Origin: Candidatus Wildermuthbacteria bacterium RIFCSPHIGHO2_01_FULL_48_27b
Lineage (GTDB): Bacteria > Patescibacteriota > Minisyncoccia > Minisyncoccales > UBA10102
Assembly (NCBI GenBank): GCA_001824915.1
Contig: MHTS01000024.1
Coordinates: 1 to 52,945, forward strand
Length of the DNA: 52,945 bases
Direction of reading: 5' to 3'
Below are positions 1 through 52,945 of this stretch, one piece after another. Positions within the stretch are counted from its first letter, which is position 1. The number at the start of each line of letters is the position of its first letter. The notes below the pieces were generated by a model. The model searched no databases. It was not told the DNA's origin and worked only from the letters and a program-made list of their open reading frames with translations. The position numbers were made by a program, and so were the translations under genes.

Positions 1-84
1 GAGAAGGAACTTAACACAAGACCGAGGAAACGCCTCGGATACCTTACCCCTTTAGAAGCTATGGGTGTTGCGCTTGGGGGTTGA
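1..84 (+). mobile_element. 3' end of an IS30-family transposase gene (truncated by window edge)
   Basis: Frame 1 reads EKELNTRPRKRLGYLTPLEAMGVALGG*. LNxRPRKxLGyxTPxE is the conserved C-terminal motif of IS30-family DDE transposases. Stop TGA at 82-84. Confidence 0.55.
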
Positions 85-94
85 ATTCAGCAAT

Positions 95-1231
95 ATGGGT
101 TTTGGATTTTTGAGTTTTGCGCCAAAAAAAGGGAACAATGTTCTCGCTTTGCGCGTGGGGGAACGCGAAGTTGATTTTTTGTTGTTTAAAAATACCAGCG
201 AGGGGATACGCGTTTTGGCATATGGGAGTGAAGAGACTTTGCATTTTCATATACGGCAGGTACTGGAAAAAATTTTCGCGCAACTCCCTCAAAAAGAACG
301 TATTCACGAACTTAGGGTAACATTTGAGACAAATTCTTTTCGGGCGCAGGTAATAACGCTGACTCTTCCGCCAAAAGGGCACTCGCATATTATAGATAGC
401 GGAGAAGCGCGTTCGATTGAGCGGGAAATTCTTTCGCGCGCGGCGCGCACGCTTCAGAACACTTTATTCCGGGAGTCGGGTATTCTGCCTAATGCGTTTT
501 CTCTGCGAAGGGTAAAAATTCTCGAGCGAAGCATTGCCGGGTATCCCGTTTCCAAACTCGCTGGTTCCATGAGTAGAGAGCTCGAGTTCTCGCTTCTCGG
601 AATGTTTTTGTTGGAATCTTCGTTTCTTCCCGTCGAGGAATTCGCGAGAGCCCATAGGATAGCCGATATGAGCGTGCTCCATATCGCGGAGGCTCTGGAA
701 TCTTTTGTGCGAAAACCCGAACGAGAAGGCATATATCTTTGCATAGAAGAAGAGAAAACCCAGATTGCCGTTCAAATGAGAGATCGCTTTGCGTTTCTTG
801 GCACAGTTTCTATGGGTGCGCACAACTTTACCGAGTTTTTTGCCGATCGTTTAGGGATGCGAGAATCTACGGTCCGTGTTTTCCAACAGCAATACTTTGA
901 GAACAGTCTTTCTGTGGGAGTACAGGAGAAAATGCAAACGTATCTGTTGCCCGAAATCCAGAAGTTTGGTACATTGATAAAGCAAAAACTTTTGGAAGCA
1001 AAGATTGTGTTGCCAGGGTCTCTATGGGTGTTTGGGAGAGGGGGTGTTTTGCGCAATCTCCAAAGTTTGTTTGCGCCCGCGCCGTTGGATGATCTTCCAT
1101 TCGCGCAAAAACCAAGGATACGTTTCTTACTGCCTGAAGATGTTTTGGAAGTAAAAAATTTTCCGGGGGCACGCGATCCTTTCTATACCGAGCTTTGTTT
1201 ATTGGGCGCTTTCGCATTAAATCGGCGATGA
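95..1231 (+). CDS. Divergent FtsA/PilM-like actin-fold protein (product uncertain)
   Basis: Long ORF; in-frame ATG at 95 (the ORF track starts at GTG 65). Overall resemblance to CPR FtsA/PilM-like proteins, with no sharp motif recognised. ATGA stop/start overlap with the next gene. Confidence 0.5.
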   Translation: MGFGFLSFAPKKGNNVLALRVGEREVDFLLFKNTSEGIRVLAYGSEETLHFHIRQVLEKIFAQLPQKERIHELRVTFETNSFRAQVITLTLPPKGHSHIIDSGEARSIEREILSRAARTLQNTLFRESGILPNAFSLRRVKILERSIAGYPVSKLAGSMSRELEFSLLGMFLLESSFLPVEEFARAHRIADMSVLHIAEALESFVRKPEREGIYLCIEEEKTQIAVQMRDRFAFLGTVSMGAHNFTEFFADRLGMRESTVRVFQQQYFENSLSVGVQEKMQTYLLPEIQKFGTLIKQKLLEAKIVLPGSLWVFGRGGVLRNLQSLFAPAPLDDLPFAQKPRIRFLLPEDVLEVKNFPGARDPFYTELCLLGAFALNRR

Positions 1232-2493
1232 AAAAACGAGTTATCGACATTTACCCTCCGCATAGTCGTAGTGAAGCTCTCCAGGCGGAAGAGCGGTTTT
1301 CTGGCGCGACGAGAGAGACCTCTGAGGCGACGGGGCCTCGCGCATCAAGAACTGCGGCACTCTTGGTTTTTGTGCTGCTGTTTTTCGCCCTGTCGGTGCC
1401 TTTTTTGCATTTCTTCTTCTCGCGAGCCACAGTACAAGTATGGCCGCAAATTACCAAACTGCGCACTACCGAGTATATCGTCGCGCAGGTCGGGTACGAC
1501 ACGCTGAATTTGGCGCGAAAGATTATTCGGGCACGAGTATTCGAAGAGGAAGCGGCGCAGACGATGCTTTTTCCCGCATCCGGCAAAAAATTCAAAGAAG
1601 AGAGCGCGCGCGGCATTATTCGCGTATACAACGAGAACTCCACGCAGCCGCAGGCGTTTGTCGCGAATACACGCTTTATTTCAGAGGACGGGAAAATATT
1701 CCGCCTTGAAAGCGCTGCTTCTATCCCCGGAGGGCAAATGGATGGCCGAAAGCTGGTGCCGGGATTCCTTGATGTTACGGTAGTAGCAGCAGAACCCGGC
1801 GAGGACTACAATATTGACCCTTCCAAATTCTCTTTACCCGGTTTAGTGGGATCACCCCTATATACAAAAATCCATGGAGAATCGCTGCGGCCAATGACGG
1901 GCGGCGCCCAACGGGAAGTAGCTGTGGTCCAAGAAGAGGACATCGCTTCGGCGCGAGAACAACTTGTTGAATCGCTCAAAGCCCAGACAACGAAGTCTCT
2001 TCTTGCGAAAGTCCCTCTTCAGTTTCAGGTGCTTCCCGATTCACTTGTCGCTACCGTGGTAGAGGACAATTCTTTGGTGAAGGCAGGGGCAGAATTGGAG
2101 CAGTTTAACTATACCGCAAAAGTAAAAGTTTCTATGCATGGGTTCCATAAGGATGACGCAGATGTTCTTGCCAAATATCTTCTTTCTACTCATTTGGCAG
2201 TGAATCAGGCCATTGATGAAAAAACGTTGCGTATTGACTATCAGATGTCCGGGAGCGCGACAGGGACGGGAGTAGTGCCTATTACGGTTCAGATCGCGGC
2301 AGATAAATACGAAAAGGTCGATACAGCCGCCATAGCACGGCGCATGGGGGGTGTTTCTACCAGTCAGTTTCGCCAACTCATGGATGAGTATCCATTTCTG
2401 GCGAGCGCACAGTTTTCCCTTTGGCCCTTTTGGGTTTCTCGCGTACCCCGAGATATAGAAAGGGTACAACTTGAAGTGCTTTTAGAAGGCTAG
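1228..2493 (+). CDS. Hypothetical protein with one N-terminal transmembrane anchor
   Basis: ATG at 1228 overlaps the upstream stop (ATGA). MKKRVIDIYPP... is followed by the hydrophobic stretch AALLVFVLLFFALSVPFLHFFF. No family confidently recognised. Confidence 0.6.
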   Translation: MKKRVIDIYPPHSRSEALQAEERFSGATRETSEATGPRASRTAALLVFVLLFFALSVPFLHFFFSRATVQVWPQITKLRTTEYIVAQVGYDTLNLARKIIRARVFEEEAAQTMLFPASGKKFKEESARGIIRVYNENSTQPQAFVANTRFISEDGKIFRLESAASIPGGQMDGRKLVPGFLDVTVVAAEPGEDYNIDPSKFSLPGLVGSPLYTKIHGESLRPMTGGAQREVAVVQEEDIASAREQLVESLKAQTTKSLLAKVPLQFQVLPDSLVATVVEDNSLVKAGAELEQFNYTAKVKVSMHGFHKDDADVLAKYLLSTHLAVNQAIDEKTLRIDYQMSGSATGTGVVPITVQIAADKYEKVDTAAIARRMGGVSTSQFRQLMDEYPFLASAQFSLWPFWVSRVPRDIERVQLEVLLEG

Positions 2494-2557
2494 CCCTGAA
2501 CGTAGTTGAAGGGTTGACCTTTGCCATGATTTTTGGTAGTGTAAACCTTACGATAGA

Positions 2558-2782
2558 ATGGAAGAATCAGATTCCAGAGAACTTCGGCAAACGGGCGAGG
2601 TTTTAGAGTCCTTGCCGAGTTTCCAATTTCGTGTTAAGCTTGGTGGTGGCCAGGAGATTCTGGCTTATGTTTCGGGTAAGCTTAGGATGCACAAAATCCG
2701 TATTCTGCCCGGAGATACGGTAACCGTCGAATTGAGCCCATATGATCTAAAAAGAGGGCGGATAGTGTATCGCGGGAAATAG
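2558..2782 (+). CDS. infA: Translation initiation factor IF-1
   Basis: 74 aa with the S1-like IF-1 signature ...[37 protein letters not shown]. Sits at the head of the rpmJ-rpsM-rpsK cluster. Confidence 0.95.
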
Positions 2783-2786
2783 CTAT

Positions 2787-2903
2787 ATGAAAGTTCAGGC
2801 ATCGGTAAAAAAAGTTTGCAAAGACTGCAAAATTGTCAAACGCGGGCGAAGGCTGTATGTAACGTGCAAGAAAAACCCTAGACATAAGCAGCGGCAAGGA
2901 TAA
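2787..2903 (+). CDS. rpmJ: 50S ribosomal protein L36
   Basis: 38-aa ORF below the ORF-track cutoff: [38 protein letters not shown]. Canonical L36 sequence in the expected position between infA and rpsM. Confidence 0.9.
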
Positions 2904-2907
2904 TTAT

Positions 2908-3297
2908 ATGCCAAGAGTAGTAGGAGTAAGCATCCCAGACAATAAGCAAATCGGAGTCGCCCTCACCTATCTATATGGGGTGGGTTTGGCTTTGAGCCGT
3001 AAGATATTGAAAGAGGCGAATATTGATGAAACACGAAAAGCATCGAGCATAACGCTTGATGAGCTGAATAAAATTAAAGAAATTATAGGAAAAAACTACC
3101 GTATTGAAGGCGAGTTGCGTCGCGATATCATGATGAATATTCGAAGGTTGCACGACATTGGTTCGTGGCGGGGGAGTCGCCATGCCAAACGCTTAACCGT
3201 AAGGGGTCAGCGGACGCGCACCAATAGCAGAACCGTGCGCGGGAACGTGCGAAAAACCGTAACTTCGGGCAGAAAACCCGCCGCAAAACCAACATAG
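2908..3297 (+). CDS. rpsM: 30S ribosomal protein S13
   Basis: MPRVVGVSIPDNKQIGVALTYLYGVG... is a typical S13 N-terminus; conserved synteny. Confidence 0.95.
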   Translation: MPRVVGVSIPDNKQIGVALTYLYGVGLALSRKILKEANIDETRKASSITLDELNKIKEIIGKNYRIEGELRRDIMMNIRRLHDIGSWRGSRHAKRLTVRGQRTRTNSRTVRGNVRKTVTSGRKPAAKPT

Positions 3298-3298
3298 T

Positions 3299-3748
3299 AT
3301 GGGGAAGAAGCGTATTATAAAAAAGGGTGAAGAGGGAGCGAGCGATAGGAAGCAAGCGGGGGATGCTGCGACAAGTACACCGCGAGTCAGCGCCGCCAAA
3401 CGGGTACTCGAAGGGCGGGTGTATGTGTATTCCTCATACAACAATACGTTAATGTCACTTTGCGATGCGAAGGGAAACGTATTGGCGCAGGTGTCGGCGG
3501 GCGCTATTGGATTTAAGGGTACAAAAAAATCTACTCCATTTGCCGCCGCGAAAGTTGCGGACGCGGTATCACAGATTGCAAGAAATAAAGGCATGGAAAA
3601 AGTTGATATTTTGATTAAAGGAGTAGGGTCTGGAAGAGATTCTGCCTTGCGGGCGTTGGGCTCAAAAGGGTTTGAAATAACTTCGATTCAGGATCTTACG
3701 CCAGTCCCGCATAACGGGCCTCGGCTAAGGAAAGTAAGGCGTGTGTAA
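3299..3748 (+). CDS. rpsK: 30S ribosomal protein S11
   Basis: ...GRVYVYSSYNNTLMSLCDAKGNVLAQVSAGAIGFKGTKKSTPFAA... and the C-terminal ...DLTPVPHNGPRLRKVRRV are S11 signatures. Confidence 0.95.
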   Translation: MGKKRIIKKGEEGASDRKQAGDAATSTPRVSAAKRVLEGRVYVYSSYNNTLMSLCDAKGNVLAQVSAGAIGFKGTKKSTPFAAAKVADAVSQIARNKGMEKVDILIKGVGSGRDSALRALGSKGFEITSIQDLTPVPHNGPRLRKVRRV

Positions 3749-3775
3749 CCCATTCGACACGCTCATGGTAAACAT

Positions 3776-4300
3776 ATGCAAAAAGGAGTTGTAAGAAAAA
3801 GGCGCACTTCCCAGCTGTCCGAATACGGAAAACAGCTGCAAGAAAAGCAGGAGTTGAAGAATCAGTATAACTTGCGGGAACGTCAGTTTCGCCACTATAT
3901 TGATAGTGCGTTGGAAAAAAGCGGCGTGCAAAACGCAGAGGAACAACTTTTGCAGCATTTAGAGAGGCGTTTGGATAACGTGGTGTTTCGCATGGGCGTG
4001 GCGGAAACACGCAAACAAGCCCGTCAGTTAGTTTCTCACGGACATATTCGGGTAAACGAAAAGAGAGTTCTGGTTCCTTCTTATCAGACAAAACGCGGCG
4101 ACAAAATATCCGTTCGCCCGAATTCGCGGGAAAACATATTTTTTAAAAACCGAAAACTGGCGCTTAAAAAATATGAGTCTCCAAGTTGGCTGGAGCTTCA
4201 CAAGGAGAATTTGGAGGCAGAAATAAAAGGTGTGCCGGGGCTGGAGGAAATAGGAGTTACGGTCCAGATTCCTTTGGTCTTTGAGTTTTATTCCAGATAA
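3776..4300 (+). CDS. rpsD: 30S ribosomal protein S4
   Basis: S4 domain RLDNVVFRMGVAETRKQARQLVSHGHIRVNEKRV; synteny rpsK-rpsD-rpoA. Confidence 0.9.
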   Translation: MQKGVVRKRRTSQLSEYGKQLQEKQELKNQYNLRERQFRHYIDSALEKSGVQNAEEQLLQHLERRLDNVVFRMGVAETRKQARQLVSHGHIRVNEKRVLVPSYQTKRGDKISVRPNSRENIFFKNRKLALKKYESPSWLELHKENLEAEIKGVPGLEEIGVTVQIPLVFEFYSR

Positions 4301-4319
4301 TCAATTAGTAATTTTGCAT

Positions 4320-5162
4320 ATGATTCCTTTGCCGCAACCAACAAAAGTGGTCGAAAGCAAGCAGAACTTAGGTGTATTCGTAATTGAGGGTCTTTATCCG
4401 GGCTATGGCATTACCATTGGGAACAGTTTGCGGCGCGTGCTGTTGTCTTCCCTGGAGGGTGCTGCAATAACACAGGTAAAGATCAAAGGAGTAGACCACG
4501 AATTTTCTACTCTGCCGGGGGTGCTTGAAGACGTGATTATGATTTTGCTTAATCTCAAGCAAATGCGATTTCGCATGTATGGCGAGGAGCCGCAAACGGC
4601 AAGCTTGAAGGTGAAAGGTGAGCGAGAAGTAAAGGCATCTGATTTTAAACTTCCGCCTTCCTTGGAACTTGCGAATGGCGATCTTACGATTGCGCATACC
4701 ACGGATAAATCAATAGAGCTTGAAATGGAAATTCAAGTGGAAAGAGGCATTGGGTATGTGCCCGCAGGCGATCGAAAAAAAGAAAAACAAGAAATTGGAA
4801 GTATCGCGCTTGATGCTATTTTTACACCCATGAAACGCGTAAGTTCAAAAGTGGAAAATATGCGCGTGGGAGATCGTACCGATTTCAATCGTCTTACTTT
4901 GGAAATCGAAACTGACGGCACCATAACTCCGGAAGAAGCGTTTTATCAGGCTACTGATGTACTGCTGAAGCAGTTTGAGGTAGTGATGAGTGGTGTAAAG
5001 GAAATTGCGGAGGCCCGCCTTGACTCCTCGAGGCAGGCGAAAATGGCGCCCGTGAGTGAGGAAGAAAAAGATGAGGGTGAAAAAAGCCCAAAGAAATCGG
5101 GAAAGAAAGCAAAAACCCCAAGGCAGACAAAGGGGAAAAAGGCGGCCAAGAGCAAAGAGTAA
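4320..5162 (+). CDS. rpoA: DNA-directed RNA polymerase alpha subunit: N-terminal domain plus a Lys/Glu-rich tail, with no recognisable alpha-CTD
   Basis: VIEGLYPGYGITIGNSLRRVLLSSLEGAAIT is the alpha-NTD signature. I chose the ATG at 4320 because the ORF-track start overlaps rpsD. The C-terminus is KSPKKSGKKAKTPRQTKGKKAAKSKE rather than a helix-hairpin-helix CTD. Confidence 0.9.
   Translation: MIPLPQPTKVVESKQNLGVFVIEGLYPGYGITIGNSLRRVLLSSLEGAAITQVKIKGVDHEFSTLPGVLEDVIMILLNLKQMRFRMYGEEPQTASLKVKGEREVKASDFKLPPSLELANGDLTIAHTTDKSIELEMEIQVERGIGYVPAGDRKKEKQEIGSIALDAIFTPMKRVSSKVENMRVGDRTDFNRLTLEIETDGTITPEEAFYQATDVLLKQFEVVMSGVKEIAEARLDSSRQAKMAPVSEEEKDEGEKSPKKSGKKAKTPRQTKGKKAAKSKE
5013..5038. repeat. GC-rich imperfect palindrome, in-frame in the rpoA tail (orientation B)
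   Basis: GCCCGCCTTG-actcct-CGAGGCAGGC encodes ARLDSSRQA. Same element as at 29187, 41711 (reverse complement), 28055, 35249 and 49698. Confidence 0.8.
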
Positions 5163-5167
5163 TTTGT

Positions 5168-5518
5168 ATGAAGAAACGAAAAGCGGGAAGAATACTTTCG
5201 AGAAAGAAAAGCGTGCGTAATGCTCTGCTTATTTCTGTTATGCGTGCGCTAGCGCAGAAAGAAAAAGTGCAGCTTACTGAAGCTAAAGCAAAAGAAGTAG
5301 CGCCTTTGATGGAGCGCTTGATTACGAAAGCGAAAAGCGATAGTTTGCACTCGCGCCGCGAATTGCTTCGGTATTTTTCCGCTTCACTCGTGAAGAAAAT
5401 GTTGGAAGAAATAGGCCCGCGGTATCGCGAGCGACAGGGCGGGTATACCCGAGTTATAAAAACCATTCCCCGAAAATCTGACGGAGCGAAGATGGCTATA
5501 GTGGAATTTGTGAAATAG
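5168..5518 (+). CDS. rplQ: 50S ribosomal protein L17
   Basis: Follows rpoA as in most bacteria. ...RRELLRYF...GGYTRVIKTIPRKSDGAKMAIVEFV is an L17-like C-terminus. Confidence 0.9.
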   Translation: MKKRKAGRILSRKKSVRNALLISVMRALAQKEKVQLTEAKAKEVAPLMERLITKAKSDSLHSRRELLRYFSASLVKKMLEEIGPRYRERQGGYTRVIKTIPRKSDGAKMAIVEFVK

Positions 5519-5522
5519 ATTT

Positions 5523-5879
5523 ATGGAAACGATTGAAAGAAAAACTCATACCATAGACGCGACTGACCAGAAGTTTGGCCGTTTGGCAGTACGCGTGGCC
5601 CTCTTACTCCGAGGAAAAACAAAGCCCGCGTTTGCTTCTAATAAAGATGTGGGGGATTTTGTGATTGTGAAAAACGTTCAGCACATGCAGTTTTCCGGAA
5701 AGAAACTGGGGCAAAAGTCATATTACTATCATTCAGGTTATATAGGCAGTTTGCGGGAAGCAAAGTTGGGAGAGCGGTTTAGTAAGCGGCCTAGCGAAGT
5801 TTTGAGGAAAACGGTATGGGGAATGTTGCCGAAAAACAAACTTCGCCCCAAACAGATAAACCGTCTTAGTTTTGAATAA
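5523..5879 (+). CDS. rplM: 50S ribosomal protein L13 (short form)
   Basis: ...DATDQKFGRLAVRVALLLRGKTKPAF...YYYHSGYIGSL... are L13 motifs; rplM-rpsI pair. Confidence 0.9.
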   Translation: METIERKTHTIDATDQKFGRLAVRVALLLRGKTKPAFASNKDVGDFVIVKNVQHMQFSGKKLGQKSYYYHSGYIGSLREAKLGERFSKRPSEVLRKTVWGMLPKNKLRPKQINRLSFE

Positions 5880-5880
5880 T

Positions 5881-6294
5881 ATGCCACGTGTTTCACCCGA
5901 AAAAATATCATATATTGAAGCGGTAGGAAGACGTAAAACCTCCACCGCGAGGGTTCGGCTTTCTTTATCTGACAAACCGCAATTCGTGGTGAATGAAAAA
6001 CCCTTTGAGGAATATGTACAGGAAGCTGCGTATCAGGTTGTCGCCAAAGAATCTTTAGAGAAGGGGAGTCCTGACAAGAGTTTTGCTGTGAGTGTGCTGG
6101 TGTACGGCGGGGGTCCGCATTCACAGGCTGAAGCCATTCGGCAGGGACTTGCGCGGGCGCTTGTGAAGATGGATCCAGAGCTTCGGCCGAATTTGAAAAC
6201 CCTTGGATTTCTTACGCGCGACTCCAGAATGCGGGAACGGAAAAAATTCGGTCTCAAGCGCGCTCGAAGAGCGCGACAATGGAGGAAGCGGTAG
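5881..6294 (+). CDS. rpsI: 30S ribosomal protein S9
   Basis: ...AVGRRKTSTARVRL... and the C-terminal ...RKKFGLKRARRARQWRKR are S9 signatures. The ATG at 5881 lies just after the rplM stop. Confidence 0.9.
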   Translation: MPRVSPEKISYIEAVGRRKTSTARVRLSLSDKPQFVVNEKPFEEYVQEAAYQVVAKESLEKGSPDKSFAVSVLVYGGGPHSQAEAIRQGLARALVKMDPELRPNLKTLGFLTRDSRMRERKKFGLKRARRARQWRKR

Positions 6295-6314
6295 CCTTCC
6301 AATTTGTTGGTTTT

Positions 6315-6346
6315 ACCCGCCCCTTGAAGGGGCGGGTTTGTTTTCC
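6315..6346 (+). terminator. Rho-independent terminator after rpsI
   Basis: ACCCGCCCC-ttgaa-GGGGCGGGT followed by TTGTTTT. Confidence 0.7.
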
Positions 6347-6410
6347 TTGCAAGATTCTTGTTTTTGTGGTATGGCATATACAGTCTAGCGACTAACGGAG
6401 GAGGCACGTA

Positions 6411-7169
6411 ATGACGATAGAAGAGCAGGCGGATCGACTGTATTCGGAAGGGAAGTATCGGGAGGTGATTGCGATACGCACCGACTGGCGCCGCGAAAAC
6501 CCGGACGCGCCAATGGGTAGGATAGATCTACGCGCCGCGTGGGCGCACTATCAGTTGGGAGAATTCCCGGCTGCAGAAGAGATTGCGCTTCCTATCGTAC
6601 CCCGTTACCCGGTCCGCGACGCCCTTGAGGCGAACGCGGGATTGCTTCTGGCGCACTGCGCTGAAAGGCAAGGGAAACTGGTAGAGGCGGATGAAAGGCT
6701 AGTGGTGCTTCCTGCGAGCAGGGGGCGCGACAATCTCGCCATGACCATTATGCTTGCAAGAAAACGCGCAGGCGCGGTGACCAATGCGCGCGTGCTGCAA
6801 CTGGCGGTCGATGCAATGATGCGTGTGCCCTACGACGTTGTAGATGCGCACATCATCAACAACGTTGCTTGGCTGCTCCATCAGTCACGCGGTCAGGCGG
6901 ATGTGCCGCAAATACTCCCCATTCTCCCTGGTCTGGTGGAAATGGCTATCGGCATTTACGATGCCGTCGGAGCCGCCGACAACCACCGGGCAGGCGTTCG
7001 ATACCGGGCTGCGCTTATCTTCGAGGCTGCCGGTTGGCTGGAGGGAGCTCGCACCCTCATCCAGCAATCGGTGGAATTGTGGCGTGCGCTTGTCGCTCGC
7101 GAAGGCGGCGATCGTTTCGCCAGTAATCTCGCCGGCGCCGAAGAGGTATTTCGCCGACTTGGCGCATAG
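6411..7169 (+). CDS. GC-rich orphan protein with TPR-like repeats
   Basis: Strong SD GGAGGAGG 6 nt before the ATG. TPR-like segments (LYSEGKYREVIAI; AAWAHYQLGEFPAAEEIA). Visibly higher GC than its neighbours, with open alternative frames typical of GC-rich DNA. Confidence 0.6.
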   Translation: MTIEEQADRLYSEGKYREVIAIRTDWRRENPDAPMGRIDLRAAWAHYQLGEFPAAEEIALPIVPRYPVRDALEANAGLLLAHCAERQGKLVEADERLVVLPASRGRDNLAMTIMLARKRAGAVTNARVLQLAVDAMMRVPYDVVDAHIINNVAWLLHQSRGQADVPQILPILPGLVEMAIGIYDAVGAADNHRAGVRYRAALIFEAAGWLEGARTLIQQSVELWRALVAREGGDRFASNLAGAEEVFRRLGA

Positions 7170-7186
7170 TTTTCCGAAACCGGTAA

Positions 7187-7226
7187 AGCGCCCGAACTGC
7201 AGATGCAGTCCGGGCGCTATTTTTTT
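7187..7226. terminator. Hairpin terminator between convergent genes
   Basis: AGCGCCCG-(16-nt loop containing ctgca/tgcag)-CGGGCGCT followed by ATTTTTTT. Confidence 0.6.
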
Positions 7227-7244
7227 ACAAAGAGATTCAACAGA

Positions 7245-8579
7245 TCAAGGCAGGAGGTTTTTGGAGGCGGTGATTTGGCCGCCGGTGTACACGAGGAGAA
7301 TTTTCTCGCCGCTCTGCCAGACAAGAGTAGGGTTGGGGAAAGCGGCAAGCTCCACAATATTAAGGTGATCTCGCGTATCAATCTCCGATACGACAATTGT
7401 ATCGCCCCGCGTAAAAATAAGGTAATGCGAGGTGAACCAGGAAAGATTTTTGATGTCCTCGCTGAATCTCGTGAGGAATATTCGTTCGTTCTTTGCGCGC
7501 GCAGGTTGTTCCCGGTCGTCTTCAAAATAATACAGCCACAATTCTCTTCCGCTTGACAGCGCGAGCTTTTTCCCATCAGGGCTTAAGGTCATTTCGGAAA
7601 AAGGCGTAAAGAATTGTTCGAATGCTTGTGTTTGGCGATTGAGCAGATATAATGTTTGAGCTTCCTGAATAAAGGATTCATTTCTAAGTGTATAGATTGT
7701 ATATGATGTTCCTGCGCGTACAGGGAACGGTTTTTGGTTAAGCTGCGTAGCTTGGGAAGCGGTGTTTCCCTGCTGCCAGAGGATACCATTTTGGTCGAGC
7801 CACACAATGTCGTTTTCACTTTCGAGAAAAGCAGCAGCTTGTTGAGCGCGCGGATCAATAATGTATTTCTCACGCAGTTGTGCGGCGGTTTGCAGCGTTT
7901 TTTCAACAGTTGGTTGCGTGAGCAAGCTGCGGTCAATTCGCTGAATAAAGCTTTGCGACACTCCTGCGGATACGATCCGCATAAGGAAAGAATTGGAATC
8001 GGAAGCCCAGCGAATTTCTAGAATTTCATCTGTTGCAGAAAGCGATTTATAAAGAGGATATTCAACATTTCTAAGAGAATCCCAGAGTACAAGAGTCCAA
8101 CTGGTTTGCGCGTCAGCCCGCGGAGACTTTTGTATGATTGCCTCGGTTTTACGAGGTGAAGGCCAAAAGGCCAGAATTTCGTTTTCCAGCACGGTAAACG
8201 GAGGATCTACGGGTATTAAGGTAATGTGTTTTGCCTCTGTCACTTGCTTGGCAGAAACGGTTAATAGTTTTTCCCAAGGGTGATAGCCTTCTTTTTGTAT
8301 TCGAATTTGATAGGTGTCGGGAGGAAAATTCTCCGTGAGGGTAGTACCCAAAATGCGGGCAGTTCGTCCAGTTAGCTGCCCATTTACAAACACCTCCGCG
8401 CGTGTTGGCATTACGCTAAAGTAAAACGCGCCCACCTGTGAAAACCACCGTTCTTGCCAATCAAATCGGTAGCCTTGAGAATATAAGATTAAGAGGGGTG
8501 CTGCGAGAAGAAAAAGGATCCCCAGCAAGATGAATAACGATGTCCGCGCGCGTTTGCTCATTGTGTCCATTATATGCAT
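7245..8579 (-). CDS. Membrane-anchored PEGA-domain / beta-propeller-like protein
   Basis: N-terminal TM segment (SLFILLGILFLLAAPLLILY). PEGA-like segment EVFVNGQLTGRT...DTYQIRIQKEGYHPWEK. TolB-like LSPDGKKLALSSGRELWLYY near the C-terminus. Confidence 0.65.
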   Translation of the reverse strand: MHIMDTMSKRARTSLFILLGILFLLAAPLLILYSQGYRFDWQERWFSQVGAFYFSVMPTRAEVFVNGQLTGRTARILGTTLTENFPPDTYQIRIQKEGYHPWEKLLTVSAKQVTEAKHITLIPVDPPFTVLENEILAFWPSPRKTEAIIQKSPRADAQTSWTLVLWDSLRNVEYPLYKSLSATDEILEIRWASDSNSFLMRIVSAGVSQSFIQRIDRSLLTQPTVEKTLQTAAQLREKYIIDPRAQQAAAFLESENDIVWLDQNGILWQQGNTASQATQLNQKPFPVRAGTSYTIYTLRNESFIQEAQTLYLLNRQTQAFEQFFTPFSEMTLSPDGKKLALSSGRELWLYYFEDDREQPARAKNERIFLTRFSEDIKNLSWFTSHYLIFTRGDTIVVSEIDTRDHLNIVELAAFPNPTLVWQSGEKILLVYTGGQITASKNLLP

Positions 8580-8722
8580 TTTTGCTAGTGTGTGCTAGCC
8601 GAGGAAAAGAGAGGAGGGATGCGCGCCTTTTGAGAGTTTTATATTTGCTATGTTTATGCAATGCTTTACTATTTCAACGGTCGTCAAGTTATTAAAGCGA
8701 ATTGAAAACGAGTGAAGCATAC

Positions 8723-9295
8723 TCAGAGAAAAAACTTTTTTCCCAAAAAATCATCGCTGCCGATACTCCTTGTTTCAATAAGACGGACTTCGCGTTCCGT
8801 TAGGTTAAAAAATCCTCGAATGGCTTCAATTTCTTTTATGCAAGGGAATGGCTGAATCCACACGCTTTTTTGCAGGTGAACAAAACCAAGCTGTTTGAGC
8901 ATCCCCCGGAATGCATTGCGTTCAAACCGTCGTAACTCGGAAATATCAAAACAGACGATGCGCCAGAAGCCATCCCACTTTTTCTGTTTTTTTATTGCGA
9001 GTTGGGTAATCTGTAAAGCCGCTGCGGCTTCCTTGCCCTTGGATGTTAGCACAATGCGTACTTCGTGCCCTCGTCGTTCCGCCGCGATAAGGCCTCGATG
9101 CTTCATGCCGTGGAATGTATTGGAGAACATTCGCTTTGCATATTGTTTCTTCTTCTGAAATGATTTCCAAAGAACGATCCCCGCGTACGGAGAGGTGGCG
9201 GCTAAAACAATTACTCCGGATACGAGGAGTACGTTCAGAATATCTTTTACGATTTCCGAGCGCGGTTTTCGAAGAGAGTATTTGTATTTCTGCAT
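8723..9295 (-). CDS. PaaX-like / Cas2-fold domain protein (putative regulator)
   Basis: KWDGFWRIVCFDISELRRFERNAFRGMLKQLGFVHLQKSVWIQP matches the C-terminal module seen in PaaX-family and Cas2-like proteins. I used the internal ATG at 9295 (MQKYKYSL...) because the longer ORF would overlap murA. Confidence 0.5.
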   Translation of the reverse strand: MQKYKYSLRKPRSEIVKDILNVLLVSGVIVLAATSPYAGIVLWKSFQKKKQYAKRMFSNTFHGMKHRGLIAAERRGHEVRIVLTSKGKEAAAALQITQLAIKKQKKWDGFWRIVCFDISELRRFERNAFRGMLKQLGFVHLQKSVWIQPFPCIKEIEAIRGFFNLTEREVRLIETRSIGSDDFLGKKFFL

Positions 9296-9441
9296 ATATT
9301 TCGCTTTAGTAATTATACGATCGTTTGAATAATAAAGCAATGAGATTGTCTGATAGCACGGCGCGCCAAATGGTGAGGATGAGCTACATGTGGTACGCTC
9401 CTTTTTGTGGGAGGGGACTGGGCCTTTTCCTCCTGCCGCAT

Positions 9442-9470
9442 TTGCAAAAAGGCTGGCCTGCGGGTATAAT
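9442..9470 (+). promoter_or_regulatory. Sigma70-type promoter upstream of murA
   Basis: TTGCAA-17 nt-TATAAT. The ATG at 9482 is 11 nt after the -10 box and has no SD, so the leader is only about 5 nt. Confidence 0.45.
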
Positions 9471-9481
9471 AAGGCATTCCT

Positions 9482-10759
9482 ATGGAGCAATTTGTTATTC
9501 AAGGCGGCAAGCCTTTGCGAGGCGCTATAGATGTTCGTGGAGCGAAAAACGCGGCATTCCCGATTTTGGCCGCTACTATTTTAACCGATGAAGATTGTAT
9601 TGTTGAAAATCTGCCTCTCGTTGAAGACGTATATCGTATGCTAGAAATTCTTGAAGGGATGGGAGCAACCGTGGAATGGCTTGAGGAGCGGACAGTCAAA
9701 ATAAACACTCGGGCAATCAATCCCGCGAAAATCAAAAAAGACATCGTGGCTCGTTTTCGAGGATCAGTTCTTCTGATGGGGCCTTTGCTCGCCAGGTTTG
9801 GAAAAGTAAGCTTGCCTCGGCCCGGCGGCGATATCATCGGCGCGCGGCCGATCGACACCCATCTGGACGCCTTTTCACAGCTCGGCGTAAAGATTCTTGC
9901 GTCGAACGGAAAAGTGGTGCTGGAGAAACCGGAGCAATTGACCGGCGATACCGTAATTTTAAATGAGTTTTCCGTGACCGCCACGGAAAACGTGTTGTTG
10001 TTCGCGGCCTTATATCCCGGCGTCATCACGGTAAAAACCGCCGATCAGGACTACCCGATTCAGGAATTGATAAAGGCGTTGGAGCGTATGGGGGCGGGCA
10101 TTTCGTTGTCTGCGTTGCATGTAATTGAAGTGCGCGGAAAACAGCAATTGGGCGGAATGAAGCATAGACTGATGTTTGATCCGATTGAAGCTGGCACTTT
10201 TATAGTAATGGCAGCCGCGGCAAAAGGTGAGGTTCTCGTGCAGAATGTGGAAACAAGTTTTCTCGAACTTTTTTTGAAAAAATTGAAAGAATTTGGCGTG
10301 CCCATGCAGATTGAAGCGAAGCAGAATGGTTTGGCAAACATAAAAGTGTTGCCATGGAAAAAGCTCAAGATAGACTCTATACAAACATTTATTTATCCTG
10401 GCATCCATACTGATCTGCAGAGCCCTTTGGGGGTGCTGGCAACACAGGCGGCCGGGTCGACATTGCTTCATGATCCATTGTATCCCGGCCGCTTGAAATA
10501 TCTTGAAGAACTAAATAAGATGGGGGCTGAAATCTATATTGCCGACCCGCACCGTGCTATTATTAACGGACCGTGCCGTTTATTTGGCACTGACTTGGGA
10601 ACATTTGATTTGCGGGGAGGCGCCGCTATGATTATTGCCGCATTAATCGCAAAAGGGAAAAGTACTATTAGTAATATCTATCAAGTGGATAGGGGATATG
10701 AGAAAATCGAAGAAAGACTGCAGAAATTGGGCGCGGATATCAAAAGAATAACAGTTTGA
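9482..10759 (+). CDS. murA: UDP-N-acetylglucosamine 1-carboxyvinyltransferase
   Basis: MEQFVIQGGKPLRGAIDVRGAKNAAFPILAATIL...; 425 aa; typical MurA throughout. Confidence 0.95.
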   Translation: MEQFVIQGGKPLRGAIDVRGAKNAAFPILAATILTDEDCIVENLPLVEDVYRMLEILEGMGATVEWLEERTVKINTRAINPAKIKKDIVARFRGSVLLMGPLLARFGKVSLPRPGGDIIGARPIDTHLDAFSQLGVKILASNGKVVLEKPEQLTGDTVILNEFSVTATENVLLFAALYPGVITVKTADQDYPIQELIKALERMGAGISLSALHVIEVRGKQQLGGMKHRLMFDPIEAGTFIVMAAAAKGEVLVQNVETSFLELFLKKLKEFGVPMQIEAKQNGLANIKVLPWKKLKIDSIQTFIYPGIHTDLQSPLGVLATQAAGSTLLHDPLYPGRLKYLEELNKMGAEIYIADPHRAIINGPCRLFGTDLGTFDLRGGAAMIIAALIAKGKSTISNIYQVDRGYEKIEERLQKLGADIKRITV

Positions 10760-10768
10760 GTGAGAGTT

Positions 10769-11776
10769 ATGTTTATAACCAAAATCGGCATAGACCTTGG
10801 AACCTGCAACTCGCTGGTTTTTGTTCCCAAAAAAGGAGTGGTGTTGTGCGAGCCTTCGGTTGTCGCAGTTTCTTTAGCCGATAACCGTATTTTGGCGGTA
10901 GGGGAAGCGGCCAAAGAAATGACCGGGCGCACTCCCGATACTATTCAGGTATACCGGCCCTTACGCGATGGCGTGATTGCGGATTATCGAGTGACTTTGG
11001 CTATGATTCGATATTTTTTGCGGCGCATCATTCCGAAATACCAATTTATAAAGCCCGAAGTATTGGTTTCCGTGCCGGCCGGAATCACCTCAACTGAACG
11101 CCGCGCCGTGATTGAGGCTACACGTCAGGCTGGGGCGAGGGCCGCGTACGTGGCAAAAGAACCCATATTGGCTGCGATTGGGGCTGGTATTCCCATTAAC
11201 TCTTCTTCGGGGCATATGATTGTGAATATCGGTGGAGGCACTACCGAGGTTGCGGTTATCTCTTTGGGAGGGGTTGTGGTGGCAACATCGCTTCGGGTGG
11301 CTGGCGACAAGATCGATGAAGCGATTTCCGACTATATAAAAAGGAGCCATAACCTTGCGATAGGGGAAACGACCGCGGAAGAAATCAAAATAAAAATTGG
11401 CACCGCAATGCCGGAAAAAACAGAAACCATGCTGGAAATCCGCGGGCGCGATTTGATCCATGGGCTTCCCAAAAATATCAAGATTTCTTCCAATGAGTTG
11501 GCTGTGGCGATTCAAGAGCCACTCGATGAAACCATCGCTACTATCAAGGCGGTGCTTCGCGAAACACCGCCTGAACTTTCAGCCGATATTATGGATAAAG
11601 GAATGATTTTGTCGGGCGGAGGCGCGCTTCTGCGAAATATTGATCAGCGAATTTCCCAGGCAATCGGGGTGCCGTGTTTTGTGGCAGACGATCCTTTGAC
11701 ATGTGTCGCGCGCGGCGCGGGCGTCGTGCTCGATAGCCTGGATATTTTCAAACAAAGCATTATGAGTAAGCGGTAA
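10769..11776 (+). CDS. mreB: Rod-shape-determining actin homolog MreB (paralog 1)
   Basis: IGIDLGTCNSLVF..., NIGGGTTEVAVISLGG..., LSGGGALLRNID are MreB/actin phosphate and adenosine motifs. Confidence 0.9.
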   Translation: MFITKIGIDLGTCNSLVFVPKKGVVLCEPSVVAVSLADNRILAVGEAAKEMTGRTPDTIQVYRPLRDGVIADYRVTLAMIRYFLRRIIPKYQFIKPEVLVSVPAGITSTERRAVIEATRQAGARAAYVAKEPILAAIGAGIPINSSSGHMIVNIGGGTTEVAVISLGGVVVATSLRVAGDKIDEAISDYIKRSHNLAIGETTAEEIKIKIGTAMPEKTETMLEIRGRDLIHGLPKNIKISSNELAVAIQEPLDETIATIKAVLRETPPELSADIMDKGMILSGGGALLRNIDQRISQAIGVPCFVADDPLTCVARGAGVVLDSLDIFKQSIMSKR

Positions 11777-11791
11777 TTTTGCAAAGCGCAA

Positions 11792-12529
11792 ATGGTTCAG
11801 AATTCACAAATGGATAAGCGGACATTGTTTAAGAGATTAGCGGAACGGGGTGGACTGTCGCATGCGTATTTATTCTCCGGGAACGATGAAAGGCAGAAAG
11901 ACGAATTGGTAGCGGATCTCGTCGCGTCACTGCACATTCAAACCGAAGATCGCATGATTCTCGAACCGGATCGAGATGAAATTACTATCGCACAGATACG
12001 CGGGCTCTCTTCGTTTTTCAGTATGACTGCGTGGAACTCTAAGTACAAAATCGCGCTTCTCCGCAGAGCGCATAGTATGAATCGAGAAGCGCAGTCGGCC
12101 TTCCTAAAGCTTCTGGAAGAGCCGAAAGGGGACGCGCTATTTTTTTTGCTTACTGAATACCCGGATATGCTTTTCGAAACTATCCGTTCGCGCGCGCAGG
12201 AATTTAAGTTTTACTCATTCGCTCCGCCTGAAATTTCCGACGATGCGATTGGCGAGTTCCAGAAACTTCAGAAGGCGGACCTTGGGTCGCGTTTTGCCTA
12301 CGCGAAAAAACTTGCAGATGAACCGGAACGTATTCAGCGCCTTTTACATCAATGGTTGCTCGCGATTCGGCAGATGCTCCGTACCCAGCTCGCAGAAAAC
12401 CCTCAAGATGTTTCGGCGACAGTGCGGGCAATCCGAACCATTCAGGAAACTCTTTTGCTTTTGCGTACCACCAATGTCAGCCCGCGTCTCGCCCTAGAGC
12501 GCGTTATGCTTAACCTCGCGGCAAATTGA
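11792..12529 (+). CDS. holB: DNA polymerase III delta' subunit-like clamp-loader protein
   Basis: HAYLFSG..., AQSAFLKLLEEPKGDALFFLLT and SRAQEFKF (sensor motifs of delta'/gamma-like AAA+ proteins); 245 aa. Confidence 0.7.
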   Translation: MVQNSQMDKRTLFKRLAERGGLSHAYLFSGNDERQKDELVADLVASLHIQTEDRMILEPDRDEITIAQIRGLSSFFSMTAWNSKYKIALLRRAHSMNREAQSAFLKLLEEPKGDALFFLLTEYPDMLFETIRSRAQEFKFYSFAPPEISDDAIGEFQKLQKADLGSRFAYAKKLADEPERIQRLLHQWLLAIRQMLRTQLAENPQDVSATVRAIRTIQETLLLLRTTNVSPRLALERVMLNLAAN

Positions 12530-12569
12530 TAGCCTCGACATGGGCGAACGGTTTTGGTACAATGCGCGT

Positions 12570-13127
12570 ATGTATCAAGAAATTCTCCAAACAGTGGAGC
12601 CGGAAATGGAGAAAGCCCTAAGCTTTTTTCAGGGTGAGTTGGGGAAAATCCGGACTGGGCAAGCAAGCCCCTCTTTGGTAGAAGATGTGCAGGTAAACCT
12701 GTTTGGTCAAAAAATGCCCCTGAAGCAGTTGGCGGGGATTTCTTGTCCCGACCGCCGCCAAATTCTTATCCAACCGTGGGACAAATCCTATGTAGAACCC
12801 ATTGAAAAGGCGTTGCAGGCAGGATCTTTGGGAACAAGTCCGGTAGTAGAGGGAGCTACGGTACGCGTCCATCTGCCTCAACTCACACAGGAGTATCGTG
12901 AGCAGCTAGCGAAGCTGCTTGGGGAGAAAGCGGAAGAAGCAAAAAAGACTATTCGCAGATGGCGGGAGAGCGCGTGGGAAGAGATTCAGGAAAAAGCAAA
13001 AGAGGGCGAAGTTCGAGAAGATGACAAATTTCGCGCGAAAGATGAGCTGCAAAAAATGATCGATGAGTACAACAAAAAGATCGAAGAGTTGGTCGAGCGA
13101 AAGAAGAAGGAAATCGAAGTTGTATGA
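12570..13127 (+). CDS. frr: Ribosome recycling factor
   Basis: ...LGKIRTGQASPSLVEDVQVNLFGQKMPLKQLAGISCPDRRQILIQPWD...; 185 aa counted from the internal ATG at 12570. Confidence 0.9.
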   Translation: MYQEILQTVEPEMEKALSFFQGELGKIRTGQASPSLVEDVQVNLFGQKMPLKQLAGISCPDRRQILIQPWDKSYVEPIEKALQAGSLGTSPVVEGATVRVHLPQLTQEYREQLAKLLGEKAEEAKKTIRRWRESAWEEIQEKAKEGEVREDDKFRAKDELQKMIDEYNKKIEELVERKKKEIEVV

Positions 13128-14191
13128 CAATTTTTATTGCGCTTCTATCTATTGGTATTTTAGTCATCCTGCACGAGCTAGGGCATTTTTTTGCCGCTAA
13201 AAAATTTGGCATAAAAGTGGAGGAATTTGGAATTGGCTTGCCTCCGCGCCTTTTCGGAAAAAAGTACGGGGAAACCATATATTCTGTAAACGCTTTGCCC
13301 ATAGGAGGGTTTGTGCGCATGGAGGGCGAAGAAAAACGGAGTGACAGTCCCGACAGTTTCAACAAAAAACCTCTCTGGCAGAGATTTCTCGTGGTGACAG
13401 CTGGGGTAGTGGTATTTTGGATTGTTGCGGTTGTTATATTTACTCTTTTGGGCGCGACTACCGGAATTCCCACCGCGCTGAATGACGATCAAGAAGACGT
13501 GGTAAATCCGCACGTGCGGGTTATCGGGGTTGCGGCCGATTCTCCCGCTGCTTCTGCGGGATTGCAGATAGGCGATACTATTACTCATATTTCGGGTCAG
13601 GCGGTTTCCACCGTGCGCGAAGTACAGGAACTTTCTGTCGCACACACCGGAGAAGAAATTTTGCTCAATGTTCAACGGGGTGAAAAAACTTTTGAATTAT
13701 CGCTTGTCCCCCGGGAAACGCCGCCCGCGGGCGAGGGACCCGTCGGGATAGCGCTCACGAGGGCGGGTTTCGTGCGTTATGCGTGGTATGAAGCTCCTTG
13801 GCAGGGATTGGTGCGAACATGGCACATCACAACCTCTATCTTTGCGACGTTCGGTGCGCTCATTTCTCAAGTTACAGGCGGGGAGGGGCTTCCTGCCGGA
13901 ACCCAGGTTTCGGGGCCGGTTGGGGTTGTTGATTTGCTCAAAAATTCTCTTGCGCTCGGCGTATCTTCATTCCTTAGTTTCGTGGCGATAATCTCGGTCT
14001 ACCTCGCAATTTTTAATACGCTGCCCATTCCGGCTCTCGACGGAGGGAGAATGTTCTTTTTGCTGCTGGAGGGAATACGAAGAAAACCTCTACCCGAAAA
14101 ACTTGAACAACGACTAATCCTCATTTCGTTTTTGGTACTTGTACCATTTATTCTTTGGGTTACGGTAAACGATATTCGCCGGCTATTCTAG
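13124..14191 (+). CDS. rseP: RIP metalloprotease (site-2 protease, M50 family) with PDZ domain
   Basis: HELGHF zinc motif at the N-terminus, a central PDZ-like segment (GLQIGDTITHISGQAV), C-terminal NTLPIPALDGG. Confidence 0.85.
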   Translation: MTIFIALLSIGILVILHELGHFFAAKKFGIKVEEFGIGLPPRLFGKKYGETIYSVNALPIGGFVRMEGEEKRSDSPDSFNKKPLWQRFLVVTAGVVVFWIVAVVIFTLLGATTGIPTALNDDQEDVVNPHVRVIGVAADSPAASAGLQIGDTITHISGQAVSTVREVQELSVAHTGEEILLNVQRGEKTFELSLVPRETPPAGEGPVGIALTRAGFVRYAWYEAPWQGLVRTWHITTSIFATFGALISQVTGGEGLPAGTQVSGPVGVVDLLKNSLALGVSSFLSFVAIISVYLAIFNTLPIPALDGGRMFFLLLEGIRRKPLPEKLEQRLILISFLVLVPFILWVTVNDIRRLF

Positions 14192-14198
14192 TTATACT

Positions 14199-15443
14199 AT
14201 GCGCCAGTCCAAACTTTTTACCAAGACGCAAAAAACGCTTCCGAAAGGCGAGGAAAGCAAAAATGCCCAACTTTTAATTCAGGCTGGGTTTATTCACAAA
14301 GAAATGGCAGGGGTGTACTCGTTTTTGCCTTTGGGCAAACGTGTAATGGAAAACATTATGCGCATAATTCGCGAAGAAATGAACGTCATTGGCGGACAAG
14401 AGTTGCTCTTAACCGGGCTTCAAAATCCTGAAATATGGCAAACATCGGGCCGTTGGGCAGACGAGGCTGTGGACATATGGTTTAAAACAAAGTTAAAAAA
14501 CGATACGGAAATTGGGTTAAGCTGGACGCACGAAGAGCCTTTAACCGCGCTTATGCGCAACCATATTTCTTCGTATCGGGATCTGCCAGTGTACGTGTAC
14601 CAAATGCAAACAAAGTTTCGGAACGAGTTGCGCGCGAAAAGCGGCATTATGCGCACGCGCGAATTTATTATGAAAGACTTGTACTCGTTTTGCAAAAATG
14701 AAGAAGAGCACAAGGCATTTTATGAAAAGGCAAAGCAAGCATACATAAAAATATTCGATCACGTTGGTTTGGGCCACGTAACCTATGTTACCATGGCTTC
14801 TGGCGGAAGTTTTGCGAAATACTCGCACGAATTTCAAACGCTAACCGCGGCAGGTGAAGACATTATTTACATAGACGAACAAACGAAGGAGGCGGTGAAC
14901 GAAGAAATAATAGCCGACAAAGATTTGGGATACGACAAAAACAAGCTGCGAAAAGAAAAGGCGGTAGAGGTGGGAAATATTTTTACCCTGGGAACTAAAT
15001 ACTCGGAAGTGCTCGGTTTGCAGTATCAAGACGATCAAGGAAATAAACGGCCCGTGTTTATGGGCAGTTACGGAATTGGTCCGGCTCGCGTTATGGGTAC
15101 AATTGCTGAGTTATTCGCCGACGAAAAAGGGTTGGTGTGGCCTTCTTCGGTAGCGCCTTTCCTCGCCCATTTGCTTTGTTTATCGGACTCAGTGGAAGAA
15201 GCCGACGCGCTGTATGAACAGTTGCAAAGCGTGGGGATTGAGGTATTGTATGATGATAGGCACGGCATGAGCGCGGGGGAAAAATTTGCCGATGCCGATT
15301 TAATCGGCATTCCCTGGCGCCTTGTTATAAGCGACAAAACACTTGCTTCAAAAAGCGCAGAAGTGAAAGCACGACAAAGTAAAGAGATTGAGCTTGTGCC
15401 GTTGCGAGAACTGCCAAACTATCTGCAATCGAAAATTTCTTGA
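14199..15443 (+). CDS. proS: Proline--tRNA ligase (short form lacking the bacterial INS editing domain)
   Basis: MRQSKLFTKTQKTLPKGEESKNAQLLIQAGFIHKEMAGVYSFLPLG and class II motifs (FRNELRAKSGIMRTREF). At 414 aa it is much shorter than INS-containing bacterial ProRS. Confidence 0.85.
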   Translation: MRQSKLFTKTQKTLPKGEESKNAQLLIQAGFIHKEMAGVYSFLPLGKRVMENIMRIIREEMNVIGGQELLLTGLQNPEIWQTSGRWADEAVDIWFKTKLKNDTEIGLSWTHEEPLTALMRNHISSYRDLPVYVYQMQTKFRNELRAKSGIMRTREFIMKDLYSFCKNEEEHKAFYEKAKQAYIKIFDHVGLGHVTYVTMASGGSFAKYSHEFQTLTAAGEDIIYIDEQTKEAVNEEIIADKDLGYDKNKLRKEKAVEVGNIFTLGTKYSEVLGLQYQDDQGNKRPVFMGSYGIGPARVMGTIAELFADEKGLVWPSSVAPFLAHLLCLSDSVEEADALYEQLQSVGIEVLYDDRHGMSAGEKFADADLIGIPWRLVISDKTLASKSAEVKARQSKEIELVPLRELPNYLQSKIS

Positions 15444-15450
15444 CTCATTT

Positions 15451-16509
15451 ATGCGATTTATCAGAAACACATTATCCCGATTGGGGAATGACATCGCGAT
15501 TGATTTGGGCACTGCCAATTCGTTGGTTTATGTGAAGGGAAAGGGGATTGTGATTCAGGAACCCACGGTGGTTGCTATTAATCAAAAGACTGGAAGGGTG
15601 CTTGCCATAGGAGAGGAAGCGAAAAAAATGGTGGGGCGCACTCCCATTCATATTGTGGCAATGCGGCCGTTGGCAAAAGGCGTTATTTCGGACTTCGAGG
15701 TTACCGAGCAAATGCTTAGGTATTTCATCGCTAAAGCGTGTCCCCGGAAGTTCATCCTTAGTCCTGGACCTCGCGTGATTGTGGGAATTCCTTTTGGCGT
15801 AACTGAAGTTGAGAAAAAAGCAGTGCGAGATGCCACGCTTTCCGCGGGAGCGCGCGAAGTTTTTTTAATTGAAGAGCCTATGGCTGCTGCCATTGGCGCG
15901 AGGCTCGCGGTGCAAGAACCTGGCGGGAATTTCATTGTGGATATCGGCGGGGGCACTACCGAGGTTGCCGTCTTGTCGCTTGGCGGAGTGGTGTACGCAA
16001 AATCACTCAGGATCGCGGGCGATAAATTAAACGAAGACATTATTCACTTTGCGCAGGAAGAATACAAGCTTTTCATCGGGGAGCGCACCGCGGAGGCGCT
16101 CAAGATTGGAATTGGTTCTGCGTATCCCTTGAAAGAGCGGAAAGAAGTGCCCCTCCGGGGCAGAAATTTGGTTACGGGTTTACCCGAAGAGATTATGGTT
16201 TCCGATACAGATATTCGCCGCGCAATGGAGCGTTCTGTGCGGCAAATAGTCAACGAAGTTAAGGCCACGGTAGAAGAAACGCCGCCCGAACTTCTCGCAG
16301 ACATTATGTGCAGAGGAATTTTTCTTGCGGGAGGAGGAGCGCTTCTTCGTGAGCTCGACACGCTCATTACGAAAGAGACAAAAATTCCCACGCGCATTGT
16401 GGAGGATCCTTTGACCGCGGTGGTGAGAGGTGCGGGTTTGGTTCTTGAAAATCTCGATGAACTCTGCGATGTATTGTCAGAAGCAGAAGATTTAGAGCCG
16501 CCCAAATAG
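15451..16509 (+). CDS. mreB: MreB paralog 2
   Basis: AIDLGTANSLVYV..., DIGGGTTEVAVLSLGG..., LAGGGALLRELD. Clearly a paralog of 10769-11776 (roughly half the positions are identical by eye). Confidence 0.85.
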   Translation: MRFIRNTLSRLGNDIAIDLGTANSLVYVKGKGIVIQEPTVVAINQKTGRVLAIGEEAKKMVGRTPIHIVAMRPLAKGVISDFEVTEQMLRYFIAKACPRKFILSPGPRVIVGIPFGVTEVEKKAVRDATLSAGAREVFLIEEPMAAAIGARLAVQEPGGNFIVDIGGGTTEVAVLSLGGVVYAKSLRIAGDKLNEDIIHFAQEEYKLFIGERTAEALKIGIGSAYPLKERKEVPLRGRNLVTGLPEEIMVSDTDIRRAMERSVRQIVNEVKATVEETPPELLADIMCRGIFLAGGGALLRELDTLITKETKIPTRIVEDPLTAVVRGAGLVLENLDELCDVLSEAEDLEPPK

Positions 16510-16512
16510 ACT

Positions 16513-16800
16513 ATGATTTCTCCCAAAGAAGTGCGACATATCGCAAAACTGGCTCGGATAGGATTGTCAGATCTGGAGCTTGTAAAGTTTCAGAAAGAGC
16601 TTGCTGCTGTTCTGGACTACTTTGAGATTTTGCAAGAAGTTGACGTTTCTTCCGTGGCACCCATGACTCACGCAGTACCTTTGGCGAACGTGCATCGGCC
16701 CGATGAAACAAAAACCAAAGCCAATGATATGGCTTCTCGACTTTTGGAAATGGCTCCAGAAACAAAAGACGGCTATTTGAAGGTGAAGCCGATTTTATAA
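16513..16800 (+). CDS. gatC: Asp/Glu-tRNA amidotransferase subunit C
   Basis: MISPKEVRHIAKLARIGLSDLELVKFQKELAAVLDYFE...; 95 aa, directly upstream of gatA. Confidence 0.9.
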   Translation: MISPKEVRHIAKLARIGLSDLELVKFQKELAAVLDYFEILQEVDVSSVAPMTHAVPLANVHRPDETKTKANDMASRLLEMAPETKDGYLKVKPIL

Positions 16801-16803
16801 AAC

Positions 16804-16828
16804 CTACGAATTACGAATACTTGCGAAT
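16804..16828. repeat. TACGAAT repeat cluster in the gatC-gatA spacer
   Basis: cTACGAATTACGAATacttGCGAAT immediately precedes and overlaps the gatA ATG. It is the reverse complement of the ATTCGTAATTCGTAG motif at 32752 and 38625. Confidence 0.7.
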
Positions 16829-18242
16829 GGACGAACTTACGATTCGACAACTGCACGAAAAACTGAAAAACAAAGAATTTTCTGCGCAAGAAATCGTAGA
16901 AAGTTTTCTCAAAAATATTGAGCAGAAAGATGCAAATCTACATGCTTTTATTACTCCGACAGGGGAGTTGGCGCTCGCGCAGGCAAAGAAAGTTGATGAA
17001 AAAATCGCTCGAGGCGAAGAAATTTCTCTGCTCGCGGGAGTTCCGTGCGCAGTGAAAGATTCTATTCTGGTGGAAAGCGTGCGTTGCACGGTCGGATCCA
17101 AGATTTTGGAAAACTACATCGCGCCTTACGACGCCACGGTTGTCCGGAAGCTGCGCGACGAAGGCGCGGTCTTTGTCGGGAAAACAAATCTCGACGAGTT
17201 TAATATGGGTGCTTCCACTGAAAACTCTGCTTTCGGCGTTACAAAAAATCCTTATGATCTGACACGAGTAGCCGGGGGAAGTTCCGGAGGATCGGCAGCA
17301 AGCGTAGCCGCGAACGAGGCTCTTGTGGCTTTGGGAGCCGATACCGGCGGCTCTATACGCCTTCCGGCCGCGTTTTGCGGCGTGGTAGGGTTAAAACCCA
17401 CCTATGGTACTGTTTCCAGACATGGATTAATCGCGATGGCGTCTTCCCTCGATCAGATAGGGCCGATCGCGAAAACCGCAGAAGACGCAGAAGCAGTTTT
17501 TGAAGCGATCTGTGGGAGAGACGCGTTCGACGCAACCTCCCTCGCCTATCAGTACGAATCTCTTTACGATTTTGATGTGAAAAATCTCCGCATAGGTGTG
17601 GCGAAAGAGTTTTTCGGCGAAGGGCTCATGCCCAAAATCGCAGAGCTAGTGAAGGCGGCAATTAAAAAGCTTGAGACCGCGGGGGCTACCGTGCGGGAGA
17701 TAAGCCTTCCTCACGCCAAATATGCATTAGCGGCCTATTATATCATTAACACCTCTGAAGTATCGGCGAACCTCGCGCGTTTTGATGGCATTCGTTACGG
17801 CAAATCTGCCAGTAGGGGGCAAAACTTACTTGATGTATATCTGCAAAGCAGGGGAAAATATCTAGGCGCGGAAGTAAAGCGCAGAATTATGCTCGGTACC
17901 TATGCGCTTTCCGCCGGCTATTACGACGCATATTACCTGAAGGCGCAGAAAGTTCGCACTCTTCTTCAACAGGATTTTGCGGCCGCCTTCGCTGATGTGG
18001 ATGTAATTATGGGGCCGCCCAGTCCGTTTCTCCCTTTCAAGATCGGAGAGCGCACGGAGGATCCGTTAACCATGTATCTTGTGGATTTGTATACAGTGCC
18101 TGTCAACCTTGTTGGACTACCGGCGCTCTCATTGCCGGTAGGATATACTCAAGAGCTTCCAGTGGGTTTGCAGATTATTGGGAAGCCGCTTCAAGAAAAT
18201 TTACTGTTTGCGGTTGCAAAGGATTTGGAAAAATTGGCATAG
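16827..18242 (+). CDS. gatA: Glutamyl-tRNA(Gln)/aspartyl-tRNA(Asn) amidotransferase subunit A
   Basis: Amidase signature GGSSGGSAASVA...; 471 aa counted from the ATG at 16827. Confidence 0.95.
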   Translation: MDELTIRQLHEKLKNKEFSAQEIVESFLKNIEQKDANLHAFITPTGELALAQAKKVDEKIARGEEISLLAGVPCAVKDSILVESVRCTVGSKILENYIAPYDATVVRKLRDEGAVFVGKTNLDEFNMGASTENSAFGVTKNPYDLTRVAGGSSGGSAASVAANEALVALGADTGGSIRLPAAFCGVVGLKPTYGTVSRHGLIAMASSLDQIGPIAKTAEDAEAVFEAICGRDAFDATSLAYQYESLYDFDVKNLRIGVAKEFFGEGLMPKIAELVKAAIKKLETAGATVREISLPHAKYALAAYYIINTSEVSANLARFDGIRYGKSASRGQNLLDVYLQSRGKYLGAEVKRRIMLGTYALSAGYYDAYYLKAQKVRTLLQQDFAAAFADVDVIMGPPSPFLPFKIGERTEDPLTMYLVDLYTVPVNLVGLPALSLPVGYTQELPVGLQIIGKPLQENLLFAVAKDLEKLA

Positions 18243-18258
18243 GTGCTACAATACTGGA

Positions 18259-18783
18259 ATGGAACAGCAAATTTTGGATTTTATTTTAAAAATAAATTCG
18301 CCGGAACTTCAAGCGAAACTTTTTGGGATTAAACTCCTATTTCTTTCGGTAACCGGTTTTTTCATTGCTGTCATTGTAATCGCGCTTGCCAGAACTCCAT
18401 ATATTAGTTTGAGCATGATCGGAGATGCCGTAGAAATCGCTACCTTTCGCCCTTTTGGATTTCCCAAAATGCGGCGCCGATGGCAAAAAATTATGCAGCG
18501 TTTGGATGCGGATGATGAAGCCGAATACAAGCTCGCGATTATTGAGGCAGACACTTTGCTGGACGAAATGCTCAAAAAAATGCGACTTGCGGGAAACAAT
18601 GTGGATGAGCGCCTGGAGAAAGTTACTCTTTTTATGCTCCCTAGCGTAGAAGAGCTCAAAGTTGCTCATCGGACGCGCAGCAGTATCGTGTATGATGTCG
18701 ATTATAGGCTGAGCTTGCAAGAAGCGCGCCGCGTGCTTTTAGCGTATCAAAAGGCTTTTGAGCAGCTTGATTTTTTCCACTAA
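18259..18783 (+). CDS. Hypothetical membrane protein
   Basis: The internal ATG at 18259 gives MEQQILDFILK... followed by one TM helix (LLFLSVTGFFIAVIVIALA). No family recognised. Confidence 0.5.
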   Translation: MEQQILDFILKINSPELQAKLFGIKLLFLSVTGFFIAVIVIALARTPYISLSMIGDAVEIATFRPFGFPKMRRRWQKIMQRLDADDEAEYKLAIIEADTLLDEMLKKMRLAGNNVDERLEKVTLFMLPSVEELKVAHRTRSSIVYDVDYRLSLQEARRVLLAYQKAFEQLDFFH

Positions 18784-18800
18784 AAAGCGTATGCTAATTG

Positions 18801-18871
18801 CGCGGGGTAGTGGAGTAGTACCATGCGAGGCCCATAACCTTGTGACGCCGGTGCAATTCCGGCCCCCGCAA
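18801..18871 (+). tRNA. Initiator-like tRNA-Met (CAU) with a non-canonical D-loop, T-loop and position 33
   Basis: The acceptor stem CGCGGGG/CCCCGCA with a C1:A72 mismatch, and the T-stem GCCGG/CCGGC, closely resemble E. coli tRNA-fMet. The anticodon loop is CCCATAA. Oddities: the D-loop AGTAGTA lacks GG, the T-loop is TGCAATT (G at position 55), position 33 is C, and CCA is not encoded. Confidence 0.6.
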
Positions 18872-18893
18872 CATACAGGCAGTAGGGATAACA

Positions 18894-18979
18894 GGGCATT
18901 TCTTAACGGATTGCGGTCGCCTCGACGGCGACATCGCAATCCTAAAATGCCCCACAAAATTCAAGCAGTTGAATTTTGT
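18894..18979 (+). other. Two stable hairpins filling the spacer between the two tRNA-Met genes
   Basis: The first is a nested hairpin: GGGCATTT..GGATTGCG-GTCGCC-tcga-(c)GGCGAC-at-CGCAATCC..AAATGCCC (18894-18952). The second is ACAAAATTCAA-gcag-TTGAATTTTGT (18954-18979), which ends exactly at the 5' end of the next tRNA. Confidence 0.5.
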
Positions 18980-19053
18980 GCCAGGGTAGCTCAGTTGGTT
19001 AGAGCGAAGGACTCATAAGCCTTAGGTCGTGGGTTCGATTCCCACCCCTGGCA
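18980..19053 (+). tRNA. tRNA with anticodon CAU (elongator Met, or Ile2 if lysidine-modified)
   Basis: Canonical cloverleaf: GCCAGGG/CCCTGGC acceptor, D-loop AGTTGGTTA, anticodon loop CTCATAA, T-loop TTCGATT; 74 nt, no CCA encoded. Confidence 0.85.
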
Positions 19054-19199
19054 CACGATTTTTGTCTAAACTTCTTAGTTTAGGTATAAAAATCAGCGGC
19101 CTGAGATAGCCGAAGGACAAAGTCCCTCGACTTCGCTCGGGACGCTAAATTTCGCAAGCCAATCACATTTCGCTTCGCTCATGTTCTTGGGCGAAATTT

Positions 19200-19277
19200 G
19201 CGGGCGTAGCTCAGCTGGTTTAAAGCGCTTCCCTGTCACGGAAGAGATCGTGGGTTCGAATCCCATCGCCCGCGCCA
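19200..19277 (+). tRNA. tRNA-Asp (GUC)
   Basis: GCGGGCG/CGCCCGC acceptor, anticodon stem-loop CTTCC-CTGTCAC-GGAAG, T-arm GTGGG-TTCGAAT-CCCAT, discriminator G, CCA encoded. Confidence 0.9.
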
Positions 19278-19322
19278 AAAAACTTGAATAATGGATTCTG
19301 GATTCTGAACTCCGGTGAGGCA

Positions 19323-19351
19323 TTGACTGGAAATATTCTTGGGGGTATTCT
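19323..19351 (+). promoter_or_regulatory. Sigma70-type promoter just downstream of tRNA-Asp
   Basis: TTGACT-17 nt-TATTCT. Confidence 0.4.
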
Positions 19352-19399
19352 CATGGAATATGCGGATATCCTGTTTTATTTGGCTGCAGGAGGTAAGCT

Positions 19400-19813
19400 G
19401 TGGTACAGATTCTTCAGCCGCAACGCACCTTTCAATTTCGCAGGCGCGCCGCACGTAGAGCATACGCGTGCCTGCGAAAATCGCATCTTCCGTTACCCAA
19501 TCCATTCGTACTGTGGAATTCGCGAAAGCTCGATGAATGGGCAGGCCAGGGAGGATGGCAAAAACTACCACACCCCTGCATTTGTAAGGATGGGGCCTCC
19601 GGTTGCCCTGCCGCAACAATCTTCATCCAGTTCGCCCAAGGAGCCGTGCAGAACGTTTACCGAGAAGTTATTATTCGGATCATCGGTCCGCATTTAACTG
19701 TTGTTGGGCGCGTAACGGTTGCGCTTCATCGACGCGGAGCTCGAATCGACGTATTGGACCTCGAATGGCGTATTGGGGAGATACCGCAGTTCCTCAGTGG
19801 GAACGGACGATGA
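19400..19813 (+). CDS. Hypothetical Arg/Cys-rich protein (first gene of the tRNA-Asp-adjacent island)
   Basis: GTG start preceded by a perfect AGGAGG at 6-nt spacing; the stop lies 18 nt before a hairpin and T-run; promoter at 19323. The composition is odd, several other frames are also open, and there is no family match, so whether it is coding is uncertain. Confidence 0.4.
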   Translation: MVQILQPQRTFQFRRRAARRAYACLRKSHLPLPNPFVLWNSRKLDEWAGQGGWQKLPHPCICKDGASGCPAATIFIQFAQGAVQNVYREVIIRIIGPHLTVVGRVTVALHRRGARIDVLDLEWRIGEIPQFLSGNGR

Positions 19814-19831
19814 CGCTTGGGTCGTTTGACC

Positions 19832-19866
19832 AGCGCCCTCCCTAACACGGAAGGCGCTTTTCTTTT
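19832..19866 (+). terminator. Rho-independent terminator
   Basis: AGCGCCCTCC-ctaacac-GGAAGGCGCT followed by TTTCTTTT. Confidence 0.55.
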
Positions 19867-19940
19867 CGGTCTGGAAAACTAAAAAGCTATGTGATACACT
19901 GTTTACGGAACAACAACCAGATAGTCTTGAGGGGGGAAGC

Positions 19941-20294
19941 ATGGAGAATATGCTTGTGCTTTTGGTGAATCCTTGGGATCCCCAAGTTCAGAATCCCACC
20001 TTGGCGTCGGACCACAAACCCGAATTCGGAATTGTACAAATCGTACTCGATAAAGCTGGCGTCCGATATGATGAGCGTCGCTGTGTGGTAAAACATGGCG
20101 GGAAAACCTCCATATTGCCAGTGGGGCAGCTCATTCCACTTCTAGAACTTTCACCTGGAGATGCACGTGCACTAACTGCAGACGAGGCGTTTATCAAGCG
20201 GGCTGCTGAAATCGTGAAGAAGAGGGCATTCCAGCATATGCCACCCTCCCAACGCAATTTCCTCCTTGAGGTGATATCTTCAAAAAGAGGGTGA
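19941..20294 (+). CDS. Hypothetical protein
   Basis: 117-aa ORF with a purine-rich GAGGGGGG before the ATG. No recognisable domain. Confidence 0.5.
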   Translation: MENMLVLLVNPWDPQVQNPTLASDHKPEFGIVQIVLDKAGVRYDERRCVVKHGGKTSILPVGQLIPLLELSPGDARALTADEAFIKRAAEIVKKRAFQHMPPSQRNFLLEVISSKRG

Positions 20295-20402
20295 TAGCGT
20301 AAGCTACCACCGCTCCAAAAGGCTATGCGTTCTTTTCGTTCGCACAGCCCTTTCTTTTTTGCTGGAAAAATAATGAGAAATGAAGTAGGGTAGATGAATA
20401 TT

Positions 20403-20787
20403 ATGAAGCGGGCGATTATTGTCCATTGTTGGGGCGGGAATCCGGAATATTGTTGGTACCCGCAAACAAAAAAAGAGCTCGAAGAGCAGGGTTTTGAAGT
20501 TATGGTTCCTGCGATGCCAGATACCGAACATCCAAAGCAATCTGCTTGGGTTCCGGTTCTTCGCGAAGTAGTGGGTACTCCAACCGAAGAAACGTATCTT
20601 ATTGGTCATAGTTGTTCCTCTAAATCGTGGAGACATTCTCAAAAACGAGCTTGGCGCCGAGCTTATCGTCAAAGAAAACATGAACCATTTCTCCGGCCCT
20701 TCCGATGATTTGCCAATGTGCACCTCTCTTCCAGAAGTTTCAGAGGCGATAAGGAAAATGACGGAGTCGCCGGGGAATGGAGTCTAG
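20403..20787 (+). pseudogene. Degraded alpha/beta serine hydrolase (YdeN/RBBP9-type): internal deletion plus frameshift
   Basis: The N-terminal frame reads MKRAIIVHCWGGNPEYCWYPQTKKELEEQGFEVMVPAMPDTEHPKQSAWVPVL...TYLIGHS, then becomes nonsense. The +1 frame resumes with ...LGAELIVKENMNHFSGP, which is C-terminal-like. The total span of about 130 codons is too short for this fold. Confidence 0.6.
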
Positions 20788-20792
20788 CTTCC

Positions 20793-20821
20793 TTGACAAG
20801 ATTTTCCAGGTGGTATATACT
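20793..20821 (+). promoter_or_regulatory. Near-consensus sigma70 promoter
   Basis: TTGACA-17 nt-TATACT. Confidence 0.55.
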
Positions 20822-20827
20822 AACTTT

Positions 20828-20926
20828 GGTTTAAAAAAACCAAATTCTCGACTTGGAAGATGTGTGTGCTCCTGTTTGTTGTACGCGCTATTTCGATGCT
20901 TGAAAACTCTGAATAGCTTTTTTTTT
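20828..20926 (+). ncRNA. Candidate short transcript or attenuator downstream of the 20793 promoter
   Basis: Hairpin TTTGGTTT/AAACCAAA at the predicted 5' end. An 18-codon ORF (20860-20916, MCVLLFVVRAISMLENSE*) has its stop inside a weak stem GCTATT(T)C/GAATAGC, which is followed by nine T residues (20918-20926). Confidence 0.35.
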
Positions 20927-21105
20927 GCACAAAAGTGATTCATACATATCTTTCAAGTCGAGAAGGCTAGCTCTTTAACAGAGTAAATCTTCTTAGGCTT
21001 GAGAAATTTTACATGGCAGAAAAGGAGGTGAGTATTTGCTTGTTAGCTAATCTTGGCTAAACAATTGTTTCTCGGTACCCTATCAAAAAACAACAGGAGA
21101 AATCA

Positions 21106-22599
21106 ATGACATCGGGCAAACAGTTGGTAAGGAATACCACCGTTCTCGGCTCAGTGCTTATGGCGATGGTGCTGGCGTTTGTTGTCCTGATGCCTCAGGT
21201 GGCGCAGGGCGCCAACGGCGATCCGCCCAGCATTTCGCCGTCCTCGGTGGTGGTGGATATTCCGCAGGGCGGCGAGACGGTCATTGAGAAGACCGTCCAA
21301 ACGTCGACAATCCCACCGAAGGTGGACATCTATTTCCTCTCTGATACCACGGGGAGCATGGGGAGAGCCATCGCAGCAGTCCAGGGTGGCGCCGGTGCGG
21401 TGCTTGCTACTATTGATGCTGCGACTCCCGACGCCCGCTACGGCGCCGGTGACTACAAGGACTTTCAGTCGCCCACGCAGCTTGACCCGTACGCCTTCAA
21501 CAATGCCGCGCCCATCCCGGGCGTGGACGACAATGGCGCCGCCGCTTTGGCCGCCATCGGAGGTTGGGCCGCCGCTGGCGGGTTTGATGGTCCTGAAGGC
21601 CAACTGTATGCCTTACACCAGCTTGCCGCTCACGGCGCTGCTGCTTTCCGGCCCAGCGCGACTAAGGTCGTTGTCTGGTTCGGAGACATCAACGGGCATG
21701 ACCCTGTGTGCGCCGCCATTTCTGGCGACCCGCACGCCGTGACCCTAGCAAGTTTGCTCCCCGAGCTCACGACTGCGGGGATCATAGTTAACGCCATCAG
21801 CACTGTCGGCGGTCCCGGATTGGATGGGGTCTTCGCAGGCGGCGACTACGCGGCAGCGTGTGGTCCTGAACCGGCTCCAGCAGGCGGGCAGGGATTGGCC
21901 ATTACAGGCGCCACGGGTGGCACCAGCTTCGTTGGTGTCGCGCCAGCGGCCATTTCCGCCGCGATTCTGGCGGGGCTCTCAAGCCTTCCCGTGACGGTGT
22001 CTATGGCTAGCGATTGTGCTGCCCCGATCAGTACCACGTTCGCGCCTGTTAGCGTCGGGCCGGTACCGTCCGGTTCGGCGGTTAGCTTCCTGGAGACCAT
22101 CTCGGTGGCTCCTGGCGCAGTGCCCGGCGTCTACGAGTGCGACGACTGGGCTCTGATCAACGGCACGCCGATGGTGGACGCTTCAGGTGAGACCATCAAG
22201 GAGCACAAGAAGATAACGGTAACTGACGTGACGCCACCGGCGGCGTCTTGTACCCCAACCACGAATCCTGCCGGGGAAAATGTGCCCACGGCTCCCGGTA
22301 AGGGCGCTCAGGGCCAGAACCAGGACGGGTTCTACGTCTTGAATGCCTCCGACGCGGTTGACTCGTCGCCCGATATCTACCTGGTAGACGACGGCACGGG
22401 TACCGTCTTCGGGCCGTTTGTAAGCGGCACTAAGATTAAGTACGCCGAGGCCAATGGCGCGGTTCCTTCCCAGAAGCCCGGGAGTGGCGTCATCAACTGG
22501 AAGATCAACGGACAGGGCGATGCCCAGGTATACGCCGTTGACGCCTCCGGCAACAAGTCGGCGGTCGTATCCTGTTTGGTGCCACCAGAACCCAAATAG
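21106..22599 (+). CDS. Secreted von Willebrand factor A-like protein (GC-rich, likely acquired)
   Basis: SD AGGAGA. The signal peptide ends ...VAQGA. DIYFLSDTTGSMG is a vWA MIDAS-type DxTxS motif. An Ala/Gly-rich middle region is followed by a C-terminal beta-rich domain. Codons are dominated by G/C at the third position, unlike the backbone. Confidence 0.75.
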   Translation: MTSGKQLVRNTTVLGSVLMAMVLAFVVLMPQVAQGANGDPPSISPSSVVVDIPQGGETVIEKTVQTSTIPPKVDIYFLSDTTGSMGRAIAAVQGGAGAVLATIDAATPDARYGAGDYKDFQSPTQLDPYAFNNAAPIPGVDDNGAAALAAIGGWAAAGGFDGPEGQLYALHQLAAHGAAAFRPSATKVVVWFGDINGHDPVCAAISGDPHAVTLASLLPELTTAGIIVNAISTVGGPGLDGVFAGGDYAAACGPEPAPAGGQGLAITGATGGTSFVGVAPAAISAAILAGLSSLPVTVSMASDCAAPISTTFAPVSVGPVPSGSAVSFLETISVAPGAVPGVYECDDWALINGTPMVDASGETIKEHKKITVTDVTPPAASCTPTTNPAGENVPTAPGKGAQGQNQDGFYVLNASDAVDSSPDIYLVDDGTGTVFGPFVSGTKIKYAEANGAVPSQKPGSGVINWKINGQGDAQVYAVDASGNKSAVVSCLVPPEPK

Positions 22600-22687
22600 G
22601 CAGAACCAGCCAGAAGATTTACTTTTCCTGGTCAGCGTTAGACGCTAGCTAGGAAACAGAGCGAGCTCTTTAGCTCTTTGATCCAAA

Positions 22688-22735
22688 GGGCAGATGAGAT
22701 TCGAGTTTCTCGAGTCAATTCTGCCCCCTTTTTTT
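22688..22735 (+). terminator. Rho-independent terminator after the vWA gene
   Basis: GGGCAG-(27-nt loop with inner hairpin attcgag/ctcgagt)-CTGCCC, then CCTTTTTTT. Confidence 0.65.
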
Positions 22736-22762
22736 AGACACCCGTTTTGTGTTAGATGCACG

Positions 22763-22791
22763 TTGACTATACAGAAGAAATAACCTATGCT
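22763..22791 (+). promoter_or_regulatory. Sigma70-type promoter
   Basis: TTGACT-17 nt-TATGCT, upstream of SD GAGGAGG and the ATG at 22824. Confidence 0.4.
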
Positions 22792-22823
22792 TAAACGCGG
22801 TACAAAATTTGAGGAGGTATCCC

Positions 22824-23465
22824 ATGCGACACCCTTTCCGTAACGGTCTCGGGTTCCTGGCGGTTCTTGCGGTTCTGGCGGCACTCATGGCGCTCGCGGT
22901 CACCCCGGCTATTGCGGCGATTCCCCCGGCAGACCGTGATGGCTGCTACACGATCCAGGGTGGGACCGTCACGGACAGCGCCGGCAGCTCGCTCGCCACG
23001 GGCTATGACAAGTTCGGGTACAACTACCAGGCCCACCTGTTTGTGGGTACGTACGATTCGTCGGATCGGAACATCGACGGGACGTACTGGGGATCCACGG
23101 GAGACTACGTGGACGATGGTCTGATCATGAAGTGGTCAGACTCCTGGCTCGCGAACGTCGACTGCAACGGTGACGGAAAGCTCGACCGTGGCCTCGTTGA
23201 CGGTGTCGTGGGCGGCACCAGTCTCGGCTGGCTTACAAACCAGAACGAGGGCGATTACGACTCTGACGGCGATGGCACACAGGATGCGCACTACACGTAC
23301 TTCGCCAAGATCGTGTGGACGGGTCCCGGAAGCCCGCTATGGGGCCAGTATTCCGTCATCGAGCAGGTCTACAATGACCCTGTTGGCGGCGCGACCGGGC
23401 TCCTGGGCAAAGTGAGCGCGCCGGGGCTCGGACTCAACGACCAATGGACGTCTTTGGCGCCCTAG
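22824..23465 (+). CDS. Secreted protein with Asp-rich calcium-binding-type loops (GC-rich, likely acquired)
   Basis: Signal peptide LGFLAVLAVLAALMALAVTPAIAA. DCNGDGKLD and DYDSDGDGTQD resemble DxDxDG calcium-binding loops. High GC. Confidence 0.65.
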   Translation: MRHPFRNGLGFLAVLAVLAALMALAVTPAIAAIPPADRDGCYTIQGGTVTDSAGSSLATGYDKFGYNYQAHLFVGTYDSSDRNIDGTYWGSTGDYVDDGLIMKWSDSWLANVDCNGDGKLDRGLVDGVVGGTSLGWLTNQNEGDYDSDGDGTQDAHYTYFAKIVWTGPGSPLWGQYSVIEQVYNDPVGGATGLLGKVSAPGLGLNDQWTSLAP

Positions 23466-23494
23466 AGAGGGGGTGCGGATCCTCTGCGCAAAAG

Positions 23495-23528
23495 GGGCTG
23501 TAGCGGAAGCTATGGCCCTGCTTTTTTT
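23495..23528 (+). terminator. Rho-independent terminator ending the GC-rich island
   Basis: GGGCTGTAGC-ggaa-GCTATGGCCC followed by TGCTTTTTTT. Confidence 0.65.
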
Positions 23529-23582
23529 ACGATTTTTTGATAGAATGAAATATACAAGGTCATAATGAAAAAATAAATACAT

Positions 23583-24188
23583 ATGAAAAATATTCTTATA
23601 GTCGCGGGAGTGATTGCTGTTGGAGGCGTGATAGCATTTATGATGTTTGGAAGAGGAGAGACGCCTAATTCACAAACTGAAAATCCTATGGTTACTGTAA
23701 AAACAAACAAGGGAGATATCACGCTGGAGCTTTTTATGGATAAAACGCCGATTACCGCGGGGAATTTCGTGAAATTAGCAAAAGAAGGATTTTACAACGG
23801 CACAAAGTTCCACCGGATTATTGCGCAATTTATGATTCAAGGCGGGGATCCGAATTCAAAAGGTGATGATTCGAGCGTCTATGGCACGGGCGGATCTGGA
23901 TATACTATTCAAGATGAATTCGTGGAAGGTTTGTCGAATGTGCGGGGAACAATTTCCATGGCAAACACGGGAGCTCCGAATTCCGGCGGAAGCCAATTTT
24001 TCATCAACCTTGTAGATAATATCGGCCTTGATTTTAACAAAGAGCCGTTCACAAGCCGACATCCCGTATTTGGCAAGGTAATTGCCGGGATGGATGCCGT
24101 AGACGCGATCGCACAAGTTCCGACTGATGCTCGTGATGTTCCGGTAGAACCAATAGTCGTTACCGAGATAATCGTAGAAGAAAAATAG
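23583..24188 (+). CDS. ppiB: Cyclophilin-type peptidyl-prolyl cis-trans isomerase with N-terminal membrane anchor
   Basis: ...FHRIIAQFMIQGGDP...GTISMANTGAPNSGGSQFFINL... are cyclophilin signatures. N-terminal hydrophobic segment ILIVAGVIAVGGVIAFMMF. Confidence 0.9.
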   Translation: MKNILIVAGVIAVGGVIAFMMFGRGETPNSQTENPMVTVKTNKGDITLELFMDKTPITAGNFVKLAKEGFYNGTKFHRIIAQFMIQGGDPNSKGDDSSVYGTGGSGYTIQDEFVEGLSNVRGTISMANTGAPNSGGSQFFINLVDNIGLDFNKEPFTSRHPVFGKVIAGMDAVDAIAQVPTDARDVPVEPIVVTEIIVEEK

Positions 24189-24205
24189 CTTTTCCAACCG
24201 TAAAA

Positions 24206-24811
24206 TTATTCGATAAGTGGGACAAACATGAAACCGGGGAATTTTTGAATATCCGTTTTGGTTTCTGAAATTTTGCGCACCCGAAGTATATCTTCTCTTA
24301 CAGGAATTACTAAAATTCCCCCAACTTTCAGCTGCTGCACCAATTCTTTTGGAAGCGAACTCGCGGTGGCTGAAGCTAAAATCCTGTCGAATGGCGCCTC
24401 TTGCGTCATGCCGAGTTTTTTAGCTGCCTGAACTATTTGCGCTTGCGGAAGTCGATACTTTGCCAAATTCCGTTGCCCGAACGTCACAAGCTCCGGGATA
24501 ATTTCTGTCCCATACACATGTCCTTTTGAACCCGCAATGTGGGCCAAAAGAGCAGTGGTCCAGCCGGATCCTGATCCCACATCCAGAATCTTTTCTCCGG
24601 ATTTTGGCTGGAGCAATTCAAGCATAAATGCCACGGTGTATGGCTGTGATATAGTCTGCCCCGAGCCAATGGGAAGAGGATAGTCTTCGTACGCTGCTTC
24701 GCGATAATCCGGCAACACAAAATCTTTTCTATCAATTGCGCCAAATGCCGCAATAATATTCGGCTCCTTGAGCACTCCAAGACTTGTGAGATGTTGGATA
24801 AGTTTATCCAT
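24206..24811 (-). CDS. pcm: Protein-L-isoaspartate O-methyltransferase
   Basis: GSGQTISQPYTVAFMLELL and the SAM motif ILDVGSGSGWTTALLAHI. Start taken at MDKLIQHL. Confidence 0.85.
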   Translation of the reverse strand: MDKLIQHLTSLGVLKEPNIIAAFGAIDRKDFVLPDYREAAYEDYPLPIGSGQTISQPYTVAFMLELLQPKSGEKILDVGSGSGWTTALLAHIAGSKGHVYGTEIIPELVTFGQRNLAKYRLPQAQIVQAAKKLGMTQEAPFDRILASATASSLPKELVQQLKVGGILVIPVREDILRVRKISETKTDIQKFPGFMFVPLIE

Positions 24812-24939
24812 TACTCTATACAAACATGTATAGTTCACTCATTCAAGCGTACGCCGTGTGTGGACAGAGGCTGTTTCGCGTGGTATGAAACGGATAGTTC
24901 CCGCTGAAAATCGAATACTGGAAAGAAAGCGAGAGAGCA

Positions 24940-25665
24940 ATGGGCACGAAAAACCCGAAAAAGCTCCAGATCATGACATTCGTGTGGACGGTGGGGCTCT
25001 TCGGGCGCCTCGCCGTCCTGCTACTCCAAGTTTTGGGACTAGTTCGGGTCGAGGGCATCCGAAATCTCCGGGCGCTTCTCGCCCAAAACGAAGGATTCTT
25101 GGTGATTCACCGGCATCCCTCCATGAGAGAGACGGTGCTCATTCCACTTCTATTCGTCCCGTGGGCGCTCCGGAACTGGAAGAAAGTCCCGGTGGTCACC
25201 CCTGATAAACACAACTTCTATGACCCTTGGTGGTGCGCGCCTTTGCGGTCGCTCGCCATTCCCGTGCCTCGCGGAAACGGCAATGGGATGATGGCTGCTC
25301 TCTTGCAAATGCGCCGCGCGCTTTTTGCGGGCAGAGTGCTCGTTCTCGCGGCAGAAGGCGGCAGAACCTTCAAGGGGAAAAACTTTAAATATTTAACTCC
25401 CGAGGGGCAGCTGTACACATGCGGACGACCGGAAGCAGGAGTGGATCTCTCGCAGTGCGTCATCCGGCGCTTCCAGCCAGGCGTAGGCGCCTTATGCGGC
25501 AACGGAAAGATCCGCATCCCCGTACTACCCGTATGGGTCGATTTAAAGGGTTGGCATACAACGATCATATTCGGCAAGCCCACAACACTTCCTCCAAACA
25601 CACCGGATAAAACGGAGGCACTGGAGAACTTGCTTCTCCGCACTTCCCAGCCGCGTTCGCCATAG
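24940..25665 (+). CDS. Putative PlsC-like acyltransferase (variant catalytic motif)
   Basis: HRHPSMRE (an HX4E variant of HX4D) and LAAEGGRTFKG (similar to the FPEGTRS block); N-terminal hydrophobic segment. Somewhat GC-richer than the backbone. Confidence 0.45.
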   Translation: MGTKNPKKLQIMTFVWTVGLFGRLAVLLLQVLGLVRVEGIRNLRALLAQNEGFLVIHRHPSMRETVLIPLLFVPWALRNWKKVPVVTPDKHNFYDPWWCAPLRSLAIPVPRGNGNGMMAALLQMRRALFAGRVLVLAAEGGRTFKGKNFKYLTPEGQLYTCGRPEAGVDLSQCVIRRFQPGVGALCGNGKIRIPVLPVWVDLKGWHTTIIFGKPTTLPPNTPDKTEALENLLLRTSQPRSP

Positions 25666-25674
25666 CCACAAACG

Positions 25675-25699
25675 GCGCAGGGTCATCCTGCGCTTTTCT
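25675..25699 (+). terminator. Rho-independent terminator
   Basis: GCGCAGG-gtcat-CCTGCGC followed by TTTTCTATTT. Confidence 0.6.
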
Positions 25700-25704
25700 A
25701 TTTA

Positions 25705-25713
25705 TGGTATTAT
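25705..25713 (+). promoter_or_regulatory. Extended -10 element (TGgTATTAT) 6 nt upstream of the ATG, implying a leaderless transcript
   Basis: TGGTATTAT-ggcaaa-ATG(25720), the same layout as at 49909-49926. Confidence 0.4.
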
Positions 25714-25719
25714 GGCAAA

Positions 25720-26118
25720 ATGAAAACAGATTTTACCTATTCAGGGACCGTGCAGCCGGGGCGCGGAAGAGGAAACGCGCTCGGTTTTCCAACCGCAAAT
25801 CTTTCCTGCCGCATACCCGATAATACTTTGGCAGAAGGCGTATATACCGCTCTTACCCGTCGGGGAAACGATACCTTTCCCTCGCTCGCGTTTTTTGGGG
25901 CCGCGCGCACGTTCGGAGAGCATGAAAAACGACTGGAGGTGCATATTCTTGATTTTCAAGGACAGCTCTATGGAGAAACGCTTACGGTAACGCTTTTGGA
26001 AAAAATGCGCGGGAACATACATTTTGCCACCGAAGAAGAACTTGTCGCCCAAATGCGGCAGGATGAACAAGAAGCTCGATCATTTTTTTCAACTATTGCA
26101 TGTTTACAGGCATCATAA
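25720..26118 (+). CDS. Stand-alone riboflavin kinase domain
   Basis: GTVQPGRGRGNALGFPTANL...LEVHILDFQGQLYGETLTVTLLEKMRGNIHFATEEELVAQM matches the RibF C-terminal kinase domain. No FAD-synthetase domain is present. Confidence 0.75.
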   Translation: MKTDFTYSGTVQPGRGRGNALGFPTANLSCRIPDNTLAEGVYTALTRRGNDTFPSLAFFGAARTFGEHEKRLEVHILDFQGQLYGETLTVTLLEKMRGNIHFATEEELVAQMRQDEQEARSFFSTIACLQAS

Positions 26119-26690
26119 AAAACATCACGACGATCAAAAAGCAGCAAACGATTGGAGGATCGCTATTTCTTGCTATCGAAACTCCAAAGGACTGGCGCGT
26201 GCAGCAAGGAGATTCGATCGCGACGAACGGAGTATGCTTGACCGTAAAAGAGGTTGGCGTAGATTTTTACACCACAGAACTAATGCCGGAAACCCTCAAC
26301 AAAACTACATTTGGGAAAAGCGTACCTACTCGCGTAAACCTTGAATATTCACTCACGCTTCAGGATCCGCTCGGCGGTCATCTTGTGCTGGGTCATGTTG
26401 ATACCATCGGAACAATCACCAAGATTGAACGCGCCCAAGCCTCAAAAATATACCATTTTTCGTGTCCAAAAAGCTTTGGTGCGCTGATTGCGGAGAAAGG
26501 ATCCATCGCGGTCGATGGCATAAGTCTTACGATTGTGGAAGCGAGCGATGCCTTCTTTACCGTATCACTCGTTGACTACACGCTTTCGCGCACAACCCTC
26601 GGAGAAAAACAAGAAGGCGACCTCGTTAACATAGAATTCGACGTATTAGCAAAATATATTGCTCGCGCGCTGGAGCGAAGAATCATTTAA
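26100..26690 (+). CDS. ribE: Riboflavin synthase alpha chain
   Basis: MFTGIIKNITTI...GDSIATNGVCLTV...SIAVDGISLTIVE shows the duplicated lumazine-binding repeats. Confidence 0.85.
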   Translation: MFTGIIKNITTIKKQQTIGGSLFLAIETPKDWRVQQGDSIATNGVCLTVKEVGVDFYTTELMPETLNKTTFGKSVPTRVNLEYSLTLQDPLGGHLVLGHVDTIGTITKIERAQASKIYHFSCPKSFGALIAEKGSIAVDGISLTIVEASDAFFTVSLVDYTLSRTTLGEKQEGDLVNIEFDVLAKYIARALERRII

Positions 26691-26746
26691 ACAAAAGCAA
26701 ACAGGGGATTGTTTTTTGCTTTATTTTCAGGTATAATAAAACAATT

Positions 26747-27760
26747 GTGGAATACTTGAATATGGTCATTTTTGCGCTTAAAAACAGTGCTTTGGAAGCT
26801 ATCGAAAGAGCTCAAAATCTCGCGGAGCTCGAGACCTCGTATAAAGCGTACTTGGGCAAAAAAGGGGAGTTAACCCTTATTTTGCGTTCTCTCGCGAATT
26901 TGAACGAAGCGGAACGTAAGGTCCAGGGAAAAGAGGCAAACGACTTGCGGAATTTACTTGAAAAACGCTTTGCTGAAAGAAAAAAGGAAATTCAACGCGA
27001 AGAAATCGTAATCCAAGAAAAACTCGCCATCCGCGAGCATGTCGATGTTACTGCCCCAGGTAAGCGGCTTCCCAAAGGGCACACGCACCCGCTCACGCTC
27101 GCGCAGACGAAAGCGGAAGAGATTTTTCAAACGATGGGATTTACCGTAGCCCAAGGTCCGGAAATTGAAACCGAATGGTACAATTTTGACGCGCTCAACA
27201 TTCCGGCCAATCACCCAGCCCGCGATATGTGGGACACGTTTTGGCTCAAACCAAAAAATGCGGGGCATCTTCTGCGGACACACACGAGTCCTGTGCAAAT
27301 TCGATACATGGAGAAGCATAATCCGCCATTGAGAATTATCGCGCCGGGCCGCATCTTCCGATATGAGGCAACGGACGCAAGCCACGAATTCAACTTTTAC
27401 CAGCTCGAAGGACTAATGGTAGGGAAAGAAGTTTCGGTTGCGAACTTCAAAGCGATTATTGAGGAATTTTACCGCCAGTTTTTTGGCAAGCCGGTAGCCA
27501 TTCGCCTGCGCCCGAGCTATTTTCCATTTACCGAACCTTCGTTTGAAGTTGATATGCGCTGGAACAAGGGTGCTTGGCTGGAAATGATGGGGGCCGGCAT
27601 CGTGCACCCCAACGTATTTCGGGCAGTTGGTTATATTCCAGCAGAATGGCGCGGTTTCGCGTTCGGAATGGGATTGGATAGATTGGCAATGATGAAATAC
27701 CAGATACCGGACATACGGTTATTATATTCAGGAGATTTACGATTCCTCCAGCAATTCTAA
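26747..27760 (+). CDS. pheS: Phenylalanine--tRNA ligase alpha subunit
   Basis: ...YKAYLGKKGELT..., HPARDMWDTFW, FRYEATDASHEFNFYQLEG, class II motifs. The start is either GTG 26747 (9 nt after TATAAT at 26732-26737) or ATG 26762. Confidence 0.9.
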   Translation: MEYLNMVIFALKNSALEAIERAQNLAELETSYKAYLGKKGELTLILRSLANLNEAERKVQGKEANDLRNLLEKRFAERKKEIQREEIVIQEKLAIREHVDVTAPGKRLPKGHTHPLTLAQTKAEEIFQTMGFTVAQGPEIETEWYNFDALNIPANHPARDMWDTFWLKPKNAGHLLRTHTSPVQIRYMEKHNPPLRIIAPGRIFRYEATDASHEFNFYQLEGLMVGKEVSVANFKAIIEEFYRQFFGKPVAIRLRPSYFPFTEPSFEVDMRWNKGAWLEMMGAGIVHPNVFRAVGYIPAEWRGFAFGMGLDRLAMMKYQIPDIRLLYSGDLRFLQQF

Positions 27761-27761
27761 T

Positions 27762-31888
<4,127 letters not shown>

Positions 31889-31972
31889 AACCTTGACATT
31901 TAAACTGTAATTTGGTATCTTGGAGGCACTGATAAAAGAGGCCTCCCAAGGCCTTTTTAAAAACCATTTATC

Positions 31973-32182
31973 ATGAAAATTGTGAATCCGTTAAAGCAAT
32001 TGCCCGGAGCCCTAAATTTTTTACGCGAAGTAAAAACCGAAGGGATGCGGGTAAACTGGCCCACACGGGAAAAAACAATCAAAGACACCCTTATCGTTAT
32101 CGGGTTTGCCGTCGCGATCGCCGTGTTTTTAAGTGTATCTGACTATATCTTTCAATCCGTATTAGATAGATTTCTCTTGTAA
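31973..32182 (+). CDS. secE: Preprotein translocase subunit SecE
   Basis: 69 aa, ...FLREVKTEGMRVNWPTREKTIKDTLIVIGFAVAIAVFL..., directly upstream of nusG. Confidence 0.8.
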   Translation: MKIVNPLKQLPGALNFLREVKTEGMRVNWPTREKTIKDTLIVIGFAVAIAVFLSVSDYIFQSVLDRFLL

Positions 32183-32184
32183 TC

Positions 32185-32730
32185 ATGCCTAAACAACAGA
32201 CCGTAGGAGAGCGAAACTGGTACGTAATTCACACCTATTCCGGATACGAAGACGCCGTCGCGCGAAACCTCAAACAGAGAATTGAGTCTTTGGACATGAG
32301 CGACAAAATTTTCAACGTAATGGTGCCGAAAGAAAAGAAGATTAAAATCAAAAATAGCAAGCGCAAAATCGTGGAGGAAAAAATCTATCCAGGATACGTA
32401 CTCGTAGAAATGGTAGTGACCGATGACTCCTGGTATGTGGTGCGGAATACTCCGAATGTAACGGGATTTGTAGGCTCTGGCACCGTTCCTATTCCGGTTT
32501 CCCAAGAAGAAATTCAATACCTGCAAAAACGCATGGGCGTGGAGTCTCCGGAGTATGAAATCGGGGTAGCGCCGGGCGACAACGTGAAAATCATCGATGG
32601 CCCGTTCAAGGATTTCGATGGAAGAGTTGCGGAAACGGACAAGGAACGCGGCAAAATAAAGGTTTTGGTGAATATGTTTGGCAGAGATACACCCGTCGAG
32701 TTAGATTCACTGCAAATTCAGAAGCTGTAG
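32185..32730 (+). CDS. nusG: Transcription termination/antitermination factor NusG
   Basis: NWYVIHTYSGYEDAV... (NGN domain) and GDNVKIIDGPFKDFDGRV (KOW motif). Confidence 0.9.
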   Translation: MPKQQTVGERNWYVIHTYSGYEDAVARNLKQRIESLDMSDKIFNVMVPKEKKIKIKNSKRKIVEEKIYPGYVLVEMVVTDDSWYVVRNTPNVTGFVGSGTVPIPVSQEEIQYLQKRMGVESPEYEIGVAPGDNVKIIDGPFKDFDGRVAETDKERGKIKVLVNMFGRDTPVELDSLQIQKL

Positions 32731-32732
32731 AA

Positions 32733-32772
32733 AATTCGTATATTCGTATAAATTCGTAATTCGTAGGATCGT
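32733..32772. repeat. ATTCGTA repeat array filling the nusG-rplK spacer
   Basis: aATTCGTAtATTCGTAtaaATTCGTAATTCGTAGgATCGTatg. Its last 33 nt are nearly identical to 38607-38639. Confidence 0.75.
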
Positions 32773-33195
32773 ATGGCAAAGAAAATCAAAGCAGTCGTAA
32801 AACTTCATATCCCGGCAGGCCAAGCAACTCCTGCCCCTCCGGTGGGCCCAGCTTTGGCGCAGCACGGTGTGAACATCGGAGAGTTCACGAGACAGTTCAA
32901 CGAAGCAACCAAAGACAAACAGGGATTCAAACTTCCTTGTGACATTATTGTGTATGAAGACCGGACTTTTACGTTCAAACTTCATCAGCCGCCGGCATCC
33001 GCGCTTATCAAAAAAGCTATAGGAGTGGAGAAAGGTTCTGGCACTCCTAACAAACAAACTGTGGGTACAATAACCAAAGCCCAGCTCAAAGAAGTAGCGG
33101 AGAAAAAGATGAGCGATCTGAACACGAAAGACGTAGAAAGCGCAATGAAGATTGTCGAAGGGACAGCCAAAAGTCTAGGCATAAAAGTAGTGTAG
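32773..33195 (+). CDS. rplK: 50S ribosomal protein L11
   Basis: [43 protein letters not shown]... is the canonical L11 sequence. Confidence 0.95.
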
Positions 33196-33202
33196 AAGAC
33201 TT

Positions 33203-33233
33203 CCCCCCGCCGCAAGGCGGGGGGTTTTATTTT
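33203..33233 (+). terminator. Rho-independent terminator after rplK
   Basis: CCCCCCGCC-gcaa-GGCGGGGGG followed by TTTTATTTT. Confidence 0.7.
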
Positions 33234-33241
33234 GTCTAAAT

Positions 33242-33270
33242 TTGCTTCTCACTCCCGCTTTTTGTATAAT
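33242..33270 (+). promoter_or_regulatory. Sigma70-type promoter of the dut-tmk block, leaderless spacing
   Basis: TTGCTT-17 nt-TATAAT, then 8 nt to the ATG at 33279, with no SD. Confidence 0.45.
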
Positions 33271-33278
33271 GGCAACGT

Positions 33279-33704
33279 ATGAAACTTCGGATCCAACGGC
33301 TAAACTTGGATGCAAAAATACCAATTTCACCCTATAAAGGAAACGCGGGGATGGACGTGTTCTCCGTTGAAGAGGTTGATATCCCAGCCGGTGAAAAAAT
33401 TGCCGTGAAAACCGGGCTCAAGTTGGCAATCCCCGAAGGATACGCGGGCTTTGTGTGGGATAAATCCGGCCTCGCGCTCAAGCATCATCTAAAAACCATG
33501 GCCGGTGTGATTGATTCCAACTATCGGGGTGAACTTATGATTGTGCTTACCAACCTGGGAAAAGAACCTTATCATGTTGAAAAAGGATCAAAAATCGCGC
33601 AGCTTATTATAACCCCTGTGGCCAGCCCGGAAATCGAAGAAGGCATAGTCGCAGACGATACCGAACGGGGGACCGCGGGCTTTGGAAGTTCAGGAACCGT
33701 GTAA
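33279..33704 (+). CDS. dut: dUTP diphosphatase
   Basis: ...GNAGMDVFS..., VIDSNYRGEL, ERGTAGFGSSG are dUTPase motifs. Confidence 0.9.
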   Translation: MKLRIQRLNLDAKIPISPYKGNAGMDVFSVEEVDIPAGEKIAVKTGLKLAIPEGYAGFVWDKSGLALKHHLKTMAGVIDSNYRGELMIVLTNLGKEPYHVEKGSKIAQLIITPVASPEIEEGIVADDTERGTAGFGSSGTV

Positions 33705-33715
33705 TACATATATTT

Positions 33716-34213
33716 ATGGAAAACAACATTCAAGAGCATATTCCGCGGCCGACTTGGGATGAATACTTTATGATGCTTACCAAGCTTGTGGCGGTCATGG
33801 CCACATGTCCAAAGCGCAGAGTCGGAGCGGTTATTGTAAAGAACAAACGCATCCTCACAACAGGATTCAACGGCGCTCCGCCGGGCATGCCCCATTGCAC
33901 CGAAGTCGGTTGCCTTAGTTTTGAGGGAGAAGGAAGCTCGTGCCGCCGCGTGCTGCACGCGGAACAAAATGCGGTACTGCAGGATTCCCGAAATCTGGAA
34001 GGAGCAACGCTCTATACAACATTTCTTCCCTGCGTGGACTGCATGAAAGAAATCGTAACCGCAAAAATCGCGGAGGTTGTATATGAAGAGGAGTACCCGG
34101 GCACTAAACCGCGCTATACCTATGCCAAAGAATTCGCTCAAACTACACCGGTACGTCTTCGGAAAATACCGCCGGTCGATATTATGCGCGTCCTCACTAG
34201 ATATTATTCATAG
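33716..34213 (+). CDS. dCMP deaminase (cytidine/deoxycytidylate deaminase family)
   Basis: Zinc motifs HAEQNAV and PCVDCMKEI; position between dut and thyA. Confidence 0.85.
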   Translation: MENNIQEHIPRPTWDEYFMMLTKLVAVMATCPKRRVGAVIVKNKRILTTGFNGAPPGMPHCTEVGCLSFEGEGSSCRRVLHAEQNAVLQDSRNLEGATLYTTFLPCVDCMKEIVTAKIAEVVYEEEYPGTKPRYTYAKEFAQTTPVRLRKIPPVDIMRVLTRYYS

Positions 34214-34219
34214 CATTCG

Positions 34220-35041
34220 ATGAAAATTTATCTCGATTTACTTCAAGATGTTCTGGAAAGCGGGGTGGACAAGCCGAACCGAACCGGTATTGATCAGCGT
34301 ACCGTGTTCGGACGCCAGATGCGTTTCAATATGGCGGATGGTTTTCCGGCGATTACCACGAAAAAACTCGCGTTCAACGCGGTAAAAGCAGAACTGTTGT
34401 GGTTTTTGAGTGGAAGCTCCGACGTAAAAGATCTTCAAAAACTCGGTTGTCATATTTGGGATGCGAACGCGCAAGCCGATTACTGGAAACCAAAAGCCCG
34501 TTTTGAAGGCGATCTCGGCCGTGTGTACGGCGTCCAGTGGAGATCATGGAACGCGCCGGGCGGAAAAACAATTGACCAAATAAAAGAGGTGATTGAGAAA
34601 ATCAAAATCAATCCCAACGACCGACGCCTCCTTGTAAGCGCGTGGAATCCCGGTGAACTCGACCAAATGGCGCTTCCTCCTTGCCATGTATTTTTCCAAT
34701 TTTTTGTGAGCGAGGGTCAACTTTCCTTGCAAATGTATCAGCGAAGCTGCGATATGTTTTTGGGTGTTCCATTCAATATCGCATCCTACGCGCTCTTACT
34801 CCACATGATAGCCCAGGTCACCAATTTAAAGCCCGGCGAGTTTATTCACATTCTTGGTGATACCCATATTTATCACAACCATTTTGACCAGGTAAAAGAA
34901 CAACTCAAAAGAACTCCATATCCTTTGCCAACACTTTCGCTCAATCCCCAAGTAAAAGATATTGACGAGTTTGGTATGGACGATATCCAACTGCGGAATT
35001 ACCAGCACCATCCTGCCTTAAAGGCGGAGATGGCAGTATAA
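34220..35041 (+). CDS. thyA: Thymidylate synthase (ThyA type)
   Basis: ...NRTGIDQRTVFG..., LPPCHVFFQFFV (catalytic Cys), DMFLGVPFNIASYALL. Confidence 0.95.
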   Translation: MKIYLDLLQDVLESGVDKPNRTGIDQRTVFGRQMRFNMADGFPAITTKKLAFNAVKAELLWFLSGSSDVKDLQKLGCHIWDANAQADYWKPKARFEGDLGRVYGVQWRSWNAPGGKTIDQIKEVIEKIKINPNDRRLLVSAWNPGELDQMALPPCHVFFQFFVSEGQLSLQMYQRSCDMFLGVPFNIASYALLLHMIAQVTNLKPGEFIHILGDTHIYHNHFDQVKEQLKRTPYPLPTLSLNPQVKDIDEFGMDDIQLRNYQHHPALKAEMAV

Positions 35042-35045
35042 ACCT

Positions 35046-35564
35046 ATGACAGTATTTCTTATCGCGGCGCTTACGGCAGATGGGTTTATCGCGCGAGGCC
35101 CCGCGCATACCCCTATGAGCTGGACGAGCAAGGAAGACAAGCAATTCTTCACCCAGCGCACAAAAGAAGCGAGAGTCGTGGTAATGGGGCTGAATACGTA
35201 TAAAACCATTGGAAAGCCCCTTTCCGGGCGCCAAAACATCGTTTATGCGCCTGCCTCGCCGGCAGGCGGGCCCTCTGGAACGATCCTTGAGGGAGTCCAA
35301 GTTACTCAAGACGACCCAAAAACTCTTATCTTAAAACTTTCAGAAGAAGGGTTTCAGGAGGTAGCAATTTGCGGGGGCGCTACGATTTATACCATGTTTA
35401 TGGAAGCCGGCGTTGTGGACAAACTGTATCTTACGTTGGAGCCAATACTTTTTGGATCAGGGATTCATTTGTTCAACAAAGAACTTCAGGTTAATCTCAA
35501 ACTCGAGTCAACAAAAAATCTTTCTGAAACTACAATACTCTTGGAATACAGCGTACTAAAGTAG
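35046..35564 (+). CDS. folA: Dihydrofolate reductase
   Basis: Size and position after thyA; ...VVMGLNTYKTIGKPLSGRQNIV... and ...VAICGGATIYTMF.... Contains one in-frame repeat. Confidence 0.8.
   Translation: MTVFLIAALTADGFIARGPAHTPMSWTSKEDKQFFTQRTKEARVVVMGLNTYKTIGKPLSGRQNIVYAPASPAGGPSGTILEGVQVTQDDPKTLILKLSEEGFQEVAICGGATIYTMFMEAGVVDKLYLTLEPILFGSGIHLFNKELQVNLKLESTKNLSETTILLEYSVLK
35249..35271. repeat. GC-rich imperfect palindrome (short variant) in-frame in folA
   Basis: GCCTGCCTCG-cc-GGCAGGCGGGC encodes PASPAGGP. Confidence 0.7.
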
Positions 35565-35569
35565 GTAGT

Positions 35570-36190
35570 ATGGCGCAGTCTCAAACGAAAGCAAAATTTA
35601 TCGCATTTGAAGGCTTAGATGGATCAGGGCAATCAACCCAAGCGAATCTCTTAAAACGCTTCTTAGAATCACAAGGGGAAACAGCACTTTTGACAAAGGA
35701 GCCAACTTTTGATTCTGAAGCCGGGAAAATAATCCGAAAGGTTTTGGACAAACAAGAAACTAGAACCCCCCAAGAGTTTCAAGAGTTATTCGCGCAAGAC
35801 AGAAAAGCGCATGTGAATTCTGTAATACTCCCTGCGCTCGAAAAGGGAATATGGGTTATAACCGACCGTTATTTTTTTTCTTCCATGGCCTATGGCGCAG
35901 CAGCCGGAGTAGACTTAGAATGGATTATTCAGCGAAATAACGAATTTTTACTGCCGGACATTACGTTCTTACTCAACACTCCTCCTGCGGTGTGCATCGA
36001 AAGGATCCAAAAACGAGGAGAGCTCCAAACGCTTTTCGAGCGCATAGAACGCCTGAAAAAAGTATGGAGTATATATGAATCTTTGCCAAATAGATTTCAT
36101 AATATTATTACAATACAGGGAGATCAGCCCATTGAAACTGCTGCCAAAGACATTCGCGAGGCACTTGTTTCACAACTTAATTTACGGTAA
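35570..36190 (+). CDS. tmk: Thymidylate kinase
   Basis: FIAFEGLDGSGQSTQ (P-loop) and DRYFFSSMAYG. Confidence 0.85.
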   Translation: MAQSQTKAKFIAFEGLDGSGQSTQANLLKRFLESQGETALLTKEPTFDSEAGKIIRKVLDKQETRTPQEFQELFAQDRKAHVNSVILPALEKGIWVITDRYFFSSMAYGAAAGVDLEWIIQRNNEFLLPDITFLLNTPPAVCIERIQKRGELQTLFERIERLKKVWSIYESLPNRFHNIITIQGDQPIETAAKDIREALVSQLNLR

Positions 36191-36202
36191 TATCAGGGCG
36201 TC

Positions 36203-37684
36203 ATGAAATATATTCCTACAATCGGATTAGAAATACATGCTGAATTGAAAACCAGCAGCAAGATGTTTTGTTCGTGCAAGAATGATCCCAATGAAAAGCA
36301 GCCGAACGTGAACATTTGTCCAATTTGCATGGGGCATCCGGGCACTTTGCCCGTACCGAATGAACAAGCAATTCATATGGTGGTGAAAACCGGTCTGGCC
36401 TTACAATGCGAGATAGCTCCGTATTCGAAATTCGACCGGAAAAATTATTTTTACCCCGACCTTCCCAAGGGTTATCAAATAAGTCAGTACGATTTGCCTC
36501 TTTGCCAAAAGGGTAAATTGCGAATAGGCCTGTCTGCGCAGACAGGGGAGCGTGATATTCAAATTACCAGAATCCATTTGGAGGAAGATACGGGACGTTC
36601 TCAGCATCTCCTCGAACGGCCCGAAGGAACCGATTATTCATTAGTAGATTTTAACCGAGCCGGCGTGCCGCTTATGGAACTTGTTACCGAACCCGACTTG
36701 CATAGCGGTCAAGAATCTGTCGCATTTGCCCAAGAGCTGCAAAGGCTATTGCGGTATCTTGGCGTTTCTGACGCGGATATGGAAAAAGGCCAAATGCGCG
36801 TGGAAGCGAATATTTCCATCCGGCCTGAAGGCACCGAAACCCTGGGCACGAAAGTTGAAGTCAAAAACTTAAATTCGTTTCGCTCTGTTCAGAACGCCAT
36901 TGACTTTGAAATACAGCGGCAAACGCAAGTATTGGGCGCGGGTGAAGAAGTAAATCAGGAAACGCGCGGGTGGAATGAAGCAAAAAAGGAAACCTTTACG
37001 CAGCGCGAGAAAGAATCGGCGCACGATTACCGCTATTTTCCTGAACCCGATATTCCGCCACTCACCTTTACGCCCGCGTTCATCGAAATGCGGCGCCTTG
37101 AAATCCCGGAACTTCCGCAGGCCAAAAACTCGCGCATGCAGCGTGAATATAATCTTGGCGAAAAAGAAGCTGCCTTGCTCGTAAAAGATAGGGGATTGGG
37201 TGAATATTTTGAACAAGTGGTAAGCGAACTTGGCTCCCGGCTATCCGAAGAAGAACTCGCGAAACGCGTGAAACTTGCGGGCAATTATATTGTTTCGGAT
37301 TTGCAGGGCCTCCTTGCGGGCAATTCGGTGGAAGATAAAAACTTCAAGATCACCGCAGAAAACTTCGCGGAATTGATCAACATGATTGCGACAAACAAAA
37401 TCTCTTCCCCGGCCGCAAAATCTCTGCTTAAAAAAATGTTTGAAACAGGCGGCGATCCATCCCAGCTTTTGGAATCTGAAGGCCTAACTCAAGTCTCAAA
37501 CCAGGAAGAAATTGAGCGTATTGCCAAGGAAATCATCGAAAAAAATCCCAAAGCTGTGCAAGACTACAAAAACGGCAAGGCAAACGCTTTCCAATTCCTT
37601 GTCGGAGAAATGATGGCAAAAACCAGAGGTACGGCCAATCCCGAAACTGTCCGCACAAGCATTCTCAAAATTATTGAAGGTTAA
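36203..37684 (+). CDS. gatB: Asp/Glu-tRNA amidotransferase subunit B
   Basis: MKYIPTIGLEIHAELKTSSKMFCSC..., ICPICMGHPGTLP, C-terminal YqeY-like tail. Lies about 18 kb from gatCA. Confidence 0.95.
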   Translation: MKYIPTIGLEIHAELKTSSKMFCSCKNDPNEKQPNVNICPICMGHPGTLPVPNEQAIHMVVKTGLALQCEIAPYSKFDRKNYFYPDLPKGYQISQYDLPLCQKGKLRIGLSAQTGERDIQITRIHLEEDTGRSQHLLERPEGTDYSLVDFNRAGVPLMELVTEPDLHSGQESVAFAQELQRLLRYLGVSDADMEKGQMRVEANISIRPEGTETLGTKVEVKNLNSFRSVQNAIDFEIQRQTQVLGAGEEVNQETRGWNEAKKETFTQREKESAHDYRYFPEPDIPPLTFTPAFIEMRRLEIPELPQAKNSRMQREYNLGEKEAALLVKDRGLGEYFEQVVSELGSRLSEEELAKRVKLAGNYIVSDLQGLLAGNSVEDKNFKITAENFAELINMIATNKISSPAAKSLLKKMFETGGDPSQLLESEGLTQVSNQEEIERIAKEIIEKNPKAVQDYKNGKANAFQFLVGEMMAKTRGTANPETVRTSILKIIEG

Positions 37685-38564
37685 GCTCAACGAGCCGTTT
37701 AGCTTCCGCATATGTGGAAATCCAATGGATGCGGGGATCTTTTTTAAACCAAACCATTTGGCGGCGGACAAACGCTTCACTTTCTTTTTGAATGCGCGCA
37801 ATCATTTCTTGCTTTGTGATTCTTCCCTGAAGAAATTGCGCCACATATCGATATTCCAAGCCGAATTCCTCGAGCCTACGCCATGATACGCCTTGCTTAT
37901 GGAGTCGTTCTACCTCTTTTACCATTCCTTGTTTGAAGCGTTTGTTCAAACGCTGCTGGATTCGCTTTTTGAGTTCTTCTGGCGAACGCCGAATGCCAAG
38001 CATCAAAACATCGAGTGGCGAAGCATTTTTTCGTAGCGGAGGAATCGGCTTTCCCGTCGTTATCACAATCTCCAAAGCTCGCACAAGGCGTCGTTTGTTT
38101 TTCTGCTCAATGGTGTTGGCGCGCGCAGGATCGAGCGCTTTGAGCTTTGCGAGAAGTTTCTCAACGCTCAACTGTTCCAGCTCTCTGCGCAGTTTCTGAT
38201 TTGGTTTTACTTCTGGAATTGCTATCCCGTCAACAACTGAATAAATATAAAAAGGGCTTCCGCCAACCAAAAAGGGAAGTTTATGCCGTCGGCGTATTGC
38301 TGCTATCGCCTTAATAGCACGACGCTGATACTGAACTACGGTAAACGTGCGTTTCGGCGAAACTACATCTAAAAGATGATGGGGAATACCCATCATTTCT
38401 TTCTGCGTAATTTTGCCGGAGCCGATGTCGAGACCGCGATAGACCTGCCGCGAATCCGCGGAAACCACCTCGCCATGAAAGCGTTTTGCGAGCGCTACGC
38501 CCAATTCACTTTTCCCCGAGGCAGTTGGGCCCATTATAGCTATCAAAGACGAAGATTTTGCCAT
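37671..38564 (-). CDS. miaA: tRNA dimethylallyltransferase
   Basis: IAIMGPTASGKSELGVALA (P-loop), SADSRQVYRGLDIGSGK, GGSPFYI. Its 3' end converges on and overlaps gatB by 14 nt. Confidence 0.9.
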   Translation of the reverse strand: MAKSSSLIAIMGPTASGKSELGVALAKRFHGEVVSADSRQVYRGLDIGSGKITQKEMMGIPHHLLDVVSPKRTFTVVQYQRRAIKAIAAIRRRHKLPFLVGGSPFYIYSVVDGIAIPEVKPNQKLRRELEQLSVEKLLAKLKALDPARANTIEQKNKRRLVRALEIVITTGKPIPPLRKNASPLDVLMLGIRRSPEELKKRIQQRLNKRFKQGMVKEVERLHKQGVSWRRLEEFGLEYRYVAQFLQGRITKQEMIARIQKESEAFVRRQMVWFKKDPRIHWISTYAEAKRLVELNLQ

Positions 38565-38576
38565 CGTTGAGTATCC

Positions 38577-38639
38577 TACGAATAACGAATAATCACGAAT
38601 TTACGAATTCGTATATTCGTACAGATTCGTAATTCGTAG
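38577..38639. repeat. Palindromic array: four ACGAAT units then four ATTCGT units, filling the spacer upstream of miaA
   Basis: cTACGAATaACGAATaatcACGAATttACGAATTCGTAtATTCGTAcagATTCGTAATTCGTAG, symmetric about ACGAATTCGT. Confidence 0.8.
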
Positions 38640-38641
38640 AG

Positions 38642-40243
38642 TTAATGGATTTCGTCTTTTTTCTCGCGCAAGAAACTTCGCCATTGCTCCAAGAATTCTA
38701 CGAATATCTGGAAAGGCGCTTCAATAAGAAAATTGAGCACAAGGACAAGCACATTGTACCGGCCTATCTGCCCGGAAAGCCATCGTCCAACCTGAATCAT
38801 CGGCAAAGAGAAAATATCAAATACGTTGTACAAAAATCCCTCTTTAGTGGTTTCCACCATCAGTTCGCGCGCCTGCTGGCGAATTTTCGTCCCTGCGAAA
38901 AGCACGAGCGACATAAACATCAAAAAGATAACCATGGAGAAAGGCGAAAATTCAAGTTTTTGCAAAACCCATATGAGCGCGCCGAAAGAAATGATAAAAC
39001 TTAAAAGATAAAAGACATAAACTGTGCTCGCCCCAAGTCCGGCTCGTTTGCGCGGCGGGAAAATATTATGCGGTTCTTGACTTCCGCGCACCTGAATAAT
39101 CTTTACAACCTCCATCATCACGCGCTCGAAGTTGCGCTGCGTGCTTGTCCGCACGGTGGCAACCAAACCAAACAGCACGATAGCAGGAACCACAACACTC
39201 AAGCCGATTGCGACATAGTTAAGTTCCGACTGCAAATATCGATCCACCGGGACTTCAATCGCGAGCGCAATCAGTATTTTCGTGATAAATATTGATAGGA
39301 TACTGTAAAAAGCCGCCCGGCCAATACGCCTCCGCAATCTCGCATGGCGCTTATCATACGCGTGCCGAATTGCGCCTTCCAAACTTGGAGGATCGTTCAC
39401 GAATTGTTCGAAACGGTCGGTGTCGTCACTTAGTATATCGTGCAAAATAAGATAAGGAGTATCGTATTTCTCCGCGAGCTGGTAAAAACGCTCGCTATAC
39501 GGGTGGGAAATGATTTTCTCGACATTTTCGCGCAAGGTATCGAGATTCTCCGCAACATACGCAAGAGTTTCCTGCGATGGAGTTTCCCAATCCGGATAAA
39601 ACTTTTCGAGAATATGGTACGCAATGCTAAAATTATCGAGTTTAAACAATGTCTTCTGCACGGCCACATAAATCTGCAGCCTCTTTTCGCCTTCCGCGAG
39701 CGGCCTTTCCAGATCGCGTTTTCGGGCAACCAGATTTATGTTTTTCTCCAAGTCTTCAGTCATTAACTCGATAAGAGCGCGCTCACGCCGCGGCACAGAA
39801 AGAGCCTCTTCAATTTCCACCGCGGCTATGGAAAGAATCCAATCGGCAGAATTCCTCCCTCCATTCTTCTGTCTATTTCGCGAATGCTCCGCGATAAATA
39901 TGTATTTCTCGATAACGGTCTGAATTTCGTCAACCTGCGCGAATGAAATTTTCTTGTTTGGAAAATGCCCTCCGCGCACAAGCTCGGCAAGAAAATTCTC
40001 CGCAAAGTCTTCGCTTACCTTATGTATAGCAAGCCGGCGCTTGAGAATACGTTCAATCGCGGTTTTTCGAAGCAAGTGTTCGGCTCTCCAATCCACGATC
40101 TCCCGAAGCTTTTCATAAAATAAAGCTACGCGAGCCACGATCTCGTCCACAGAGATTACCTCCTCTTCCTGCCGAACTTGGGCCCTTCCTCTCCACAATT
40201 CATATTCTGCGATAAGTTTTCGCACTCCCGGAGAAATTATCAT
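38642..40243 (-). CDS. Hypothetical multi-pass membrane protein (soluble N-terminal half, C-terminal TM bundle)
   Basis: 533-aa ORF with an ATGA overlap to thrS. Several hydrophobic helices after about residue 310 (AAFYSILSIFITKILIALAI, VAIGLSVVVPAIVLFGLVA, VYVFYLLSFIISFGALIWVL, MVIFLMFMSLVLFAG). Family not confidently recognised. Confidence 0.6.
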   Translation of the reverse strand: MIISPGVRKLIAEYELWRGRAQVRQEEEVISVDEIVARVALFYEKLREIVDWRAEHLLRKTAIERILKRRLAIHKVSEDFAENFLAELVRGGHFPNKKISFAQVDEIQTVIEKYIFIAEHSRNRQKNGGRNSADWILSIAAVEIEEALSVPRRERALIELMTEDLEKNINLVARKRDLERPLAEGEKRLQIYVAVQKTLFKLDNFSIAYHILEKFYPDWETPSQETLAYVAENLDTLRENVEKIISHPYSERFYQLAEKYDTPYLILHDILSDDTDRFEQFVNDPPSLEGAIRHAYDKRHARLRRRIGRAAFYSILSIFITKILIALAIEVPVDRYLQSELNYVAIGLSVVVPAIVLFGLVATVRTSTQRNFERVMMEVVKIIQVRGSQEPHNIFPPRKRAGLGASTVYVFYLLSFIISFGALIWVLQKLEFSPFSMVIFLMFMSLVLFAGTKIRQQARELMVETTKEGFLYNVFDIFSLPMIQVGRWLSGQIGRYNVLVLVLNFLIEAPFQIFVEFLEQWRSFLREKKDEIH

Positions 40244-42045
40244 ACGCGTATATGAGTTTTTTGAACAAACGCTTCAAGTTTCATTACACCAAGATTGCCT
40301 TTGCCGCGCTCACGCACGCTTATTTCATTGTTACTCATTTCTTTTTCTCCAACCACAAGCAAATAGGGTATTTTCATTGTTTCACCTTCCCGAATTCGTT
40401 TGCCCAGCGTTTCGTTTTCGACGTTCACTCGAACGCGAAAATCTTTATTGGCGGCGAGAAGTTTTTGCTGAACCTCTTGCGCGTAGCCCGCGAATTTATC
40501 CGATACCGGTAAAATCCAAATTTGTTCGGGCGCCAGCCAAAAAGGAAATGCGCCGGCATAATGCTCAATCAGCACGCCCAAAAAGCGTTCAGGCGAACCC
40601 ACGATAGCGGCATGAATCATGACCGGAGTTTTCTTTTTCCCTTGTTCGTCAACATATTCCAAACCGAAGCGGCCCGGCATATTAAGGTCAAACTGAATAG
40701 TGGACAGCTGCCACTCTCTTCCAAGAGAATCTTTTGCCATCAAATCCATTTTGGGACCGTAAAAAGCGGCCTCACCCTGCGCTTCTTTGTATTCTACACC
40801 CTTCTTCTTCAAAAGATTTCGCAGTGTGGTTTGAGATTTCCCCCAGGTAACGTCGTCTCCCAGATACTTTTTTTTGTTTTTCTCGTCGCGCAGCGAAAGT
40901 CGAATCCAGTACTTCATTGCGTACGTTTTCATTGCTTTTTCCACCGCGCCAAGCACCCGGTTAAACTCATCTTCTATCTGATCTTCTGTGCAGAAAGAGT
41001 GGCCGTCGTCTTGCGAGAATGCCCGGAGCCGCGAAAGACCATTCAGTTCTCCCGGTTTTTCGTCGCGGTACAAATTGGCAAAGTCGGCAAAACGCAACGG
41101 CAAATCTTTATAGCTGCGCAGTTCTGAAGCATATAGCTGCGTGTGCTGCGGACAGTTCATGGGTTTCAGAAAGTATTCTTCCTCGGTATAGTTGGAACGT
41201 ACGTGAAACATACTTTCTTTATACTTGTCGTAGTGTCCGGAAATCTTGAAAAGCTCTGCCTTGTTTATTTGGGGAGTGTACACCTCTTGATATCCAATTT
41301 CTTTCCGCAGCTCTCGGGAATAATCCTTTATTTTTTGCAAAACCGCCGTTCCTTTCGGCGTATACACAGGGAGCCCGGGACCAATGAGTTCAGAAAACAC
41401 GAAAAGCCCAAGGTCGCGGCCGAGTTTTCGATGATCGCGTTTTTCGGCTTCTTCTTGCCGCCAAAGGTAATCATCGAGTTCCTGCTTAGTGGCAAACGCC
41501 GCCCCATACACGCGGGTGAGCATGGGATTTTTTTCATCACCTCGCCAGTAAGCTCCTGCAACGCTTGTAAGTTTGAAAGCATCAAGCGGCAGTTCGCTCG
41601 TATTTTTTACGTGTCCGCCGCGGCACAAATCCAAAAACACATCGCCCATGTGCACCATTCCAACTTTAGTGAGGATGCGTGAAGCTGGAGGCCGCCGGAG
41701 CGCAGTTCGGGCCTGCCTCGCGGAGTCAAGGCGGGTTGGCCGTGCGAGTTCCTGAATCAAATCAAGTTTATACGGCTGTTTTAGTTTCTTGTAGTGCAGC
41801 GATGCCTTAGGCGCTGGCCACAGTTCCTTTTTGAAAGCCAAATTCTGCTTCACGATATTCCTCATTTCCTCCTCGATTTTGGGCAAATCCGCCTCGGTAA
41901 TTTTGAGTTTTCCAAAATCATAATAAAACCCGTTTTCAATCACGGGCCCAATTCCCAATTCCACCTTGGGATAGAGCTTTTTTACGGCCGCCGCGAGCAC
42001 ATGCGCGAACGAATGCCTTATATTTTCAATCGGTGAATCTGCCAT
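40240..42045 (-). CDS. thrS: Threonine--tRNA ligase
   Basis: RHSFAHVLAAAV..., DLCRGGHV, class II core (FRDEKPGELNGLSRLRAFSQDDGH), C-terminal anticodon-binding domain. Carries one in-frame repeat. Confidence 0.95.
   Translation of the reverse strand: MADSPIENIRHSFAHVLAAAVKKLYPKVELGIGPVIENGFYYDFGKLKITEADLPKIEEEMRNIVKQNLAFKKELWPAPKASLHYKKLKQPYKLDLIQELARPTRLDSARQARTALRRPPASRILTKVGMVHMGDVFLDLCRGGHVKNTSELPLDAFKLTSVAGAYWRGDEKNPMLTRVYGAAFATKQELDDYLWRQEEAEKRDHRKLGRDLGLFVFSELIGPGLPVYTPKGTAVLQKIKDYSRELRKEIGYQEVYTPQINKAELFKISGHYDKYKESMFHVRSNYTEEEYFLKPMNCPQHTQLYASELRSYKDLPLRFADFANLYRDEKPGELNGLSRLRAFSQDDGHSFCTEDQIEDEFNRVLGAVEKAMKTYAMKYWIRLSLRDEKNKKKYLGDDVTWGKSQTTLRNLLKKKGVEYKEAQGEAAFYGPKMDLMAKDSLGREWQLSTIQFDLNMPGRFGLEYVDEQGKKKTPVMIHAAIVGSPERFLGVLIEHYAGAFPFWLAPEQIWILPVSDKFAGYAQEVQQKLLAANKDFRVRVNVENETLGKRIREGETMKIPYLLVVGEKEMSNNEISVRERGKGNLGVMKLEAFVQKTHIRV
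41711..41736. repeat. GC-rich imperfect palindrome in-frame in thrS
   Basis: The + strand reads GCCTGCCTCG-cggagt-CAAGGCGGGT. On the coding (minus) strand this encodes TRLDSARQA inside the insert ARPTRLDSARQARTALRRPPAS. Confidence 0.8.
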
Positions 42046-42173
42046 ATCGAATTACTCCACACTACCACAAAAAAGCTGCAAAAACCAGTAGGGGAGTGAA
42101 AGTAAGGTTTAACCTTACCCAAAGAAAAACCGCTCGTGTTGCACTTACTTGTTGAACCCACCAGACAAAAAAC

Positions 42174-42202
42174 TTGACAAATTACACAATAATAGGTAAA
42201 AT
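42174..42202 (+). promoter_or_regulatory. Near-consensus sigma70 promoter of the orphan cassette
   Basis: TTGACA-17 nt-TAAAAT. Confidence 0.5.
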
Positions 42203-42243
42203 TCACTCCGTTGCGGTGCATTACTACTAGAGCCGGAGGAAAA

Positions 42244-42624
42244 ATGAAGGCAAAATTCTACCAACTCCAGTCCAAACTTGGGCTTGTGAAGTTCCTTGAG
42301 ATGGGTGCTGGAGAACAAGATGCAGAGACTACTACCGGTAAAACTGATGCTCTTCTCGCCGGAGCCTGCTACCCTCCCCTCGATCTTACTAGCATAGGAT
42401 TGGGGAAGGTATACGAGTACATGTTCCGAGGCTATGGGGAAGGCGTCGCGGGCTTACTCCTACGAATTGCCGATGCTCTCAACCAAAAAGAGGTTCGTCG
42501 CCACGAGATCTGGACAGTAGATCAAACAAAGGACCCTCCCCTGCTTATTGGCGTAACTTTCACACTGTCGCCGCACGAGGTGTTATTCATAGTTTTAGAC
42601 GAAATCAATGCTCTTGCTAGTTAA
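42244..42624 (+). CDS. Hypothetical protein (orphan, opposite strand to flanking thrS and dnaE)
   Basis: SD GGAGGA 5 nt before the ATG at 42244; 126 aa; no recognisable domain; followed by the structured element. Confidence 0.5.
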   Translation: MKAKFYQLQSKLGLVKFLEMGAGEQDAETTTGKTDALLAGACYPPLDLTSIGLGKVYEYMFRGYGEGVAGLLLRIADALNQKEVRRHEIWTVDQTKDPPLLIGVTFTLSPHEVLFIVLDEINALAS

Positions 42625-42646
42625 CGAGGGGACACAAGAACAACAG

Positions 42647-42800
42647 GGGCAGGCGACGAGAAGTCCAAACCTTCTTTCGCCTGCCCACTCTTATTGAGTT
42701 CATCAACAAATTGATGGGTTCAACAGGAGTTCCAGTACTTTTAAATATACATCCGCCGCTTCATAGCGGCGAAACGGACATTACTCCAGAAACGCTTAAA
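42647..42800 (+). ncRNA. Structured element, copy A of a 3-copy family
   Basis: Helix 1 GGGCAGGCGA..TCGCCTGCCC (42647-42686). Helix 2 TCATCAA-caaa-TTGATGG (42700-42717). GAGT..CTTTTAAA linker. Hairpin CGCCGC-ttcata-GCGGCG containing the 17-mer CGCTTCATAGCGGCGAA (42757-42773), which is identical to 52907-52923. Confidence 0.45.
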
Positions 42801-43015
42801 ACAATTGATTGAAGGAAGTGGAAACAAGTGGTAGTGTTCGTATCACTGCTATGAAGCAGGGGAGCGCGGCTTCGGTCGCACCTCTGCTGCTTCTATCAAA
42901 GTTCACAAAAGTAAACAAAAGCAACTACTACGAAATATTGCATATGCGGAAATTCGTAGTGCTGTAGTACGCATTATGGTAGTGAGGCAATAAAGCTTTT
43001 ATGGATTTTGATAGA

Positions 43016-43046
43016 AACAAAACCTGACAGTTGCTGTCGGGTTTTG
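43016..43046. terminator. Bidirectional hairpin terminator at the 3' end of dnaE
   Basis: AAAACC(T)GACAG-ttg-CTGTCGGGTTTT, with T-runs on both strands. Confidence 0.6.
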
Positions 43047-43048
43047 TT

Positions 43049-46000
43049 TTAGGAGGCGACAATTTCCTCGACTTCTTCGGCGAGGAATTTTTTTTCGCCG
43101 TCTCGGCTGTCGAGACGCCCGGTTATAAACACCATCTTATTCTCTTGCAGGGCGGTCGGATAGCGCTCAATCACCGAAGGGAACACCACGACTTCGATAC
43201 GGTCGGTTAAATCCTCCAGATTTACAAAAAGCATGGGCTTCCCAGTCTTGGTAATAATTCTTTTTACCGAAGAAATAATACCTCCGATGCGCAAACGCTC
43301 GCGTTGCCGGCTAAACTGAAACTTATACCGCGTATTTTGAATCTCCTGCACTGCCTCTTGCAGCGAGTGGATCGCCAACGCCCTGCTCTCCAAAATGTTT
43401 TTGATCGCTTTCAAAGGATGAGAAGTAACATATAATCCCAGCAGTTCCTTTTCCCAAAGCAAAAGCTCTGACTCTTTTGCGGGTTCTGTGGCTTCCAGCA
43501 CGAGTGAAGAATGATTCTGTTCTGCCGGCTGGCTGTCGAACAAACCTTTTTGCCCATTGGCTTTTGTTTTCTGATTTTCACGCGCAACAGTGAGCAATCG
43601 CTCCATGTTTTTTAGGAGCTGATTGCGCTCGCCGAACTGATCGAATACGCCGGCTTTTACCATGCTTTCCATTGATTTCTTGTTCAAATCTTTTGTTGCC
43701 ACGCGCGTTACAAAATTTTGAATCGCCAGATAAGGGCCGTTCCCTTTGCGTTCTTGAATAATGGACGCCACAATCCCTTCGCCCACGTTTTTGATGGCCA
43801 ATAGCCCAAAGCGAATCTGATTTTTGGCCGGCACGGCAGAAAAAAAGGCGAAGCTCTCGTTCACGTCGGGAGGCAGCACTTCAATGCCCATTTTTCTCGT
43901 TTCCTCGATCAAGAACGCGATACGTTCAACATCGTTGCGTTCTGAAGTTAAAAGAGCGGACATATACTCCAAAGGATAATTTGCCTTGAGCCAAGCGGTC
44001 TGGTAGGCAATGGTGGCGTAGCACGCCGCATGGCTTCTATTAAAACCATAGCTCGCGAAAGGCTCGATAAAATCAAAAACGCTTTCCGCGATTTTCTTTG
44101 AAGTTCCGGCGGCGACTGCTCTTTCAACAAATTTTACTTTTTGCTCCTCCAAGAGCGTCTTTATCTTTTTGCCGATGGCTTTGCGGAGAATATCTGCCTC
44201 TCCATAGGAAAATCCGGCAAGTTCTCGCGCCACCTGCAGAATTTGTTCCTGGTACACGGCAATCCCATACGTATTGCGTAAAATGGGTTCTAGCTTTGGA
44301 TGCAAATACCGAATTTCTTTTTCTCCATGCTTGCGGGCGATGTAGTCGGGAATAAGTTCCATGGGACCCGGCCGATAAAGCGCAACCATCGCGATAATGT
44401 CTTCAAACTCGGTTGGCTTCAATTCTTTTAAGTATCTCCGCATACCGCCACTTTCCAATTGAAATACTCCGGTTGTATCGCCCGCCTGCAAAAGCTTATA
44501 CACTTTTGGATCATTCAAAGGGATAGTATCGATATCAATATTTTTGCCGCGAATGGCGTATATGCGCTTGAGCGTTTCTTCAATAATGCTCAAGTTTTTC
44601 AAACCCAGAAAATCCATTTTCAGAAGGCCGATGTCTTCCACGCTGTGCATTTCGTATTGGGTAACTATCGCCTCGTCGTTTTGCGTGGGGTGCTGCAGAG
44701 GCACGCGCGTATCCAAGGGTTCCGCGGCAATCACCACGCCGCACGCGTGCGTGGAAGCATGGCGCGCGACGCCCTCGAGTTTTTTGCCCAAATCAATCAG
44801 GCGTTTTGCCTTTTCATCTTCCTCATACAGAGTTTTAAATTCGTCTACCTGTTCTAAAGCCTCTGTGAGCGAAGATCCAAAAGGAATCATCTTTGCCGCG
44901 CGATCGCAGTATCCATACTCATATTCAAGCGCGCGCCCTACATCGCGTATCACGGCGCGCGAGGCCATCGTTCCAAATGTAATAATTTGCGCCACGCGGT
45001 CCCGCCCGTATTTTTGAGCCACGTATTCTATAACTTCGTCACGCCTGGTGTCCGCAAAATCCAAATCAATATCAGGCAGAGAAACGCGCTCTGGGTTCAA
45101 AAATCGCTCAAACAAAAGCTTATAGCGAATCGGATCAACGTTTGTAATCTTGAGCAAGTAAGCCACAATGGACCCGGCGGCAGATCCGCGGCCCGGCCCC
45201 ACCACAATGCGGTTTTGTTTTGCCCAATTCACAAAGTCTTGCACAATTAAAAAGTAGGCGGCAAATCCGGTTTGGCGAATCACATCGAGTTCATATTCCA
45301 ACCGGTCGACTGCTTCTTTGGAATCTTTATATTGCGGCTTCTCTCGCAATCCCTGATAACAGAGTCCTTTGAGGTATTCGTTTGCCGTCTTTCCTTGAGG
45401 GAGCGGGAATTCTGGAAGCAAATTTTTCCCGAGCTCTATTTCGAGGCTGCACGCGTCAACTATTTTTTGGGTATTTTCCAAGGCTTCCGGAATATCTTTG
45501 AAAAGTTCTGCCATTTCTTCTGCGCTTTTGAGAGAAAAGTCGTCTCCCTTAAGGCTTAAGCGCTCAGAATCCCCGTTTTTCGCGCCCGTGTTAATGAGCA
45601 TTAAGATGTCTTGCGCTTCCGCGTCGTCTTTTCGCAGATAATGCGAATCGGCAGTTGCCACCAAAGGAATACCGGTGCGCTTGGAGATTGCGATCAATTC
45701 TTTGTTTACTGTTTCTTGTTCTTTGATATTCGGATGATTTTGCAGCTCCAAATAATAATTCCCTTTGCCGAATATATCTTGGTACCGCAGAGCGATTTTC
45801 TCCGCTTCAGCAAGTTTGCCTGCCAAAATCGCGCGGGAAACTTTTCCCGCCAAACACGCAGAAAGAGCAATAAGACCATCCGCGTGCTGCGCCAACAACT
45901 TTTCATCCACGCGAGGCTTATAGTAGAACCCATCCAAGTGGGCGCGGGTCAAGAGTTTTACGAGATTTTTATATCCTTTTTCGTTTTTGACGAGAAGAAT

Positions 46001-46270
46001 TAAGTGATAAATCGTGTCGTCCACGCCCGGGCGCTTATCTGCCATATTTTCAAACGCCAAATAAATTTCGCATCCCAAAATTGGTTTAATGCCCTTTGCT
46101 TTCGCTTTTTTGTAAAACTCCACCGCGCCATATAGATTGCCGTGATCGGTTAGAGCCACTGTGTCCATATTAAGCTCCCGCACCCTATCCAAAAGCTGGT
46201 CTATTTTCGGCAGACCATCCAAAAGGGAATAGTGACTATGCACATGGAGATGAGTAAATTGAGAAGACAT
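43049..46270 (-). CDS. dnaE: DNA polymerase III alpha subunit
   Basis: MSSQFTHLHVHSHYSLLDG (PHP domain), ...PDIDLDF..., 1073 aa with a C-terminal OB fold. Confidence 0.95.
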   Translation of the reverse strand: MSSQFTHLHVHSHYSLLDGLPKIDQLLDRVRELNMDTVALTDHGNLYGAVEFYKKAKAKGIKPILGCEIYLAFENMADKRPGVDDTIYHLILLVKNEKGYKNLVKLLTRAHLDGFYYKPRVDEKLLAQHADGLIALSACLAGKVSRAILAGKLAEAEKIALRYQDIFGKGNYYLELQNHPNIKEQETVNKELIAISKRTGIPLVATADSHYLRKDDAEAQDILMLINTGAKNGDSERLSLKGDDFSLKSAEEMAELFKDIPEALENTQKIVDACSLEIELGKNLLPEFPLPQGKTANEYLKGLCYQGLREKPQYKDSKEAVDRLEYELDVIRQTGFAAYFLIVQDFVNWAKQNRIVVGPGRGSAAGSIVAYLLKITNVDPIRYKLLFERFLNPERVSLPDIDLDFADTRRDEVIEYVAQKYGRDRVAQIITFGTMASRAVIRDVGRALEYEYGYCDRAAKMIPFGSSLTEALEQVDEFKTLYEEDEKAKRLIDLGKKLEGVARHASTHACGVVIAAEPLDTRVPLQHPTQNDEAIVTQYEMHSVEDIGLLKMDFLGLKNLSIIEETLKRIYAIRGKNIDIDTIPLNDPKVYKLLQAGDTTGVFQLESGGMRRYLKELKPTEFEDIIAMVALYRPGPMELIPDYIARKHGEKEIRYLHPKLEPILRNTYGIAVYQEQILQVARELAGFSYGEADILRKAIGKKIKTLLEEQKVKFVERAVAAGTSKKIAESVFDFIEPFASYGFNRSHAACYATIAYQTAWLKANYPLEYMSALLTSERNDVERIAFLIEETRKMGIEVLPPDVNESFAFFSAVPAKNQIRFGLLAIKNVGEGIVASIIQERKGNGPYLAIQNFVTRVATKDLNKKSMESMVKAGVFDQFGERNQLLKNMERLLTVARENQKTKANGQKGLFDSQPAEQNHSSLVLEATEPAKESELLLWEKELLGLYVTSHPLKAIKNILESRALAIHSLQEAVQEIQNTRYKFQFSRQRERLRIGGIISSVKRIITKTGKPMLFVNLEDLTDRIEVVVFPSVIERYPTALQENKMVFITGRLDSRDGEKKFLAEEVEEIVAS

Positions 46271-46340
46271 TTGTCTTATTATTGTATCAAATCAAAAGTA
46301 ACGATACAACGAAGCACATTTGTAGCTTTTTGCGCTAACA

Positions 46341-46369
46341 TTGACTTCTCTATAATACTGTGTTATAGT
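46341..46369 (+). promoter_or_regulatory. Sigma70-type promoter
   Basis: TTGACT-17 nt-TATAGT, upstream of SD GAAGGAGG and the TTG start at 46415. Confidence 0.4.
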
Positions 46370-46414
46370 GTTGTTGTTCTTTACAACTACATACTGTGAA
46401 GAAGGAGGTGCGCC

Positions 46415-47116
46415 TTGCGCGTAGTTACGTATAATACACAGGCCGGGCTCCCAGGGCGCACGCTCTGGGAGAGTCTGAAGGCGTACCTTTACGTCTTCAA
46501 GATTCGGAAATTCGCGCCACGGCCCAGTGTTGGTATGCGGCGCGCCATCCAAATGGTGGGGGAGGATTTCAACGCAGACATCCTTTGTCTGCAAGAAATT
46601 CCTGCGCAGTGGATGAAAGCTGTGCAAGACCTGCTGCGCGCATCCGGCTATCGCTACTTCTCGTCGGGTACGACGAAAAGTCGCCTTCGCTGGCATGTGG
46701 GCATCCTCATTGCCAGCAAAATCGCCGGCAGGTCGTTCGAAGTACACCTCCCCCAAGAGAACACTCTTCGGGGTGGAGGGGGTTCAGCCGGAATCTCCCT
46801 TCTGGGTGTGACCATCATCGGAACACACCTCGGTTGGGGCGGTGCAAAGATCCTAACGCCCCAATTCACCACCTTAGCATCGCTATGCCGAAAGGAGCAT
46901 GAGCTAGGGCAGAAGGTTCTAATCCTTGGCGACTTCAATCGCACCAATATATCCCTGCTCGGATTGAGAGAACTAAGCCAGCTCACGCATCCGAGCTGGC
47001 GTCCAAATGCGCCTTTGGATCACATTCTTGTCGATCCAAGCGCACGAATCAAGCAATGCAATGTATTCCGCGGAGATTCAGACCATCTCGGTCTGTGCGC
47101 CGACATTGTATTCTGA
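46415..47116 (+). CDS. Endonuclease/exonuclease/phosphatase (EEP) family protein
   Basis: MRVVTYNTQAG..., ADILCLQEI, LILGDFNRT, C-terminal SDHLGLCADI. TTG start with a strong SD. GC visibly above the backbone. Confidence 0.8.
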   Translation: MRVVTYNTQAGLPGRTLWESLKAYLYVFKIRKFAPRPSVGMRRAIQMVGEDFNADILCLQEIPAQWMKAVQDLLRASGYRYFSSGTTKSRLRWHVGILIASKIAGRSFEVHLPQENTLRGGGGSAGISLLGVTIIGTHLGWGGAKILTPQFTTLASLCRKEHELGQKVLILGDFNRTNISLLGLRELSQLTHPSWRPNAPLDHILVDPSARIKQCNVFRGDSDHLGLCADIVF

Positions 47117-47173
47117 GCCGAGCAAGCACCCGTCGCAATCGCTTCGGGTGTTTTTCTTTGGTACAATACCTCA

Positions 47174-47869
47174 ATGCAGAAAATTATCGTCGGAATAGAT
47201 GAAGCCGGCCGAGGCCCTCTTGCGGGCCCGGTGGTGGCAGCCGCGTTCACGGTCCTAAATCCGAAATTCGAATATCGAAATTCGAAACATGTTTCGGGTT
47301 TCGTGCTTGGTGCTTCGAATTTACAACTGCGAGATTCTAAGCTTCTATCGCCAAAACAACGCGAGTTGATTTACGAAGAATTATGCCGGAATCCTGACCT
47401 GGAGTGGGGAATAGGGCAGGTTTCAGAAAAACAAATAGACAAGATAAACATTCTGCAAGCAACCCGGCTCGCAATGAAAAGGGCATTCTGGAGCTTGCAT
47501 CGGAATTTACAAAGAAAACTCTCAAAAAACTCAAATATAATAAAATCAAGCTATAGCAGAAAAATATTATATAAGTATTATGACGAGCTTGTTATTGTTG
47601 ACGGAAATATACTACTGGATCTACCAGTTGCGCAAAAAGCAGTCGTAAAAGCGGATGCCACCATATTTCCATGCATGGCGGCTTCCATTATTGCCAAAGT
47701 TACCCGTGACCATCTTATGCTCAAACTCCACAAAAAATATCCGCTCTACGGTTTTGACCGCCACAAAGGGTACGGGACAACTTTCCACCTCCAAGCCCTT
47801 GAAAAATACGGCACCTCACCCATCCATCGTCGTAGCTTTTCTCCAATACGACAACTGACCAATTTCTAA
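47174..47869 (+). CDS. rnhB: Ribonuclease HII (with two AT-rich insertions)
   Basis: GIDEAGRGPLAGPVVAAA..., DSKLLSPKQRE, ...IIAKVTRD..., YGFDRHKGYGT. Confidence 0.9.
   Translation: MQKIIVGIDEAGRGPLAGPVVAAAFTVLNPKFEYRNSKHVSGFVLGASNLQLRDSKLLSPKQRELIYEELCRNPDLEWGIGQVSEKQIDKINILQATRLAMKRAFWSLHRNLQRKLSKNSNIIKSSYSRKILYKYYDELVIVDGNILLDLPVAQKAVVKADATIFPCMAASIIAKVTRDHLMLKLHKKYPLYGFDRHKGYGTTFHLQALEKYGTSPIHRRSFSPIRQLTNF
47258..47323. repeat. AT-rich TTCGAA-type palindromic element in-frame in rnhB
   Basis: AAATTCGAA...CGAAACATGTTTCG (perfect 14-nt palindrome at 47283-47296)...TTCGAATTT. Encodes NPKFEYRNSKHVSGFVLGASNLQ between the conserved GPVVAAA and DSKLLS motifs. Confidence 0.7.
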
Positions 47870-47956
47870 CCAAATCCCAATGATCGAATGTTTTAAACAT
47901 TAAGGCATTTTGGCATTCATTAAAAATTAGTAATTAGACATTAGAAATTCCCACTA

Positions 47957-47984
47957 TTGCAAAAATCGCAGTTTTTGCTATAGT
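47957..47984 (+). promoter_or_regulatory. Sigma70-type promoter of rpmF, leaderless spacing
   Basis: TTGCAA-16 nt-TATAGT, then 7 nt to the ATG at 47992. Confidence 0.45.
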
Positions 47985-47991
47985 GGGCGAT

Positions 47992-48285
47992 ATGGCGGTT
48001 CCAAAACAACATCGGTCAAAATCGAGACAAGGGCAGCGAAGAATGCATTTGTTCATCAAGAAACTTACACTGGTCGCCTGTAAAAAGTGCGGCAAGGAAG
48101 TTTTGCCGCATACGCTTTGCGAAAACTGCGGCACCTACCGGAGTAGAACATTCCTCGACGTCCTTGCGAAACTCACCAAAAAAGAACGCAAGCAGAAACA
48201 AAAAGAATTGACAGCGCAAGAAGAGCATCCGCCAGCTGGCGGACAGTCGAAGGATTTAAGCGCAGAAGAGTTATCTAAGCGGTAA
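47992..48285 (+). CDS. rpmF: 50S ribosomal protein L32 with extended charged C-terminus
   Basis: MAVPKQHRSKSRQGQRRMH... with the CKKCG...CENCG zinc ribbon. At 97 aa it is longer than the roughly 55-60 aa typical of L32. Confidence 0.85.
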   Translation: MAVPKQHRSKSRQGQRRMHLFIKKLTLVACKKCGKEVLPHTLCENCGTYRSRTFLDVLAKLTKKERKQKQKELTAQEEHPPAGGQSKDLSAEELSKR

Positions 48286-48288
48286 ATC

Positions 48289-48732
48289 ATGGCTAGCCGG
48301 CACCTTGCGCGTTCCATAGCAATGCAGTCCTTGTACGAATGGGACTTTTACGGCAAGCAAAAGGAATTGGCAGAAACAGTAGAACGCAATATCAAAGAGT
48401 TTGGTCCGGGGCTGGAAGAAGGAAATAAAGACTTTGTGCGGCGGCTCGCCTTGGGCGTACGTGAAAACCTGCAGTCGCTCAATTCCATTATTGAAAAGGC
48501 GGCGCCCGAATGGCCGCTCGATCAAATAACTCTTGTGGATCGTAATGTATTGCGCCTTGGCCTTTACGAACTTATATACGGCAACAAAGAAGAAGTGCCG
48601 CCCAAGGTGGCGATTAACGAAGCAATCGAACTTGCAAAAAACTTCAGCGGCGAATCATCAGGCAAGTTCGTCAATGGAGTGCTGGGCACCGTATTCCGCG
48701 AATTAGAAGCAACGCAACAACAAAATGGCTGA
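48289..48732 (+). CDS. nusB: Transcription antitermination factor NusB
   Basis: [18 protein letters not shown]..., [24 protein letters not shown].... Confidence 0.9.
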
Positions 48733-49417
48733 ACTTTCTCAACTTGAATCAACATTGAAGCTGCCCTTCAAAAATAAAGACTTGCTACAACAAGCGTTCG
48801 TTCACCGTTCGTATCTCAACGAAAATCGAGACTTCCATCTTCAACACAATGAAAGGCTCGAGTTTCTGGGAGACGCGGTGCTCGAACTGGTTGTTACCGA
48901 ATATCTATACTCAAAGTACCCTGATAAGCCGGAGGGGGAACTTACCGCCTGGCGCGCCGCGCTGGTAAACACCAAAATGCTTTCTTCTATTGGCAGAGAA
49001 CTGAACTTTAGCGATTACTTACTGCTCTCGCACGGGGAGGCGAAAGAAGAAGGCAAGGCAAGAGACTATATTCTGGCAAACACGGTGGAAGCCTTCATTG
49101 GCGCCCTATACCTTGACCAAGGCTTGAAAAACTCCGGAAAATTTATTACAACATATATACTGTCCAAACTTGCGGGAGTGCTGGAGGACGAACTATTTTT
49201 AGACTCCAAATCTCGCTTTCAGGAGTTAGCACAGGAGAAAGCGGCCATTACCCCCACATACACCGTATTAAAGGAATGGGGGCCTGACCACGCCAAGCAT
49301 TTCCACATCGGCGTATATCTGGATAAAGAACTGGTGGCAAACGGAGAGGGCTCTTCCAAACAGGAAGCAGAGCAAAATGCAGCAAAAAATGCCCTCGCAG
49401 AAAAAAACTGGAAATAG
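48725..49417 (+). CDS. rnc: Ribonuclease III
   Basis: [21 protein letters not shown] (RNase III signature) and a C-terminal dsRBD (GPDHAKHF...[16 protein letters not shown]). Confidence 0.9.
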
Positions 49418-49425
49418 TAAACATT

Positions 49426-49875
49426 ATGCTAACAATTCGTTTATTTCGCGTAGGAAGAAAAAATCAGCCGGCGTTTAAGATTGTCGTCTGCGACAAGCAA
49501 AACGCCGCTTCAAGGGGACGCTTCGTGGAGGAAGTGGGTTTTTATGATCCCTTAACTAAGCAGCGCAACCTAAAAGGGGATAGGGTAAAATACTGGTTAT
49601 CCGTAGGCGCAAAAGCTTCTCCCACGGTTCACAATATGCTTGTAACAGATAAAGTGGTAGAGGGGCCCAAAATAGCCAAACATAAGCTCTCCAAGAAGCC
49701 TGCCTCGCCAATCGGCGGGCCTGCCTCGCCGAACGCGAGTCAAGGCGGGCCTGCAGAGCAGGCCACGGAGCAAGCCGTACCCCCGAAAGCCGAGGAAACT
49801 CCAGATGCACCTGAAACAACCTTACCAACAGCTCCTGAAAATTCTCCTTCCGAAACTCCGCAGAAAGCTGCCTAA
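49426..49875 (+). CDS. rpsP: 30S ribosomal protein S16 with long C-terminal extension
   Basis: MLTIRLFRVGRKNQPAFKIVVCD...VGFYDPL.... The tail beyond about residue 85 contains the GC-rich repeats. Confidence 0.9.
   Translation: MLTIRLFRVGRKNQPAFKIVVCDKQNAASRGRFVEEVGFYDPLTKQRNLKGDRVKYWLSVGAKASPTVHNMLVTDKVVEGPKIAKHKLSKKPASPIGGPASPNASQGGPAEQATEQAVPPKAEETPDAPETTLPTAPENSPSETPQKAA
49698..49750. repeat. GC-rich imperfect palindrome, tandem copies in-frame in the rpsP tail
   Basis: GCCTGCCTCG-ccaatc-GGCGG[GCCTGCCTCG]-N12-CAAGGCGGGC encodes PASPIGGPASPNASQGGP. Confidence 0.8.
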
Positions 49876-49887
49876 CTTACAACTAAC

Positions 49888-49917
49888 TTAGACAGCTTTT
49901 TGCTTTTATGGTATAAT
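49888..49917 (+). promoter_or_regulatory. Promoter with extended -10, leaderless spacing
   Basis: TTAGAC-18 nt-(TGg)TATAAT, then 6 nt to the ATG at 49924. Confidence 0.45.
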
Positions 49918-49923
49918 GCATGC

Positions 49924-50130
49924 ATGTACAACTGGTCAACAAACGAAAAGGCGCTGAAAAAAAACAAGGAACATTATGCCATTTGGAGACTGGAACAAAT
50001 GGTGAATTTTGGTTTGCATGGGAAAAAGCTAAAGATAAGCGAGCTACGAAAATATTGGGACAAACTGCAAATTGATCCTGTGCGAAGGCAATTTTTGCAA
50101 CTATTTTTGCATGGAAAACGGAATCCTTAG
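49924..50130 (+). CDS. Small protein upstream of the AbiEii-like gene (candidate antitoxin/partner)
   Basis: 68 aa, MYNWSTNEKALKKNKEHYAIWRLEQMVNFGL.... Overlaps the downstream nucleotidyltransferase gene by 20 nt, a toxin-antitoxin-like layout. The function is inferred from context only. Confidence 0.45.
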   Translation: MYNWSTNEKALKKNKEHYAIWRLEQMVNFGLHGKKLKISELRKYWDKLQIDPVRRQFLQLFLHGKRNP

Positions 50131-50770
50131 CCAAATCCAGCTTGCTTTTCTCGGAGAACTTGGTAAACAAGAATTTATCCGAAAGAACTTCTATTTAACT
50201 GGCGGCACTGCGCTCGCCGCATTTTATTTAGGCCATCGATATTCAGAAGATCTTGATTTTTTTTCCGAGAAAGAGTTCGATATTTTGCAGATTGACGTGC
50301 TTTTAAAAGGTTTTCAAGTAAAATTTGGCATTCTCAATATTGATTTCCAAAACAGCTTTAACCGCAATCTCTTCTTTCTGCACTTGAAAGATGAAATTCT
50401 AAAAATCGAATTCACATATTTCCCCTTTACGCGTATCGAAAAGGGAATACAAGAATGGGGGATAGAGATAGATTCGCTTCTTGATATTGCGGTCAATAAA
50501 CTTTTTTCCGTTTATCAACGCACAAAAGCCCGCGATTATATTGACCTCTATCTTTTGTGCAAAGAAAAGAGCTTTACCATAGGAGAGTTGATGCAAAAAG
50601 CACGGCTGAAGTTTGACTGGCATATCGATGCTCTTCAGCTTGGTACCCAGTTTATGAAAGCGAAAGATGCACAGGATTATCCCCGAATGATTCGGGAAAT
50701 CTCACCCAAAGAGTGGCAGAATTTCTTTGTGGAAGAAGCAAAAAAACTTGGACAGGAGATTATTGAGTAG
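50111..50770 (+). CDS. Nucleotidyltransferase of the AbiEii/AbiGii (DUF1814) toxin family
   Basis: FYLTGGTALAAFYLGHRYSEDLDFF is the characteristic AbiEii N-terminal NTase motif; 219 aa counted from the ATG at 50111. Confidence 0.7.
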   Translation: MENGILSQIQLAFLGELGKQEFIRKNFYLTGGTALAAFYLGHRYSEDLDFFSEKEFDILQIDVLLKGFQVKFGILNIDFQNSFNRNLFFLHLKDEILKIEFTYFPFTRIEKGIQEWGIEIDSLLDIAVNKLFSVYQRTKARDYIDLYLLCKEKSFTIGELMQKARLKFDWHIDALQLGTQFMKAKDAQDYPRMIREISPKEWQNFFVEEAKKLGQEIIE

Positions 50771-50815
50771 CACAAATGGTGTTTGAATGTGTGAAGCCTC
50801 GCTTCACACATGTCT

Positions 50816-51094
50816 TCAAAAACCTCCGATGCCCAGTGAACGGAGAGTGGCCTGAACCGAGAGGTTTTCGGTGTTTTGAAGTTTCACGTTTTCTTCGCCA
50901 AAACGCTCGCGCAGCGGCGTGAGAAATTCGTCTGCCCACGAGGGAGATAGCACCACAACCTCCGCAAAATCCACGACGACAGAATCTGTTCCTTCCGGAA
51001 GCGAATATGCCTGCGCGGCAAGCCAAACCTCGCGCCCCGCAGGCCTTGAAATCAACATTGTGCCGAATTTTTTGAGGAAAATAGTGGTTGTCAT
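50816..51094 (-). CDS. STAS-like DUF4325-type protein
   Basis: ...RPAGREVWLAAQAY...VVVDFAEVVVLSPSWADEFLTPL... resembles the DUF4325 pattern (xLDFxGV..xxxSFxDEF); 92 aa. Confidence 0.55.
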   Translation of the reverse strand: MTTTIFLKKFGTMLISRPAGREVWLAAQAYSLPEGTDSVVVDFAEVVVLSPSWADEFLTPLRERFGEENVKLQNTENLSVQATLRSLGIGGF

Positions 51095-51258
51095 AGGGAA
51101 GCGTACGCAACACCTTTACCCTCCAGCGCAAGGCGAATTTGGTCAAGCCTTGCCTGAAAAATATCTCGAGTAAGACAATGTTCTTCGCCGCTTAAAATAC
51201 CCTCTCCCGAGGAATGCTTCACCCATTCAAAAGCTTTCTTCAAAAACCTATGTTCCAT
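51091..51258 (-). CDS. 55-aa ORF translationally coupled (ATGA) to the DUF4325 gene
   Basis: My own translation: MEHRFLKKAFEWVKHSSGEGILSGEEHCLTRDIFQARLDQIRLALEGKGVAYASL*. Its stop overlaps the downstream ATG, and it is preceded by a leaderless-type promoter. It falls below the ORF-track size cutoff. Confidence 0.4.
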   Translation of the reverse strand: MEHRFLKKAFEWVKHSSGEGILSGEEHCLTRDIFQARLDQIRLALEGKGVAYASL

Positions 51259-51264
51259 AGTTTT

Positions 51265-51293
51265 ATATTAAACCGCGGGAATCATTCTTGCAA
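51265..51293 (-). promoter_or_regulatory. Sigma70-type promoter, leaderless spacing (minus strand)
   Basis: The minus strand reads TTGCAA-17 nt-TAATAT-aaaact-ATG. Confidence 0.45.
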
Positions 51294-51364
51294 TAGAAAG
51301 AGCGAAAATAAGCTCAAATCTCTCAATTCTTGCCTTATTTCACCCCGAAAACGCCCTAAGTGGC

Positions 51365-51393
51365 TTGACATTTTTGGGGAAGTATGCTATACT
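51365..51393 (+). promoter_or_regulatory. Near-consensus sigma70 promoter, divergent from the DUF4325 operon
   Basis: TTGACA-17 nt-TATACT, the same hexamers as at 20793. Confidence 0.55.
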
Positions 51394-52027
51394 GTAGGCA
51401 ACAATAAAATACTGGCTTTGCGGGTGGAAGGAGAGAGCCACCGGCAAATAATAAAGATACATACGATTGCACATATCACAATTACCCAATCAGCTCTCCC
51501 CAAAAGGAGAGTTGATTGTTTAAAGGAGGAGGAACAGAAGATTCTTCCCCCATACCCTTCAGCCCATCATGCAGCGCATGACGAATTGAAGGGTAACGAT
51601 AGCACCCAAAACTTGAGAAAGGAGGAGGCCGTGAATACGTACTTCGTCGTCAATGGTCTCGTCTTCACGAAGCGTGAAGACGCCGTGGCCTACAAGCAAT
51701 CTTGCAAGTAGGTCGCGGGGGATCGGGGCGACGCGGTATATATACATGCGACTCTCTCCGATCCCTTAAGCTCAAGACTATAAGCAAAGCTCGAGGCCGT
51801 GAGTTTGAGGGATCGGATAGAATTAGAAGAGTTCAACAGGGGTTAGTACATAAAAATCAAAAACCGTGCTTTCTCTACTTAATTCGTCTTCAGCGATTTG
51901 GCCGAGGTATTTGGCTGAATCGTTGGAGACGAGAAGTAGGGTGAGATGCGACTCGTCGAAGATCTCTTCTTGAGTGTCGAAGAACGACAAAGAAAACTCA
52001 CGAAGAGTGCCAAGAAAGGCAGAAAAA

Positions 52028-52447
52028 ATGTCTACAGGGGTTTTTTTCCTGGTGCTGTGTCTCCTGACCGCCGTGGGGGTTGGCGGGGTTATCGCCATTG
52101 TCACGTGGGCGGAACGGCACCCCTCGTTCCGCACCGTGTTCGGCTTCAAGCCAAGCACGAGAGGGTCCAGGCTCCGCACTGCGGAGCAGAAGCGGGTTGA
52201 AGGCCAGCTATCGGCACTGGCCATCGATTACGCCGCATGGGATGCGGCCGAGAGGAGGGCCCCGAACTCTCCAAGCGGACAGTTCAAGAGATGGCACGAG
52301 CAGGAGAGGCGGCGCCTCGCGAATGTGAGGCGGGCCCTGGAAGCCGCGAAGGCGCGTTTCTGGCGGGCCCACGGGCTCGCCGCGAAGAAGGAGTTCAGTG
52401 TATGTAATAAATACACTGACTATCTTCAGAACGCAACCCATCGGTAA
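52028..52447 (+). CDS. GC-rich hypothetical protein with N-terminal TM helix and Arg/Ala-rich helical region
   Basis: The ATG at 52028 gives MSTGVFFLVLCLLTAVGVGGVIAIVTW..., then ...RRLANVRRALEAAKARFWRAHGLAAKK. It is followed by a hairpin and by structured element copy 1. Confidence 0.5.
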   Translation: MSTGVFFLVLCLLTAVGVGGVIAIVTWAERHPSFRTVFGFKPSTRGSRLRTAEQKRVEGQLSALAIDYAAWDAAERRAPNSPSGQFKRWHEQERRRLANVRRALEAAKARFWRAHGLAAKKEFSVCNKYTDYLQNATHR

Positions 52448-52480
52448 AGCATAGAAGGATGCGTCTCACCACGCATTCTA

Positions 52481-52620
52481 GGCGAGAGAGCAAAGGTTAA
52501 TCCCTTTCTCTCCCGCCCCCATACTTGAGTCCATGAGTAAGTTCGTGGGCTGAAGAGTGGATAGCTCTTTCAAAACCTTCGGGGTGGCGATGAGTCCTTA
52601 GACAAGCTAAAGATTCATTG
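52481..52620 (+). ncRNA. Structured element, copy 1
   Basis: Helix 1 GGCGAGAGAGCAAAGG-ttaat-CCCTTTCTCTCCCGCC (52481-52517). Helix 2 GTCCATGA-gtaagt-TCGTGGGC (52529-52550). About 100 nt align to 52806-52900 with about 8 differences. Confidence 0.45.
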
Positions 52621-52656
52621 CCGCTCCGGAGAAAATCTGGAGTGAAGGAGAAAAAA

Positions 52657-52773
52657 ATGCCCGAATGTTTTGAGAAACAGTGGGGGACGTGTGAGGGGGA
52701 ACTCGTCTATGCAGACGAGTTTCACGCCTTCTTGTGCGAGAAGCACCTGAAGGCGGCGCGCAGGAGGGACTAG
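52657..52773 (+). CDS. 38-aa Cys/His-containing mini-ORF between the two element copies
   Basis: SD GAAGGAG 7 nt upstream of the ATG. MPECFEKQWGTCEGELVYADEFHAFLCEKHLKAARRRD* (C-x7-C ... H-x3-C-x2-H). Confidence 0.35.
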   Translation: MPECFEKQWGTCEGELVYADEFHAFLCEKHLKAARRRD

Positions 52774-52805
52774 GATCCTTCCGCCCGAGGCGGAAAAGGG
52801 TCTAA

Positions 52806-52945
52806 GGCGGGGGAACAAAGGTTAATCCCTTTCTCTCCCGCCCCATACTTAAGCCCATGAGTAAGTTCGTGGGCTGAAGAGTGGATAGCACTTTCAAAAT
52901 TATAGTCGCTTCATAGCGGCGAAGTGAACATTAGCCAGATACATT
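52806..52945 (+). ncRNA. Structured element, copy 2 (runs off the window end)
   Basis: Helix 1 at 52806-52842. Helix 2 GCCCATGA-gtaagt-TCGTGGGC (52853-52874). Hairpin GTCGC-ttcata-GCGGC containing the 17-mer shared with copy A (52907-52923). Confidence 0.45.

Follow-up and report, generated by a model that had tools for sequence, protein, structure and literature searches.

A structured cassette between thrS and dnaE

The window, meaning the whole 52,945-nucleotide stretch analysed here, derives from the genome of a groundwater Candidatus Wildermuthbacteria bacterium. Between thrS and dnaE it carries a plus-strand cassette in which a promoter and an orphan open reading frame (ORF) are followed by a series of hairpins, termed copy A, and by a terminator:

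42174-42202, + strand: sigma-70-type promoter of the solitary cassette, TTGACA-17-TAAAAT (11 of 12 matches)
42244-42624, + strand: SD-preceded 126-aa orphan ORF, possibly decaying, with its own cluster as sole relatives
42647-42686, + strand: H1, a GC-clamped hairpin without a U-tract (-26.3 kcal/mol), starting 22 nt past the stop codon
42687-42730, + strand: H2, an outer and an inner helix abutting H1 in a BoxB-like position (folds)
42734-42745, + strand: BoxA-like single-stranded linker AGTACTTTTAAA, 9/11 matches to GYTCTTTAANA
42753-42771, + strand: small hairpin CGCCGC-ttcata-GCGGCG (-12.6 kcal/mol), a local pairing alternative to alpha and mutually exclusive with it
42759-42856, + strand: alpha hairpin, CUUCAUAGCGGCGAA..GGACAUUA / UAGUGUUC..CUGCUAUGAAG (folds and pair counts)
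42856-42893, + strand: UUCG-capped hairpin 3' of alpha (fold), in a stretch missing from the sibling L031
43019-43046, bidirectional: intrinsic terminator common to the cassette and the convergent dnaE, kept in L031

An initial annotation had described the promoter, SD and orphan ORF, as well as H1, the linker, the small hairpin and the UUCG-capped stem, all of which we recovered at the same coordinates. Its second hairpin is likewise real, although the span given for it (42700-42717) is only the apical part of H2. The element had been closed at 42830, which is too early, as the long hairpin spans 42759-42856: the GCGGCG arm of the small hairpin pairs ~80 nt downstream with the distal UCGCCGCUAUG to form the base of the ~90-nt alpha. 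The small hairpin, annotated as a third helix, is present but is not a conserved structure, being limited to the Wildermuthbacteria copies (L007, L031); its upstream arm is missing from copies outside this group, and only in copy A does it appear in the full-length MFE fold. The alpha of copy A gives a covariance-model match of 88.6 bits at 42762-42853; it has a slightly degenerate 3' arm and no ORF downstream.

No relative of the 126-aa ORF beyond its own cluster was found among 5.8 billion proteins, and searches of Pfam, PHROG and PADLOC gave no match. A 1-nt deletion at 42348 shifts its frame in 3 of 11 assemblies and also in run X6, and the reads aligned to the window include those of a related strain whose thrS-dnaE spacer measures 493 nt. 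Inspection of this junction in the sibling L031, where the whole cassette might have been absent, showed that H1 through alpha is shared (91.6% identity), with homology beginning precisely at the 5' base of the copy A H1, while the ORF is unrelated (92 aa vs 126 aa). Copy A is a cassette with its own promoter, and its ORF may be dispensable or decaying.

An array of foreign genes separated by copies of the same module

The helix order of copy A was said to recur at 52481 and 52806, and we found both recurrences (copies B and C), together with the reported identity of a 17-mer to 52907-52923 and the kept pairing of helix 2 despite its changed sequence. Two recurrences are nonetheless too few: a fourth, divergent copy lies in the window at about 51712-51870, and at least six more lie beyond the window end in L007, which has 1 mismatch to the window in 10,918 shared bases and continues past it. 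The genome therefore holds at least 10 copies of the module. The features at the end of the window are:

51365-51393 (L007 9338-9366), + strand: array promoter TTGACA-17-TATACT with TG (11 of 12 matches)
51631-51711, + strand: first array ORF, 26 aa; a homologous peptide is readable in the L032 sequence
51712-51870, + strand: divergent H1-H2 with a degenerate A-rich linker, the fourth window copy (-50.9 kcal/mol)
52028-52447, + strand: GC-rich cassette ORF of 139 aa (GC 0.62)
52481-52517, + strand: H1 of copy B (fold)
52519-52560, + strand: H2 of copy B (fold)
52563-52574, + strand: BoxA-like motif of copy B, AGCTCTTTCAAA (10/11; 7/8 of the NusB-S10 contact core UGCUCUUU)
52584-52624, + strand: beta, an alternative long hairpin 3' of BoxA (-22.0 kcal/mol), followed by SD and ATG
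52657-52773, + strand: cassette ORF of 38 aa, called as a gene in L009, L014, L015 and L016
52806-52842, + strand: H1 of copy C (fold)
52843-52884, + strand: H2 of copy C (fold)
52887-52898, + strand: BoxA-like motif of copy C, AGCACTTTCAAA (9/11)
52909-52945, + strand: 5' arm of the copy C alpha, ending at the window end (covariance-model match 52912-52945)

The complete alpha of copy C is found at L007 10885-10972 (92.1 bits by the covariance model). In copy B (52481-52624) the long hairpin after the linker is beta, which differs from alpha and has a second copy at L007 14497-14550, and the H2 of the fourth window copy is homologous to L017 1480-1525. Copies A, B and C fold much more stably than their dinucleotide shuffles on the plus strand (z -8.0, -7.2 and -6.1), and less so on the minus strand (z -6.1, -3.9 and -2.8). 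Other complementary sequences are substituted in the inner helix of H2 in paralogues and orthologues; H1-H2 was read by per-copy folds and within-subfamily alignments because aligning different subfamilies with MAFFT did not give the quality needed to build one covariance model for all.

In all, the modules divide an 8-kb island, which extends beyond the window end and has one promoter and one terminator, into about 12 foreign ORFs of high GC content, the multi-part junctions measuring 210-940 nt. The promoter region is 95% identical to that of L031, above the identity of the flanking coding genes. Just one terminator-like plus-strand site was predicted, at the island end, and the scan listed none on that strand between L007 9400 and 17600. 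The only sigma-70 promoter predicted in the junctions is TAGCCA-16-TAAAAT, a weak match that two alpha copies carry in their loop and that is not conserved. The linker was rejected as a -35/-10 promoter element, because a -10 at the proper spacing is absent. H1/H2 do not have the make-up of intrinsic terminators: they are followed by ACUCUU/CCAUAC and the linker with no U-tract, unlike the predicted terminator-like sites at 43019-43046 and at the island end, which are hairpins with T-rich tails. With a GC of 0.51-0.64 and a GC3 of 0.57-0.80, vs 0.45-0.47 and 0.42-0.59 in the host, the array ORFs are by composition foreign and horizontally acquired.

The module and its alpha hairpin recur across CPR genomes

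Related copies occur in at least 20 non-redundant CPR loci (Parcubacteria). The module runs in the order stop codon, H1, H2, single-stranded AGYUCUUUNANAAA, alpha and SD-ATG; its long interrupted hairpin is alpha or, in its place, beta, gamma or others, with 12-150 nt then leading to the SD. The module is best described as an intercistronic unit of modular build, used in Parcubacteria (CPR) by hypervariable arrays whose genes were acquired horizontally. The label "orphan cassette" given to copy A undersold the context: the thrS|dnaE copy stands alone as an outpost of a gene-array system that occupies syntenic sites in many Parcubacteria.

Across 28 distinct sequences the 22 base pairs of alpha are paired in 96.1% of cells and 6 pairs are altered on both sides, and shifting the partners by 1-3 columns lowers pairing to 29-51%. 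G-U pairs fill 74 of 615 cells (~12%), including one U-G in 24/28 copies, and covariance-model scores favour the sense over the antisense strand by 40-50 bits. The hairpin forms an imperfect palindrome, 85-97 nt in length, whose ends (CUUCAUAGCGGCGA and UCGCCGCUAUGRAR) are conserved and whose centre is variable; its stem comprises 11 + 11 (+3) bp interrupted by a small internal loop, as opposed to 13 + 4 bp in beta, and the complementary flanks CUU and RAR lengthen it. An ORF with an SD follows on the same strand in 27/34 cases. Alpha ends 12-60 nt from most start codons, and its distance to the SD ranges overall from 12 to >150 nt. For H1-H2, the folding advantage of the sense strand in other genomes was weak (18/27, p ~0.06).

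The comparison with Rfam 15, in gathering and E-value modes, returned only three tRNAs in the window and nothing at E<=0.1 in the island, the best match of alpha being mir-1278 at 27.6 bits, below the gathering score of 61. Alpha has 22 invariant columns, while housekeeping genes of the same genomes are merely 65-75% identical in DNA. This degree of conservation appears to exceed the usual need of RNase III and suggests a specific binding partner. The earlier proposal that structure is kept while sequence diverges is borne out, in a repeated element that folds best on the sense strand. Of the two functions offered for it, a functional RNA is somewhat favoured by the evidence over a recombination site in single-stranded DNA. 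A literature search on CPR integrons or structured intergenic repeats found nothing relevant.

The linker matches BoxA

The segment that the initial annotation had called a linker is no mere spacer: it is the most conserved block of the module that is predicted to be single-stranded, and it matches BoxA. The BoxA consensus is GYTCTTTAANA (PMC5725501), within which NusB-S10 contacts an 8-nt core, (U/G)GCUC(U/C)UU (PMC3177189). Scored against the consensus of PMC5725501, 19/28 copies carry a match of at least 9/11 within 45 nt 5' of alpha vs 5.4% in the background, and 14/28 carry one of at least 10/11 vs 1.3%. The match lies mostly 5-16 nt from alpha and is perfect in L019 (GTTCTTTAACA). The near-invariant G-Y-U-C-U-U-U comprises the nucleotides contacted by NusB-S10, and the variable position of the linker is the one without base-specific contacts (both per PMC3177189). 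In copies A and C, an A replaces U at NusB contact position 4. BoxA is a short motif: at one mismatch it is only about 2-fold enriched in L007 (29 matches vs 13.2 +/- 3.8), and exact matches in the window show no enrichment (3 vs 1.5). The linker is unpaired in the local folds of all copies; longer folds allow it to pair with the SD. No rRNA genes were found in the window or in the collected loci.

A model for antitermination and transcript processing

In rRNA operons, the order of elements is boxB, boxA and boxC/leader-trailer helix (PMC10250234). The CPR module shares with rrn and lambda nut sites the succession of a hairpin, a BoxA-like motif that is unpaired in local folds and the 5' strand of a long helix, and its (A)GYUCUUU block coincides with the NusB-S10 contact core, most copies matching the consensus at 9-11 of 11 positions. 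Genes for candidate partners lie near the modules, with nusG encoded nearby as well (L001):

48289-48732, + strand: nusB (PF01029), candidate trans-acting partner of the BoxA-like motif
48725-49417, + strand: rnc, RNase III (PF14622, PF00636, PF00035), candidate processing enzyme for the long hairpins

The CPR module also departs from these systems, in that it stands at every protein-gene junction rather than once or twice per rRNA operon, its long helix closes locally around a 40-55 nt loop rather than enclosing rRNA, position 1 is A, and contact position 4 is likewise A in some copies, those labelled A and C in the window among them.

We consider it an even call that these are rrn-like BoxB-BoxA-helix modules that would keep RNA polymerase processive across the array, delimit or process the individual cistrons and provide homology for cassette exchange. 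Judging from the positions of promoter and terminator, one promoter would give a long polycistronic RNA of the whole array, in which every junction would act like the nut site of an rrn operon, with BoxA preceded by a hairpin at the place of BoxB. NusB-S10 would bind BoxA-like RNA such as AGCUCUUUCAAA and, with NusG and NusA, could make the polymerase resistant to termination while it traverses foreign genes that are structured and poorly adapted. The long helix after BoxA would occupy the place of boxC or the leader-trailer helix of rRNA operons and is a plausible RNase III substrate or cistron-separating insulator. Cleavage would leave an upstream mRNA whose terminal H1-H2 form a barrier to 3' exonucleases and a downstream mRNA that starts shortly 5' of its own SD. 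The region's sequence was not found in metatranscriptome runs of the same studies. A rationale based on Rho loading was discarded: on the sense strand, G rather than C is abundant in the island ORFs (C/G 0.56-0.93), which do not resemble strong Rho loading sites, and a literature search on Rho in Patescibacteria found nothing.

At the DNA level, the repeated modules would be the places where arrays trade ORFs and modules with one another. Copies B and C share 95% identity as far as CTTTCAAAA, beyond which they continue into beta and alpha, respectively; the window and L031 share H1 through alpha next to unrelated ORFs; and L007 and L017 have the same post-alpha leader ahead of unrelated ORFs. 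A broader version of this model, which we regard as distinctly unlikely, is that CPR bacteria possess an integrase-independent platform for gene capture and expression, with arrays at the fixed hot spots thrS|dnaE and rpsP|KH-trmD. Foreign ORFs would then be slotted between standardised rrn-derived parts (BoxB-like hairpins, BoxA and an RNase III-type helix) that serve both as recombination borders and as built-in antitermination and processing signals, making any captured gene expressible. Such a platform would be a natural counterpart of the insulator parts of synthetic biology and a functional analogue of integrons derived from rRNA-operon signals.

The CPR, or Patescibacteria, make up a large and mostly uncultured share of bacterial diversity and have tiny genomes. 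To our knowledge, almost nothing is known of their regulation at the RNA level or of the ways in which foreign genes are acquired and expressed in them. If the antitermination model is right, Nus-factor/BoxA antitermination would extend from rRNA operons and CRISPR leaders to all junctions of a cassette array, and alpha would be at least one conserved RNA motif new to Rfam. It would also pinpoint a set of syntenically placed, hypervariable loci as possible carriers of strain-specific functions, which could concern the episymbiotic lifestyle or phage defence and counter-defence. The modules offer a practical handle, because the covariance model finds such arrays in metagenomes.

Alternative explanations

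The arrays also resemble integrons, and we weighed the possibility, unlikely in our estimation, that alpha and/or the CTTTNAAAA core is an attC analogue, a folded single-stranded DNA acted upon by a recombinase in trans, with any RNA effects being secondary. As in integron arrays and CALINs, small co-oriented unassigned ORFs, mostly without promoters, stand behind one conserved promoter, and their content varies between relatives: rpsP|KH-trmD holds about 12 cassettes in L007 and few in L017 (a called 182-aa ORF and small uncalled ORFs), and the 126-aa ORF at thrS|dnaE is replaced by the 92-aa ORF in L031. The 85-97-nt palindrome with conserved ends and a variable centre recalls attC, homology between paralogous junctions stops at the linker and at the alpha 3' end, an L017 island fragment sits at another locus with CTTTGAAAA at both borders, and the toxin-antitoxin (TA) module AbiEii adjoins the array, as in chromosomal integrons. 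However, no integrase, transposase or other recombinase occurs in the commonest 25 of the 62 Pfam families listed for 60 large ORFs of 13 array loci, or among the scanned window genes, a set that excludes ~33 large ORFs upstream of 38 kb; intI is absent from the scanned genes, as it also is from CALIN-type arrays. The confident structure model of a 256-aa ORF (pLDDT 86.5) has no PDB fold match and therefore gives no hint of a recombinase. The modules lack R''/R' cores, with RYYYAAC/GTTRRRY core sites absent from the alpha ends, and the junctions are long at 210-940 nt. Moreover, the sense strand folds better and has many G-U pairs, so that ~12% of pairs would become A-C mismatches on the bottom strand, breakpoints fall at four module borders rather than at a single crossover point, and linker conservation is accounted for by BoxA.

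Repeats such as ERIC, REP and Correia elements alter mRNA stability and are cut by RNase III or RNase E. These effects, and the presence here of ~90-nt imperfect palindromes with conserved termini that are multi-copy, intergenic and predicted to be co-transcribed with genes, would fit selfish or neutral repeats akin to REP/BIME, ERIC or Correia (MITE) elements that spread in islands and affect mRNA incidentally. We hold this to be very doubtful, as the elements show no dispersal in the sequences scanned: covariance-model matches lie only inside arrays (2 matches in the 53-kb window), and a species-level scan gave one cluster per matched genome. In addition, 27/34 are co-oriented with a following SD-ORF and occupy a fixed place between BoxA and the next SD, target-site duplications or flanking direct repeats were not seen, the CUU and RAR flanks instead extending the stem, and the 22 invariant columns of alpha persist despite 65-75% identity of housekeeping DNA.

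Translational control would assign the linker a different task, in which its CUCUUUC pairs with the next SD across the base of the long hairpin and hides the ribosome-binding site until cleavage or protein binding. The full-length MFE folds of copies B and C do pair the linker with the SD region (GAAGGAG/AAGGAGG), alpha ends 12-60 nt ahead of most start codons, and BoxA-mediated translational repression is documented for suhB (PMC5725501). We nevertheless judge this highly improbable: CU-rich motifs can pair with any SD, so that copy-specific covariation cannot be shown, the L031 linker is unpaired in its full-length fold, and the alpha-SD distance varies from 12 to >150 nt. Plain 3' UTR terminators combined with unrelated 5' UTR hairpins, sharing no function, are barely credible, as H1 does lie in a terminator-like place 20-60 nt past the stop codon but H1/H2 lack the U-tract corresponding to the T-rich tails of the predicted terminator-like sites, and the four-part order and the linker and alpha sequences recur across genomes.

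Relation to other intercistronic and mobile elements

The RNase III sites of the T7 early region and REP/BIME elements are intercistronic structures that provide every cistron with separate ends, through cleavage and/or by halting 3' exonucleases. The CPR modules are likewise structured intercistronic elements of a predicted polycistronic RNA but are far more conserved in sequence (22 invariant columns in alpha), are composite and contain the BoxA-like motif. A further parallel is found in PeSL (promoter-early stem-loop), reportedly described by Arbiol et al. in 2010 as mobile regulatory cassettes of T4-type phages that consist of a promoter and a terminator-like stem-loop. In PeSL, as proposed for the CPR arrays, small novel ORFs of hyperplastic regions lie between repeated modules of regulatory function, and parts are shuffled by recombination between the repeats. 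The CPR junctions differ in having no conserved promoter and a BoxA-like motif, and they reside in a host chromosome: two alpha patterns gave 0 matches and 3 chance matches inside a phage structural gene in the viral contigs scanned, and the phage-like contigs L020, L025, L027 and L028 gave no alpha match to the covariance model.

BoxA outside rRNA operons has precedents. BoxA is placed upstream of long CRISPR arrays, of suhB and of toxin genes (PMC7862264, citing Stringer 2020; PMC5725501). As far as these accounts go, the likeness is that BoxA secures the expression of long or foreign transcription units (PMC7862264, PMC5725501); the difference is that a single leader BoxA is used there, as opposed to one per cassette with conserved hairpins on both sides in CPR.

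Proteins encoded in and beside the island

Searches of the island ORFs against Pfam, PHROG and PADLOC gave no significant match, the exceptions being AbiEii and DUF4325 beside the array. A 222-aa island ORF has weak HTH matches. One cassette pair is common to the array and phage-like contigs.

A solitary module between thrS and dnaE

The window genome, Candidatus Wildermuthbacteria, derives from aquifer groundwater and belongs to the CPR/Parcubacteria lineage, and the same DNA is also present in assemblies GCA_001002215.1 and GCA_001823345.1. When we re-examined the plus-strand unit flanked by thrS and dnaE, both on the minus strand, we recovered every element reported in the initial annotation, from promoter to UUCG-capped stem:

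42174-42202, +: promoter TTGACA-17-TAAAAT
42244-42624, +: SD and 126-aa ORF
42647-42686, +: hairpin H1, copy A
42687-42730, +: hairpin H2, copy A, abutting H1
42734-42745, +: single-stranded AGTACTTTTAAA, the BoxA-like linker of copy A
42753-42771, +: small hairpin CGCCGC-ttcata-GCGGCG
42856-42893, +: UUCG-capped hairpin

The 17-mer said to be common to copy A and copy C (from 52806) is real, as is the compensation in helix 2, where pairing is kept while the sequence changes. Folded as plus-strand RNA against dinucleotide shuffles, the three annotated copies gave z-scores of -8.0, -7.2 and -6.1, with weaker folding of the minus strand in the same copies (-6.1, -3.9 and -2.8).

A covarying hairpin, alpha

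The small hairpin had also been proposed as a conserved structure; however, its upstream arm is missing in the copies of other genomes, and the GCGGCG arm pairs instead into a longer hairpin, alpha. Wherever CAUAGCGGCGAA-(2-3 nt)-GRACAUUA occurs, UUAGUGUUC-(2-3 nt)-UCGCCGCUAUG always lies 40-55 nt downstream, and pairing of these two arms yields a hairpin of 85-97 nt whose stem is lengthened by CUU/RAR flanks. RNAalifold placed 22 pairs in alpha across 12 copies, and a covariance model built on this structure identified 28 distinct sense-strand copies at 22 non-redundant loci. Among these 28, 96.1% of alpha cells are paired, in an alignment that is model-fitted and so favours structure, and six pairs carry changes in both partners; shifting the 3' strand of pairs by 1-3 columns reduced pairing to 29-51%, a control that, the sequences being related, is not a probability. 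G-U cells account for 74 of 615, with one U-G seen in 24 of the 28 copies. Every copy scored 40-50 bits higher on the sense than on the antisense strand; this bias and the covariation support the earlier proposal of persistent structure with diverging sequence. Alpha corresponds to no Rfam family.

Within the 53-kb window the model matches at 42762-42853 and 52912-52945 only. Alpha forms in full-length folds of copy C and of the sibling genome L031; the full-length minimum-energy fold of copy A, where the alpha 3' arm is slightly degenerate, uses the small hairpin. At some junctions alpha is replaced by other long hairpins, among them:

Window 52584-52624 and 14497-14550 of L007, a contig running past the window end: beta hairpin
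L007 12672-12726: 'mini-alpha'

Distribution at syntenic sites

A 22-nt degenerate pattern from the alpha 5' arm gave no true match in 2.9 million viral contigs. It had six true matches in the species-level collection of genomes, where five of the records are titled Parcubacteria, Paceibacterota or Wildermuthbacteria and the sixth Saccharibacteria; one further match was a chance coding one. Together with the genome and look-up loci, 28 matching metagenome contigs resolved into 23 clusters. Most alpha copies are preceded by two adjacent hairpins and then a conserved linker, and most have a same-strand SD-ORF within 12-150 nt downstream.

Arrays recur at the same syntenic places across genomes, adjoining thrS/dnaE in the window, L029, L031 and L054, and lying between rpsP and KH-trmD-tRNA-Tyr/Thr/Trp in L007 and the sibling genome L017. 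Those of L033 and L035 are placed by their position upstream of the tRNA-Tyr/Thr/Trp cluster; trmD and S16 were each found in two scanned loci. In L054 (~10660-10745), a 26-nt unit (CAGTACCTTCGGTACTTCATCTCATT) repeated three times in tandem directly upstream of alpha replaces the usual BoxA-like linker.

An array of foreign ORFs downstream of rpsP

Contigs extending the window were found through exact-protein look-ups, and L007 differs from it by one base across 10,918 shared bases. Downstream of rpsP lies an island of ~8.3 kb with ~12 co-oriented ORFs, whose GC (51-64%) and GC3 (0.57-0.80) compare with 45-47% and 0.42-0.59 in host genes; junction GC is 42-53%. The single plus-strand terminator-like site in the island is at its far end, directly before the KH-trmD genes. 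After nearly every ORF come H1, H2, a single-stranded CTTT(N)AAAA, a long hairpin, and lastly the following ORF with its SD and ATG. The annotated recurrences at 52481 (copy B) and 52806 stand, but they are not the only two.

51365-51393, +: array promoter TTGACA-17-TATACT with TG, the island's one strong promoter
~51712-51870, +: divergent fourth window copy, after a 26-aa ORF

The array opens with a mini-ORF, conserved and 26-30 aa long (YFVVNGLVFTKREDAVAYKQ, window 51631-51711; YFVVKGMVAFTRQEALGLKQ, L032 4575-4665). Between rpsP and the array promoter (window 49900-51094) are an AbiEii toxin gene, a 76-aa ORF upstream of it and a divergent DUF4325 gene; these are absent in L031, where rpsP is followed within ~270 nt by an array promoter region 95% identical to window 51364-51525. 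L007 7726-7852 and L008, assemblies otherwise 99.4-99.99% identical, differ by ~99 nt in the low-complexity 3' part of rpsP, where repeated GC-rich motifs (for example GCCTGCCTCGC..GGCGGGCC) are found that also occur at several further window positions (repeat families D2, D4 and D8). One unusually long junction (L007 11438-12375; 938 nt, 53% GC), without a called ORF, contains two H1-H2-like units and several more hairpins, and may represent decayed cassettes or a longer non-coding RNA. At L007 12654-12726 a BoxA-like motif and mini-alpha fall within the last 20 codons of a 108-aa ORF, so that the junction module overlaps coding sequence; this block is also the left border of an island fragment in L017.

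Cassette mosaicism

Copies B and C are 95% identical over H1-H2-CTTTCAAAA and then continue into beta and alpha, respectively. Likewise, the 38-aa and 155-aa ORFs are followed by junctions that are 95% identical from stop codon to alpha 3' arm and diverge beyond it. At the rpsP|KH site, L007 carries ~12 cassettes and L017 few (one called ORF, 182 aa), and a 150-nt post-alpha leader common to both stands ahead of unrelated ORFs. The L017 fragment, at another locus, consists of a 222-aa and 256-aa pair with CTTTGAAAA on both borders.

In the sibling check proposed for thrS|dnaE, the H1-H2-BoxA-alpha block is present in L031, with homology to the window beginning at the first base of H1, and lies behind an unrelated 92-aa secreted ORF. 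The 126-aa window ORF is an orphan, frameshifted by a 1-nt deletion polymorphism at window 42348 in run X6 and in three of the 11 assemblies, which are identical apart from it. In addition, the BoxA-like motif and alpha of copy A are the least canonical among window copies and no ORF follows this alpha. The copy at 42647-42856 stands alone as a cassette under a promoter of its own, and these features suggest that it is a decaying or vestigial outpost. The H1-to-alpha block is nonetheless retained: the two species share 91.6% identity over it, compared with 89.6% for dnaE at the DNA level.

The array logic would fit alpha or the linker acting in an integron-like manner, but the defining attC and intI features fail, and we regard such a role as unlikely; no recombinase was seen near any array among the window genes scanned and the commonest 25 of 62 Pfam families (60 large ORFs, 13 loci).

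The 222/256 pair (L007 12755-14338, beyond the window end) encodes an HTH/sigma-like protein and a Zn-ribbon all-beta protein. Phage-like contigs L020, L025 and L027, which are without modules, carry an ORF of 150-183 aa and, after it, a homologue of 243-266 aa, neighboured by DNA polymerase A, SNF2 helicase, RecA, RNR or primase. A confident AlphaFold model of the 256-aa protein (pLDDT 86.5) had no PDB fold match at E<0.001. ARAGORN reports tRNA-like structures inside the 222-aa ORF (L007 13248-13327) and its homologue (L017 9683-9762), probably spurious in such GC-rich coding sequence.

The linker resembles BoxA

Alignment of the linkers by their motif gives A-G-Y-(U/A)-C-U-U-U-N-A-N-A-A-A. 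Against the BoxA consensus GYTCTTTAANA (PMC5725501), which is gamma-proteobacterial and may not be the host's, L019 matches perfectly, copy B at 10/11 and copies A and C at 9/11. Matches of at least 9/11 occur within 45 nt upstream of 19 of 28 alpha copies versus 5.4% of 45-nt windows drawn at random from the same loci, and of at least 10/11 in 14 of 28 versus 1.3%, figures whose weight is limited by the shortness of the motif; the distance to alpha is usually 5-16 nt. In the NusB-S10-BoxA crystal structure, the eight nucleotides (G/U)GCUC(C/U)UU hold base-specific contacts and the next position none (PMC3177189). In the linkers the equivalent block hardly varies and the variation falls on the position after it, with copies A and C departing from the core at a contact position. 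Several copies show a Firmicutes-type variant with G after CUUU (GTTCTTTGAGA, GCTCTTTGAAA), in agreement with GTTCTTTGAAAACTGAAT, a conserved primer for the Mollicutes 16S-23S spacer; we take this spacer sequence to be BoxA.

The order H2, BoxA-like motif, 5' strand of alpha resembles that of rrn operons, in which a boxB hairpin and boxA are followed by boxC, itself part of the 5' strand of the long leader-trailer helix that RNase III processes (PMC10250234). Of the candidate trans factors, nusB and rnc lie two genes and one gene upstream of rpsP in the window, with nusG nearby. Uses of BoxA outside rRNA operons include suhB, a toxin gene and CRISPR-array leaders (PMC5725501; PMC7862264).

A possible role in RNA

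The best-supported reading, with a roughly even chance of being correct, operates at the RNA level: the array would be one transcription unit in which each junction carries an rrn-like nut module plus hairpins. By binding Nus factors, the module would keep RNA polymerase processive along the array, and would delimit or process cistrons; H1-H2 could act as stabilising 3' barriers, and alpha or beta, lying ahead of the SD, as a cleavable RNase III-type helix or an insulator. Homology for the swapping of cassettes would also come from the repeated modules. As a counterpoint, the island ORFs are G-rich and not typical Rho substrates. Sequence conservation in alpha exceeds what RNase III requires, which hints at a specific partner.

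Each ingredient is already known: BoxA, hairpins between cistrons, and arrays of cassettes. What appears undescribed is their combination into a standard junction module for gene arrays of CPR bacteria, together with alpha as a motif and the hypervariable loci at syntenic sites; a literature search for CPR integrons or CPR structured intergenic repeats found nothing relevant.

Full-length folding predicts base pairs between the BoxA-like CUCUUUC and the SD region of the following ORF that span the base of the long hairpin, which raises the possibility of RBS sequestration:

Window 52563-52660: CUCUUUC-SD pairing across beta
L007 10861-11005: CUCUUUC-SD pairing across alpha

Elsewhere in the window, a perfect BoxA consensus, GCTCTTTAACA (20970-20980), lies in a ~280-nt leader (region 20793-21106) between a TTGACA-17-TATATA promoter and a 497-aa secreted-looking ORF (63% GC, no Pfam), which is followed by GCTCTTTAGCTCTTTGATCC and a canonical terminator (22664-22735); BoxA-like motifs may therefore be associated with further foreign genes of high GC in this genome.

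Follow-up and report, generated by a model that had tools for sequence, protein, structure and literature searches.

A bipartite structured element family punctuates small accessory gene arrays in Parcubacteria chromosomes

The window analyzed here, a 52.9-kb stretch of a Candidatus Wildermuthbacteria contig, ends in a run of short open reading frames (ORFs) separated by structured spacers (Table 1). Repeat search, MAFFT alignment and blastn (96 nt, 92.7% identity, E 2e-29) detect two direct copies of an element in this run, and no further blastn-level copy was found in the window. The alignment of copies 1 and 2 contains seven substitutions and one single-base indel, bearing out the initial annotation, which had counted about eight differences over about 100 nt. 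Each copy follows the stop codon of an ORF (TAA at 52445-52447 and TAG at 52771-52773, respectively) and then a small hairpin, also as originally described; in the alignment, the hairpin before copy 1 is not conserved with its equivalent before copy 2, and the similarity block that copy 2 shares with a third copy begins at the latter hairpin. The cassette gene upstream of copy 1 has gene calls on 17 public contigs and no match in Pfam, PHROG, NCBIfam or PADLOC. Behind copy 1, the expected Shine-Dalgarno (SD) site GAAGGAG (52644-52650) and ATG (52657) open a 38-codon Cys/His ORF, which has a gene call on a single contig (L003) and whose sole tblastn match among the fetched loci is weak (48% over 27 aa, E 0.05, in L061/L062).

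Table 1. Elements, genes and expression signals at the accessory spots of the window. R1 and R2, bit scores with the models of these names.
Feature	Position	Strand	Details
Sigma-70-type promoter of the single cassette with copy A	42174-42202	+	TTGACA-17-TAAAAT
126-aa ORFan	42245-42624	+	between thrS (-) and dnaE (-)
Copy A, diverged family member	42646-42747	+	R1 44 bits, R2 64 bits
H3/leader B hairpin after copy A	42752-42855	+	no ORF behind
Possible second H2-type core	42853-43023	+	CTATCAAAGTTCA...TGGATTTTGATAG, long apical insert
Strong sigma-70-type promoter heading the island	51365-51393	+	TTGACA-17-TGcTATACT
Weak family member	51523-51611	+	R1 and R2 ~16 bits
Weak family member	51722-51832	+	second tail-like motif TTCAACAGGGGTTAGTAC; R1 13.3 bits, R2 12.6 bits
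139-aa ORFan, cassette gene before copy 1	52028-52447	+	N-terminal membrane helix
Small post-stop hairpin	52457-52478	+	GGATGCGT-CTCACC-ACGCATTC, read from sequence
Element copy 1	52480-52576	+	R1 110 bits, R2 88 bits
Copy 1, H1	52481-52517	+	
Copy 1, H2	52519-52560	+	
Copy 1, tail	52561-52576	+	ATAGCTCTTTCAAAAC
Leader A	52577-52656	+	hairpins GGTGGCGATGAGT...ATTCATTGCCGC(T)C and CTCCGGA-GAAAA-TCTGGAG, then SD
Putative 38-codon Cys/His mini-ORF	52657-52773	+	MPECFEKQWGTCEGELVYADEFHAFLCEKHLKAARRRD, from the ORF list
Post-stop hairpin, common to copy 3	52777-52799	+	CCTTCCGCC-CGA-GGCGGAAAAGG
Element copy 2 (H1, H2, tail)	52804-52900	+	tail ATAGCACTTTCAAAAT; R1 116.6 bits, R2 94.7 bits
Leader B/H3 start	52901-52945	+	TATAGTCGCTTCATAGCGGCGAAGTGAACATTAGCC..., cut by window end

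The spacers extend beyond the elements themselves. Leader A recurs behind a different element at L001 14497-14585 and again at L007 2823-2900, and the same samples contain a copy in a second genomic setting (loose ends at 52572 and 52630). The full leader B/H3 hairpin, seen at L001 10874-10990, is conserved at seven places in four genomes and contains many G.U pairs. The proposed repeated module of ORF, element, SD site and small ORF is supported by these comparisons; the repeated unit, overlooked at first, is the whole intergenic spacer of ~245 nt including the third hairpin, H3.

Two adjacent hairpins (H1 and H2) are predicted in both copies on the + strand, with folding energies of -49.8 kcal/mol for copy 1 and -52.7 kcal/mol for copy 2 (z-scores -3.8 and -6.2), against only -42.9 and -43.1 kcal/mol for the respective reverse complements. 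The base-pair changes reported previously are correct, namely U.G in helix 2 of copy 1 becoming C-G in copy 2 and, in helix 1, the 5' arm GGCGAGAGAG versus GGCGGGGGAA against the invariant CTCTCCCGCC, which turns A.C into G-C and A-U into G.U. The last helix 1 change, which had been missed, replaces G-C by an A.C mismatch. Covariation evidence from the three near-identical copies is weak because no pair has changed on both sides; the strong covariation evidence is that of the diverged family.

The covariance-model search suggested in the initial annotation recovers ~35 diverged copies in contigs of Candidatus Wildermuthbacteria, Giovannonibacteria and other Parcubacteria (groundwater bacteria of the CPR), with the loci of relatives fetched via protein-anchored retrieval; degenerate DNA patterns for a collection scan were dropped (sensitivity at most 6/30, with too many chance hits). 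Copy A, previously linked to copies 1 and 2, belongs to the same family. The elements are 60-110 nt long and bipartite. H1 is a long, GC-rich hairpin that is variable, optional and tied to the upstream gene. The conserved core, not recognized in the first reading, consists of H2, an irregular hairpin of ~17-20 bp with the conserved base AGUUCA...UGRAUU and fixed G.U wobbles, and a conserved, unpaired tail, AUAG-YW-CUUU-S-AAAA. After the tail there usually follows the long leader hairpin H3 and then the SD site of the next gene.

Among 30 distinct copies, 91.6% of the cells are paired, compared to 61.8% in shuffles, both-sided changes number 271 cells versus 80, and 30 of the 32 pairs covary; sliding the partners lowers pairing to 41-50%. 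H2 has 17 pairs plus internal loops, and H3 has at least 19 pairs. When 27 H2-plus-tail sequences were folded singly, most adopted the same single irregular hairpin, with little pairing in the conserved tail. Conservation of H2 and the tail, accompanied by covariation, extends over genomes ranging from 26 to 58% GC. The signal is strand-specific: G.U pairs outnumber A.C pairs in H2 by 79 to 18, the + strand folds better in 23 of the 27 copies (mean -5.6 kcal/mol, p 5e-5), and the array strand carries 39 of 42 model hits. Such strand-specific folding also fits a site used as single-stranded DNA on the + strand. Taken together, these data support the original claim of a genuine structured element; they do not represent a mere local duplication, as the similarity stops short of the upstream ORFs and copies are found elsewhere. 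We failed to detect a matching family in Rfam 15, which at gathering scores identifies only three tRNAs in the window, and a permissive Rfam scan (E<=10) of L001 8700-18000 gave only chance-level microRNA and snoRNA hits. Furthermore, nothing relevant was found in the literature on integrons, attC or intergenic repeats in CPR bacteria, Patescibacteria or Parcubacteria.

An unfiltered model search of the whole window places copies at two accessory spots only, all on one strand. At the first, copy A is followed by a weak candidate for a second core (R2 with filters off, 18.9 bits, E 0.017). At the second, the weak member at 51523-51611 precedes an SD site and a 26-codon ORF (51631-51711), and part of the other weak member is 86% identical to L007 1463-1517. 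This search finds none behind the housekeeping operons of the 52.9 kb, so the elements are not general expression signals of the organism.

The expectation that the array continues past the window end holds in so far as family copies do continue; extension of the contig reveals no tight tandem array. The extended island spans ~8 kb with ~10 small ORFs, nearly every one followed by a family member, and the third near-identical copy lies at L001 15090-15187, 4.3 kb beyond the window end. The full elements of the family begin 0-90 nt past the stop codon of a co-oriented ORF; all copies adjoin only ORFan, toxin-antitoxin or defense genes, the cargo comprising ORFans, toxin-antitoxin pairs (PIN, HicAB) and AbiEii. 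Besides the canonical head promoter, the + strand of the L001 island has few promoter-like sites, and those within the cassette array are weak (9/12 matches, in leader B); its sole canonical + strand terminator lies at the end of the island.

All copies keep one orientation, even around reversed cassette genes. In L009, where canonical array promoters lie near 8030 and 8100, minus-strand toxin-antitoxin cassettes, each with its own promoter, are set apart by three + strand copies that consist of the core alone (H2 plus tail), and the inner stems of these copies still covary. The reversed toxin-antitoxin genes do not need an mRNA 3' module, a point against an RNA-level role, and a cassette site at the DNA level would explain the core-only copies around them naturally. 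Copy A and the L009 copy at 10908-11029 both lie between convergent genes, with no ORF downstream.

Cassette order, flagged initially as a possible variable, does differ between related genomes. A two-gene module, L001 12659-14479, corresponds to L007 9096-10961 at a different chromosomal site; the similarity begins right behind a tail motif and stops at the module's own tail, and within the module H1 has been exchanged completely, against 97% identity in H2. In L007, a 13-nt homology within the 3' arm of H2 marks the joint of a deletion that left both flanking elements intact. Near-identical 245-nt spacers stand behind unrelated ORFs, and leaders and elements recombine independently of ORFs. 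Logan contigs display repeat-induced contig breaks and one strain lacking AbiEii, with no cassette indels among the population variants that they contain. A cargo gene encoding a 256-aa protein also occurs in three viral contigs and one phage-like contig, none of which carries the element; the element therefore belongs to the platform.

Several other readings were rejected. PHROG hits to DNA polymerase and topoisomerase at first suggested that the window is phage DNA; its genes include dnaE, gyrB-like, rpmF, nusB, rnc, rpsP, aminoacyl-tRNA synthetases and mreB, the contig is part of a Candidatus Wildermuthbacteria MAG, no phage DNA matching the region was found, and IMG/VR does not contain an exact 24-mer of the element. 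A tRNA-like minihelix, evoked by H1 of copy 3 (GGTTCAATCC) and of one relative (GGTTCGAATCC, then CCA), was discarded because most family members have unrelated H1 loops. There is no consistent -35/-10 pair for a promoter within the element, no supporting covariation in the alignment for a third helix that would close the element by pairing the 5' AAG with the CUU of the tail, and no conservation of the cassette left ends for a two-ended element of the IS200/IS605 type. The 256-aa cargo protein was considered as a hidden recombinase; neither its sequence nor its fold has a relative in the PDB, and its confident AlphaFold model (pLDDT 87) predicts an all-beta fold with a zinc ribbon.

With respect to function, we tentatively favor, at a probability of roughly 0.4 and judging from sequence comparison, the view that the elements are RNA punctuation modules for 3'-end protection or processing, the repetition of which would drive gene shuffling in the manner of the PeSLs of T4-type phages. 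The array would be transcribed from the one strong head promoter as a long + strand RNA, in which H1 and H2 together could protect and process the 3' end of the upstream cistron. An endoribonuclease might cut in the single-stranded, A/U-rich tail or in the long H2/H3 duplexes, candidates being RNase III, encoded in the window at 48725-49417, and RNase Y, encoded on L091 of a related genome; after the cut, H3 would become the protective 5' end of the next cistron. Because the modules are repeated at every gene boundary, they also act as short homologies for gene insertion, deletion and swapping, a role that the breakpoints document in part, and the region could then be regarded as a gene-shuffling platform analogous to the PeSL motifs.

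The main rival, which we regard as distinctly less probable, is that CPR bacteria have an integron-like cassette system in which H2 and the tail form a new recombination site resembling attC. Such a site would fold in single-stranded DNA of the array + strand, and a recombinase from another locus would cut within the tail or immediately behind it, so that cassettes consisting of leader, ORF and element are captured successively, in a single orientation, behind a promoter, resulting in arrays of ORFan, toxin-antitoxin and defense cassettes in genomes of ~1 Mb. This scenario is favored by the single orientation in each array, including the reversed toxin-antitoxin cassettes, as in chromosomal integrons; by the strong promoter at the head of arrays in which most cassettes have none; by the nature of the cargo and the restriction of the elements to accessory spots; by the bounds of the L001/L007 module, the left one just past a tail motif and the right one at the tail of the module itself; and by the occurrence of the 256-aa gene in phage contigs without the element. 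However, pairs of the attC cores R'' (RYYYAAC) and R' (GTTRRRY) have no matches on either strand of the L001, L009 and L091 arrays (chance expectation ~0.4-0.7), and the element is not a canonical attC. Neither a tyrosine nor any other recombinase was seen in the window and in the ~10 kb that flank the L009 and L091 anchor genes on either side, and IntI in particular was found neither there nor in the ~9.5 kb beyond the window. The sole base-resolved deletion is a microhomology event within H2 that kept both flanking elements rather than a tail-to-tail excision, leaders and elements are exchanged without their ORFs, the strand that folds encodes most of the cassettes, and the abundant conserved G.U pairs are more typical of RNA.

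Spread of a selfish, non-autonomous repeat of the REP/BIME or MITE type through intergenic regions, with no role for the flanking genes, would explain why several copies per genome, some more than 90% identical, are palindromic and intergenic. We consider this improbable: the ends (AAGG... and ...CAAAAY) show neither terminal inverted repeats nor target duplications, the copies have a single orientation and occur only at accessory cassette boundaries, never among the housekeeping operons of the window, and H2 and the tail are conserved with covariation despite the wide range of genomic GC content. Equally improbable is a transcription terminator, factor-independent or factor-dependent, that makes each cassette its own transcription unit, as might be suggested by the strong GC-rich hairpins directly behind stop codons and by the copies between convergent genes (copy A and L009 10908-11029). 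An intrinsic terminator scan found a hairpin-plus-U-run at no element, with no U-tract after H1 or H2, whereas the same DNA uses such canonical terminators elsewhere (window 43026-43048, L001 17665-17705 and, on the minus strand, L009 11036-11049); most downstream cassettes lack a promoter of their own, and the conserved sequence of H2 and the tail is not needed for termination. Least probable of all is a cis-regulatory leader (riboswitch-like or a translational operator) for the downstream small ORF, raised earlier, or a free-standing small RNA gene, for although the copy 1 tail CUCUUUC is fully complementary to the SD site of the mini-ORF and H3 and a small hairpin lie just upstream of that site, copy A and L009 10908-11029 have no co-oriented ORF downstream, unrelated ORFs follow near-identical spacers, the element has no promoter ahead of it, and Rfam yields no match.

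CPR bacteria have tiny genomes in which recognized mobile elements are few and genes of unknown function very numerous, and the ways in which accessory genes are acquired and expressed there are poorly understood. The family provides a recognizable signature of ~100-250 nt that marks the sites, the bounds and the read strand of accessory cassettes, and a covariance model could map the flexible gene pool of Parcubacteria straight from metagenomes. If the element is an RNA processing or stability module, it represents a new class of structured RNA whose context is unusually clear. In the case of a recombination site, the integron principle would have been invented a second time, independently, and CPR bacteria would have a gene-capture system not described before, with a site unrelated to attC.

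Several known systems come close to the family. The intercistronic RNase III sites of T7 early mRNA are irregular hairpins of ~20 bp with internal loops within a polycistronic transcript; they share sequence, and cutting leaves a protective 3' hairpin on the upstream message. The predicted structure of H2 and H3 is compatible with such sites, and RNase III is encoded in the window, but the elements described here have an additional variable hairpin and a conserved unpaired tail and keep their orientation even around reversed genes. The REP/BIME palindromes of enterobacteria, likewise intercistronic or 3', can stabilize upstream mRNA and are recombination hot spots. REPs, however, are ~35 nt long, number in the hundreds, spread over the whole genome in alternating orientation and are mobilized by the RAYT transposase, in contrast to the 60-110-nt, uniformly oriented elements that the window search confines to accessory arrays; no Y1 transposase is encoded in the window.

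Clusters of attC sites lacking an integrase (CALIN) are known, and very small genomes have been reported to lack complete integrons (PMC4889954). The arrays resemble attC/CALIN in that structured imperfect palindromes lie at the 3' ends of small, mostly promoterless cassettes, in that all sites have one orientation behind a promoter, and in the reversed toxin-antitoxin cassettes with their own promoters and the ORFan-rich cargo; as in CALIN, no integrase is found nearby. Unlike attC, a single hairpin of R-box and L-box with extrahelical bases the recombinogenic fold of which is that of the bottom strand, the elements comprise two hairpins and a conserved single-stranded tail and fold on the coding strand; their breakpoints are not confined to one crossover point, and their hosts have very small genomes.

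The PeSLs (promoter-early stem-loops) of T4-type phages combine a terminator stem-loop with an early promoter (PMC2839356, PMC4122927). The units described here differ from them in containing no conserved sigma-70-type promoter, only weak, non-conserved matches in leader B, in being far larger, with three structured domains, and in residing in the chromosomes of CPR bacteria while being absent from the related phage contigs examined. Like PeSLs, they lie in hyperplastic regions as short, composite and conserved expression signals that separate small ORFan genes, with breakpoints falling in the motif, and serve as homologous exchange points at which unrelated ORFs are swapped.

The structured repeats near the end of the window belong to a conserved, covarying family, specific to the plus strand, whose members delimit accessory cassettes in arrays headed by promoters, with recombination breakpoints within or adjoining them. 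The two tandem copies reported by the initial annotation are real (repeat search, MAFFT and blastn agree; 96 nt align at 92.7% identity, E 2e-29), and, as regards the possibility of a merely local duplication, the similarity ends with the element at both sides and does not reach the ORFs. Each copy forms two adjacent hairpins on the plus strand, with fold energies far under those of shuffled sequences (z -3.8 and -6.2) and also below those of the reverse complements. The base changes described between them (U.G to C-G, A.C to G-C, A-U to G.U) are all correct, with one further change that produces an A.C mismatch, and the stop codons, small post-stop hairpins, GAAGGAG/ATG and 38-codon Cys/His ORF are as annotated. 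The tail of copy 1 (CUCUUUC, 52561-52576) is perfectly complementary to the Shine-Dalgarno (SD) sequence of the mini-ORF (GAAGGAG, 52644-52650), about 75 nt downstream, and only 4-5 pairs are possible for the tail of copy 2; this complementarity could be due to chance or offer an option for SD masking.

Extension of the contig, using a 139-aa ORF as a handle, yielded six longer ones, L001-L006, all from the same species (identity at least 99.6%), and showed that the window ends inside an island; past the window end, a third near-identical copy follows a 155-aa membrane ORF. Copies 2 and 3 have the whole spacer of about 245 nt in common, comprising the post-stop hairpin, the two hairpins of the element (H1 and H2), the tail and a long leader hairpin, despite being preceded by unrelated ORFs. 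A covariance model built from these three copies (R1) finds copy A as a family member, in line with the earlier proposal, and also diverged copies after other island ORFs and in a related Wildermuthbacteria contig (L007). With the family of a 256-aa cargo protein as anchor, 73 metagenome, 8 genome and 3 viral loci were fetched; a second model (R2), from 13 diverse copies, found about 35 distinct copies, some of them from Candidatus Giovannonibacteria RIFCSPLOWO2_01_FULL_46_13 and others from contigs with a GC content of 26-58%; a Saccharibacteria MAG gave weak matches. The array strand carries 39 of the 42 model matches. Thus, the element is a family and not a duplication.

The GC-rich H1 hairpin (12-17 bp) varies freely in sequence and is absent from some copies. 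H2 is irregular: a small internal loop separates its outer stem (CUCC/GGAG or CCAU/GUGG) from the middle stem (YUGAG/YUCAA), and a bulge separates the latter from the inner stem, which has a conserved base (AGUUCA paired with UGRAUU). H2 is followed by an unpaired tail, AUAG-YW-CUUU-S-AAAA. In an alignment of 30 distinct copies, itself fitted to the model, 91.6% of cells are paired (61.8% in shuffles) and both sides change in 271 cells (80 in shuffles); sliding the partners lowers pairing to 41-50%. As an independent check, 27 H2-plus-tail sequences folded singly mostly gave the same hairpin with the conserved tail largely unpaired. The fold is specific to the plus strand, which is the more stable in 23 of 27 copies (mean 5.6 kcal/mol, p 5e-5), and G.U exceeds A.C by 79:18 in H2; H1 lacks such asymmetry (12 G.U, 11 A.C). 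A third conserved structure, H3 (AGCGGCGAAnUGnACAUUAG...UUAGUGUUCAnCUCGCCGCU), also rich in G.U pairs, lies downstream of the tail in most spacers; copy 1 is followed by a shortened form of it, and the one after copy 2 is cut by the window end. In the leader after copy 3, the GenBank MAG contig L002 (15241-15258; L001 15211) has a tandem duplication of 47 nt when compared with the ENA assemblies, which could reflect true strain variation or misassembly at the repeat.

By gene content the window is bacterial chromosome, and a phage origin was rejected. The host is a CPR/Parcubacteria bacterium from groundwater; 17 public contigs carry the same DNA (including GenBank MHUH01000020.1), and NCBI assigns a protein encoded just past the window end to Candidatus Wildermuthbacteria bacterium RIFCSPLOWO2_01. 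Upstream of the last 10 kb lie rpoA, a murA-like gene, two mreB paralogs, aminoacyl-tRNA synthetase genes, gatA/gatB and thyA. The mreB paralogs account for a direct repeat (D1, 11210-11326 and 15925-16041, 71%). The first tRNA-Met of the tRNA cluster has a lower score (51 bits), and its first acceptor pair is mismatched, as would be expected of an initiator tRNA; the PaaX-type regulator is of a type uncommon in a reduced genome. At the low-complexity C-terminal tail of S16 (49666-49787), to which sequence common to many community members maps, contig depth is 10- to 20-fold above the surroundings in all runs, and a 3-nt indel variant is present.

Genes, promoters and element copies in the window and, where stated, on the longer contig L001
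Feature	Position	Strand	Remark
PaaX-type regulator	8723-9502	-	259 aa; central Cas2-like domain and winged helix
MreB paralog	10760-11776
MreB paralog	15388-16509
tRNA cluster	18801-19277		tRNA-Met, tRNA-Met, tRNA-Asp
Sigma-70 promoter	42174-42202		TTGACA-17-TAAAAT; canonical, heads array
Element copy A	42646-42747
dnaE	43049-46270	-	last 10 kb of window
RNase HII, L32, nusB and RNase III genes			last 10 kb of window
S16 gene	49426-49875		last 10 kb of window
AbiEii nucleotidyltransferase toxin gene	50072-50770	+	left edge of island
DUF4325 gene	50816-51094	-	convergent with AbiEii gene
Sigma-70 promoter	51365-51393		TTGACA-17-TGcTATACT; canonical, heads array
Element copy 1	52480-52576	+
Element copy 2	52804-52900	+
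Element copy 3	L001 15090-15187		4.3 kb past window end

The island breaks up a conserved rpsP-khpA-trmD neighborhood and consists of the AbiEii/DUF4325 pair followed by about 10 small ORFs without a match in Pfam, PHROG, NCBIfam or PADLOC; its cassette array is about 8 kb long. In one run (X14), position 49803 is joined to 50865 in the contigs, which points to a related strain without AbiEii. About 0.5-1.5 kb past the window end, some 940 nt (L001 11438-12375) lack a convincing ORF, are GC-rich and hairpin-dense, hold one H2-type core (11916-12011, 26.7 bits) and have no Rfam match; they may represent a large non-coding RNA or decayed cassettes.

Full elements start 0-90 nt past the stop codon of an ORF in the same orientation. 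When the whole window was searched with the model unfiltered, 42646, 52479 and 52804 were the only sites of strong copies; weak copies lie at 42853, 51523 and 51722, and none is found after any housekeeping operon. Two further canonical sigma-70 promoters head the arrays of L009 (GCA_043814215.1), one of the fetched loci; within the cassette array of the island, the other plus-strand promoter-like sites are weak (9/12 matches, in the type of leader that follows copies 2 and 3), and the sole canonical plus-strand terminator lies at the far end. The elements have no U-run, and hairpin-plus-U-run terminators are present elsewhere in the same DNA. Copy A and an L009 copy (10908-11029) are each flanked by convergent genes and have no ORF after them, which counts against the suggested role as a cis-regulatory leader of the following ORF.

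Comparison of genomes bears on how the genes move. A two-gene module (an HTH protein and the 256-aa protein), 85% identical between L001 and L007, lies inside the rpsP-khpA island in the former and between the F420-ligase gene and rplJ in the latter, whose own rpsP-khpA island lacks it. The similarity starts right after a tail motif and stops at the module's own tail; within it H2 is 97% identical and H1 completely different. The L007 junction lies where the upstream H2 (3' arm, GATTCAAGAAGAGG) and the 256-aa ORF (3' end, CATTCAAGAGGAGG) share a 13-nt homology, with both flanking elements remaining; the loss is homology-driven and not a tail-to-tail excision. Moreover, combinations of leaders, H1, H2 and ORFs vary. 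Phage-like and viral contigs devoid of the element also carry the 256-aa gene; the element accordingly belongs to the chromosomal platform and not to the cargo. The protein itself (L001 13568-14338; relatives P0001-P0052) combines a CxxC...CxxC zinc ribbon at its N terminus with an all-beta body (confident AlphaFold model, pLDDT 87) and has no PDB relative by sequence or fold; its family accompanies the HTH protein and is present in CPR arrays, cyanobacteria and phage contigs.

In L009, three plus-strand copies consisting of H2 and tail only, with inner stems that differ in sequence and keep pairing, separate three minus-strand cassettes (PIN with a small partner, HicAB, and a 100-aa ORF). In two of these, a near-consensus sigma-70 promoter of the cassette itself abuts the core element; in the third, this position holds just a TTGACT box. 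This arrangement ties H1 to the forward gene, and H2 with the tail to the cassette boundary in array orientation. Such boundary elements in constant orientation resemble integron arrays, and L009 would be better explained by an attC-like site of a new kind, acting as single-stranded DNA (compare CALIN, PMC4889954), than by the reading we favor. However, such a site accounts less well for the deletion at a microhomology, for modules that assort independently and for the many G.U pairs. Furthermore, the folding strand here is the coding strand, which differs from attC; the arrays contain no RYYYAAC...GTTRRRY core pairs; and no recombinase gene is found in the window, in the ~9.5 kb beyond it or in the 10 kb retrieved on each flank of the L009 and L091 anchor genes. 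We consider such a site, the main rival to our reading, rather unlikely. Less likely readings are a terminator, a selfish repeat, or a leader or sRNA.

We tentatively propose (probability about 0.4) that the element acts in the polycistronic plus-strand RNA as a 3' protection and processing module and that H3 forms the 5' end of the cistron that follows; two enzymes, RNase III and RNase Y, are available. Its repetition, in turn, could provide homology for gene shuffling, like the PeSL motifs of T4-type phages (PMC2839356, PMC4122927). The same punctuated layout with different sequences is seen in a CPR-phage-like contig with RecA, RNR and SMC-like genes (L010 5890-9470), whose own unrelated intergenic modules have a GC-rich hairpin after each stop codon and a GCCCGG-CCCGGGC-type hairpin just before each SD. 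No family in Rfam 15 matches the element, and our literature search turned up no description of such elements from CPR bacteria. It appears undescribed in sequence, architecture and host, and in kind it is a variant of the known intergenic punctuation and cassette-boundary elements, such as attC, PeSL, REP and the T7 RNase III sites.
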